The translations under genes were made by a program, and so were the position numbers. DNA of 47,659 nucleotides, filler included, from Jimgerdemannia flammicorona (Eukaryota), in the NCBI GenBank assembly GCA_003990765.1. It is 2 parts of 2 records of this genome, joined end to end, with 100 filler letters (N's around TTAATTAATTAA, not from the genome) between each part and the next. Parts side by side here need not be neighbours in the genome. Positions count along the whole stretch, not along the records: positions 23,882 to 47,659 come from RBNJ01001067.1; 1 more part is not named here. One strand, 5' to 3'. Of this stretch, positions 1-47,659 are shown in pieces (positions within the stretch are counted from its first letter, which is position 1; every line of letters begins with the position of its first letter). The notes beneath the pieces are model-generated. The model saw nothing but the letters and a program-made list of their open reading frames with translations. It ran no database searches and was not told the DNA's origin.

Positions 1-3000
1 AAAAAAAAAAAAGAAAAAAAGAGATTGGACTATCTGGAACACCCAACCCTTGGCAACGGCATCGCTTTTGCTACATCCACTCGTATCTTGATTTTCTGAG
101 CCTTCACCTCATAAGAATGTTTTGTCTCTCGGTTTAAAGTTTTCAGAAACGGTTTACCGACATCGTCCTTTTATCGCTCTTGTTTTAAAAGAAAGAGAAA
201 AATAAGTGCCTGGTGCTGTTTGACAGCTTTCCTATCTCATTCCCACTACAGGCATACTGGTTGCACATACTCAGATCGTCACGACTATCCAATAAAAATA
301 ATTCAAGGATGGATGTGTGACGTCACATGTTCACTTTGCTCCATATAATTAAACTTTTGACGCCTATAATAGATGGAATCAATAACAATGAGGAGAAATA
401 TACAATTTCTGATGAAATTGGATGTCATGAAAGAGAATGAGGATGATAGTAAAGGCGATGATAATTGCTAATTATTATTATTTATAATATCATTTCTGAC
501 TAGCTCTATAATATTCTTTAAAAAGTATTATGAGATCTTGTCAAAAGGTTTATTCTAAACTTTTTCTTTAAATCTTATTAATAGTTTACATATAAATATC
601 AGCTCAGTATAGTAATAAAATAATCTTTATACTTAAACAGAAAGATAAAATCAAACCTAGTTACTCAAACTTTTATTCTTTCAAGAATAAATATACAAAT
701 GTGATAATTTCATTATTATATTCTTTTTATATTTTTTAAAAATAAAATAAAAAAATCCAGGAAAATAGTCATGAACTGCCAAAAAATCTCTCTTTAGAGA
801 ATGCATACTACTGTAATAAAGTAATTATAGAGGATTTTATCTAAATAAAGAATTAATATTTATATACTATATTGTAATAATTTATATATATTAATATTAT
901 AATATACTCAAGTATAGTTTTAATAATATGTATATTTATAAAGAGAATTTTACAATTGTAAACAATCAAACTTATGAATTAATTCACTAGTAATATCTTT
1001 ATTACTAACTAAATCTTCAAACATATTTAGTCAATTGTTACTGGTAACATTTAGATGATACAAGACTCAGGTAATACTTTCAACAACATTTTTGGTAAAA
1101 GATGACTAGCAACATGGAAAGCAATGAACATACAGATGCATGTACTAGATTGGGTGGACCTAGGGCCTTCAACTGGCAGCAGGTAGAGAGGGGTTATGAA
1201 CTAAGAATGGGGGCCTTTGGTGGGCCAAAGAGTGGAGAAGACTCTGGAGGAGGATTGGTGTCCAGTGGCTATGGGGGAAGATCTGGTCTTCCGAGCTTTG
1301 CAGACAAGGTTAAGGGAAGTGGGTGGCTGGCTGGTACTAAGGCTGGTGCTGCTGAGGGGAAGGACAAGGTGAGCCTTGGGAGGGGGGGTGGTGCTCTGGC
1401 TGAGAGTGCAGATGTAGGGGCTGGAGGTGCTATGGCTGGAGGTGTGACTGTTGATGGGAGTGTAATGGGGAATTAGGAAAAAAAATAGGAGATGTGACAG
1501 CTGATGGCCAGGTGGGGCAGGGGTTCTCAATGTGGAAGGGAGACCTGGCAGATAGTATAACGGGGCTGGCGGTGACCCTATTGCTCAAGAAGTTGATCTT
1601 GGAGTTTATGGTAACCTTGTACTTCTGGGGCTTGGCAGTAATGACGAGGATGGTTCTGAGGCTTGTTTCGAAGCAGGTGGCTGAGGTGGCCTTAGTGAAG
1701 TTCTTAAAAGATCTGGAGGGGGTTGAGGTGGGCTTTGAGCACTGGATGAGGTACTGAAGACTAGAGTTATGGTTGGGGAGGTAGTGGTCTCCATGGTGTG
1801 GTGCTTGTGGTGGGACCCCAGGGTGGTATAGCTTCTAGTGAAGGAAGTACCCATGGTGACTAGGGAGGAGACTAGAAAGAGGGTAGAGGAGGTGATAATT
1901 GAGTATGGTGACATGGTGGACATCAGTTTTCAGGTGTAGGAGGGGATAATGATCAGGATGGGCAACATTGATGTCAGGATTTGGCTGGCAGGCAAGGAGG
2001 CCATAGGAAAGGCAAGTGACTGGCCTTCTGTGCTGATGTGGGGGGCATTCATCTGTAAAGTATCGAGGGTGAAGGGGAGTGAGGAGAAGGAGGAGGACTT
2101 GTTGGAGGTACTGGAGGAGATGAGTGGAGCTATAAAGAGGAGAACAAGGGCCTGGAAGATATATGAGAAGTCGATGCATCTGGAGGTTATGGATGGAAAA
2201 TGCATCTGCACTGATAGGAAGCAGTGAGAGTGGGCACAGGGGTGCAGGAGGCAGAGAGAGCTACTTGTGAGTATAAAAGTAGGGGTGAAGCAGAAGGCAG
2301 TGGGAGCTGAAGGGTCTGGGGGTATTGAAGCCAGTATTTGGGTGAGTAAAGGGGTTGGGGAGGGGGAGGCAGGCAAGGAAGAGGCTGAAAAGATGCTGAG
2401 CAAGGACTCCTATACTGATGGCACTTTCAAGGTCTGAGAGCAGGAGCTGGATACAACCCCCCCCCCTCTTATCAGGAGGGGCCTGGCTGGAAAGAGATGG
2501 GCAACAGAGGATGTACTGATGAAGGGGGCCCAGTGAGTGCACTTTGGGGTCCCTGATGTGGAAAAAGGGGGTCAGGTAGTGGTGGTTGGTGAGGATGAGC
2601 TGGTGGATGTCTCTGAGGAAGAGTGGGATGAGGCTGCCAGTATAGGGGCTGATACCACGATGTTGAACATAGGATGGCTGGGGACTCCAGGAGGGAAGGA
2701 GGTGGGGAACTTGCTGTGGATGAGCAAGGTGATGGATAATCTTACAGCTGAGACTTTGGGGGAAGTGGACCTGCAGGTAATGTCTGAAGAGCATTGGGCA
2801 CAGATTCTGCTTAGCGAGGGAGTGGTGGAGGCACTGAAGGGAGAGATTCTTTTGATTTTCCTGAAGGAGGAGAGATATGAGGTTGATGAGGTGAGGAGGG
2901 CTGAGCTGGCAGTGGTCACTGATGAGCAGGTGGTATACTATTAGGTAGAGCAGTATAGTCTGTGGTTCTGGTGGGAGGTCTGTCTAGAATATTGTGAGGA

Positions 3001-4567
3001 CTTTAAGGAGTGAGAAGATGAGGCAATGGTAGAACTTCTAGGAGGGTTGGAGGTACAGAAAGCTGGTGAAAGAGAACTAGCTGCTGGTCATGACTTGGAT
3101 TTGTTGCAGGAGGAATGAGATGCAGAATTATAGAGGGTGGGTTCATGATACAACTCTTTTTCTCTTATGAACAGTACAACCAATATTTTCTCTTTGAATG
3201 TGAATGGGCTAAGGGGATCTGGGTAGTATAAGGATATTTTTAATTGGCTCAAGGGATTGGAGGCTGATCTCTTTTTACTACAGGATATTCAGTGTGAGGA
3301 TGAGGATGATCGGATTGAGTGGACTAGGGAATGGGGTGGGGCTACTGCTTGGTTTAGAAAAGTGGTGATTCTGGTGAGGAAAGATAGAGGAGACTTGTGG
3401 GGTATTGGGAGCTAGAGTGATCACTTGGTCTGGGGAGATTGGCATCAGCCAGGGTGGGAGACAGTGAGAGTTAGCTCTTGCTACTACCCTGTAGTTAGAG
3501 ATGAGAGGATTGCATGGATTAAGGAGCTGCTGGAGGAGGGTATTCTCTTGGCAGAAGGGGTTGATGTGCTTGGGAGGGACTTTAATATGGTTCAGGATCA
3601 GCATCTGGACCGAACTGATGGCAGGAGGAGTTCAGGAGGGAGAAGTGGAGGCCTGGATGTGTGGGAGGAGATGGAGTGGTTGAGCTCTTTAGGAGATATG
3701 GGCAGAACATGATGGGGCAACTCCAGGGTCTATACACATTGGATGAATAGCTTAGGTACAAGGATTGACTGGATTCTGATAGCAGAATACTGGGGGCCTG
3801 GTGTCTGGAAGAGATTGAAGGTAGAATGGTGCTCATAGTCTGATCACTGGGGACTGTTAGAATAGGGGCAGTTTGGGGGGAATGGAGATAGACCCAGACA
3901 TTGGTGTCTTAACTCCTCTCTGCTGGCTGAGAAGGGGTTGTGGGATTTATAGATAGAGGATATTCAGGCAAAAGTTTCTTGCTGGAGGTGTGAGGGTTTG
4001 TCAGTGGGTGTCCATTGGATGAGATTGAAAGAGGCTGCAAGGGTCTATTGGGGAGGGGCTGGGAGAGAAGCTAGGAGATGAAGGAGGAAGCACATGAGGT
4101 GTGCTTCCAATAGGCTGAGGAGATTGCAAATGGATTGGGCAGGTTTGCTTACTTCTATGGGGTGGCAGATTGGAGGTTAGCATGGATTAAATTGGAGATA
4201 ATGGAACTATAACAGGTGTTGAGAGAAGAGGAGGAGGTGTATATATGAGGTATGGCTGCAAGGCTAAGATGACAGGGGCTTGAGGAGAGTGAGTGGTCTA
4301 CTAGATATTTATCCCATCTGCTCAAAGCTAGGAGGGTGAGACATCAGTGGGATGGAGTCCTAGATGCTGATGGAGATATGGTACATGGTATACAACAAAT
4401 CTTAGGAGTTTTGAAAGCGAGATGACAGGGTTTGTGGAGTGAGGAAGAAGGGAGTGCTGATGAGGTGGCTATTGAAGATATATTAGGGGAATGGAGGCTG
4501 CTGCAAGTAGCTGGACTAGATAACTTGGCCTTGCCAGTACAAGGTGAGGAGGTCCAGAGTGTCCTTG

Positions 4568-6627
4568 TGTAAGCGCACAACCTCCAAGCTACCAAAATCA
4601 CACATCACCCTCTGAACAAGCCACTGAAATCTCATACAACCTCTGAACAAATCTGGAAATCACCTGCTTGATCACGAAGCTGAGTCAAACCAAAGTCACA
4701 GCGCACAAAGCTGAGTCAATATGAAGTCACAGAATACAAGAATTACATAAACGGAATCTTACCAATTAGGACCAAATACATATATACCGAGCACTAAGAT
4801 ACATTGAATCAGAGAACTAAAACAAACAAGAACTACAACTTCCAAACACACAAACATGACCACCAAGATCTATACCCATATCTGCGCTGACATTTGGAAT
4901 GCCATTGTCAACTGAGCTACACCCTCTCTGCCCCTCATGAATATCCATAGCCTAGCACCTCTCTACTTCATGGAAGCCCAATGGAATACTCTGAACATGC
5001 TTAGCGAGGCCTACTGAATCAGACAAATCTCAAGCTACTACCAGATCGGCCGCCTCCTGGAAGACATAGTCGAACACCACCATGATACAGACATTACCCA
5101 GATGTCTCAACACCAGAAGCTCATTGCCTACAAACATCGAGAACTCTTTTACGAGTACAGTACCATTATTCCCCGCCTCTGAGTTACTACCAGTGAAATA
5201 GTTGCTATCCTGTCCTACGGCCAAATCGATGACATGATACAAGAACTCAACCAGAAGTACCTCGAGTATGTCGAAACCACAGACAGAACCTTCCCACACC
5301 CCAATGATCATATCCTGCAAATGCCCCAAGTTGGATACGCCATGAAGGATATCTATGATATAATCCACTTCGATGAAGATGAAGCAGAAGACAATAACCC
5401 CTCTGATGCCAACATGACCTCTAGCCAAGGATCTCTGCCAACCCTGATCACTCTGCCAATCTTGCCGATGAACTTACAACAGTTCATAACTACATATGAG
5501 ACTTATTGGGACAATGACCACTGGCATGAATACCAACCTACATTTATTCCTAATTATTTTAACTACAATGAAGAGACTGGAGAACATAACCTGTACCTCT
5601 AGACAACCCTCGAGATTGAACCAACCACTCTACTACCTGAGTACAAGCAATATGAACCACAGCCGCCAGCTTATTACAACTCTACAACTCATAGTACTAT
5701 AACCTACAGAAGGTATGCAGATAGTAAATCCGATGAAGGTGAAGATGATACACCCCTCCTTTGCCCACCAACACCTTATCTAGCATATGAGATGGATGAT
5801 GCTATCCTGTGGGATGGTGATGAAGTCCAATATATTATTACCTCAGTGAACAAGGAGAAGTAATCTGTGAACCACTTTTCCTAGACAACTACTTTATTAG
5901 AGATGATGCAATTGACAGTGATGTCATCAAGAACTACCCAAACAGTGCCTAAACCCATAAATAGCCTAGCAGTCATAGTATAGTTAGATTAGCTTTGTAC
6001 AATGTGACTGTGAACTGACTCAGCAGTCAGATGATCTCTTAACATGTCAGATCACTCTTTACTATGTGACCGCATTCCGACTCAGCAAAGCACTTAGTGC
6101 TATATCCATATCTAGCATAGTCCAGATAGCCCCTCATTAGTATAAATACCCCCTCTCCCAGACCTCAGAATCTCAGACTCGAACACACAAGAACATTCCT
6201 GAATACTTCCCCACAATATCCCTTCACACAACTACTCCTAATATAGTAATATCATGAATAGCAAATAAACCTATTCAATAACTCACAAACCACTCTTAAG
6301 TAAATCTGCTCCCTATTAGGTCTCACTCCTAACCCCATCATGAAATTTCCTAATTGGGCATTGTCTGCAGCGATACACCAATTCAACTAAGCTGGTCTTA
6401 GTTTCTTGAACTTTCTGAAATATGGAAAATCCTGAACATCCAGAACTAGTCCAAAAAAGGACTTTGGTTGAGATGTCAACCCGATCTTGAAATCAATAAG
6501 CGTAGAGGATGTACTCCATATAAAATTGATCTTGACCATAAGAAAACAGTCTTCCAGAATATCCAGAACTTCCAGAAAATCTTTCCAGAACTACATAATG
6601 GTTATCCTAAAAAGTAACTCTCTTATA
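4568..6627 (+). mobile_element. ~2.06-kb TG..CA element (probable solo LTR), copy 1
   Basis: Starts TGTAAG and ends CTTATA (CTTACA with one transition). It interrupts LINE A ORF2 exactly: GTCCTTG|insert|CCTAA-TAGCAACTAA, versus GTTCTTGTAGCAACTAA in LINE B. Degenerate 5-bp TSD CCTTG/CCTAA. TATAAATA at 6141-6148. Confidence 0.85.
4856..5952 (+). pseudogene. Decayed ~365-codon ORF of unknown function inside the 2.06-kb element
   Basis: ATG 4856 (MTTKIYTHICADIWNAIVN...) is in frame with track ORF 5234-5602. It is interrupted only by TGA/TAG codons explicable as CGA/CAG transitions and by a 1-bp deletion near 5826 relative to copy 2. It ends ...KNYPNSA-TAA. Confidence 0.75.
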
Positions 6628-6963
6628 CCTAATAGCAACTAAGACTGGAATAGCACCAGGGGAGGATGGGCTACTGTGGGACTTTTGGAAGAAGATGGTT
6701 AAGGTTCCTGGTATTTTGGGTGAGATGACTGCTCTCTGTGATCATGTTCTTCAGAGTGGTGAGTGGGTTGGAGAGCAGGACCTTGGGCTGGTGGCTTTAT
6801 TGTACAAAGACAAGGGGAGGAGAGAAGACTAGAAGAACTGGCAACTGATCATACTTTTGGATATGGACAGAAAGATGGTGACTAAGGTGGTTGTTGCAAG
6901 GCTGCTGGGAGAGGAGCAGTGGGGCTTTGTTGGAGGCAGACTTATAAGAGATGGGACTGCATA

Positions 6964-9025
6964 TGTAAGAGGGTTACTTTTTAAGATAACCATTATGTAG
7001 TTCTGAAAGGGTTTTCTGGAAGTTCGGGATGTTCAGGAAGATTGTTTTCTTATGGTCAAGATCAATTTCATATGGAGTATGTCCTCTATGCTTATTGATT
7101 TCAAGATCGGGTTGACATCTCAACCAAGTCCTTTTTCAGACTAGTTCTGGATGTTCAGGATTTTCCATATTTCAGGAAGTTCAAGAAACTAAGACCAGCT
7201 TAGTTGAATCGGTATATTGCTGCAGACAATACCCAATTAGGAAATTTTGTGATGGGGTTAGGAGTGGGACCTAACAGGAAGTGGATTTACTTAAGAGTGG
7301 TTCATGGGTTATTAAATAGGTTTATTCGCTATTCATGATATTGCTATACTAGGAGTTGGTTGTGTGAAGGAATATTGTGAAGAAGTATTCAGGAATGTTC
7401 TTGTGTATTTGAGTCTGAGATTCTGAGGTCTGGGGGAGGGGATATTTATACTAGTGAGGGGCTATCTGGACTATGCTAGATATGGATATAGCACTAAGTA
7501 CTTTGCTGAGTCAGAATGCAGTTATATAGTACAAGTGTGATCTGACATGTCAAGAGATCATCTGACTGCTGAGTCAGTTCACAGTCATGTCATACAAGGC
7601 TAATATAACTATACTATGACTGCTAGGCTATTTATAGGTTTAGGCACTGTCTAGGTAGTCCTTAATGACATCACCATCAATTGCATCATCTCTGATGAAG
7701 TAGTCATCTAGAAAGAGTGGTTCATGGATTACTTCTCCTTGTTCACTGAGGTAATAATACATTGGAACTTCATCTCTGTCCCACAAGATGGCATCATCAG
7801 TCTCGTATGCTGGATAAGGTATTGGTGGGTGAAGGAGGGGTGCATCGTCTTCACTTTCGTCGGATTTGCTGTCTGCATACCTTATGTAGGTTACAGCACT
7901 ATGAGTCACAGAGTTGTAGTAAGCTGGTGGCAGTGGTTCATGTTGCTTATACTCGGGTGGTGGAGTGGTTGGTTCAATCTCAAGAGTTGTCTAGAGGTAC
8001 AGGTTGTGTTCTCTAGTCTCTTCATTGTAGTTGAAGTAATCAGGGGTGAATGTGGATTGGTATTCATGCCAGTGGTCATTGTCCCAATAAGTCTCATATG
8101 CTGTTATGAATTATTGTAAGTTCATTGGCAAGGTTGGTGGTGTGATCAGAGTTGGCAGAGATCCTTGGCTAGAGGTCATATTGGCATCAGAGGGATCATT
8201 GTCTTCTACTTCATCTTCATCAAAGTGGATTATATCATAGATATCCTTCATGGTGTATCCAACTTGGGGCATTTGCAGGATATGATCATTGGGGTGTGGG
8301 AAGGTTCTGTCTGTGATTTTGACATACTCGAGGTACTTGTGGTTGAGTTCTTATATCATGTCATCAATTTGGCCATAGGATAGGGTAGCAACCATTTCAG
8401 TTGTAGTAACTCAGAGATGGGGAATAATGGTGCTATACTCATAGAAGAGTTCTCAATGTTTGTAGGTGATGAGCTTCTGGTGTTAAGACATCTGGGTAAT
8501 ATCTGTATCATGGTGGTATTCGATCATGTCTTCCAGGAGGCAGCTGATCTGGTAGTAGCTTGAGATTTGTCCGATTCGGTGGGTCTCACTAAGCATGTTC
8601 AGAGCATTCCATCGGGCTTCCACAAAGTAGAGGGGTGCTAGGCTATGGATATTCATGAGGGGCAGAGGGGGTGTGGCTCCATTGACAATAGCATTCCAAA
8701 TGTCAGCACGGATACAAGTATAGATCTTGGTGGTTATGTTTGTGTGTTTGGAAGTTGTGGTTGTTGTTTGTTTTGGTTCTCTGATTCAATGTGTCTTGGT
8801 GCTCGGTATATATGCATTTGGTTCTGATTGGTAAGATTCTGTTTGTGTAAATCTTGTGTTCTGTGACTTCATATTGACTCAGCTTTATATACTGTGACTT
8901 CAGTTTGACTCAGCTTCGTGATCAAGCAGGTGATTTCCAGATTTGTTCAGAGGTCACATGTGATTTCAGTGGCTTGTTTAGAGGGTGACATATAATTTCA
9001 GTGGCTTAGAGGTTGTGTGCTTACA
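6964..9025 (-). mobile_element. ~2.06-kb TG..CA element (probable solo LTR), copy 2, inverted relative to copy 1
   Basis: TGTAAG at 6964 and CTTACA ending at 9025. Perfect 5-bp TSD GCATA (6959-6963 and 9026-9030). Reverse-complement match to 4568-6627 along its length. The LINE RT frame resumes on both sides. Confidence 0.9.
7640..8737 (-). pseudogene. Second copy of the ~365-codon element-internal ORF
   Basis: 1098 nt from an ATA (mutated ATG) at 8737 to the stop at 7640. It includes track ORF 7640-7909 (…YADSKSDESEDD…DVIKDYLDSA) and matches 4856-5952. Confidence 0.75.
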
Positions 9026-11029
9026 GCATAGGTATATGGTGTCATTGAAGGGGCCTGGGCTTATGCCCTGAATAGAAGGTTGGTCTTCTTGGACCAGGAG
9101 AAGGCCTATGACTGGGTCTGGCAGGTCTGGCTGGGCAAGATATTGGATTATATTGGTGTTCCTCCCAGATTTCAGGCTTCTATGTTGAGTCTGCTAGAGG
9201 GCAGTTAGGCAGCACTGATGTGTAATGGTCACTATGGTCTGATATTTACCTTGAGAAGAGGGGTTCCTCAGGGGGACCCCCTGTCCCTTATTCTTTATAC
9301 CCTCTCATTGGAACCATTGATGGATAGGATTCGCCAGAAGGTGGTAGGGCTCTCTATCTATGACATAGTATGGAAGGTGGGAGCCTTTGCAGATGATATA
9401 GTGGTTGGCCTTAGGTCTGTAGCAGATGTCAAGGCACTTAAGGAGATGGTGGAATAGTATGAGGATCACTCTGGAACAAAGCTCAACTGACATAAGTATG
9501 AGACTATAGTGCTAGGGAATGGGCTGGTGGGTGGAGACATCATTGGAACAATTGTCTCTACTAGTGAGGTGGTACAGTATCTAGGCATCTTCCTCTCTAT
9601 ATATGGCTCTGTCTTACCATGGGTGTGGTGGGAGAGCAGGGTGGCTGTTTGGGGGGAGGCCCTTTAAGGTTGGGGAGGCCACCATATCTCTCTAGCAAGA
9701 TAGGTATCAATTTTGAATATATATATACTGATTCCCCAAGCTGTGGTATGTGGCCTACCACCTAAACTTCCCAGCTTGGGTGGTGAAGAGACTGACAAAG
9801 GTAGCTAGGGATTGGATTTGGACAGAGAGGAGGTCCCAGATCAGTTGGGATACTCTTGTGACACTGGTGGTCTGGGGAGGTCTTGGCCTTGTGGATTTCC
9901 CTAAGAGGTTGCACTGCTTGTGAGCCTGGTGGTTGAAGAGAGTGGTTGAACTGCAAGGAGGGGGTTGGGTGTCTCTGCTACAGAAGGTGTGGGAGATGAG
10001 AACCTCCCCCCAAGAGTCCTCAGGTGATCTACTCTCTTTGGTAGGGCTCAATGGAATTTGAAAGCTGCAGTTAAGGGCTTTTGGTGGAGAGTGGTCAATA
10101 GAGTACACAGAATTGGTCTGCACTGGCAAGGCAATGAGGGGGAGGTATTGTGGGGACCTAGTATGTGGCGATAGGATAGACTGCTACTGGGGGGCACTCT
10201 ACTTACTGCTTTTGATATTGGGGATAGAGTGGAGTGTCAGCAGGGTCTTAGCTAGGATCTTTGGCCAAGTGGTTGACAGGCAGTTGGGATCAGTGAGGAG
10301 TGGGACTGGGCAGGTATCTGGTCTTGGAGTGCTGAGGTACAGCAGTAGTTTTCCCCCAAGTTCTGGGTGGTGTGGTGGCAAATGCTGTGGAGGAATATTA
10401 TGCTGAATTTTCACACTGGGTATCTGGTAGATGGAGGCTGTTTTGATTGTGAGGAGTGTTATAATATAGGGCAAGCTGGGGGTTTAGTGTAGATGCCAGA
10501 ACATTGGCTGGGAGAGTGTGAGGTTTTGGGGGACTTTTGGGTTAAAATAGGGAATAGACTGAGTGTAGAGCATAGGCCAGTGAGTGAGGGGGATTGCTGG
10601 GAGGACTTGAGATCTCAGCTAGTGAGGGGGGTGGATAATAGTTGGCTCACTATTGGATGGGTGTTAGCAATTTGGGTGGGATTGGCAGGATATTGGCTAT
10701 TTGTGTTTGAGGAGGGATGGCAGATGACACTGCAGGAGAAGATTTTAAGGTGGAAGGAGCTGTTGGGGGATCTGATGACTGGATGGTGGATAGGTTGGGG
10801 TCCTTCAGGGGGGTGATGGTGAGGTTTGGTGGTGAGGATATGCAAACAGAGTGGTGGGAGGGTGGGGATTGGTTTCGATAGAGTGGTGTTTTGTTGAGAA
10901 GAGGTAAGGAGAAGAGGCCCCCATAGGGGGATTGGATAGGGGGTGGGTTCACTGTACTTATATGGGATAGATGGGGGTAATAAAGGAAGAGTCCAAGTGA
11001 CTATAAAAAAAAAAAAAAAAAAAAAAAAA

Positions 11030-11720
11030 TGAGTTCAGGACAGATAGTGTTGATGAGTTTGAGGCAGAAGAGCATGTTGATGAGTTCAATGAGTTTGGGC
11101 AGATGGGTATGGTAATGATAATAATAATAATAACAACAGAGACACCAGAAGAAATATCAATGGATGGACCAGATGATGATAAGACCCCTAATAAATTAAA
11201 AGGAAATAGACATACCTGGGAACAGGCCAATTTGACATGAGAGAAATGGGCATATCAATGAGTTTGGAGAGTTGATGAATTCAGGGCAGATGGTGTTGAT
11301 GAGTTCAGGACAGAAGAGCACATCAATGAGTTTGATAAGTTCAGACAGATGGGCATGGTGATGATAATAATGATAACAATAGAGATACCAGAAGAAATAT
11401 CAATAGATGGACCAGATGATGACAAGACCTCCAACAAATTAAAAAAAAATAGGCATACCTGGGAACAGACCAATTCAATATGAGAGAAATGGGTATGTCA
11501 ATGAGTTTGGAGAGTTGATGAGTTCAGAGCAGATGGTATTAATGAGTTTGGGGTAGATGGTATTGATGAGTTCAGGGCGGATGGCATTGATGAGTTTGGG
11601 GCAGATGGGTATATCAATGAGTTCAATGAGTTTGAGCAGATAGATATGGCAATGATAATAATGATAATAACAGGGATACTAGAAGAAATGTCAATAGCTG
11701 GACCAGATAGTAGAATGTCT
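11030..11720. repeat. Tandem repeat, about three copies of a ~243-bp unit with internal GATGAGTT(C/T)(A/G)GGGCAGATG subrepeats
   Basis: The block GAAGAAAT(A/G)TCAAT..(A/C)TGGACCAGAT recurs near 11148, 11391 and 11683. CATACCTGGGAACAG recurs at 11211 and 11454. Confidence 0.8.
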
Positions 11721-11849
11721 TTAGGAATCTTAAGTAGGAATTCTTGGTGAAATTCCTAGATAGCATAAATATGGGAAATGCTCAGGTCAGAAATTTATAT
11801 AAAAATTCATATCTACCATTGCATATGTGAGATAGAACTAACCTCATTC

Positions 11850-12316
11850 TTCTCCATCATACAGGCCCAACTGGCATACTAGTTGATGGCAATGTCTGCA
11901 AGACAGTTCATTATCAGTATTGTAACCAATGTAGCCTATTAGATTTATGCATCTGCAATAGAGTAGAATGATAAGTTATATTGTATACAATGTGAAATTA
12001 TATATGAAAAGTTTCTCACCAGACAAGATATCCTTATTCTTATCAAGCTTCTTACAAAGTACCTCAGTATCAGAGCACTTTGAGTATAAATTCTTCCATT
12101 CAACTTGACAACAGAAATGCTTCTACTGAGATTAATATCATTATTGATGAATTCTGTCTTGACCTTAGGTCATTCAGAAAAAGAGATATACCTGTCAATG
12201 AACTTGATACTAATATTCTTAAAAAAGAGGCAAATGGGCTTACCATGGCTCTTAGTGTCAAAATCAAAGTAGTGGACAGTGGGGACACTGCCAAGAATAT
12301 CATTCAAGTTAGATAT
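11850..12316 (-). pseudogene. Glutathione S-transferase pseudogene, N-terminal part, with an intron
   Basis: Manual translation from an ATA (mutated ATG) at 12316 gives SNLNDILGSVPTVHYFDFDTKSHGKPICLFFKNISIKFIDRYISF/SE*PKVKTEFINNDINLSRSISVVKLNGRIYTQSALILRYFVRSL. This fits the GST N-domain pattern YF..RGRGEPIRL...E-W-P....P-V-V-E-L-D-G...QS..ILRY once transitions are reverted. It is followed by a GTGAG...TGCAG intron and LADIAIN*YASW (helix-4-like). Confidence 0.72.
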
Positions 12317-12867
12317 ATTGTATTTTGTGGTGTAAAGATATATTTGCTGAAGGGTTTTGGAATGTAAGAGGGGGAATTATATATAATTATGATTTTTATT
12401 GATAAATATATATGGTATTTCCACCATTATATAGATTATTATATAGAATTAATCCAAACTTAATCTATAATCAGAGAAGCCCAATATAGAGGACTAACAA
12501 AGATCTACTCACAAAGTGATTTTAGCATCTCATTAGTAGCAATCTCATTAGTATGAATCTCATTAGTGGGAATCTTGCTGGTAGAACTTGGCTGTTAATC
12601 TTGAAGAGATCTTAGTCAAAGGTGGGAATCTCACTAGAGTGTTTGTAGTATAGTGTATAAGGTGGCTATCTATGGAAGTGATTTGTGTAGTTTTTATTAT
12701 AGAGTGTGGGCCTTAGCTTCAGCAATCTTGGCATGGAAAAGAGTATATTGGTTGAGAAAGAGTGTGACAGCCAAGTTGTGAACCAAGATAGTTAATTTAG
12801 AGCTTTTGTAGCCAGCCTATATCTATAGAGGGAGAAAAAAAAAAAATCAGATATGATAGATTTATTT

Positions 12868-12970
12868 ATTCACATTTACATATTTATACATTATATTTAC
12901 ACATTTATGTATTACATTTACACATTTATATATTACATTTATATATTTATATATTACATTTACATTCACA
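12868..12970. repeat. Degenerate (CACATTTA/TACATTTA)n microsatellite
   Basis: Directly visible tandem 6-8-bp units. Confidence 0.8.
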
Positions 12971-13139
12971 AACTCATATATATGTATAGAAATATCTAAT
13001 AACTGATAGAATTTTAGCAGGCAGCATAGATGTGTTTAGATGTGTTTGGATATATTGGACATATGTAGACTACTAGCATGGCTGCCTGCAGATGATATGA
13101 TATGCATACAGTATAGACCTGATAGTCATTGATGTCTAC

Positions 13140-15100
13140 TAATCTGACTTTTCATCTTTATTCATTAAGATATCTAGGTCTATGCTAATTTTCTTAATCT
13201 TCTATATCTTAGACAAAACTATCATAAAGAAGTCCTGAAGATTCAACCTGCAGCATCAACACATTTCTCAATCCATTTTTCATAGTTTCAGTAAATTTTG
13301 CCATAGTTTATAAAAAGGAAGCTTTCCTTAATATCTTTGTAGATATAATAAAGCTAATGCAAAATAGTTATATATTTAATGAGTTCATAAATACCCAGAG
13401 ATAAAAATAACTGAAAATAACAAAACTGGACATACCAGAGTGCAGACAAATACAATTTGAGAGATTGTAAACTTATCTAAGAGAATCTTATTCTACTTAG
13501 TATAATTCTCCAAAAATAGTACATAGAGGGTATTTCAAATATATGGTCTAGTGAATGAATTCTTTGGCTTCTGAATGAATACTGGTTTACTCTGATCATC
13601 CTTCATAATGTTTCCATTAGCATCATAGTTAAAAACAAGTAGCTTCCAGATAAACCAATCATTGATCCAGAGATCAGCTAAGTCATTGAATGTAATTCCT
13701 TAACTTTGGGATCACTAATAGAGTTAGTAGAGTCAAACTTATAGTCAATGAAAATGCATACCAGGTAATTTTGGACATATTTTTTGGACTTCTCATGGGT
13801 CTGAGAATATTCATGATCATACTGTAAATTTAAAGTATTTTTAATAGACTGAAATATCTCTAGATAGAATTAGACTAACTCAGATACTTACTTTAGAAAT
13901 GAGGTCCTTATTGATATTAATATGAGGATATTTTTGGATTATCAAATCTACCATCTGTATTTGTTCCTCACATAAAGGAAAGGCATTAACAAAGAGGGTA
14001 AAATATTGGATGTCCAGGATAGTATATTTGAGCTACTTGAGACTCATTCCATATTTCTAATAGATATTATAGTTGACCTCAGCATCTGTTTTTCAAGGTT
14101 TCCTGTATGGAGCATTCCTGTGTGAATTCATACTAAATATCAAAAAATTATAATTATTAATATTCTAGCTTAGAGATATTAATGAAAATAACTAAAAATT
14201 ACAAAACATATCCAATTTTTTTTTCAAATATACTGACATGAAGAGGACTAGCATCTAATTCTTCTGCATCATTATTCTTATTCTAAAATTCTATATCTTG
14301 AACTGTGTGATCCTGAACTTCCTCCTCACTCTGAACATCTTATTGCTATCTATAGTTATCCTTACTACTTTTGATAATCCTTTGAGCAGACTGGATAGTT
14401 TGTTAGCTGTAATTTTGATTTGACTATACAAGGTCATCTTCATCACTATCAATGATTTGGTGAGAGAGTCTGGTGGCCTTCTGGTGAATGAGTTGTGGTC
14501 TAATTTCTTACTGTCCAGAACTATCTTTGTCACTCTCAATGATTTGGTGAGAAGATCCAGCAGCTGTTTAATAATTGCACTTTTGCTGCTGAAAGTTATC
14601 TTGGCTTTCAATAATCTAGTGAGAAGATCTAGTGGCCTTTAGGCTGGTGACTGTACTGATAACCTTTAAAGTGACAACATTTAGCTGGGTGACTTTTGGG
14701 CTATTAACCTTCAGACTTTTATACTTTAGTTCAATAGTATCTTCATCTCTATTAGCAGAGTGCTTAGTATTTCCTTTTTTATAAGTAATCTTGCATGATC
14801 CTTGAACATTGTTGGAAATCTCTTAATCATTGAACTTGGGGTCTTTCTGCATGTTCTTGTATTGGCCCATCTGGTATGATACCTGCATCTTGTTGAAAAT
14901 CTCTTAGTTGTCTGATTTGAAGACTTTTTTTTTACTGTTACTTTTTTCAATGATGAGTATATCATGTAGAAAAGAGGAGTTACCAAATATTCTATGTATT
15001 GTCCTGATGCTGATAGTGAAGGTGCTATATTTGTTTTTACCACCTATATTCTTTAGATATCCAATATATGATACCTTATAAGTAAGCAATAATGACATAA
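13140..15100 (-). pseudogene. Decayed intron-containing ORF divergent from the Plavaka-type transposase; probable second gene of the transposon
   Basis: Coding-like exons such as FVNAFPLCEEQIQMVDLII.. and SFTRPYI*NTLYVLFLEN..KFTISQIVFVCTL are bounded by GTAAGT..TACAG and GTATGT..TAG introns. An ~87-bp coding repeat lies at 14350-14640. Boundaries are approximate and the family assignment is tentative. Confidence 0.45.
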
Positions 15101-16020
15101 CAATGAACTACTCATATCTGATATACAGTATATGGTATTGTAGTATACATAATACAGAATCGAGGAGCTGCTCACCTTCTAATATATATAGCATAATGTT
15201 ACAGTATATAGTATATAGAAAAGATAAACTGCTTATGTCTGATAATATATAGTTTGGTATATAGTATGTGGTATATAGTGTACAGTATATAAGAATTATG
15301 GTTTCTTACATCTGTCTATCTACTTATATCTATGATGAAATGATAGAGCTTATTTCTTGCAGCTGTCTTATTTATATATAGTGATAGAGCTTAATTATAT
15401 TTCTTATAACTATCTCTTTCGTCTATAATAATGAGGCTTACTTATATCTTTCTGTTTTGTGATAGAGCTAATGTTTTTTATGATCACTTATCTGCCTTGA
15501 AACTTTGAACTTTGGAATGTTACATCATATGTGAGCAGTTCCTCTTTTCTGTACACCAAATATAGACATAAGCCCCTTCTCTTTTCTGCCTTCTCTTTCT
15601 GTATGCTGTAAGCTGCACCATTAGATATGAGCAGACCCTCTTTTCTGCACAGCTCCTCTTTTCTGTACACTGCAAGCCACACACCACATACTATATACAT
15701 TGGATATGAGCAAATTCTCTTTTCTACTGCAAACATTAGATATAAGTAAGTTCTCTTTTCTGTTGCAAATATTGGATATAAGTAAGTCTTCTTATCTATA
15801 TACTGCATGCTGCACACTACTATACACTATATACTACCATATATATAGGATGTGAGCAGCTCTTTTCTATATGCCATAAGTAAGCTATTTGCTACATACT
15901 ACATACTACTGCATACTATATACCACCATACACATAGGACATGAGCAGCTCTTTTCTGCATACTACAAACAAGCCACATGCCTCATATCATATACCATAT
16001 ACTACATACTGTATGAACAA
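15100..16020. repeat. Intergenic region with repeated GTGAGCAGCTC-like motifs in inverted arrangement
   Basis: GAGCTGCTCAC at ~15165 and similar motifs at 15105-15240 face GTGAGCAG(C/T)TC copies at ~15531, 15629, 15707, 15852 and 15942. The flanking ATAGTATGTGG and CCACCATATAC-like runs are also inverted. Confidence 0.6.
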
Positions 16021-16022
16021 CT

Positions 16023-17185
16023 ATGACTCATCCTAAGTCTGGAAATAGACTTGAATATCAAATCTATTATAAAGTATTTAAGTCAGCCTTAGGGCTGACC
16101 CAGTACAACAATAGCCAACATCATTATATCTCCAGAAGTTCAAGTTCTCTTCCAATTGATGATAGTAAAAATTTTGAAACATTATATACAAATTCTGCCT
16201 CTGCTCCTACTGCTGTGATTGGGGTACCTCTAGATATTATAAACCTTTTACTGCAATTGGCAAATTCAACCTCTACTGCTACTGCTACTGCTGTGGTTAA
16301 AGTATCTAAGTATGATTCTGAGCATATTTCTGAGCATAATTCTGAGTATAATTCTGAGTACATTCTGAGTATGATTCTGAGCACAATTCTGAGCATGATT
16401 CTGAGCATAATTCTGAGTATGATTCCGATTCTGAGTATGATTCTGAGCATGATTCCAAGTACAATTCTGATGATAATACAAGCTCTGAGATAGAATCTGT
16501 AGATATCAACTAAGGTTTTATTAGTCTTCCAGACCTGATAGTATATGGTGAAGTCCTACCTCATTATCAGGCTGGCTATATATATCAAACAGAAGATTCT
16601 GTATCTCTAGTTTTCAAAATTCAGAAGAATTAATACAAATAGGATAGATATCTATATTATTTCTAGTTGAATGAAGATGAGCTCTGACTTATTAAATTTT
16701 TGTTTTCAAAGTCCAAAATGTCAATGAAGGCTGCTGACTATTTGCTGGATAGATTTAGACACTAGAGGATATTAATGTCTGGTCTATCTTTCAATACAAG
16801 TAAGCAGATATTAGAGCATATTGATCAGGCACCATTTCTTCAGATAAAGTGATTGATAATTTAAGTATATTAATAAATATATTAATTATATATCTTAATT
16901 GTTAAGTCTTAATTACTATAAATATATTTTGATCTATTTTAGACATTCTTATATAGTTATTACTATAAAGTATAATGCTGAGTCTTGGTGTGGTGATTAT
17001 ATTCTATGGTATCAAAACCCCTTAGTTATTATTCAAAGTATGTTCAATAATCCTATATTTAAAGAACAAATGGTATATACTTCTGAGAAACACTTCTCTC
17101 AAGATGGAAGTCAATTATACTCAGAAATTTACTGGTCAGATTGGTGGTAGCATTTACAGGTATTTATATAAATAGATATTAAGTA

Positions 17186-17224
<39 letters not shown>

Positions 17225-19798
17225 CTAATTATTGAAAACTACTTATATATCTTCAGGATATCTTACCAGAGGGAGCTACTGTCATTCTGATTCTTTTTGA
17301 TATTGATGAGACATGCCTTACTTATTTAGAAAGAATTTCCTACTATCTATTATATCTGAGTATTGGCAATCTATCAAAGATTGCATGGTGTATATATAGA
17401 GATCATGTATATACACTTGTAGTATATTCCCCTATTCTGGAGGGTTCAGGATAAGATACAGATAAACTATCATTTATAGAGGCTAAAAGAGTTCTTTATC
17501 ATCACTATATACAAAAGATCTTAAAATATCTAGATGTTGTAACATAAAGATAATTATTATCAAATGATTATACATATCTATTTTTATAAAAAAAAAATTA
17601 ATTATTAATTTTATTATACTTATATAATAGATGATTATAGAAAAGACCTAATAAAAAAACTCACAACTGCTATCTAGTGATATTATCTTTTCATGTTGAC
17701 TATCCTGAAGTATGTTTGCTTACCTTGATACATCAAAATCAAGCCTGTTCAATTTATATGATACCAAAAAGTAATTTTGCAAATCTTTTCAAGAAACATC
17801 ACAATTATATAGTATAATAAATATCATAAGTCTTTTATCTTGCATGAGATCTAGAAAAATAAAGAGATATTAAAAAAGCAAGAGAGTTGCTCCAGATAAA
17901 TAGACTTGTTAATGTACAGGTATATATATAGTTTTTACTAAATTTAATTTATAAAATATTTACTAAATTACTAATTCTTTAATTATTTATTTAGAATTGC
18001 CTATGAAAAATTCCTCAATGCAACATATATTCAACTATTATGCCTGATTTGCTTCATCAACTTAAGGCGGGTGTTTGGTCATATTTATTGAACTGGTTTC
18101 AATATCTTCTATAAAAAATCTATAATACTTGAAAAGCAAATCAATACTTAGATGAGTTTGACAAATGATTTGCATTTATTCTACATTTTGTAAATATCAA
18201 ACAATTCTCTAAAGGAATTTAGCATATAGAATATATTACTGCTAGTAAATATGCAGATATTATAAAGATATTTATAATATATTTATAATATATTTTTTAT
18301 ATTATTAATTATCTAAATAATATTTTAGTATATATATATATTTATTACTATCACTATGTCTATTATTTCATCTAATTCCCTGTTGCCTTTCCTGCTATTG
18401 ACATGCCCATCTATCAATATGCCTATATCTCTGTCTTAATCATATTGCTCATTATTTGTCTCAATCATATTATCTATCTCAATCATATTACCTCAATTAT
18501 ATCATCCATCATTCATCTCAATTGTTCATATATTCTGTTTCAATCATTCATATCATCCATAGTATCATTCATCTCAACCATATTAATATAATTCTAGATT
18601 TTCTTACCTTGTATTAGAGACTTCTTTACCAGTAATAGAGAATTGTTAACTCTTAATACTATTCAATTCTTTATAAACTGATATATACTGATATCAATAC
18701 CAGTATAATCTAAACCATTACTGGAGAAAGTATCTCAATTTCTGAAGAAATTCAATTAATGCAAGAGAATATTTAAAGATATATCAAGATGTTCTGTCAG
18801 CATTCACACTCCAGAATTATGAACAGAAAATTATAGATTATGAAACTCCAGATAACTTTAATACAGAATATATAGAGTATCAGCATATTACTGATGCCAA
18901 ACAACCATATTCTCATACTAACAAATGTGATCACATTCCTCAGATGATTTAATATATGCAGTGTAAAACTATTCTAGAGATAAAGTAGTAGTATTTGGAG
19001 ATTCAGAAACCTTCTATATCTATTCAAGATATATACCACTATTGTTCTTTAAACTCTTGAACAAAACACTCTTCAATACTTATATCATTAGCAAACATTC
19101 AATATAATATAAATATAGAACTATGCATTTAAAATTTTCTTCATAATTAGCTATTTCAAGATGGAGAAGGGAGTCAACATGGGGTAAAGAAGTGCAATCT
19201 TCTAGAGCTACAGAATCCACAGATATATATTTAATTTTACTATTTAAACTATAATTAAATATAGTTTAAAAACTATACTCATATTATTATTATTATCATT
19301 ATTATTATTGGGATACAGATTACTGTTTTTTAATTATTAAATCTTTATATATCTGATATCTTTAGAGATAATGCAGTCATACACTATATATATCAATGCA
19401 ACTCCAGTTTTTATAGACAGCTATAATATGACTAGATAGCACTTCTCAATAGCTGAATCAAAGAGAAATTAGGTAATATTTCCGACTTCAATATTGCACA
19501 ATTGAAACTACTATTTACATATGAGCATGAAAGTAAAATATTTTATCTTACTTGTATCCAGTACTTTAAAATACTCAGTGTATAGGATTCAGATATATGT
19601 ATGATAATGTTGGAACATACAGAATCATTTGAAGTTATTCAAATTAGTGATATAATATATAATATTCATTTGATTCCATACTTTGATAGTTCTTCTATTG
19701 CAAGTAATGTTCTAAAAGATAAAAAAGATATCTATAGCTTTGAGAAATATCTTCTTAATTACTATAGTGACAGATATGTTTACTTCAAGTTCAATTAA
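16023..19798 (+). pseudogene. Plavaka-type (CACTA/EnSpm-related) transposase pseudogene, multi-exon
   Basis: N-terminal decayed C2H2 finger (EYQIYYKVFKSALGLTQYNNSQH, with C>Y and H>Y transitions). Motifs recognised: YSEIYWSDWW*HLQ|DILPEGATV, YLSIGNL, HVDYPEVCLL, PDLLHQLKAGVW, DNFNTEYIEYQHITDAKQPYSHTNK, and C-terminal NIHLIPYF..YLLNYYSD. Exons are separated by AT-rich GT..AG introns. Confidence 0.85.
16309..16472. repeat. 12-bp tandem repeat (ATGATTCTGAGC consensus) encoding an acidic (H/Y)(D/N)SE tract
   Basis: Directly visible; lies in the N-terminal part of the transposase ORF. Confidence 0.85.
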
Positions 19799-19832
19799 CT
19801 CTAGATATTCTCCATATATTGTATCATAATAT

Positions 19833-20650
19833 TGTAATGCACAATAGCTCTCAGGGAGCAGATAACAAGTTGGAGTTGATGATTTACTATTAGTGTTTAG
19901 TAGATAATTCTAGTGAGTACCAGCAGTAGATTCATCAATAGTTCAACTAGATTGATTCCTAGTTCCCAGTTGAGCAAATTACAGAAAGACCCACTCCTTG
20001 TCAGAATGAATCCACATACTGAAATTCAATCCAAATTCGGTACCTTAGTAAAATCAAGTTAAAACCAGAGACTGGTTCCCATGCTTTGATAGAATTGTTT
20101 GAGCTCAGTTCAAACCCCTGGACCTCCCCTTTGGAACAGAGCTTGTCAGGATCCCTGAAATCATTCTCACTGAGTTTCATGAGATTATGACCCATTCTCA
20201 TGGAGATATACATCAAAATATCAAGAAGATATCTCAAAATATACAACCATGAGAAAATAGCCTATATATAGAGAACCACCAAAGATACCCAAGAGAAAAC
20301 ACCTCCCTAAAATCACCAGAGACCTCAGCTACAATCTATCTAAAGCTGAAGATTATTCCCCAATTCATTAATAAGTTATTCAAGTTCTTTCAAAACCTTG
20401 ATCAAAACTTCAAATCCAAATATCTCCATAACCAAGAGATATTTCAAGAAACAGATATCAGGATAATTTTCTAGCAATTTGAGGCTATCTCTATGCCAAG
20501 TTTCAAGAGGATAGCTTTATTCCTTAGAAATTTCACACTGCCTTCTTTTTATAACAAAAAAATCAGTCAGTATAGAGAAATCCGGATTTGGTTTGCCACC
20601 AAGCCACCCGAAAAGCAGTCCATGTCATGTTTTCTGCCATGTTCATCACA
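19833..20650 (+). mobile_element. Probable solo LTR, 818 bp
   Basis: Termini TGTAATG / CATCACA form an inverted repeat with one transition. 4-bp flanking duplication ATAT/ATAT. TATATATAG at ~20263. Composition differs from the AT-rich flanks. The TSD is low-complexity, so support is moderate. Confidence 0.55.
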
Positions 20651-20711
20651 ATATATAGCTCTATGATGATTTAAGTATATTTTTAGTAACTTCTGTATGT
20701 TATATTGTCAG

Positions 20712-20870
20712 TTACTGGAGACAGCTAGAGACTACTGGATAACATTGGAGATACTGGAGATAGAGATGTTGGAGATGGATATACATAGAGACACTGGAGA
20801 TGGAGATATTGGAGATAGATATGTCTGGAGATACTGGAGATGAAGATGCTGGAGATGGAGATCTGTGAGA
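20712..20870. repeat. Degenerate GGAGAT/ACTGGAGAT minisatellite
   Basis: Directly visible tandem units. Confidence 0.75.
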
Positions 20871-21235
20871 GATTGCAAATCAAATTAAATTTATGATGTA
20901 CCAGACTAAGTATACTAATTTGAAGTAAAGAGAAGTTTTCTATAATATTAGTGACAGAGTTATGCTTAGAACAGACTATCTCTATCCAGATATCTTGGCC
21001 TAGCAATCCTTCAAGAAGCTCTGTATCAGAAGAATTAGACTATACAAGCTACAACTTCCCTACAATATCTGAGTCTATCTAGTATTTTATATCAGTCAAT
21101 TAGTAGACTACTATAAAAACCCTTTCCTCAAATATACAGTTCTATCACTACTCCTAATTAGAATTAATAACTATAAGAAATTCAAAATTGAGAAAGTTCT
21201 TAATTATAAGATTTGCAAATATATAAAAACAGTCA

Positions 21236-22549
21236 CCTTTCTCTACTATAATTTACATTATACATACTTTTATAATATACTTTCAAGTCATTTATTGGAG
21301 AAAGATACTAAGGCAATGGTAAACAGTAAGCAAGTAGACACATATATTAGGTCAAGTGGATCCATGCTTACCAACAACTCTCTCTGCTATAAGGAATGAC
21401 GTGCCCAGATAGGCAACATGAGCAATACAGATAACATGGACAATATAGGCAACATGGGCAATATGGGTGAGCAAGACAGACAAGATGGGCAAGACAGATA
21501 AGATGACAAAATGACAAAATGGGCAATATGGGCAAGATGGACAAATAGCAAGATAGGCAATATGGGCAAAATAGACAAAATGAGCAATATAGACAATATG
21601 GGCAATATGGACAACATGGGTAATACAGGTAGGCAAGATGGGCAAGATGGGCAAGATGGGTAAGACAGGCAAGATAGGCAAGACAGCAAGATAACAAGAT
21701 GGGTAACATAGGCAAGACAGGCAAGATGGACAAGATGAGCAAGATGGGCAAGACAGTAAGATGGATGACATGGGCAAGATGGGCAGATGGCAAGACAGGT
21801 GATATGGACAAGATGGGCAAAATGAGCAAAATGGGCAAAATGGGCAACACAGGCAATATGGGCAACATGGGCAATACAAGCAACATGGGTGAGTAATATG
21901 GGTAATATGGATAATATAGGTAATATGAGCAACACAAACAACATGGGCAGGCAAGACAGAAAGATGGGCAAGATGGCAAGATGGCAAGACAGATGACATG
22001 GGTAAGATAGGCAGACAGCAAGACAGGCGATATAGACAAGATGAGCAAAATGGGCAAAATAGGCAATATAGACAATATAGACAATATGGACAATATAGAC
22101 AATATGAGCAATATGGGTAATACAGACAACATGGGCAATATGGGTGGGCAAGATAGACAAGATGAGTAAGATGGGCAAGATGGGTAAGATGGACAAGACA
22201 GCAAGATAGCAACATGGGCAATATAGGCAATATGAGCAGGCAAGATGGGCAAGATAGACAAAATGGGTAAGATGGGTAAGATGGGTAAGACAGGAGGTAC
22301 TAATAGAGATAGGTCAAATGCACTAGATGCCAAGTACTTGAGGTGGTTAGGACTCACAATCCATACCCACTCTTGGGTGGGGCAGGCTGAGTAGGAGGAT
22401 CTAGTTACTTGGGCAGTAAGATCACAACTCATATCCTAAAGATACAAGGCTGAGTGAGTATAAAGGTGGGTTGAGATTGGGGTGGAATGGGGCTACTGAT
22501 ATAATATGAGGATATATAGCATGTTATAGATAGTTAATAAATGAGAAAA
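21236..22549 (+). mobile_element. Composite non-autonomous retrotransposon: LINE 5' head, VNTR and A-tailed 3' segment
   Basis: Perfect 19-bp TSD AAATATATAAAAACAGTCA (21217-21235 and 22550-22568). 21237-21362 is collinear with the 5' end of LINE B (30226-30101, minus strand). AATAAA at 22536-22541 is followed by a short A run. Confidence 0.82.
21406..22292 (+). repeat. ~890-bp VNTR of 9-bp units (ATGGGCAAG / ATGGGCAAT) with 8-bp variants
   Basis: Directly visible; accounts for the three low-complexity minus-strand ORFs at 21352-22432. Confidence 0.95.
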
Positions 22550-22770
22550 AAATATATAAAAACAGTCAAGTAGTTTTTCCTTATCAAGTAGAGGAGTTAC
22601 CCTACTCATAATACTATCTGGAAAAAGAAAGAAGTACTGAAAAATATATATAAAGCTCACTAGAACTATATAGAAATACTTACTCTATAATAAGAATAAA
22701 AACTACAACTCTAAAACCAGAATATATAGTAAATATGAAAGAGATTATTATGTTTATCTAAGATATGTAT

Positions 22771-23781
22771 TGTCACGTAGTGGTCGCTGAGTCCTTCAAA
22801 TATGCCAGATTCTCTTCAAGGTGTATCTCTTAGACTAACTCAAGTTTGTTATAAGCAAGTTCTTATTGGAGTGCCTTCCCAAGGTCTTATAGTCCTCAAA
22901 CTTCTTATCTTTAACTGTCTTGTTATCTCTTTAGATTACTTGCAAGGGATTGTGTATTGCACTGAACTTGACTGAATGCACTGAATTGACTGACTTTATT
23001 TCAGAGGAAATAAGAGAGGTATTTATACAAAATAGAATTCAATGGTTGCTAAGATATAAAGCTAAATATAAATTTCAATAACTAAAACTACTGAGTTCTA
23101 GGGCTGGCATTATTTAGTACCACATCAAAATACCAGTGCTGGAACAATTTCGCGTCACCTCAGAATACCAGTGCTGGCATTATCCAGTGTTACATGAGAA
23201 TACCGGTGCTGGCATTATCCAGTGTAACAAAGAACTTTTAGAGCAGAAAGTTCAGGATCATGGGAGCTTCATCATCATCATCACTGAAGGAGATGAGATC
23301 CGCGAATTTGTCATGTAGGTCATGCGTCTCACGTACTTCGTCATTTTCGCATGCCTCGATGTTGCGCGGGATGACGTCATCGATGACGTCATCACGTTCG
23401 GCTGTGGCGGGAAAATCAGGAACAAGGTCTGGAGCTCTCCAGTCTATGAGGTTCTCCTCTACAAAATAGGGGACAAATGTGGGGTCTTGGGGGGATCTAA
23501 CCCGGATGCTTGGGCCTTGGAATACTGAGATCAATCCTTGCAGGAATTGGTCTGGGTTGTCCTGAAGGATAGGGTGCCAGAAGTCTTCTACTTCTTTGCT
23601 GTTGAGGGTGATGGTGGACTGGGCTTCTGTAGCTACCCTGGCTTCTAGTGCATTGATGCGGCGGGATGACAGGTCTCTGAAGTCTGAGACTCTAACATAC
23701 TCCAAGTTGGGGATCGACCATGGTGCATGCCTGAAGATCTGATGGATCTTCTTTGCTGTCCTTGCCTCACGTAAGTCTATG
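22771..23781 (-). mobile_element. Young LTR 3' portion, truncated by the assembly gap
   Basis: Abrupt TGTCACG terminus at 22771. Minus-strand TATAAATA at ~23020-23027. AATACC(A/G)GTGCTGG direct repeats at 23129-23230. CpG is retained, unlike in the flanks. Confidence 0.7.
23238..23780 (-). CDS. Uncharacterised LTR-element accessory ORF, 5'-partial at the gap
   Basis: Open without stops from the gap edge: IDLREARTAKKIHQIFRHAPWSIPNLEYVRVSDFRDLSSRR...FSDDDDEAPMILNFLL*. It shares a motif with 35490-35885. Confidence 0.7.
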   Translation of the reverse strand: MDLREARTAKKIHQIFRHAPWSIPNLEYVRVSDFRDLSSRRINALEARVATEAQSTITLNSKEVEDFWHPILQDNPDQFLQGLISVFQGPSIRVRSPQDPTFVPYFVEENLIDWRAPDLVPDFPATAERDDVIDDVIPRNIEACENDEVRETHDLHDKFADLISFSDDDDEAPMILNFLL

Positions 23782-23881
23782 NNNNNNNNNNNNNNNNNNN
23801 NNNNNNNNNNNNNNNNNNNNNNNNNTTAATTAATTAANNNNNNNNNNNNNNNNNNNNNNNNNNNNNNNNNNNNNNNNNNNN
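23782..23881. other. Assembly gap with artificial TTAATTAATTAA linker
   Basis: 44 N, then TTAATTAATTAA (23826-23837, stop codons in all six frames), then 44 N. Confidence 0.98.
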
Positions 23882-24010
23882 ACTCAATTCACAGATCTCT
23901 TCTACTAGATGGTGATGTTGCCTACTCTAGAGACCCCAACCAATCCACCACCCTGCCAGCAAATCACCCATCAACCTCTTCCATCTTAATAATTTCTTCT
24001 ATATACCTCT

Positions 24011-24012
<2 letters not shown>

Positions 24013-24047
<35 letters not shown>

Positions 24048-24332
24048 GTCACTCAGACTCCTTCCTTTATTAATACACCTGTCTATCCTCTATATAATAT
24101 ACTGTACCCACTCCTATCTAATCCTCCTAGGGGGTCTTTCCTCCTCTTACTCTCTCTTAATGAAAGACCACTTTGTTATTTATCATTACCACTCACCCAC
24201 CACTCAATTCACAGATCTCTTCTACTAGATGGTGATGTTGCCTACTCTAGAGACCCCAACCAATCCACCACCCTGCCAGCAAATCACCCATCAACCTCTT
24301 CCATCTTAATAATTTCTTCTATATACCTATCC
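24013..24332 (-). mobile_element. 3' end of older 5'-truncated LINE copy E (continues at 30245-30610)
   Basis: A poly(T) from 24013 followed by ATAGTCACTCAGAC is the reverse complement of the LINE 3' end. It joins 30260 onward when LINE B is removed. Confidence 0.75.
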
Positions 24333-27300
24333 TTTTTTTTTTTTATTTTTTATTTTTATAGTCACTCAGACTTTTCCCTTTATTAAAATACCATCTATCA
24401 TCTAAATAATATACAATGCCCAACCCTATCCAATCCCCCTAGGGGGGCCCCCTCCTCCTATCTCCACTTGATGAAAGATTACTTTGTCTAACACCATCTC
24501 TACCTGCCCATCACTCTGTCTGTAGATTCTCTCTACCAGGCGACAACGTATATCACCCTGGGGACCCTAACCCACCCACCACCCAGTCAGCAGATCCTCC
24601 ATCAACCCCTCCCATCTTAACAACTTCTTCTGTAAACCTATCTACTGCCCCTTCTTGAAGACAAAGAGCCAATATCTAGCCAGCCCTACCCACACTGCTA
24701 AGACTCACTCTATAGTGAGCCAACCATTGCCCACCCCACCCACAAGCCAAGATTCCAAATTCTTCCAGTAATCTCTCTCTCCATCCGGCCTCCTCTCCAC
24801 TCCCAGCTGCTCCCCTACTGCTATCCAAAAGTCCCCCAGAACCTCACACTCTCTCAGTCAATATTCAGATATTTGTACAAATTTCCCAACTTTCTCTACA
24901 TTATAATACTCCTCACAATCTAAATGGTCACCCTCTATAAGATGCCCAGTACAGAAATTCAACATGATATTCCTCCTCAGCATCTACCACCATACTACCC
25001 AGAACTTAGGAGGAAGCCACTGCTATACCTCAGCACTCCATGACCAGACTCCTACTCAGTCTCACTCCTTGCCAATTCTTACAGTCTGTCAACTACTTGG
25101 CCAAAGATCCTGACCAAGGCCCTGCTGACACTTCACTCCATCACCAATATCAAACTCAGCAAGTGGAACACCCCCCAAAAGGAGTCTGTTCCATTGCTAC
25201 ATAGCTGAACCCCCCTGTACCCCCCCCTCATTGCCTCGCCAGTGTAGTCCTATCCTGTGTGTACCATCCACCACCCTCCACCAGAAGTCCTTATGCCATA
25301 GCTGTTGCTCCCAGTCAGGCCCACCAGAGAGAGCAAATCTCCTGAGGACCCCTGAGGGGAGAACCTCATCTCCCACACCTTCTGCAGTAGCAGCACCCAC
25401 TCTCCTCCCTGCAGTTCAACAGCCCTTTTCAACCACCAAGCTTGCAGACAGTACAGCCACTTAGGGAAATCCACAAGGTCTAGTCCTCCCCTAACCACTG
25501 ATATTGCAAGAGTATCCCAACTGATCTGGGACCTCCTCCCTGCTCAAATCTAATCTTGAGCCAATTTTGTCAGTCTCTTCACCATTCAAGCTGGGAAGTC
25601 TAAATGATAGGCCACATACCATAGCTTGGGGAACTAATAAACATTCAGAAATGACACCCACTCTGCCAGGGAGATGTGGTGACCCCCCCAACCCCTAAGG
25701 GCCTCCCCCCAAATGGCCACTCTCCTCTCCCACCACACTCATAGCAATATAGATCTATATAGAAAGAAATATGCCCAAGTACCACACCACCTCTCCCATG
25801 GAGACAATTGTTCCAATGACATTCCCTCCCATCAGCCCATTCCCTAACACCATTATCTCATACTTATACTAGTTGAGTTTCATCCCAGAGTGTGCCTCAT
25901 ACCATTCCACTATCTCCTTGAGTGCCTCAATGTCCTCCACTGATCCAAGCCCAACCACTATATCATCTGCAAAAGCCCCCACCTTCCACACCACACTATA
26001 TACAGAGAGCCCTACCACCCTCTGATATATCCTATCCATCAAAGGTTCCAAAGAAAGGGCATAAAGGATAGAGGACAGTGGGTCTCTCTGAGGAACTCCT
26101 CTTCCCAAGGGAAATGCCAGACCCCAGTGACCATTACATGACAGCACTGCCCTACTGCCCTCCAACAAATTCAGCATAGAAGTCCAAAACCTTGGGGGAA
26201 TACCAATTCTATCCAACACCTTGCCTAGACATACCCACTGAACATGGTCATAGGCCTTCTCCTGGTCCAAAAAGACCAGTCTACCATCTAGTTTACAAGC
26301 CTGGGACCCCTCAATAATGCCATACACCTAGGCAGTCCCATCTCTAATAAGTCTGCCTCCTACAAAGCTATGCTGCTCCTCACCCAGAACCTGTTGGGCA
26401 ACCCTCTATAACCTTACAACAATCACCTTAGTCACCATCTTCCTGTCTATGTCCAGAAGCATGATTGGTCTCCAGTTCTTCCAGTCCTCCCTTCTTCCCT
26501 TATTCTTGTACAATAAGGTCACCAGCCCCAAGTCCTGCTCACCAACTCACTTGCTATTCAGAAGAACATGGTCACAGAGGGCAGCCATCTCTCTTAATAC
26601 TCCAGGAACCTTCACCATCTTCTTCCAGAAGTCCCAAGGTAACCCATCCTCTCCTGGCACTATCCTCAGTTTAGTTGCTACAAGAACTCTCTGGATCTCC
26701 TCCTCTTGGACTGGTAAGATCAAATCACCCAGTCTGTCTACTTGCAGTGGCTCCCACTCCTCCAGTGTATCTTCAATTACCTCCTCATCTGCACCCCCTT
26801 CCTCCTCACTCCACAGACCCCTCCAATTTTCCTTTAGTGCTCCCAAGATCTGTTATATGCTATACACTATATCTCCCTCAGCATCCAAGATCCCATTCCA
26901 TCAGTGGTGCACCCTCCTAGCTTAGAGAAGCCTTGACAGATACCTAGTGGGCCACTCCCCTTTCTCTAGCCTCTGCCACTGTAGCCTGGCTGCCATACCT
27001 TTCATATGAATCTCCTTCTCTTCTCATAATATTTGTTGCAGCTCCACCACCTCCAACTTTGCTCACTCCAACCTCCAATCCTCCACCCCTTCCAAATAAA
27101 GCAACTTGGCCCACTCTATCTGCAATCTAATCAGCCTATTAGAAGCATACCATATATACTTCCTTCTCAGCCTCCCAGCCTCCCTACTAGCTTCTCCCCA
27201 ATAAACCCTTATAGTCTCCTTCAACCTCATCTACTGGGCCTCTACAGTTAATCCCTCCTGTGTCTAGGTAGCGATCTTCACTTGGACATCCTCCATCCAT

Positions 27301-30244
27301 AGGTCCCACAACCCCTTCTTGGCCAGCAGGAAGGAGTTAAGGTGCCAATATCCAGGTCCATCTCCACTCCCCCCAAACTGTCCCTGCCCCAATAGCCCCT
27401 AGTAATCAGACCAAGAACACTACTCCATCTCCAGAGTTCTTCAAACATCAGCACCCCAACATTCAGCCATCAGAATCCAGTCAATCCTTATACTCAGTCC
27501 ATTTACCCAATGTGTATAGACCCTCCTGTCACCCCATTGTGTTCTGCCCATATCTCCTAAGGAGCTAAGGTTCTCCACTTCCTCCCACTTATCTAGCCCA
27601 CTACTCCTCCCACCTGCACTTCTTCCTCCATCAGTTCTATTCAGCTGTGGATCCCTCACCATATTAAAGTCACCTCTCAGAATATTGACACCTTCCTCCA
27701 AGAAGACATCCTCCTCCAGCAGATCCCTGATCTACTCAATCTGCTCACCCCTAACTGCAGGATAGTAGCAGGAGCCAATCCTAACTGATTCCCACCCAGG
27801 TTGGTGCCATTCTCCCCAGACCAAACAGTCTCCCCAGTTCTGAATTCTGCTCAAGTCCCCTCTCCCCTTCCTCACCAGAATTACCACTTTGCTATTCCAA
27901 GCAGTAGCTTCTCCCCATTCTCTAGTTCACTCCACTTGATCTTCCTCATCCTCACACTATACATCCTGTAGTAAAAAGATAACAGCCTCCAATCTCTTAA
28001 GCTAAGTAAAAATGTTCCTATGTCACTCTGATCCCCATAGCCCATTCACATTCAGAGAAAAAATACTAGTTATACTATTCATAAGGAATAATGTTGTTTA
28101 TTGATCATGCCCTCTACAGATCTGCATTCAGCTCCTCCTGTACCAAGTCTAAGTCATGTTCTGCAGCCAGTGCCTTCTCCTCAGTTGCCTACATCTCCAA
28201 CCCAGCCAGAAGTTCCACCATCACCCCATCCTCCTTTTCCTCGAAGTCCTCCTGGTATTCCAAGCATACCTCCTGCCAGAGTTGCAACCCATAATGCTCT
28301 GCCCAATAATAGACAGCCCTCTCACCAGCAATGATCACCAACTCAGCCTCTCTCACCTCATCTACCACATATCTCTCCTTCTCCTTGAAAATCACAAGTA
28401 TCTCCACCTTCAGTGCCTCCACTACCCCATCTCCATGCAGAATCTGTACCTAGTGCTCCTCCAGCATCACACACAGGTCAACTTCTCCCAACTCCTCAGC
28501 TGCGAGGTTATCCATCACCTTGCTCATCCACAGCAAGTTTCCCACCTCTCTCCCTCCAGGAGTTCCTGGCTGCCCTACATCCAGCATTATGATATCTGCT
28601 CCCATATTGGCAGCCTCCTCCCACTCCTTCTCTGGGATATCCACCAGCTCATCCTCACCAACTGCCACCACCTGGCCTCCATTCACCACATCCGGGACCC
28701 TAAAGCAAAACTTGCTGGGCCCCCTGCATCAGCATATCCTCCACTGCTCCTCTCCTCTCAACTGGGTCCCTCCTGATAAGTGGGGGGGAGGTGTCATCCA
28801 ACTCCTGCTCCCAAACTTCGAAGGTACTGTCAGTATATGGGTCCTTGCCCAGCATCTTCCCAGCCCTTTCCTCATTTGCCTCCACCTCCTCTCCTCCTTT
28901 GTTAGCCCAGATACTAGCTTTGATACCTCCAGACTCTTCAGCTCCAACCAACTTCTTCTTCACCCCTCCTATCATACTTGCCAACAGCTCCCTCTACCTC
29001 TTGTGTCCCTGGACCTGCTCCCACTGCTTCCTGTCAGTTCGAATATGCTTCCCATCCACAACCTCCAGATGTATCGACTCCTCATATAGCTTCCAGGCTT
29101 TCACCCTTCTCTCTACAGTACCACTCAACTTCTCCAGCACCTCCAACAGGTTCTCCTCCTCCTCTTCACTCCCTTTCACCCTTGACACCTTACAGATGAA
29201 GACCTCCCACATTAGCACCAAGGGCCAGTCACTTAGCTTCCCTGTGGCCTCCTTCTCTGCCAGCCAAATCCTGACATCAACATCACCTATTCTGAATGTT
29301 GTCTCCTCCTATATCTGAAAGCTAATATCCACCACATCACCATACTCTACCATTACCTCCTCCACCCTCCTTCTAGTCTCCTTCTTAGTCACCATGGGCA
29401 CCCCCCTTACCAGAAGCTACACTACTCTGGGGTCTCATCTTAAGCACCACACCATAGGGACCACTATCTCCCCAACTACTACTCCAGTCTTCAGGGTCTC
29501 ATCTAGTGGGCCCATCTCCTCAAAGCCTACCTCAATCCCCTCCAGACCCTTCAAGAACTTCATCAAGGCCACTCCAGCCATCTGCTTCAAAATAAGCCCC
29601 AGGACCATCCTTGCCATCACTGCTAAGCCCTGGAAGCACAAGGTAGCTGTGAACTCTGAGATCAACTTCTTGAGCAACAGGGCTACTACCAGTCCTGTTA
29701 TACCATCTGCCAGATCCCCTTTCCATATCAGGAATCTCTGCCCCCCCTGGCCATCAGCTATTATATTTCTTTTTTTTTCTGATTTGCCATCATACTACCA
29801 TCAGCAGTCCTGCCACTATCCCCAGCAGCTACTCCACTTCCTCCACCTCCCACCAGTGAAGGTCCAGCTCCCCCAGTATCTCCAACCTTCTGCTTCTCCT
29901 TCCCTTCTGCCTGTCTACTGCGGGCTCCCATCAGCCAGCCCCCAGTCCTCAGCATATCCATAAAGCTCCTTCTCTACCACCCTCTGGCCCCCCCACCAGT
30001 ACTGCCTCCACTGTCCAAGCTGTCCTGCCTACTTGAGCTATTGAAAGACCCCATCTCCAGCCCATACCCTCTCCTGACATGCTGCCAGTCGAAGGCCCCA
30101 GGTCTGCCTGACCTAGTATGCATATTAGCTTACTTGTTGGTTGATATTGTCTTAATATCTTTCTCCAATAAATGAATCAAAAGTATGTTGTAAAAGTGTG
30201 TATAACGTGAGTTGTAGTGGAGAAAGATATCCCAGAGACCTCTG
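24333..30244 (-). mobile_element. LINE copy B, full-length, decayed
   Basis: Poly(T) at 24333. RT motifs LVFLDQEKAYD, GVPQRDPLS and AFADD (25869-26327). APE motifs GDFN and RIDWIL (27441-27701). ORF1 remnants 28114-30150. Degenerate 15-bp TSD TCTATATACCTATCC (24318-24332) / TCTGTATACCCATCT (30245-30259). Confidence 0.92.
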
Positions 30245-30610
30245 TCTGTATACCCATCTATTACTTCTCCTTAAAAACAAAGAGTCAATGTCCAGTTAGC
30301 CCTACTTATACCATCAAAACCCATTCTACAGTGAGCTATCCATTACTCACACTACTCACTAACCTAGATTTCAAATCCTCCCAGCAACCTCTCTCTCTAT
30401 CCAGCCTCCTTTTTACACTTAGCTAATCTCTACCACTATCTAAAAGTCCCCTAGAACCTCACACTCTTTCAGCCAATATTCTGGCATCTGCACAAATCCC
30501 TCTATATGTCCGATATTATAACACTCCTCACAATCTAGTCATCTACTATCCACCAGATATCCAGCATAGAAATTCAACATGATATTTCTCTGCAGCATCT
30601 ACTACCATAT
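30245..30610 (-). mobile_element. Upstream part of truncated LINE copy E
   Basis: Collinear with the 3' region of LINE B (~24630-24990), including the C-terminal CEECYN..EYWLKEC segment. Confidence 0.75.
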
Positions 30611-31117
30611 CACTCTCTTCCTTTTGCTATCATTAATAAAATATTATTACAGTATATTATGAGCTATATAGGAAGTTGACTGATCTTGGACATCAAGTAT
30701 CAGTATAGATTATCTGTAGGTTATTAGTATCTATAATAGAGCTCTCTGAGCTTTGATAAGCTTTTCAGTGAGTATAGTTCTGATATAGGTGACTGTTTTT
30801 AAGTATAATTAAGATGAGAGAAGAGATGATTATTACAGATAAGAGAAAGAGTAATAATGGTGAATTAGTTGAGTGTTAGACTAGAGACAATCATCAGGAT
30901 TATAGTAAGTATTATCTTATAGAGCCTTTTGATTGACTGGCAAATGATAGAGTAGTATAGTAACTGATATTCTAGCTATATTCAACTGAAACTAAGAGCT
31001 AATATAGTAATACAATTAAAGCCTATAGACTTAAGAAGTAGGATCTTTCTCATTTGGTAGTATTTAACTAGAACTGAGAGCTGATATAGTAATATGATTG
31101 AGGCCTATAGACTCTAG

Positions 31118-34100
31118 TATTTATGACTCTTGATTCCACAATATTCAGATTATATAACTCTCTGGCAATACTTATAACATAGTTTTAGAGTAAAGATATT
31201 AGTATTATAGTGACCAATGAGTATTCTGAGATACATACTGGGTAGAGTGGCCCTGATATATTTGACTGGCAGTAGTAGAGAGGGGTCCTGGCTTGGGGAG
31301 AAGTATGAGGGACCTAATGATGAGAGGATGTAGTAGGAGAGGAGGCAGTGCTAGAGATTAGGAGATTAGAAGAGCAAGCTTCATGAAGAAGGTGAAGGGG
31401 GGACAGCAGAGAGCTGGACTGGAAAGTTGGCTGAGGAGAGGCAAGGTAATGACAAAGGCTACAGGGCAGAGACTTCAAGAGGAGCTCTTCTGGAGAGCCA
31501 GAGTAGTGGGGCTGGTGGTGTAATAGCTGAGGATATAACTGCTGATGGGAGCATGATGGGCAATCTGGAAAAAAATCTAGATAGAACTACTGATGATAGA
31601 CTGAGCTGTGGGAAGGGCATGAGGCCTAGTGATCTGGCTGATAGTATAATAGATCTGGTAGTGGTACCATTACTCAAGAAGTTGATCTCAGAATTCACAG
31701 TCACCCTATACTTCTGAGGCTTAGCAGTGATAGCAAAAATAGTCCTGGGGCTGATTGTGAAGTAGTAGAAGGTATAGTATCTATTAAGTTTCTAAAGGGC
31801 CTAGAAGGGATAAAGGTGGACTTTAAGGAGACAGAGCCACTAGAGGAGGTGCTGAAGATTGGGTTGATGGTTGGAGAGATGTGTATTCTAATAGCATGGT
31901 ACTTGAGATGGGATCCCAGGATAGTGCAGCTCCTGGTAAAGAGTATGCCTATGGTGATTGTTATGGAGATGAGGAGGAGAGTTGAGGAGATTATGGCTGA
32001 GTACAGAGAGATAATTGATATAGAGTTTAGAATCTGAGAAGGGACCACCTTCTGGACAGAGAATATTGATGTCCAGATTCGACTGGCAGAGAGAAAGGCT
32101 ACTGGTAAAGCACATAATTGATCTTCAGTGATGTTGTGGGGAGCCTTTGTATATAAGGTGACAAGGGTTAAAGAGAAGGAGCTGAGTGGTACAGTAGAGC
32201 AAAGAGCAAAGACTTAAAAGATATATACATATGAAGTTGATACACTTGGAGATTATTGATGAGAGGTGAGTCTGTATTAACAAGGGACTGTGAGAGAGAA
32301 CCCAAGGCCACAGAAGGCAGAGAGAGTTGCTGGTGAGTTTAGAGATGAAGAAGACAAGGGCTGCTAATAGCAGTGAGGAGGCTGGAGGAGCTTTGATAAG
32401 TGTCTGGACTAGGAGATAAGGAGAGAATGTAGAGGTGGGTCTGGAGAAGACCAGAGAGGTGCTAAGTAAGAACTCATATGAAAATAGTAAATTCAAAGTC
32501 TGGGAGTAGTCTCCTACTCCCACTTCTCTTATTAGGTGAGAACTAGCTGTGAGGGGCTGAGCAGCAGAGAATGTGCCCATGTATAGTATCCAGCAGGTGC
32601 ACTTTGGAGTTTCTGAGGTGGTGAAAGAAGGACAAGTGGTGGCAGTTGGTGAGGAGAAACTAGTGGGTGTCCCAGAGAAGAGGTGGAATGAGGCTATAAG
32701 TATGGGAGAGAATATCTCAATACTGAATGGAGGACAGCCTATGACCCCTGGGGGAAAGAAAGTGGGAAATCTACTGTAGATGTACCAGATAATAAATAAT
32801 CTTGTAGCTGAGGAACTAGGAGAAGTAGACCTAAGAGTAATGAGTGATGAGTACTGGGTAAGGATCTTATATAGCAATGGAGTGGTGTAGATATTAAGGA
32901 TAGAGGTACTGGCAGTTTTTCTAGAGAAGAAAGAGTATGAGGTAAACAAGGAGAGAGAGGCTGAGCTGGTAGTTATTGCTGGTGAGCAGGCCACCTACTG
33001 CTGGAAAAAGCATTATAGTTTGCAGCTCTGGCAGAAGGTCTGTCTGGAGTATCATGAGGATTTTGAGAAAAAGAAGGATGGGGAAATAGCTGAGCTACTG
33101 GAGGGGTTAGAGACTAAGAGAGCTGAAGAGGAGGTAGTATCTACTGAACACAACCTGGACTTGGCAAAAGAGGTGAGAGATATGGAGCAGTAGAGGATGT
33201 GTTTACAATTTCACAATATTCCTTTAAATAGTACAACTAATATTTTTTCTCTCAATGTGAATGAGTTATGGAGTTCATCTTGATATCAGAACATTTTTAC
33301 TTGGCTAAAGAGATTGGAGGCCAATCTCTTTCTTTTGTAAGATATCAGATGTAAGAATGATTTGGATAGACTGGAGTGGACTAAGGAATAGAGAGGAGAG
33401 ACTATATGAAAAAGCAAGGTGGGGATTCTGGTCTAGAGGAGCAGAGGGGAGATATGGGAGATGAGGAGTTGGAAAGATAAGCTGGTTTGGAGAGAGTGGA
33501 TTTGAGCAGGTTGGGAGCCAATTACAGTGGGGTCTTACTATTGTCCTACTGTATGGGGGGAGTGTATGGACTAGGTGAAGGGTCTTTAGGAGAGTGGGGT
33601 CCTAACAGAGACTGGAGTGGATATACTCAGCAGAGACTTCAATATGGTCTGAGATGTATTGGTAGATAGAACTGATAGAGGGTGGGGGGCTGAGGGTAAG
33701 AGTAGAGGTCTGGTGGTATAGGAGGAAGTAGAGAGACTGAGTGTACTGGTAGATACTGGCAGGAGATTTCAGGGTAATAGGAGAGTATACATACAATGGG
33801 CCAGGGGTCTGGAGATGAGAATTGACTGGATTTTGACTGCAGACTGTTGGAAATTAGATATCTGGAAATTACTGAAGGTTGAATGATATGTATCTGTGGT
33901 CTAATAATTGAGAGTTATTGGGACAGAGACATTTTGGAAGAAGTAGAAATAGGCCTGGATATTGGTATCTGAATTCCTCTTTATTAGATGATAAGGAACT
34001 GTGGGATACATAGGTTCCTCTGATGAAGAAGATCTAGGAGATGAGATCCTCACTAAGAGGCTCTACAGGTAATCTACTATTCTTGATCAGGCTTCAGAAC

Positions 34101-34952
34101 AATGATCACATATGGTATAAGAGATTCTAATAGAAGTTGTAGATGGGGTACACTACATTAGAATTTACTAGCAGAGAGATAAAGGGGAGATACCTTGGGG
34201 CTCTGTGATGTGGAGATAAGACCAAATACTATTAAGTGGTACCTCATTACTTAATTTTGATATTAGTGATGGGGTAGAGTATTAAAGAGAGTTAGGACAG
34301 GATCTGTGGTCTGGTGGATAACAGCTGATAGATATTAGAGAGAAGTGGAATTGGAATGGGGTTTGGGCCTGAAGTGCTGAGATCAGGCAATAGTTGCCAC
34401 TAAAGTACTAGATAGTCTAGTAGTACATATTATAGAGAAATATCATGCTCAACTTCTACTCAGGCCATCTAGTCAAGAGGGGAAGTTTTGACTATAAGGA
34501 GTACTATAATGTAGGGAAAGAAGGGGGTTTTGTATAGATGTCTGAATATTGGCTGAGAGAGTATAAAATGCTTGGTGACTTCTGGTTAGAGGTTGGATAT
34601 TGATTGAGTATAGTACATAGAGAAGGTGATATAAGAGGCTGATGGAAGGATTTGCAGGATAAATTAGTAGAGAAGATTGGGTCAGAGTAACTCACTTTGG
34701 ATTGGGTTTTAGCTATATAGATGGGATTAGTGGGTCACTGGTTGTTTGTTTTTAAGGATGAGAGGAGACTAGGATTGAGAGCATAGTTGCTGAGATGAGA
34801 AGAGCTGATGGAGAATATCTTAATAGGCTAGTGGCTTGGTTGGGGCCTATAGAGTGATCAGAGGTATAGTTTGGTCAAGAAAGTCTATAGGCAGAGTAGC
34901 AGAAGAGTTGGTATAGTAGATGAAAGGGTGTCTTTCAAGTATGAAAAGATAG
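31118..34952 (+). mobile_element. LINE copy C, old and internally deleted (RT missing); its 3' tip lies at 47557-47659
   Basis: ORF1 and APE remnants are collinear with copy D up to ~34010, then jump to the equivalent of D ~45530. Interrupted by the Ty3 element at 34953. The 5' boundary is approximate. Confidence 0.85.
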
Positions 34953-35410
34953 TGTAACATAGCGGATGCTTACTCTTGAAAGTACATCGGATTTCTGTAT
35001 CTTGAAAACTTGACTGTTCTGACTCTTGCAGAGTCTCTTGAAGTTGTAGGGGAGAGTGGGTGAGTTCGAAGTATATCTGCCTGCAGGCTTACTAGTTTCT
35101 TTGCTATCTCTTTGCTTTGAACTATTTCGATCTGAGGTTTATTCACTCGAAGATACTGGGTTATTTATACAAGTTTGCTAGCTCTGAGAGAGTGGCTAAG
35201 TAATAAATGAGTCATTTGGACTTTGTCAAAACATTTAGACAATGTCTAAATGCTATACTAAATCAGGGTGTTCGATTTGGATAATGTCTAAGAATTTAGA
35301 CAATGTCAAAATTGAGGACTGCTAACTATAAGGCTATACTTCTTTGGGACTGGGTACAATCAAGTGTCTATTCCCTATTTCCTTCTTCCAAATTTGGTTG
35401 TACCATCACA
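34953..35410 (-). repeat. 3' LTR of the Ty3 element
   Basis: TGTAAC...ATCACA. Direct repeat of 47100-47556. Minus-strand TATAAATA (35162-35169) and AATAAA (35138-35143). Purine tract AGGAGGAAG is adjacent at 35412-35420. Confidence 0.93.
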
Positions 35411-35489
35411 ACTTCCTCCTGAATAGATGGTCTTATCCCTGAGGCATCTATTCAAACTCCCAGGCTTCAACCATCTATATGGTCTTGTA

Positions 35490-35885
35490 CTATGCAATTT
35501 GCTGCATGACTGTTTCCCAATGATGTCTTCTCACTTTCTTGAAGTCAGTGGGGGTTACTTCTCTCAGGTGGTCTATCACTGGTTCATCTTCTCGGAAAAA
35601 CTTGTGGATCCTTTTGGCAATAGTGATCTGTGAGTGGGAGAGTTGACACTTGGCAATCCAGTCCTCTTTGGTCTTTGCTGGATCCTGATTGAGCACCTGT
35701 CTAAGCTTGAAGTACTCTTGGAATTCTGCCCGATATTGATAGGCTCTAAAGTGTGAGATCTGAGAGAGATGAGTCTGCACAATAATCTGAATATCCTCAT
35801 AGTATGGCTCTATGGTCGGAGGCTCGGTGGTGTGCCATTGTCTTTTGATGGCTCTTTGGGCAGCACTAGTGATCTTGAGTGCCAT
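35490..35885 (-). CDS. Uncharacterised domain, in frame with the integrase C-terminus
   Basis: 131-aa track ORF (MALKITSAAQ...METVMQQIA region). The upstream codons read TTIH*N*LKKYLASNKSTA-M with no stop between the integrase GPY/F tail and this ATG. Confidence 0.75.
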   Translation of the reverse strand: MALKITSAAQRAIKRQWHTTEPPTIEPYYEDIQIIVQTHLSQISHFRAYQYRAEFQEYFKLRQVLNQDPAKTKEDWIAKCQLSHSQITIAKRIHKFFREDEPVIDHLREVTPTDFKKVRRHHWETVMQQIA

Positions 35886-37090
35886 CGCAGTACTTTTGTT
35901 ACTGGCCAGATATTTCTTGAGTCAGTTTCAGTGAATGGTGGTGGGGATTATTGTGCCTGAGAGTTTTCGTAGCCAAAAGGTGGTCTCTTTTATATCTTAC
36001 ACAAGGTAAGGTTCTTCCTACTTGGGCTCCAGTTTTCGTGACCATGAAGCTTCTACCATATTCCGATACACCAGGACCTTGTCTCCTATCTTGATAATCT
36101 CCAAGGGCTTGTGGTCTTTTCCACATTCCTCTGTTATAGTGTCTGCACCTTAGTTATGTAATCCTCAGCCTTCTTCCTGATTTGGTGTAGTCTCCATATT
36201 TCTATGTCCACATGTTTCCATACAGCATCTCTATTGGATGATAGGGTTCCTTGAGAACATTCTTCTCCAAACAGCATTTCTCAAGGAGTAAAGTGGGTGC
36301 TTTGTGATCAGATATCCCGGAGAGCAGATAATGCTATTGGCAGATAGTAATCCCAGTTCTTGTAGTTATCACAGATCTTGGCAATAACATTCTTGAGGGT
36401 TTTGTTGGTCCTTTCTACTTATCTGTTTCCTTGGAGGTGATAGGCTGTGGTCTGAATGTGCTAGATCTTGTACTTCTTGTAGAGAACCTCAAAGAGCTAG
36501 TTCATGAATTCTCTTCCTCTATCTGTAGTTACTTGTGTTGGGGTCTTGAACCGGCAGATAATTTCCTTGTGGAAGAAATCAGCAATTGACTGTGCATTGG
36601 CTTCCTTGAGGGGTCCTGCTTCTATCCACTTCATAAAAAGGTCTACGATGACAATGATGTATCAGTTACCAGTCAGGGTCAAGGGTAGAGGGCCGATTAC
36701 ATCTATTGCTATATGGGCAAATGATACTGGTTCTATGTGTGCTGATCCTGGGGCTTAATTCCGTTGGTCTTGTTTCTGTTTCTGGCATTTATCACATATC
36801 TTGACAAATTGTCTGATATCTTCCTCCATCCCTGGTCACCATATTATTCTTCTTGCCTTGTCATATATATTTGTTCCTCCTAGATGGCCAAGTTTATGTA
36901 CTGATTTCATTACTTGCTCCTTCTTGTGTTCTGGTATGACCAGTAGTTTTCCTTTCTTTAGTATTTCTCCATCAGTTTCGAATTGTTTCCATGTTCTGTT
37001 GATAATCGTTTATGTCCATTTTTCCAGATGTTGGGGCATTTTTCGCTGTCCCAGGTATATGATAATTCCATAGTAGAGCTCCTTATTCAT
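35886..37090 (-). pseudogene. Integrase, decayed
   Basis: HHCC (HKLGHLG...CDKCQK), core AHIAIDVIGPLP, TDRGREF, TAYHLQGNR*VERTNKTL, and GPY/F-type KIGDKVLVYR..KLEPK*EEPYLV. Confidence 0.88.
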
Positions 37091-37115
37091 GATTGATTTG
37101 TTGGTTGGAGGTAGT

Positions 37116-38420
37116 TCAAGGTATCCATGAGAGAGCATCTGCATTGAAATTTGTTCTTCCAGGGCAGTGTATGATGGTTACATCATATGCTTGTAACTTC
37201 ATTATCCATCTGGCATAGATTCCCTTGGGTTGTCCAGTTGTCAGTAGCCAGATGAGAGCTGAGTGGTCCATCTGGATGGTGAAGTGTCTTCCAGCCAGAT
37301 AGTAGTAGAACTTTTCCACAGCCCAGATAACTGCAAGACATTCCAACTTATAGGACTCATATTCTTTTTCAGCCTCTTGGGTTCTGCGGCTAAGATATGC
37401 AATGACATATTCTTTCTTGTCTTCTTTTTGAGCTAGGACTGCTCCTAGTCCCTGTATACTTGCATCCGTCTGAAGGATAAATTCTTGGGTCCAATTGGAT
37501 CATCTGAGGATGGGTGCCTGAGTTAGTCTGATCTTGAGTTCATCAAATGCTTTTTGTTGTCTGCCAGTCTACTGGAACTTGGTATCCTTCTTGTTGAGTT
37601 CATAGATTGGACCTGTGATGTTGGAGAATCCTCTAATGAATCTGCGATAGTAGGAGGCAAGTCCCATGAAGGCTTGGGCTTCTGTGACAGTAGTGGGCCT
37701 TGGGTATGCTGCTACTGCTTGTATCTTGAGGGGGTCCATGTGTGTTCCATCTCGATTGATAATATGGCCAAGATAGGAGATCTCGATTTCTGCAAACTTG
37801 CACTTCTTGGGTTTGATATAAAGGTCATGTTGTCTTAGTCTCTCCATTATCTGCTGTATGTGCTGCAGATGTTCCTCAGATGTCTTGCTGTAGATGATTA
37901 CATCATCGACATAGACCATCATCCATCTTCCCATGTCATAGCGGAAGATTTTGTTCATCATTCACTGAAAGCTTACTGGTGCATTGCACATTCCAAATGG
38001 CATTCATAGGTAGATGTAGGTTCCATCTGGTGTGATGAAGGCTGACTTTTCACTTGCCATCTCTGTGAGTCCGATTTGGTGAAATCCTGAGTATAAGTCC
38101 AGGGTGCTGTAGTACTCTGCTTCATCTCCCAGTGTTATAAGAATGTCACTGATGAGTGGCAGTGGTTTGTGATCCTTCTTGGTAACTGCATTGAGCTTTC
38201 TGTAGTCAACACAGAGCCTTGGGGCAAATTCTCCAAGTTTGCTTCCTTTTTTCAGGGCTAGTACAACTGGTGAAGACCAAGGGCTACTGGCTTCTTTGAT
38301 GATGCCAGCTTCTTCCATCTGCTTGATTTCTTCTCTGAGCCATTCTCGGTAGGCTGGCGGGACAGATCTTGCCTTCTGATAAATTGGTTCAGTGTCTCCA
38401 GTATCTATCTCATGATAGTA
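37116..38420 (-). pseudogene. Reverse transcriptase and RNase H, decayed
   Basis: SSPWSSPVVL, RLCVDYRKLN, LDLYSGFHQI, MPFGMCNAP, VYVDDVIIYS, FILQTDAS, ECLAVIWAV and NADALS. Confidence 0.95.
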
Positions 38421-38603
38421 GTATGGGGTCTTTCCCTTGATATCCTTGAAATCCGTGGCAAGAACATCCTCGAATTTGTGGAGTATCTTCTTGAGTTCCT
38501 CTTTGAGTGGGAATTCATCTCCAATGGTGTAACTGTGCTTGCTTGTGTTTTCCTCCTTCTTATGCTCGAGTTTGGTGATCTTGGTGCTGGTATATACTCC
38601 TCT

Positions 38604-39020
38604 TCCTGTGGATCCAAATCCTTTCTTTCCTCTTTTCGTTTTCTCCAGATTCTTGACTTCTATGATCCTTGGCTGTATGATTGAGAAGATCAACATCTGT
38701 ACCAATTGGTCCTTCTTCTTGACTGGGAATGGAATTGTAGGATTGTGGTTCCTAGCAATGAGTAGAATTTCTCCAGTATAGTCTGAATCAATGACTTCTC
38801 CTTCGATTGTAATTTCGCTTCTAGCCAGGCTGCTTCTTGTCTTGAGAATCCCAATATGATCCTTTGGGATGGTCATCTCTAGTCCAGTTGTGAGTAGGGT
38901 GGTTGTCTGGAGTTCGAGTACAGTTTCTTCTACTGTAGCAATGTCCATTCTGGCTGCGTTTTCTGACTTGTATTCTGGCAAGACTGTATCAGGGTGGATC
39001 TTTCAAATCTTGACCTTGAT
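38604..39020 (-). CDS. dUTPase domain within pol
   Basis: The five trimeric dUTPase motifs are recognisable in order: AARMDI, RSSLA, VIDSDYTGEI, DQLVQML and RGKKGFGSTG. It is in frame with RT in ORF 38004-38981. Confidence 0.92.
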
Positions 39021-39369
39021 TTCTTCTTCATCATCACTGTCCTCCAGGAGGGCTGGTGGTTCGTTATCTTCCTCCTTCTCTTCTTCTCTGATCTGTTTTT
39101 CGAGAGCTTTCTGTCTTCTTTCCTGGTAGATCTTCTTGGTTCTGATGGTGCACTAGTAGCAATCATTGACGTGCTCCATACAGTACATCTTGATTCCATG
39201 AGAACAGACTCCTTGTGGGACATAGCCTTCTGTGATCTTCTTGCACCATTCTTCTTCACTCATCTATCCAACTTTCTTCTTCTTTGGAGTAGTCACTATA
39301 TAGACTTCCTCTTGCTCACTCTCCTCTTCCTCTATATCAGGTAGGACTCCTTTATTGACATTGATGGGA

Positions 39370-39740
39370 ATTCATATCTTCTGTCCCTGGTAGGTGATCT
39401 GCATCTTCTGAGCATTGAGATCGATTATTGCCTTGGCTTTGTGAAGCCATTGATTGCCAATGAGGATGTTATACATAGTTGGTGGCATTGGTTACGATTA
39501 TATCTACTGGGATTGTTGCTCCTCCGATCTTGATGGGAACATCTTGGATCTTTCCTAGAGGTGTGGCTCTTGTGCCATCAGCTGTGATGAATACTAGCTT
39601 AGTTGCTTCTTCCACATCCCAACCTAGGTGGTCTGCTGCCTTCTTACTGAGGAGACATTCTCCTGCTCCCGTATCAATGATGGCTTCAAAGGTTCTATCT
39701 TCGATTTGGCATGTTGCATAAGCAGAGGTTTTGCGATTAT
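39370..39740 (-). pseudogene. Retroviral-type aspartic protease
   Basis: EAIIDTGAGECLLS in ORF 39469-39834; ILIGNQWLHKAKAIIDL follows after a frameshift. Confidence 0.9.
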
Positions 39741-40787
39741 CCTTACTTTCTTCTCCTGAGTTCTCTTGAACATTGTTGGCCTCAGTTATCTTCCATCCTT
39801 GTTCCTTAGTTGTTTCGGCAAGTCCAAACCTCATTTGCTGTCTGAATGTTAGGATTTCTGTAAGCTGACCAAAGGTTGCATTGACCTTTTGTTGACTGAG
39901 ATCCTTGAAGATATCATACTTGAAGGTCTTGGTCTTGCGAAGCTTCTTTTCTTTTTCTCCTTCACTGGCTGGAGTGGTTCCTCAGATGATATCTTGAACT
40001 GCTTGCTTCAGCTTGATATCTTGGTCCATCTCTTCGGCTTGGCTTTCTGTGTCAGTTTCCATCTACTTTTCTACTGGGTTCTTCTTGGGTCTTTCTGGCA
40101 GTCTCTTGTAGGGTTCTTTGCAAGCATCCTTCTTGGTGGTCTGAGCAGAATAGGCCTCCCATTCCTCTTTATCAGATTCTTCAATTTCTTCAAAGGTGAT
40201 TGTATTGGCCTGCTCCTTGTTTTGTATGGTGTTGCTTGGTTGAGCCTTGTGTTTGGTTTCACTCATACATTCATAGGAGTAGTGGCCTTCTTCTCCGCAG
40301 CTGTAGCAGGTACCTTTCTTCTTATCTGAGGTGGCGGCAAACTTCTGAACAGGGTGGCGATCTCTTCCTCAGATTTCCTTTACCACATCTCCCAGGTGGG
40401 CAGTCATTTCAGCAAACCTTTTGGTGAGTTCCTCCATAGGGTCACTGTTCTTTTGCTGCTCTGTAGCTTTTGGCTGGGGTGTGTTTTGATTGATCATTGT
40501 GGTGGGAATCATACTGGTTGCCTTGGGTGCCTCAATTCTGACTCCTGTAACTCTCTCCATTGTATGGTCTTGTGGGTATCCAGTATTGCTGAGCATAGGT
40601 GACCTTCTGTGGCAGATCCAGAATCACTGATAATGAGTGGATGGCCATGGCTATTTCTGGATGGACTCCTTTCATGAAGGTTGCTTTGGCCAACCTCTCC
40701 ATCTGCGACTCTTTCCAGTACCATTCAGGTTACACAACCTTTGGAAGGTACTTTCAACATCATTTTCGGCAAAAAGAGACTAACAAC

Positions 40788-42811
40788 ATGGCAACCGACA
40801 GGCAACCTGAGGTGCGTACTGGGCAGGGCAGCCCAAGCACTTTCAACTGGCAGCAGGTGGGGAGGGGTCCAGACCTGGGGGGAGGTATGAGGGGCCTGCT
40901 GGCGGGTGGACGTGGAAGGAGTGGAGGAGGTGGTGGAGGATCAGGATCTGGGAGGGCAAGCTTCACAGAGATGGTGAAGGAGAGACAGCAGGCGTTGGGG
41001 CTGGAGAGCTGGCTAAGGAAGGGCAAGAAGACTGAGAAGGCAATAGTGCCGGGGGGTGCAGCCCTTGGAAGGGAGGGCGGTAGAGCTGCGGGAGTAGTGG
41101 CTGGAGAGGTGTGACTGCTGATGGTGTTGGGACTGTCGATCTGGAAAAAAATCCAGATGTGACAGCTGATGGCGAGGCTGAGCGGCTGAGGCTTAGAAGA
41201 TAAGGAGACTTAACAGATGGTGTAACAGGTCTGGTGGTGGCCCCGTTACTCAAGAAATCGATTTCGGCATTCGCGGTCACACTGTGCTTCTGGAGCCTAG
41301 TGGTGACAGCAAAAATAGTGCTGGGGCTCATCGCTAAGCAGGTGGCAGGTGCAGCATCTGTGAAGTTTTTGAAGGGACTGGAAGGAGTGGAGGTGGATTT
41401 TGAGGAGGCGGCACCGCTGGAGGAGGCGCTGAAGGTTGGATTGGTGGTTGGGGAGATGTATGTTCCAATGGCGCGGTGCCTGAAGTGGGACCCCAGGGTG
41501 GTCCAACTACTGGTAAAAGGAGTGCCAATGGTAACAGTGATGGAGACAAGGAAGAGAGTTGAGGATTTCATGGCAGAATATGGCAAGGTAGTGGATATCG
41601 GGTTCAGGGTCTGAGAAGGGACCTTGCTCAGGACTGGTGACATGGATGTGAGGATTTGGCTGGCTGGGAAAGAAGCCACTGGGAAGGCAAGGGATTGGCC
41701 TTCGGCGATGGTCTGGGGAGCAATCCTGTGTAAGGTGACAAGGGTGAAGGGGAGTGAGGAGGAGGAGGAGGATTTACTGGAAGCACTAGAAGAGCTGGGG
41801 GGTGCTGTGGAGAGGTGAGCGAAGGCTTGGGAGGCTTTTGAAGAGGCGACACACTTGGAGGTGGTGGATGGAAAGCAGATTCGAGTGACCAAGGAGCAGT
41901 GGAAAAGGGCTCAGGGGCATAAGAGGCAGAAGGAGTTGCTGGCCAAGCTGGATAGCAGACCACTGGGGGAGGCAAGCAAGGTGAAGGGCACAGGGGGAGC
42001 TGAAGTGAGTATCTGGGCCAGCGAGGGGGAGGAGAAGGACAAGAAGGAGGTGGGGGAGGACAAGAAGAAGGCTGGGAAGGACCCATATGCAGATGGTATA
42101 CTGGAGGTATGGGAGGAGGACTGGGTAGGCTCCCCTACCCCTACCCCTCTCATCAGGCATGGCCCGGCTTCCCAGGATAGGGTGGTGGAAGATGTGCCAA
42201 TGCAGGGGGCCCAGAGGGTGCAATTCAGAGTTCCAGAGGTGGCATATGGGGGACAGGTGGTGGCGGCTGGCGAGGAGGAACTGGTGGATATCCCGGAAGT
42301 ATAGGATGAGTCTGCAAGTGCTGGAGCTGACACCATAATGTTGGATAGAGGGAGGCCAGTGACTTCGAGGGGGAAAGAGGTGGGGAACTTGCTTTGGATG
42401 TGCCGGATGATGAATAACCTGGCAGCAGAAGAGTTGGGGGAAGTGGACTTGCGAGTGATGAGTGATGAGCATTGGGTGGAAATACTGCAGGGGGATGGTG
42501 TAATGAAGGCATTGAAGGCGGAAATTCTTGTGGTGTACCTGGAGGAGGAAGGGTATGAGGTGGATAAGGAGAGGGAGGAGGAGATGGTGGTTGTTGCTGG
42601 AGAAAGGACTGAATACTGCTGGAACAGGCGACATGGACTACAGCTCTGGCAGGAAGTGTGTATCAAATACCGAGAGGAGTTTGAGGAGAAGGCCGATGGA
42701 GAGATGAATGAGCTGCTGGCTGGATTGGAGGCTCAGAGGGCAGAAGAGGAGGAGGTGGCTGCAGAACGTAATTTGGACAAGGCACAGGAGAAGATGAGCA
42801 TAGAGCAGTAG
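40788..42811 (+). pseudogene. LINE D ORF1
   Basis: ATG 40788 (MATDRQPEV...), Gly-rich N-terminus, RRM-like middle (VEVDFEE...QLLVKGVP...EYGKVVDI...RTGD) and acidic C-terminus. It carries a few transition stops and one frameshift. Confidence 0.8.
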
Positions 42812-42844
42812 AGGCTGATTGACGACATCACATATATCATCAAA

Positions 42845-45800
42845 ATGAACAGTACAACCAACATTTTCTCTTTGAACGTGAATGGGTTACGGAGTGCTTC
42901 TTGACATAGGAACATTTTTACTTGGATGAAGGGATTGGAGGCCGATCTCTTCCTCTTGCAGGATGTCCAGTGTGAAGATGACTCTGATAGATTAGAATGG
43001 ACAAAGGAATGGGGAGGAGTGGTGATTTGGAAGAGCAAGGTTGGAATTTTGGTTAGGAAAGGTAGAGGGGAGATACAGAATGTGCGGTACTGGGGAGAGA
43101 GACTGGTCTGGGGAGAGTGGATTCAGGCAGGCTGGGAGCCAGTTATGGTTGGCTCCTGCTACTGCTCTATGGTACGGGGTGAGAGGGTAGATTGGGTGAA
43201 AGGCTTACAGGAGAGTGGAGTACTTGCAGAGGCTGGGGTGGATGTGCTTGGGGGAGATTTCAATATGGTTAGGGATATACTGCTGGATAGAACAGATGGA
43301 GGATGAGGTGCTGAGAGCAGGAGTAGAGGGCTGGTGGCATGGGAGGAAGTAGAAAGGCTAAGTACGCTATTGGATGCTGGAAGGGAGTGCTGGGGGAGTA
43401 GGAGGGTCTATACACATTGGGCAGGAGGTCTGGGGACTAGAATCGATTGGATTTTGACAGCCTGCTGCTGGGGACTAGATGTTTGGAAATTATTGGAGGT
43501 GGAATGGTGTCCATGGTCAGATCACTGGGGGCTTTTGGGACAGGGGTGCTTTGGGGGAAGTGGGGATGGGTCTGGACATTGGTGCCTCAATTCCTCTTTG
43601 TTAGATGACAAGACCCAGTGGGATAAGTGGACTAAAGACATTCAACTGAGGGTGGAGAACTGGAAGCAGGAAGGGGCTGTAGTTGGGACTCAATGGATGA
43701 GGATGAAGGAAATGGCCAGGATTTACTGGAAGGAGGCTGGTAAGGAGGCTGGGAAGCAGTGAAAACAAAGAGTGTACTGGGCCTCTGCTAGATTGATGAG
43801 GCTCCTGGAGGAGTGGGCAAGACTGACGATGTTGGAGGGAGTAGAAGATTGGAGATTAATGAGGGTGAAAATAGAGGTTGGGGAACTTCAACAGGTGCTG
43901 TGGGAGGAGGAAGAGGCAAGGGTACAGAGCTTGGCAGCACGTCTTTGCTGGCAAGATCTGGAGGAAGGAGAGAGGCCTTCCAAGCTTCTTACAAGGGCCC
44001 TTAGGGCGAGGCGGGTCCAGCAACAGTGGGAAGGGGTATTGGACTCTGATGGTGTACTGGTGCATGGTGTACAGGACATTCTTGGATCGCTGAAGGAGAG
44101 ATGGAGTGGATTGTGGAGTGAGGAGGAGGGTGGGGTAGATGTCGCTACAATTGAATGAATATTGGAGGATTGGCACCCACCACAAGTCAAAGGGCTAGGG
44201 GACCTGGTGATGCCTGTACAGGAGGATGAGATCCACCAGGTTCTTGCTACAACAATGTCTGGTATGGTACCTGGGGAGGATGGTCTGCCCTGGGACTTTT
44301 GGAAGTGAATGGTTGAAGTCCCAGGGGTGATGGAAGAGATGACAGTGTTGTGTGACCTTATTCTACAGACAGGAAGGTGGGTGGGGGAGCAGGACCTTGG
44401 GCTGGTGACACTGCTCTACAAAAACAAAGGAAGGCAGGAGAATTGGAAGAACTGGTGGCCGATAATGCTGCTTGATATGGACAGAAAGTTGGTAACTAAG
44501 GTGGTGGTGGCGAGACTACAGAAGATGGCCCAGCAAGTCGTGGGTGTTGAGCAGAGGGGATTTATGGGTGGTCGGCTCATCAGGGATGGCACTGCCTGGG
44601 TGCATGGCATTATTGAAGGGGTGAGGGCCTGTGGACTGGATGGGCATCTAGTTTTCTTGGACCAGGAGAAGGCATATGACCGGGTGCGAAGAGTCTGGCT
44701 AGAGAAAGTTTTGGATAGAATGGGGGTACCGCATCAATTCTGGTCAACAATGGTCAGCCTACTGGAAGGGAGTAGGGCTGCACTCACGTGTAATAGACAT
44801 AGAGGGATAGCATTTCTCTTGGGAAGGGGGGTGCCCCAGGGGGATCCATTGTCCCCCATTTTGTATGCTCTTTCCCTGGAACCACTTATGGACCGAATTA
44901 GGCAGAGAATAGTGGGGCTCTCTGTCTTTGGCATAGGATGGAAGGTTGGGGCCTTTGCTGATGACATGGTGGTGGGTTTGGGTTTGATTGCTGATGTTGA
45001 GGAGCTCAAGAGGACTGTGGAGTAGTATGAGGAGTATTCTGGAGCTAAGCTAAATTGGCATAAGTGTGAGACGATAGTGCTCGGTAACGGCCTGGTGGGA
45101 GGGGAAGTTATAGGAACAATTGTCCCCACCAGTGAAGCAGTGTGATACTTAGGTATCTACTTGTCAGTCTATGGATCAGTTCTGCCCAAGCTTTGGTAGG
45201 AGCAGAGGATTGGAATCTGGGAGGAGGCTCTGCGGAGTTAGGGGGGAAGGCATTTTTCTCTGGCAGGGTGGGTCTTGATTTTGAATGTCTACTGGCTGCC
45301 AAAGTTGTGGTACCTGGCATATCATCTGGACTTTCCAGCCTGGGTAGTGAAGAGATTGATGAAGTTGGTAAAGGGATGGATTTGGGCTGGCAGGCAGAGT
45401 CAAATTAGTTGGGAGACCTTGTCCCTACTAGTGGCAAGAGGCAGTCTTGGGCTGGTTGACTTCCCAAAATGGTTACACTGCTTGAGAGCATGGTGGCTGA
45501 AGAGGGCAGTGGAGTTGAGAGGAGGTGGATGGGTTCCTCTGTTACAGAAGTTATGGGAGAGGTGGGTATTGCCAAGGGGCTCAACTGGTGATCTCCTCTC
45601 CTTAGTTGGGCTTCAGAACACTGCCCAACTATGATATAAAGGATTTTGGTGGGGGATTGCAGAAGGAGTGCACCGCATTGGTATTCATTGGCAGGGGAAT
45701 GAAGGTGAGGAGGATTGGGACCTGGCGATGTGGAGATGGGACCATATACTGCTAGATGGTGCTCCTTTAGTTGAGTTCGACATTGGTGATAGAATGGAAT

Positions 45801-46502
45801 GCCAAAGGAGACCAGGCCAGGATCTGTGGCCTAGCAGTTGGCAAGGAGTTAGAATTGGCGAAGAGTGGAACTGGCATAGTGTTTGGACCTGGAGTGCTGC
45901 AGTGAGAGCATAGCTACTACCAAAGTACTGGGTGGTCTGGTGGCACATGCTGTGGAGGAACATTATGCTCAATTTTCACTCAGGGCACCTTGTTGTAGGG
46001 GGTTGCTTCAACTGTGAGGAGTGCCATAATGTAGGACAGGAGGGGGGGTTACATATAGATACCAGAACATTGGCTAGGAGAGTGTGAGGTGTTGGGGGAC
46101 TTTTGGCAGACAATTGGGGATTACTTAGGGGTATGGGGTAGGAGTGATGAAGTACGGGGGCGATGGGAGGACTTGAGAGATAGATTGGTAGGGGGAATAG
46201 AGAAGGAGTGGCTTACTTTAGGTTGGGCTTTGGCTATTTGGGTGGGGCTGGCCAGTTATTGGCTATTTGTTTTTGAGAATGGGAGGAGACAGAGCTTGGG
46301 GGACCAGCTGCTGTGATGGCATAGGCTTATGGAAGATATCTTAACAGGCTGGTGGCTGGGTTGGGGGATGTGGAGTGGTCGGAGGTACTGCTTGGTGGAG
46401 AAAATCTGTGGGCAAAGTGGGAAGAGAGTGGGGGTAGTTGGTGAAAGGGTGATTTTCATTTGTGAGGAAGTAGAGAGGGGCCCCCCTGTAGGGATTGGAT
46501 AG
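42845..46502 (+). pseudogene. LINE D ORF2 (AP endonuclease, RT, C-terminal Cys/His motif)
   Basis: MNSTTNIFSLNVNGL, GGDFN, RIDWIL, SDH, WCLNSSLL, EGERPSK, PGEDGLP, LDQEKAYDRV, GVPQGDPLSPILY, AFADD and CEECHN..EHWLGEC. Confidence 0.93.
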
Positions 46503-47078
46503 TGGGTCGGAATGATGTATATTTATTCATAGACTGGTAATAAAGGCAGAGTCCAAGTGATTATAAAAAAAAAAAAAAAAAAAAAAAATAAAGGTTGCTT
46601 CGGCTACTTGATCTCAGATAGCAGCAGTATAATCTACAAGGATTATCTGATATTGAATTCTAGTATAGAATGTGTTTGGATCCTTGCTCATTCCTTGGTA
46701 TATTGTGTTGAGCTGATCTTTTAGGGCTTGCTTGATCTCATCTGTGTAATATGTATTTCAGAGCCAGGTCTTCTGTACTGTCAGTATGGCATCGGCATCA
46801 TTTCCTGCATAGGTTGCACCTGTGAATGCTGCTCTGGCAGAGCCTCGTAGGCTGAAGGACATGAGGGCTACTTGCTGTGCTACTGTCAGAGTCCTTACAG
46901 CAGCATACTGCTCGAAATCGTCAATGAAGGTGATAATTGATTCATCTGAGGTATATCCATGGAATACTGGTGGTCTCATATCCATCTTGTCTAGGTATTG
47001 GGGCTCAGTTTGTATGGTTGTTCAGATAGTGGTGGTTGTTCATTGTTCAGCTTGAAAGTGAGGAATTCGTCTTGAATC

Positions 47079-47096
47079 ACCAGCCAATAAGCACCA
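47079..47096 (-). promoter_or_regulatory. Primer-binding site of the Ty3 element
   Basis: TGGTGCTTATTGGCTGG begins 3 nt inside the 5' LTR boundary and is complementary to a tRNA ending ..GCACCA. The tRNA identity was not assigned. Confidence 0.7.
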
Positions 47097-47099
47097 AGT

Positions 47100-47556
47100 T
47101 ATAACATAGCAGATGCTTACTTTTGAAAGTACATCAGATTTCTGTATCTTGAAAACTTGACCATTCTGACTCTCGCAGAGCCTCTTGAAGTTGTAGGGGA
47201 GGGTGGGTGAGTTTGAAGTATATCTGCCCGCAGGCTTACTAGTTTCTTTGCTATCTCTTTGCTTTAAACTATTTCGATCTGAGGTTTATTCACTCGAAGA
47301 TACTGGGTTATTTATACAAGTTTGCTAGCTATGAGAGGTGGCTAAGTAATAAATGAGTCATTTGAACTTTATCGAAACATTTGGACAATATCTAAATGCT
47401 ATACTAAATCGGGGTGTTCGATTTGGATAATGTCTAAGAATTTAGACAATGTCAAAATCGAGGACTGCTAACTATAAGGCTATACTTCTTTGGGACTGGG
47501 TGTGATCAAGTATCTATTCCCTATTTCCTTCTTCCAAATTTGGCTGTACTGTCACA
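47100..47556 (-). repeat. 5' LTR of the Ty3 element
   Basis: TATAAC (mutated TGTAAC)...GTCACA; direct repeat of 34953-35410. Confidence 0.93.
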
Positions 47557-47659
47557 ATAGGGGGGGGGGCCCTCTAGGAGAATTGGATAGTAGGAGGAGA
47601 TACTGTAACTATATCTATAAACTGATAATAAATGACAAAATCTAAGTAACTATAAAAAA
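47557..47659 (+). mobile_element. 3' tip of LINE copy C
   Basis: GGGGC CCTCTAGG..ATTGGATAG..AATAAA..TCTAAGTAACTATAAAAAA matches the 3' ends of copies A and D and continues from 34952. Confidence 0.85.

Follow-up and report, generated by a model that had tools for sequence, protein, structure and literature searches.

A fungal family of non-autonomous poly(A) retroposons combining a minisatellite body and constant 3' tail with heads of several origins

The locus described here lies in a window of 47,659 nt from Jimgerdemannia flammicorona (GCA_003990765.1), i.e. the whole stretch of DNA that was analyzed. The window consists of two contigs (C1066 and C1067) joined by a spacer at 23782-23881, in which two runs of N surround a 12-nt palindrome. 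A composite element is located on the plus strand of the first contig between two 19-nt target-site duplications (21217-21235 and 22550-22568); the last A of the left one can alternatively be counted as the first base of the element. As had been claimed in the original prediction, the flanking 19-mers are identical: AAATATATAAAAACAGTCA is found at exactly two sites of the window, 21217 and 22550, and is absent from its minus strand. From 5' to 3', the element comprises a head corresponding to the 5' UTR and first ORF1 codons of a LINE family termed alpha (head type A, 21236-21362), a 48-nt linker common to A-type copies (21363-21410), a minisatellite core (21411-22291, TRF and unit analysis), a constant 3' tail of ~255 nt and haplotype T1 (22292-22545) with AATAAA at 22536-22541, and a short A tail of 4 nt (22546-22549). 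The latter runs on into three A of the right-hand duplication, which gives an A run of 7 nt. TRF reports the array with period 9 at 21481-22290 (~90 copies, 68% matches), and an onset near 21412 brings its length to ~880 bp. The layout of head, 9-mer array and tail with polyadenylation signal and A run had been predicted, without the linker, which had been missed.

The predicted similarity of the head to LINE B was confirmed. LINE B (24330-30226, minus strand) is a decayed copy of the head's donor family. Like LINEs C and D it is located on the second contig, and it is not a physical neighbor of the element, since the N spacer separates the two contigs. BLASTN aligns 21237-21317 with the LINE B 5' end (30226-30146, minus strand) at 84% identity over 81 nt, and a gapped alignment covers 118 nt (90/118, 76%). 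The head is closer to other LINE alpha copies than to LINE B (107/127 against the copy in L060). Its ORF1 ATG at 21316 is followed by a stop after only 27 codons, and head type A presumably carries an internal Pol II promoter. The first part of the linker matches an antisense stretch of LINE ORF1 (20/21 nt against window 32337-32317, L020 copy, E 2.7e-4). Inversion of the 5' part during insertion is a behavior of L1, and such an event would fit the antisense piece. The duplications of LINEs B and D, given as 15-17 bp in the original prediction, are seen by eye at ~14-16 bp and with mismatches.

Ten tails of the family differ by 0-2 of 248 nt, which marks one subfamily as recent. Compared with these near-identical tails, the window copy is changed at 25 sites, of which 23 are G>A or C>T, and two CpG are left in its 1314 nt. 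It is best explained as an older, mutated member of the LINE-alpha-headed subfamily. The tail has no match in Rfam, no tRNA (ARAGORN) and no Pfam match in its 51-aa minus-strand frame. The sequencing runs listed as containing such sequence are five soil metagenomes with small shares, with no RNA run among them. When four of these metagenomes were aligned to the tail and its flank, a single contig spanned 22293-22441 (15 differences in 149 nt), no empty site was found among them, and coverage fell mostly on the neighboring LTR-like repeat. The start of this repeat (22770-23300) adjoins the element and is covered by many contigs from the four metagenomes.

A search of the genome with the tail yielded 350 candidates, 40 of which were scored and match at 86-100%. 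Exact matches number 270 for a motif from the middle of the tail and 244 for one from its 3' end, compared to none for the controls. With at least 270 tail copies, the element is not a single-copy curiosity. The array directly precedes the tail in 23 of the first 30 loci, and the other seven reach the contig edge within 9-29 nt of repeat. For the analysis of insertions, 150 distinct tail-bearing copies were sampled, 85 with enough flank for a duplication test. A target-site duplication beside head and tail was found in 53 of these 85 (3/600 for shuffled pairings), while the remaining 32 have none at the threshold used. The duplications are 12-26 nt long with a mode of 15-16 nt, and their first base is A in 39/53 copies. 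A tails are present, with variable 3' spacers, and the array measures ~630-1400 bp among headed copies. Forty copies are headless, and the 20 nt on their 5' side differ from copy to copy, which would be the outcome of 5' truncation or interruption. One A-type copy (L138) is split by an insertion of ~7.6 kb and still keeps its 19-nt duplication. Three near-identical copies are interrupted by assembly breaks, and duplications of 16-19 nt allow their parts to be matched up on different contigs. Frame-shifting units, early stops and the lack of a Pfam match leave no coding capacity. By its interspersion, duplications, A tails, 5'-truncated copies and non-coding nature, the family is a non-autonomous poly(A) retroposon. 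The non-autonomous element of the original prediction thus belongs to a multicopy family, with array and tail at many loci, duplications that differ from locus to locus and arrays of variable length.

The spread of a minisatellite by DNA-level duplication, or the entry of a VNTR into an already deleted LINE at this locus, would be in keeping with the G-rich and unstable array, in which assembly breaks cluster. Both are very improbable: at sites unrelated to each other, the duplications flank head, array and tail as one unit, the copies end in A tails, the array has no duplication of its own, and the same array-tail junction is found in 51 of 51 aligned tails.

The array is built from 9-nt units (GGCAAGACG, GGCAACACG and GGCAAAACG) and variants of 8, 7 and 4 nt, which are arranged in higher-order modules. 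In each module, a GGCAACACG run is followed, after a 4-nt spacer, by a GGCAAGACG run, then by a pair of 8-nt units and a short invariant motif, and last by a GGCAAAACG run. It is repeated two to four times, in a subfamily-specific order, and most heads join the array at the GGCAACACG run. One frame of the 9-mer reads Gly-Lys-Thr or Gly-Asn-Thr and the minus strand contains stop-free frames of 308-355 aa, as if the array encoded a Gly-X-Y (collagen-like) or other repeat peptide. Such a product is scarcely credible, as the 8-, 7- and 4-nt units shift the frame in every module, the head ATG ends after 27 codons in the window copy and after 15 in copies with a shortened A head (A'), and the minus-strand frames are explained by unit composition.

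The head is the variable part of the family, array and tail the constant part. At least seven origins can be distinguished among the heads. Two are LINE families with RT, another is LINE-like, and two more are non-coding poly(A) retroposons; a further head consists in part of an antisense transcription factor exon, and for one head type (G) no donor was found. The LINE-B-type head, taken as a defining part in the original prediction, is a minority type. Among the 150 copies, a sample biased by targeted searches, heads of type G are found in 21 copies, B and E2 in 16 each, F2 in 13, E1 in 7, C in 6, A in 4 (plus one linker-only copy), D in 3, F1 and F3 in 2 each, and E0 and G2 in 1 each, with only one clear copy known of G2 and a single one of E0. 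The remainder is headless (40), cut by contig ends (16) or carries a false head that was later dropped (1). When 72 copies are counted in the order of their contigs, the commonest heads are E2 (14) and F2 (13); A-type copies collected before this count carry other identifiers. Fifteen further head-only copies are of type A', nearly all of them cut by contig ends. A candidate 'head H' (L197, L030) was rejected, because truncated copies had inserted there into an LTR-like repeat, whose start had been mistaken for a head, and candidates I, J and K, all single copies, were left out before classification.

Heads A and A' correspond to the 5' end of LINE alpha, with endonuclease and RT encoded downstream in all three loci fetched. 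Head B is the first 46 nt of a second family, LINE beta, whose RT is found ~3.6 kb downstream in 5/8 loci and is 44-50% identical to the RT of the window. E0-E2 match a third 5' end, epsilon, that is related to alpha and runs on into ORF1-like sequence; the epsilon donor is probably a LINE. The donor of head D (L081, L089, L091, L099) is a separate non-coding poly(A) retroposon of ~1.17 kb, of which the head comprises the initial 78 nt. Its own head has 230 candidates, and duplications, 14-20 nt long, were found in 4 of 28 copies examined, most others stopping at contig edges. Heads F1-F3 stem from phi, an abundant element, and contain its initial 30, 45 and 56 nt; in the single copy followed to its A tail, phi measures ~1.2 kb. 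Phi (L033, L110, L138; window 30616-31114) is non-coding, with an A tail and, in L138, a 13-nt duplication; its first 15 nt resemble the LINE alpha start. Compared with LINE copies, the D donor and phi show no match beyond A runs and other phi-like inserts.

Head C includes 75 nt that are 81% identical to the antisense strand of a transcription factor exon (L141:2571-2645), the locus encoding a Zn2Cys6 and Fungal_trans protein, which also marks the host genome as fungal. At L064:1219-1306, head C leads straight into the 3' (zinc-finger) portion of a LINE and not into an array. Head G (~200 nt) is the largest class, with 144 candidates. No donor was found for it: 52 of 52 copies examined run into the array, the best 40 of the 144 candidates being scored. 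Where donors are known, the heads begin at the first base of the donor or a few bases off, and the break points in the donors are fixed (alpha 127 nt, beta 46, D 78, epsilon ~69/76/145, phi ~30/45/56). A pyrimidine tract opens most heads and is similar in A, E, F and G.

Indels in the tail define haplotypes that are tracked by the head type (87 copies tabulated, head H left out): T1 is found with heads A, C and D, T2 mostly with B, T3 with E and F, and T4, which has a divergent 3' half, with G. A fifth variant with another divergent 3' half is present in three of eight short loci (L346, L349, L350). The association between head and haplotype has a chi2 of 214 (0/2000 permutations, n=88, head H included), and on a noisy tail tree, head H left out, the head label changes 21 times compared to at least 43 in 300 shuffles. 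As kin share labels, these tests describe subfamily structure and not independent events. T1 is combined with alpha, C and D heads and T3 with both epsilon and phi heads; because these donors are unrelated, at least six head replacements are needed. A' and the shorter F and E heads may be later deletions.

The similar pyrimidine tract of heads A, E, F and G would also fit if the family were an internally deleted LINE of the NARTc/RIME type, with array and tail as the 3' UTR of an unsampled LINE and heads acquired by recombination among related LINEs. Local alignment lends this some further support, the last 30-40 nt of the tail being weakly similar to several local LINE ends (z 3.6-5.2); several LINE 3' ends in fetched loci read AATAAA...GACTAT followed by an A run. 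However, no source of the tail was found: relaxed BLASTN against the window and the fetched loci gives no tail match other than beside an array. Among 77 matches of the 3'-end motif on contigs covered by both pattern lists, 64 adjoin the mid-tail motif, 2 are known copies and 8 of 8 fetched are array plus tail, so that family copies account for 74; another, with a G head 1.2 kb upstream, is probably also a copy, and two lie at contig starts. No LINE ORF2 precedes the tail in the 75 matches that do not lie at contig starts. Moreover, a 5' end shared with an autonomous LINE is seen for heads A and B and is likely for E, but heads C, D and F do not derive from RT-bearing LINEs, nor does G share such an end, and body and 3' end do not come from the donor LINE of the head. 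A deleted LINE is thus unlikely.

A different origin of the heads would be passive, by template switching at each insertion from a headless master RNA onto a nearby RNA (MINE type), with heads that do not drive transcription. Template-switch chimeras with hot spots of switching are known in a fungus (PMC2104539). In L064, a 3' fragment of a LINE is joined to head C as well, and several junctions share 1-5 nt with the repeat unit, possibly by chance. Against this, the junction base is identical over many loci (15 A' and 52 G copies), and every head type goes with a particular tail haplotype, 3' spacer and array grammar. A fresh switch for every copy would mix heads and haplotypes, so the fixed pairing makes passive chimeras quite improbable.

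The preferred reading, to which we assign a probability of about three in four, is a non-autonomous retroposon family that is moved in trans by L1-like LINEs and has repeatedly captured 5' promoters. Its heritable core would be a modular 9-mer minisatellite of 0.6-1.4 kb plus the 255-nt tail with its polyadenylation signal, encoding nothing and having no fixed 5' end. Copies are likely made by target-primed reverse transcription with endonuclease and RT of the abundant L1-like LINEs. Their action in trans, like mobilization by LINE proteins in general, we infer from the shared hallmarks of insertion. These potential partners comprise ~15,000 RT candidates, and among solved structures the window LINE RT is closest to human L1 ORF2p (9e-19, compared to ~1e-11 for R2). 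The longest stop-free frame in a match of the LINE D type is 895 aa, and no intact driver LINE was found in the search with this type. A new subfamily would originate whenever some other transcribed element contributes its initial 30-200 nt to the 5' end of the array. The captured piece would supply the transcription start, and the fusion then amplifies as a unit, as the fixed junctions of most head types show. Two observations lend indirect support to a role of the heads as internal Pol II promoters: only headed forms amplified with a common 5' end, and the initial 33 nt of the alpha/epsilon head recur, at 78-81% conservation, in a LINE from a metagenome (L351:122-190) whose RT is 70% identical.

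Several routes could lead to such a capture. We favor, at slightly better than even odds, nested insertion behind a donor start site: a 5'-truncated copy would insert in sense just behind the start of another element, and transcription would then run from the donor start to the core's own poly(A) signal. One locus (L221/L154) holds a headless copy with its own 15-bp duplication, in sense ~310 nt into phi, which resumes behind it. This is the intermediate predicted by nested insertion, and it proves that such loci arise, not that they founded subfamilies. A founder locus, i.e. a headed copy followed by the rest of the donor, was not met incidentally among the loci examined. Template switching during reverse transcription is a possible route, though the odds are against it, and DNA recombination is improbable. 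Splicing is unlikely, because no GT donor marks the donor-side breaks (0/10 alignments).

The original prediction compared the element to primate SVA, which stands as an analogy and does not extend to a hexamer head, a related repeat unit or the same layout. A 2015 paper (PMC4432496) calls SVA and LAVA hominoid-specific and, in its accessible text, the sole non-LTR retrotransposons with complex internal tandem repeats. As described there, SVA, LAVA, PVA and FVA are similarly non-coding, with poly(A), LINE-type duplications and interchangeable modules around a repeat. The central tandem repeat of SVA/LAVA is likewise complex, with a subfamily-specific arrangement of units that tracks the 3' domain (PMC4432496, available sections). 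In contrast, the units given in the same text measure ~40 nt as opposed to 9 nt, and a shared 5' part with variant 3' parts is found there, compared to a shared 3' part with variant 5' parts in the fungal family. The hosts are hominoids in one case and a fungus in the other, with no sign of common descent. No CT-hexamer or Alu-like head was seen in the family, its heads being 5' ends of local elements. It works like SVA/LAVA by analogy only, in mirrored layout and without their tested head and host.

Rfam, 7SL included, gave no match at E 0.1 in six loci, and ARAGORN found no tRNA in eight. With no Pol III head derived from tRNA, 5S or 7SL in these loci, the elements are not SINEs in the classical sense. 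Among fungal SINEs, Foxy has short tetranucleotide repeats. MgSINE, Foxy and Eg-R1 are similarly non-autonomous and LINE-dependent (PMC5063351, PMC6022647), as is plant Sadhu, in which a small-RNA head is also missing and a polypyrimidine tract is found at the 5' end (PMC2848041). The available text of these three papers describes no long modular minisatellite or head swapping for fungal SINEs or Sadhu.

Further parallels concern the heads. SVA_F1 (MAST2 exon) and pt_SVA_D6 (STK40 exon) also acquired a foreign 5' part, a possible internal promoter, and then amplified as subfamilies; according to the parts of PMC6139936 that are available, these are two events in apes involving spliced host first exons. 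In the fungal family, by contrast, at least seven origins are present in one genome, mostly retroelement 5' ends and without GT donor. NARTc/L1Tc and RIME/ingi of trypanosomes share the first tens of bases of the LINE (77 nt with a Pol II internal promoter), with one LINE donor and the element being a truncated LINE (PMC5814959, in part), whereas the fungal family has many donors and a body and tail from elsewhere than the donor LINE. MINE of Magnaporthe grisea (WEIRD-MGL) are fungal composite retro-insertions as well, with 10-20-bp duplications ascribed to template switching; in the sections at hand of PMC2104539 they number ~30 copies, join a constant 5' RNA to variable LINE 3' parts and have no minisatellite. 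The fungal family differs in its constant 3' part, variable 5' part and amplified subfamilies. Mouse L1 shows repeated replacement of a promoter-bearing 5' part (11 events estimated) and co-existing families with non-homologous promoters, but is autonomous (PMC3600994, available text), whereas the fungal family is a non-coding parasite of the 5' ends of several co-resident families. Full-text searches, in a collection without most subscription journals and Repbase Reports, turned up neither a VNTR composite from a non-primate host nor a non-autonomous element that swaps its heads.

A wider reading is held tentatively, at a little under even odds: the VNTR-composite design would have originated independently in a fungus, array and tail would form a promoter-less chassis that serially captures start sites of transcribed retroelements, and the minisatellite would be functional, either recruiting LINE proteins or serving as a landing or pausing site at which joining takes place. 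If the chassis reading is true, the SVA layout is a convergent solution and not a peculiarity of apes. With its subfamily-specific unit grammar, the fungal family offers an independent case for asking what the repeat does. Its heads of 30-200 nt from seven sources on a nearly identical body form a natural series, which could map minimal internal promoters of fungal L1-like elements and in which promoter capture appears to have been repeated within one genome. No effect on host biology has been shown.

Other repeats are present in the window. LINE A is interrupted by a 2-kb inverted pair (4568-9025), the arms of which (4568-6625 and 6966-9025) are ~90% identical and are separated by 330 nt of LINE sequence. 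A 243-bp tandem unit with 24-bp sub-repeats (11029-11708) immediately follows the A tail of LINE A. On the second contig, a pair of LTRs (34955-47557, 94%) encloses a minus-strand pol with LINE D inserted inside; in this pol, a dUTPase domain precedes the RT (38007-39002; Pfam PF00692, PF00078).

Follow-up and report, generated by a model that had tools for sequence, protein, structure and literature searches.

A 47,659-nt stretch of Jimgerdemannia flammicorona DNA (hereafter, the window) contains three types of ORF beside or within the long terminal repeats (LTRs) of retrotransposons, which we call ORF A, ORF B and the C-type ORFs. We put at about 70% the probability that A, B and probably C are diverged versions of one ORF3, belonging to a group of Ty3/gypsy elements with a dUTPase between protease and reverse transcriptase (RT). 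ORF3 occupies the 3′ end of the element as an ORF of its own, which in B overlaps the stop of pol. On this reading, the ORF3 of the A family would also end directly before the polypurine tract (PPT) and the LTR, and in C a 2.06-kb LTR would hold the whole cassette within its U3, as though the PPT had shifted to a place upstream of it. Given a cassette in U3, every C-type LTR, solo LTRs included, would carry a copy.

The elements and their ORFs

Eukaryotic repeats lie nested in the window. A LINE-like element occurs in at least four diverged copies (63-80% alike) with a strong strand-specific GC skew and RT matches; one copy splits the Ty3 element described below, and another hosts both 2.06-kb LTRs.

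1075-11000: LINE-like copy
24400-30226: LINE-like copy
31631-34531: LINE-like copy
40749-46051: LINE-like copy

Two of the LINE copy ends have tandem repeats with spacings of ~245-320 nt (11026-11708 and 23882-24668). The region 12000-20000 is AT-rich (GC 26-33%), which may be the base composition of the host between repeats, and its sole long ORF is of low complexity (16017-16555). A minisatellite of ~1.1 kb with a 9-nt period, whose minus strand is open in three frames, lies at 21350-22440, past the 22771 end of the A LTR by ~330 nt. Among the variants over 22450-23780, G>A and C>T prevailed in all four of the sequencing runs compared, and the strong excess of transitions in the repeats resembles cytosine-deamination or RIP-like decay.

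The first-pass annotation had pointed to motif-bearing ORFs at three places in this nest, and we recovered all of the peptides that it quoted in the given frames. The first of these ORFs to be considered, ORF B, belongs to a Ty3 element with the following features.

47100..47556 (−): 5′ LTR, with CTAT before it and a PBS-like leader after it
35898..39981 (−): decayed pol with Pfam matches, in this order, to protease, dUTPase, RT, RNase H and integrase
35987..35994 (−): TATAAAAG, a candidate internal promoter in the region encoding the integrase C-terminus, 86 nt ahead of the start position of ORF B
35448..35908 (−): ORF B, a decayed copy of the ORF3 of this element, with the stop of the B family at 35448-35450
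35412..35420 (−): polypurine tract AGGAGGAAG, directly before the 3′ LTR
34953..35410 (−): 3′ LTR, TGTGAT...GTTACA, then the 4-bp target duplication CTAT

The two LTRs are 94-95% alike, with TG..CA ends and the 4-bp duplication CTAT. The 5′ LTR is followed by a TGG-type stretch, which we assign as a putative primer-binding site (PBS), without a matched tRNA. The dUTPase domain between protease and RT is found at 38004-39002 (−), with a Pfam E-value of 6e-22. In the window copy of ORF B, the open frame is 35490..35921(−), the start-codon position reads CTG, not ATG, and premature TAG stops are present at 35490-35492 and 35475-35477. The family stop lies ~30 nt before the PPT and the 3′ LTR, and the full B-type protein has 153 aa.

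ORF A is found beside a second, putative LTR.

23781..23881 (no strand): run of N with a short TTAATTAATTAA spacer in mid-run, a contig joint that truncates ORF A
23238..23780 (−): ORF A, the last 180 codons and stop of an A-type ORF3, its 5′ part lost at the N run
22771..23229 (−): putative LTR of the A element, 459 bp, TGTTAC...GTGACA, with its 3′ end shown and its 5′ end inferred

The joint resembles the linker of concatenated contigs, so that its two sides are perhaps not genomic neighbours. The open frame that holds ORF A, 23238..23825(−), is interrupted at 23781 by this N run. Judging from its relatives, which are proteins of 247-342 aa with their own Met, ORF A makes up the last 180 residues of such a protein; P0001 and P0006, which are 94-98% identical to it, have 247 aa. 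At least 13 variants were found in ORF A, and third codon positions account for 7 of the 13 among those listed, a proportion to which we gave no weight.

The stop of ORF A lies 8 nt before the TGTTAC of the putative LTR, which contains a TATAAATA box (23020-23027) and is nearly equal in size to the B LTRs (459 bp vs 457-458 bp). Contigs of three sequencing runs leave the window exactly at the end of this LTR at 22771 (loose ends: 10 in X1, 2 in X3 and 1 in X6). The sequence past the end of the A-LTR copies is a PBS-like leader, in which 27-28 of 30 letters match the leader after the 5′ LTR of the B element. Based on this common leader behind the LTR, we regard the A and B elements as sister Ty3 families, and the earlier description of the families as unrelated-looking therefore does not hold for this pair. 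The DNA of the LTRs themselves was not significantly alike among A, B and C, in agreement with the first reading (9, 51 and 105 of 200 shuffles reached the respective pairwise scores).

In the window sequence, the 5′ boundary of the A LTR shows no clear PPT, so that ORF A could sit within a longer LTR, as in C. We also scanned metagenomes for related loci and found one, L001; none was found in prokaryote genome contigs or in viral contigs. At L001, the stop of an A-type ORF is directly followed by GGAGGGAGGA and a TGTAAT LTR-type start, which by its sequence is a PPT-LTR junction. The upstream flank of L001 showed no similarity to the integrase of the window, with nothing below E 0.89. In the A and B elements alike, ORF3 is placed between pol and the 3′ LTR. 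We did not encounter a full-length element of the A or the C type.

The C-type ORFs are found in two units of about 2.06 kb.

4568..6627 (+): C copy 1, a solo LTR of 2,060 bp, TGTAAG...CTTATA, inserted in a LINE copy
4856..5952 (+): C-type ORF copy 1, 365 codons with six in-frame stops; TATATA 75 nt upstream (4781-4786)
6964..9025 (−): C copy 2, a solo LTR of 2,062 bp, TGTAAG...CTTACA
7640..8737 (−): C-type ORF copy 2, 365 codons with six in-frame stops

The two units were inserted separately into a single LINE copy and have 6-nt inverted termini. For copy 2, the 5-bp target duplication GCATA (6959-6963 and 9026-9030) is exact, and for copy 1 it is imperfect, CCTTG/CCTAA (3/5). We read them as solo LTRs because of their TG..CA ends, inverted termini and 5-bp duplications. 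Within U3, the 365-codon frame is followed after ~190 nt by the LTR's own TATA box, at 6142-6149 in copy 1. Two in-frame stops, at codons 109 and 249, are common to both copies, which counts against our reading. Of the six stops that are unique to one copy, five stand opposite CAA, CAG or CGA in the other copy, and in the open relative P0015 a Q takes the place of the shared stop at codon 249. Both of these observations fit C>T decay after insertion. The two LTR copies (4568-6627 vs 6964-9025) differ by 194 transitions and 18 transversions. We also noted tandem units of ~31 nt with GCTGAGTCA at 4673-4734 and 5993-6087, which flank the C-type ORF in inverted orientation and are 79% complementary over 34 nt. 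Such units may serve both TATA boxes as enhancer sites, or may mark the two ends of an old insertion.

It had been proposed to check whether such ORFs lie between pol and the 3′ LTR or within LTRs: B lies between pol and the 3′ LTR, the L001 ORF, judged by its 3′ side, stops before its PPT and LTR, and C is within an LTR. The idea of an LTR-borne ORF was correct for C, whereas A adjoins its putative LTR.

The shared domain and the place of C

The part that the proteins have in common is an N-terminal domain of ~105-130 residues with the motifs W/F-x-E-Y, A-K-[KR]-[IV]-H-x-x-F and V-x-x-x-D-F. In A and C, the domain is followed by a long C-terminal part, which is acidic in both as the first-pass annotation had it, whereas B consists of the domain alone. 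The N-terminal parts have a pI of 6.4-8.7, and the tails of three A-family proteins one of about 4.1-4.3. A short motif [DN]-[LI]-I-x-F with an acidic run is found in the tails of P0001, P0002, P0004 and P0007 (A) and, for C, in P0015 and at window 5340-5400. Although the tails of A and C are otherwise unaligned, this motif may be of the short linear kind that mediates interactions.

We compared the domains both pairwise and as family profiles. In BLASTP, ORF A and ORF B gave 12 identities in 42 residues with an E-value of 0.011, and their Smith-Waterman score of 49 (shuffles, 29.4 ± 4.9) was reached by 4 of 1000 shuffles. When the A family (8 sequences) was compared with the B family (7 sequences) by hhalign, the score was 46.7 (E 1.8e-6, probability 89.8%, 80 columns). 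None of 156 column-shuffled B alignments reached this score (mean 13.6, sd 2.7, max 23.9), and the reversed alignment gave 15.8. MAFFT, unaided, placed the two families in the same register as the profile match and extended it upstream, so that residues ~37-142 of B align with the N-terminal 130 residues of A. Judged from these alignments, the A and B domains are homologous. We also considered a Gag-derived origin of the domain and rejected it, as the domain HMM matches nothing else in the window.

The position of C is less clear-cut. It may be that only A and B share the domain and that the C ORF is an unrelated LTR-borne gene whose resemblance is noise from a helical pattern, and we give this alternative a substantial minority share of the probability. 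It is favoured by the pairwise tests, which were not significant for C with either A or B (508 and 122 of 1000 shuffles equalled or exceeded the score for A with C copies 1 and 2, and 71 and 206 of 1000 for B). The C-terminal halves of A and C also appear unrelated, with a score of 13.1 vs a null of 12.3 ± 2.2 (n=222), and a profile made from B only favours another register for C (20.0 vs 14.4). However, the profile of the A family matched C with a score of 25.3 (E 0.014), and that of A+B with 27.0 (E 0.008), in the register proposed by the first reading. Neither score was reached by any of 82 shuffles (max 23.2 and 21.5, respectively), although the hhalign probability was only 3% for the first match and 3-5% for the C matches overall. 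In a six-frame search of the window (~95,000 residues) with the domain HMM, there were four matches at E≤10, namely B, A and the two C copies (E 0.022 and 0.049), and the C matches fell at the expected N-terminal place. In addition, the layout of C is that of B and L001, with a TATA box ~75 nt upstream, the ORF, and the TATA box of the LTR ~190 nt after the stop. Taken together, we consider it probable, on this sequence evidence, that C belongs to the A/B domain family. A domain common to three LTR families, as first claimed, is thus supported for A and B marginally in the pairwise tests and clearly in the profiles, and for C weakly in the profiles and the HMM search and not in the pairwise shuffles.

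Relatives, selection and origin

A HMMER search of 1.84 billion representative proteins with ORF A returned five proteins at E≤1e-3, to which two further cluster members were added. They lie on contigs of 0.9-4.8 kb and, like the relatives of B and C below, are metagenome proteins from JGI/IMG or ENA that are unnamed or 'hypothetical'. For ORF B, we found six relatives with 61-75% identity. The C frame was searched in read-through form, with X at the stops, and gave one relative, P0015, an open 247-aa protein that is 62% identical and has Q where both C copies have TAG. Open frames, 200-342 aa long, are retained among A-family members that are 32-47% identical.

Next, we calculated substitution rates. 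Between ORF A and L001 (166 codons), dN was 0.53 and dS 1.66, the latter saturated, with a ratio of 0.32. This comparison shows, at the codon level, purifying selection on ORF3 across element lineages. The two C copies gave a naive dN/dS of 0.23, with 29, 19 and 54 differences at the three codon positions. Of the codons with a single difference, 42 of 85 (49%) were synonymous, against ~37% expected under a neutral C/G>T/A model. Given that the neutral model already predicts 37%, the C pair supports selection on C only modestly. The dN/dS check suggested earlier was therefore positive for A, and for C its signal shrank to a modest one under the C/G>T/A bias.

ORF3 is a real conserved accessory gene in A and B, and probably in C. 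In a Pfam search at E≤10, none of nine ORFs or proteins matched any family, and with the open relatives this bears out the earlier claim that LTR retrotransposons carry an accessory protein family which is conserved and has no name. A search of PHROGs gave only rows of E 0.09-0.15, with function not annotated, and the A+B profile had one match among PDB sequences, at E 4.4. In the ESM Atlas, the nearest named clusters scored 0.84-0.95 with few shared features and serve as leads only; of two proteins compared with the recognition mark of 2300, P0008 passed (2533) and P0004 did not (1979), and the rows of both overlap. One Atlas cluster with 15% HTH_3 appeared at scores of 0.84-0.92, among unrelated rows and with poor models, and there was no HTH match in Pfam.

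As to their origin, the ORFs might be host genes that different elements captured independently rather than an ancestral gene of the retroelements. Capture and sharing of ORF3s have been documented in bdelloid rotifers (PMC5408684), and the dissimilar LTRs of A, B and C would also suit such captures. However, no free-standing cellular homologue was found among the 1.84 billion representatives, where the five matches are all on short contigs. Moreover, the readable flanks of the ORF3s are LTR-type, and the leader common to the A and B elements fits vertical descent. We therefore consider independent capture improbable.

The domain of the Ty3 family could also be a C-terminal extension of integrase, for example one that targets integration like a chromodomain; the first-pass annotation had described it as fused to integrase. 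ORF B does follow directly on integrase and overlaps its end, and the window copy has lost its ATG. However, the pol frame ends at a TAA 8-10 nt past the start position of ORF3 and is a different frame, and there is an in-frame stop four codons before the start position of ORF B. All six B relatives have their own Met at the same residue (M-A-[NT]), including one whose 3,003-nt contig could have held a longer frame. No fused longer form of B was found among 62 candidates from longer proteins, which is weak evidence, and ORF B has no Pfam match to a chromodomain. From its own Met and its frame, we conclude that ORF B is a separate ORF3 of ~150 aa, so that the fusion reported earlier has to be withdrawn and an integrase extension is very unlikely. 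Lastly, a chance resemblance of spurious ORFs in decayed repeats, without any gene family behind it, can be dismissed even though all window copies are broken or truncated and the A-B pairwise E-value is only 0.011, because open, diverged relatives exist in three groups, the A-B profile score lies ~12 sd above its shuffles and already refutes chance for A and B, and dN/dS for A vs L001 is 0.32.

Possible function and known systems

No transmembrane stretch was found in nine proteins, in which the maximal 19-residue hydropathy was 1.05, and we rejected an env-like ORF3 for lack of a membrane segment. The shared domain is predicted to be all-helical. Both AlphaFold models were all-helical and poor (pLDDT 42.5 and 49.6). 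In the comparison of predicted structures proposed earlier, their helices are colinear in the aligned register, but this agreement is not independent, since the alignment used for the second model contained both families. Foldseek gave no match to the PDB at E≤0.001. The best VIA-align row for the B model (pLDDT 49.6) was the core of HRSV M2-1, with Z 5.4 and rmsd 3.8 over 91 residues, which is within the noise of helical bundles; the same core had the highest Foldseek TM-score, 0.38, at E 6.4. Given that there is no usable structure and no fold match above noise, any function is a guess, and our best guess is a regulatory helical domain, joined to an acidic tail in A and C.

A TATA-like box precedes the start by 86 nt in B, 80 nt in L001 and 75 nt in each of the C copies. 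This regularity, which was noticed after the fact, suggests an internal promoter. Apart from the TATA box, the sequences ahead of ORF3 in B, L001 and C could not be aligned, and the 8-mer TATAAAAG occurs only four times in the window, counting both strands. We tentatively propose a mechanism in which the TATA box 75-86 nt ahead of ORF3 would drive a subgenomic mRNA that would use the poly(A) site of the LTR and encode a regulator or adaptor protein. Binding of the element's nucleic acid or of a host factor would fall to the helical domain, and recruitment of host machinery to the acidic tail.

The family is of interest as an orphan, seemingly non-enzymatic gene under selection in sister Ty3 families, with an apparent promoter of its own. 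A, B and C would form a natural series in which to ask how accessory genes arise and move relative to the border between PPT and U3, and what a retrotransposon gains from a regulator-like protein. In addition, the ORF3 family gives a label to a set of 'hypothetical' metagenome proteins.

To our knowledge, few LTR retrotransposons other than retroviruses have extra genes, and most such genes are env-like or encode enzymes. Among retroviruses, sag of MMTV and nef of HIV/SIV overlap U3 or lie in it, and foamy viruses have an internal promoter for tas/bel. ORF3 resembles the retroviral 3′ genes in its 3′-end position, and C would lie wholly in U3 and be duplicated in both LTRs. It may also resemble the foamy-virus genes in having a possible internal promoter inside the upstream gene. 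By analogy, one could imagine a circuit like that of foamy viruses, with ORF3 as a regulator that is expressed from a promoter within the 3′ end of pol and acts on the element's own LTR or on host silencing, although we think this unlikely. In that case, the C lineage would have taken the whole cassette of promoter and gene into its LTR, and each of its many solo LTRs would be a free-standing unit, spreading the regulator genome-wide. Unlike these retroviral genes, ORF3 is known from sequence alone, has no sequence or fold link to them that we could find, and its host is not that of a vertebrate retrovirus. The helical core of M2-1 and VP30 of negative-strand RNA viruses, the best row for the poor B model at a noise-level Z, serves as a lead only.

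Among fungal elements (Novikova et al. 2010, PMC2864245), the Ty3/gypsy element PosPlaTy3-5 has a dUTPase between PR and RT, as is reported for basidiomycete elements, and an 'add. ORF' of unknown function is drawn for some fungal elements, with neither sequence nor family given in the text. We did not find a description of the present ORF3 family in the literature searched, Repbase, Dfam and paper supplements apart.

The LTR retrotransposons of bdelloid rotifers (Vesta, Juno and TelKA) have ORF3s downstream of pol, which Rodriguez, Kenefick and Arkhipova (2017, PMC5408684) describe as env-like, GDSL esterase and DEDDy exonuclease types, with LTRs of 159-551 bp. As in the bdelloid elements described there, an ORF type recurs across families and a dUTPase lies between protease and RT (PMC5408684). 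Unlike the bdelloid ORF3s, the present proteins have neither a Pfam match nor a membrane segment, and unlike C, no bdelloid LTR is reported there to hold the ORF. That extra ORFs after pol are common to families of elements is thus already known from the same text (PMC5408684). What is new, against the literature searched, is a protein family that sister Ty3 lineages carry in two forms, one with the acidic tail and one lacking it, and its probable placement, in one lineage, as a whole cassette within a 2-kb LTR.

Follow-up and report, generated by a model that had tools for sequence, protein, structure and literature searches.

The open frame that follows the integrase (IN) in the retroelement described here, and that looks like a domain fused to the IN C-terminus, very probably owes this look to a single lost base: the window (the whole 47,659-nucleotide stretch of Jimgerdemannia flammicorona DNA that was analyzed, filler included) seems to carry a dead Ty3/gypsy copy from a family in which this frame, hereafter ORF3, is separate from IN and lies in the +1 frame relative to it.

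The element itself is a dead, 12.6-kb Ty3/gypsy LTR retrotransposon copy on the minus strand, with a second repeat nested in its gag (Table 1), and it shows the LTRs, target-site duplication, primer-binding site, polypurine tract and protease (PR)–reverse transcriptase (RT)–RNase H–IN order of the Ty3/gypsy (Metaviridae) elements, the two LTRs being identical at 430 of the 457 aligned positions. The family to which it belongs would encode gag-PR-dUTPase-RT-RNase H, next IN and, as a last, third gene, ORF3, and this three-frame layout is an unusually arranged one. The type of repeat nested in gag recurs in the window at 1446-11032 and 24330-34008 (70-76% identity; an RVT_1 match at 25869-26327 on the minus strand), and is marked by long tracts that are open in multiple frames with a Pro/Ser-rich reading. 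Other observations made in the window are an inverted repeat (4563-6625 and 6966-9032) with arms of about 2 kb that are 89% identical and spaced by 340 bp, a region at 21352-22435 in which none of the three minus-strand frames meets a stop for over 300 codons, with internal direct repeats 72-76% identical and no Pfam match, and two runs of 44 N's each (23782-23825 and 23838-23881) with 12 bases between them.

Table 1. Features of the Ty3/gypsy copy and its ORF3 remnant, in window coordinates (columns: feature, position, strand, basis or remark).
Target-site duplication CTAT, 4 bp	34949-34952 and 47557-47560	-	sequence
3' LTR (TG...CA)	34953-35410	-	LTR comparison
Polypurine tract aggaggaag, just ahead of the 3' LTR	35412-35420	-	sequence
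ORF3 remnant (ancestrally 153 codons)	35448-35909	-	homologues, pN/pS; start lost, two premature stops
Site where relatives carry one extra base; ORF3 start codon there, +1 relative to IN	35908/35909	-	indel table, L001
Two TGA stops inside the last conserved IN motif (H-stop-N-stop-LKKY)	35922-35924 and 35928-35930	-	sequence; CGA in L001
Integrase (IN) frame: H2C2 zinc finger, core, GPY/F-like end	35910-37090	-	Pfam and L001
RNase H domain	37116-37499	-	RT_RNaseH, E 3.4e-35
Reverse transcriptase	37569-38250	-	RVT_1, two pieces
dUTPase domain, between protease and RT	about 38600-39002	-	PF00692, E 6e-22
Aspartic protease	39469-39981	-	Pfam
gag C-terminal part with CCHC zinc knuckle	40066-40368	-	Pfam
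Nested RT-bearing repeat, unrelated, splitting gag, about 6 kb	40700-46750 (limits approximate)	+	RVT_1 44309-45025
gag N-terminal part	46761-47021	-	aligns to the L001 gag start
5' LTR	47100-47556	-	then primer-binding-site-like TGGTGC...

Read on the minus strand, the window IN frame runs ...GTIIPTTIH-stop-N-stop-LKKYLASNKSTAMALK..., so the letters given in the original prediction, with TGA at both stops, are confirmed, as is its statement that no stop separates LKKY from the ORF: past the TGA codons the frame stays open over 35490-35921 (143 codons) and is continuous with the IN end. The fusion of the two that had been proposed on this ground does not, however, hold in the relatives. Contigs from four public sequencing runs were aligned to the window at a likeness of at least 80%, and, going by the differences listed, they are one base longer than the window at 35908/35909 in all four: the extra base is seen in 71.7 of 85.5 in depth (four contigs) in run X1, in 2.87 of 2.87 (one contig) in X2 and in 32 of 32 (four contigs) in X3, while in X4, where the indel table has it in 0 of 9.53, the contig stops at this very place and ends in a 12-letter loose end consisting of one extra base and the next 11 letters of the window. 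The runs in which pieces of the stretch occur are soil/root metagenomes and one coded organism, with shares of 0.18 or less, and no RNA run is among those listed.

As regards DNA spanning the IN/ORF3 junction, these short contigs enter through their indel table, and the sole relative aligned across it as a longer sequence is L001, a near-intact relative on a JGI metagenome contig of 6479 nt that is about 76% identical to the window in nucleotide sequence along 3.7 kb. It came from a second metagenome locus scan (the first had given nothing), together with L002, which was dropped as a relative, being a high-GC bacterial contig that had matched via one short peptide; scans of viral contigs and of genome contigs gave no further loci. 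The L001 IN frame reads ...TIHRNRLKRYHGKSTEYSHSPQDH-stop and has CGA at both of the codons that are TGA in the window, just as had been guessed. IN occupies frame 1 (5077-5838) and ORF3 frame 2, the ATG of the latter (at 5795, in the context ACCATGG, with A at -3 and G at +4) overlapping the IN end by 44 nt; the IN frame closes 14 further codons on, and those codons are unrelated to ORF3, which comprises 153 codons (5795-6256) and stops (6254-6256) about 40 nt ahead of the LTR (at about 6298). The L001 dUTPase (PF00692, E 2.7e-28) falls at residues 648-775 of a 1281-aa ORF. As its IN carries one in-frame stop, L001 cannot be taken as proven to be active. In its LTR end (6395-6479), a 19-nt unit occurs four or more times in tandem, where the window LTR instead has a short imperfect internal repeat.

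Because the relatives are one base longer at this site and L001 has the two genes in different frames, the continuity between IN and ORF3 is to be regarded as a private one-base loss in the window copy, and this loss, judging by the alignments, is what joins the two frames and at the same time removes the ORF3 start codon, giving the false look of a fusion. The original prediction had itself named a conserved stop or frameshift past LKKY as what would refute it, and such a frameshift is what the relatives have: ORF3 is +1 in L001, the contigs are one base longer, and none of the 18 database relatives (see below) reaches IN.

These database relatives were gathered in steps, a HMMER search of 1.84 billion representative proteins giving three matches at E <= 0.001, all of them short metagenome ORFs, and the addition of cluster members and a profile search extending the set to 18 proteins (P0001-P0018). 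Thirteen of them start at MAN or MAT, four at Met33 and one at Met62, a start at MAN being partly built in, since the database proteins were delimited by gene callers, which require an ATG; in the four with Met33 as their start, the first ATG may be missing. No upstream extension into IN is found in any of the 18, and a search for longer proteins among 5.8 billion sequences returned no fused IN-ORF3 protein, which is weak evidence. The MAN/MAT methionine of the 13 aligns to the window L right after LKKY, 12 codons ahead of the ATG at 35885 from which a 131-aa ORF had been proposed to start; this ATG is private to the window, the relatives having T, I or V at the matching residue, and so it is not the ancestral start.

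The window has two premature TAG stops in ORF3 (35490-35492 and 35475-35477), both of which are CAG in L001, and, among the differences listed, the contigs of the relatives read G at 35492, which also makes the first TAG a former CAG. Four of the proteins (P0005, P0009, P0010 and P0014) continue for ten codons beyond the first of these stops to a C-terminal end in ...EAWEFE, and the stop that follows (35448-35450, 37 nt from the 3' LTR) is common to all five relatives that reach it, namely these four and L001. The suggestion that the frame had once run to the LTR is therefore right in that the later stops decayed from CAG, but the conserved stop ends the frame 37 nt before the LTR. ORF3 is intact, with 153 codons and the common end, in P0005, P0009, P0010 and L001, at pairwise identities of 72-80%. 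Being homologous to this conserved ORF, the open frame in the window is not open by chance. The IN stop, on the other hand, varies in position relative to a fixed ATG, lying 44 nt beyond it in L001 and a few codons beyond it in the window's subfamily. Taken together, the alignments show ORF3 to be a separate gene in the relatives, with a conserved stop and a conserved ATG of its own, the latter overlapping the IN end.

That this gene encodes a protein can be seen from the substitutions. In a codon-by-codon comparison of the window with L001 (Nei-Gojobori), pN is 0.213 and pS 0.797 in the frame of ORF3, versus 0.329 and 0.297 in the second and 0.357 and 0.244 in the third frame of the same stretch; the corresponding values are 0.087 and 0.493 for IN, 0.135 and 0.728 for RT-RNase H and 0.211 and 0.660 for the dUTPase, and pS is saturated, therefore no reliable dN/dS ratio can be derived from any of these figures. 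The frame-specific pattern nevertheless shows, at the level of sequence comparison, that ORF3 evolved as a protein under purifying selection, its protein changing faster than IN and at a rate about equal to that of the dUTPase.

The window copy of ORF3 is not unusually well kept. Against the L001 codons, stops have arisen at 2 of 153 positions in ORF3, 14 of 394 in IN, 5 of 406 in RT-RNase H and 4 of 476 in PR-dUTPase, and the window IN also has one 1-nt deletion. Eighteen of these 25 premature stops come from C-first codons (8 CGA, 1 CGC and 9 CAG/CAA) and three from TGG, the remaining four replacing AAA, AGA (twice) and TCC; the premature stops of the dead copy are mostly due to C-to-T changes in CGA, CAG or CAA codons or to changes of TGG. 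The window has a GC content of 42% and a CpG observed/expected ratio of 0.13 (0.22 in the element, 34955-47557), with TpG and CpA in excess, and this loss of CpG and the spectrum of the stops fit a decay that would have been driven by cytosine deamination.

The arrangement seen at the start of ORF3 is not confined to it, an ATG ahead of the preceding stop being present at both the RNase H/IN and the IN/ORF3 junctions. The frame comprising gag-PR-dUTPase-RT-RNase H ends in ...NHE-TAA (37083-37085), while the IN frame, which is +1 relative to it, begins with MNKELYY... at an ATG (37088-37090) lying 5 nt ahead of that TAA, and the layout of the L001 junction (4612-4619) is identical to that of the window (37083-37090). 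Among the matches listed, all 12 of the dUTPase-bearing pol relatives (42-52% identical) are without an integrase domain in their ORF, and the four that were inspected all end just after RNase H, P0020 doing so in ...YNHE.

The ORF3 product (153 aa, about 18 kDa, pI 6.2-8.8) is hydrophilic; it has no hydrophobic or membrane segment (the maximum 19-residue Kyte-Doolittle mean is 0.19) and no cysteine cluster. An Env-like protein was ruled out on account of this length, hydrophilicity and lack of a transmembrane segment, and an identity as a nucleocapsid-like basic protein was rejected as well. Domain searches were equally sparing with names. Pfam has no family for the window ORF3 (143 codons), and for all 17 of the relatives searched at E <= 10 it gave nothing above the cut-off and three weak, unrelated names; HTH_Tnp_Mu_2 (PF09039), which was matched by four near-identical members of the 17 at 12.3-14.8 bits (E 0.03-0.18, the gathering cut-off being 20.5), was judged to be noise. 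The Pfam Chromo domain is absent from the window ORF, the 17 relatives, the L001 IN end and the L001 ORF3. The sequence profile search of the PDB had asparaginase as its best match at E 0.16, a likeness taken as chance, and the ORF3 profile showed no likeness to the element's own gag-pol (probability 0.3%).

The check for a known fold that had been advised together with the original prediction gave a low-confidence helical model and no match: AlphaFold2, run on a 17-row ORF3 alignment, yields seven helices and helices only (mean pLDDT 52), so ORF3 is predicted to be all-helical, and a Foldseek search of the PDB with this model returned nothing at E <= 0.001. The ESM Atlas model of P0005 has a pLDDT of 0.42; by features, the Atlas offered unnamed or unrelated clusters only, and every structural row was below TM 0.5. 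A literature search by keyword, not by sequence, found no description of ORF3. As far as the searched databases show, the ORF3 sequence family is thus new and is without a detectable homologue outside the element family; the notion of a chromodomain-free, unrecognised module has in this respect been borne out, the module being a real protein-coding sequence without a Pfam match or recognisable family.

Two alternatives that would do away with a separate third gene can be weighed against these data. One is that IN genuinely extends in frame into ORF3 as its C-terminal domain, with only the two CGA-to-TGA changes interrupting it in this copy, a reading that the continuous frames of the window would suit; its probability is very remote, however, given the one-base frame difference in L001 and in the contigs of all four runs, the failure of all 18 relatives to reach upstream, and the L001 IN closing after 14 codons that have nothing to do with ORF3. 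The other, the probability of which is practically negligible, treats the open frame as a spacer without coding function that separates pol from the polypurine tract, its openness being due to chance or to conservation at the RNA or DNA level. The searches, from which family, fold and confident structure are all absent, would be expected to look as they do if this were so, yet a pN of 0.213 versus a pS of 0.797 in the ORF3 frame only, the 153-codon length and stop kept across copies 72-80% identical, and the saturated synonymous sites, which argue against constraint at the nucleotide level, all point the other way.

Once ORF3 is read as a gene of its own, +1 to IN, the matter becomes one of its expression. 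From the layout of the codons, we infer that IN and ORF3 would both be made from AUGs of their own: ORF3 would be translated on its own, either from a subgenomic mRNA or by ribosomes that terminate at the overlapping pol stop and then reinitiate (coupled termination-reinitiation), and IN would likewise be made from its own AUG by termination-reinitiation at the overlapping stop. A programmed +1 ribosomal frameshift within the short overlap, joining ORF3 to IN as a conditional C-terminal extension at the site that a chromodomain takes in chromoviruses and, likewise, IN to RT-RNase H, seems improbable, even though the +1 frame occurs twice (ORF3 versus IN and IN versus RT-RNase H), as +1 frameshifting would need. 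A TAA follows the overlap by no more than a few codons, both at the RNase H/IN junction and, for ORF3, in the window's subfamily, a slowly decoded stop being a known stimulator of +1 shifts, and if IN were made separately from Gag-Pol, it would have to enter the particle by some other route. Such a shift would not, however, need the conserved ATG with which each of the two downstream frames begins; the IN stop of the L001 subfamily is 44 nt downstream, which leaves no stop at the putative shift site; no known +1 heptamer common to L001 and the window could be made out here by eye; and the fused protein is absent among the 5.8 billion sequences mentioned above (again, weak evidence).

If ORF3 is, as preferred here, translated separately, it might serve as an accessory factor without enzymatic activity, acting in trans on the element's replication/integration complex via protein or nucleic-acid contacts, a proposal that is put forward tentatively and with considerable doubt; ORF3 would then resemble the retroviral accessory proteins, not an IN domain. 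A more ambitious version, in which IN and ORF3 are produced from overlapping +1 frames by recoding or stop-restart used twice and ORF3 is a new integration-targeting or host-interaction factor that replaces the missing chromodomain, whether it works with IN as a distinct subunit or is joined to it by frameshifting, must be considered quite improbable.

The position of ORF3, 3' of the IN GPY/F region, is indeed that of the chromovirus chromodomain, but ORF3 is outside the IN frame, is without a Chromo match and is predicted to be helical, whereas the chromodomain fold is a beta sheet with a helix. A closer parallel may be found among the additional ORFs of LTR elements. Going by the parts of these publications that were consulted, the additional ORFs that lie in sense orientation between pol and the 3' LTR have been reviewed for plants (PMC7264820), varied ORF3s have been described for bdelloid rotifers by a source that has ORF3s of LTR elements typically expressed from spliced messages (PMC5408684), and an "add. 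ORF" has been noted in fungal elements (PMC2864245). The ORF3 of the window family lies on the sense strand between pol and the 3' LTR, occurs in many copies and is constrained at the protein level, and it agrees with this aORF/ORF3 class, as portrayed in the same parts of those sources, in following pol in sense orientation ahead of the polypurine tract/3' LTR, in its presence in many copies and in the family specificity of its sequence. It is, on the other hand, short (153 aa), has no transmembrane, esterase, exonuclease or env-like features, and begins within the last IN codons, not past a spacer.

According to the consulted portions of PMC2864245 and PMC5408684, Ty3/gypsy elements with a dUTPase placed between PR and RT, as in the window family, occur in basidiomycetes, Tuber and bdelloids, and the bdelloid lineages also have varied ORF3s; the comparison with these elements was made by their descriptions, not by sequence. 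The Tuber element Tmt1 has a chromodomain, as stated in the part of PMC12581995 consulted, unlike the window family, which has none. Among the matches listed, the named pol relatives belong to animals and a green alga and show 34-42% identity, and the closest dUTPase-bearing ones are metagenome proteins (42-52% identical). By sequence and position, ORF3 is an orphan accessory ORF of a known kind in a dUTPase-bearing Ty3/gypsy family.

For the junctions, a possible analogy is offered by the UAAUG of hypovirus CHV1 (PMC2699510), the classic stop-restart case in a fungal virus: at both junctions of the element the downstream AUG likewise adjoins or just precedes the upstream stop. The likeness here is one of codon layout alone and would go no further than analogy, the IN stop of L001 lying 44 nt past the ORF3 AUG.

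ORF3 thus becomes one more of the unexplained extra ORFs that LTR elements continue to yield. With its three successive +1 frames and an ATG just ahead of each preceding stop, the layout of the element could at the same time be of interest for the study of recoding in retroelements, the placement of IN outside the main polyprotein frame being part of what makes this layout relevant to translational recoding.
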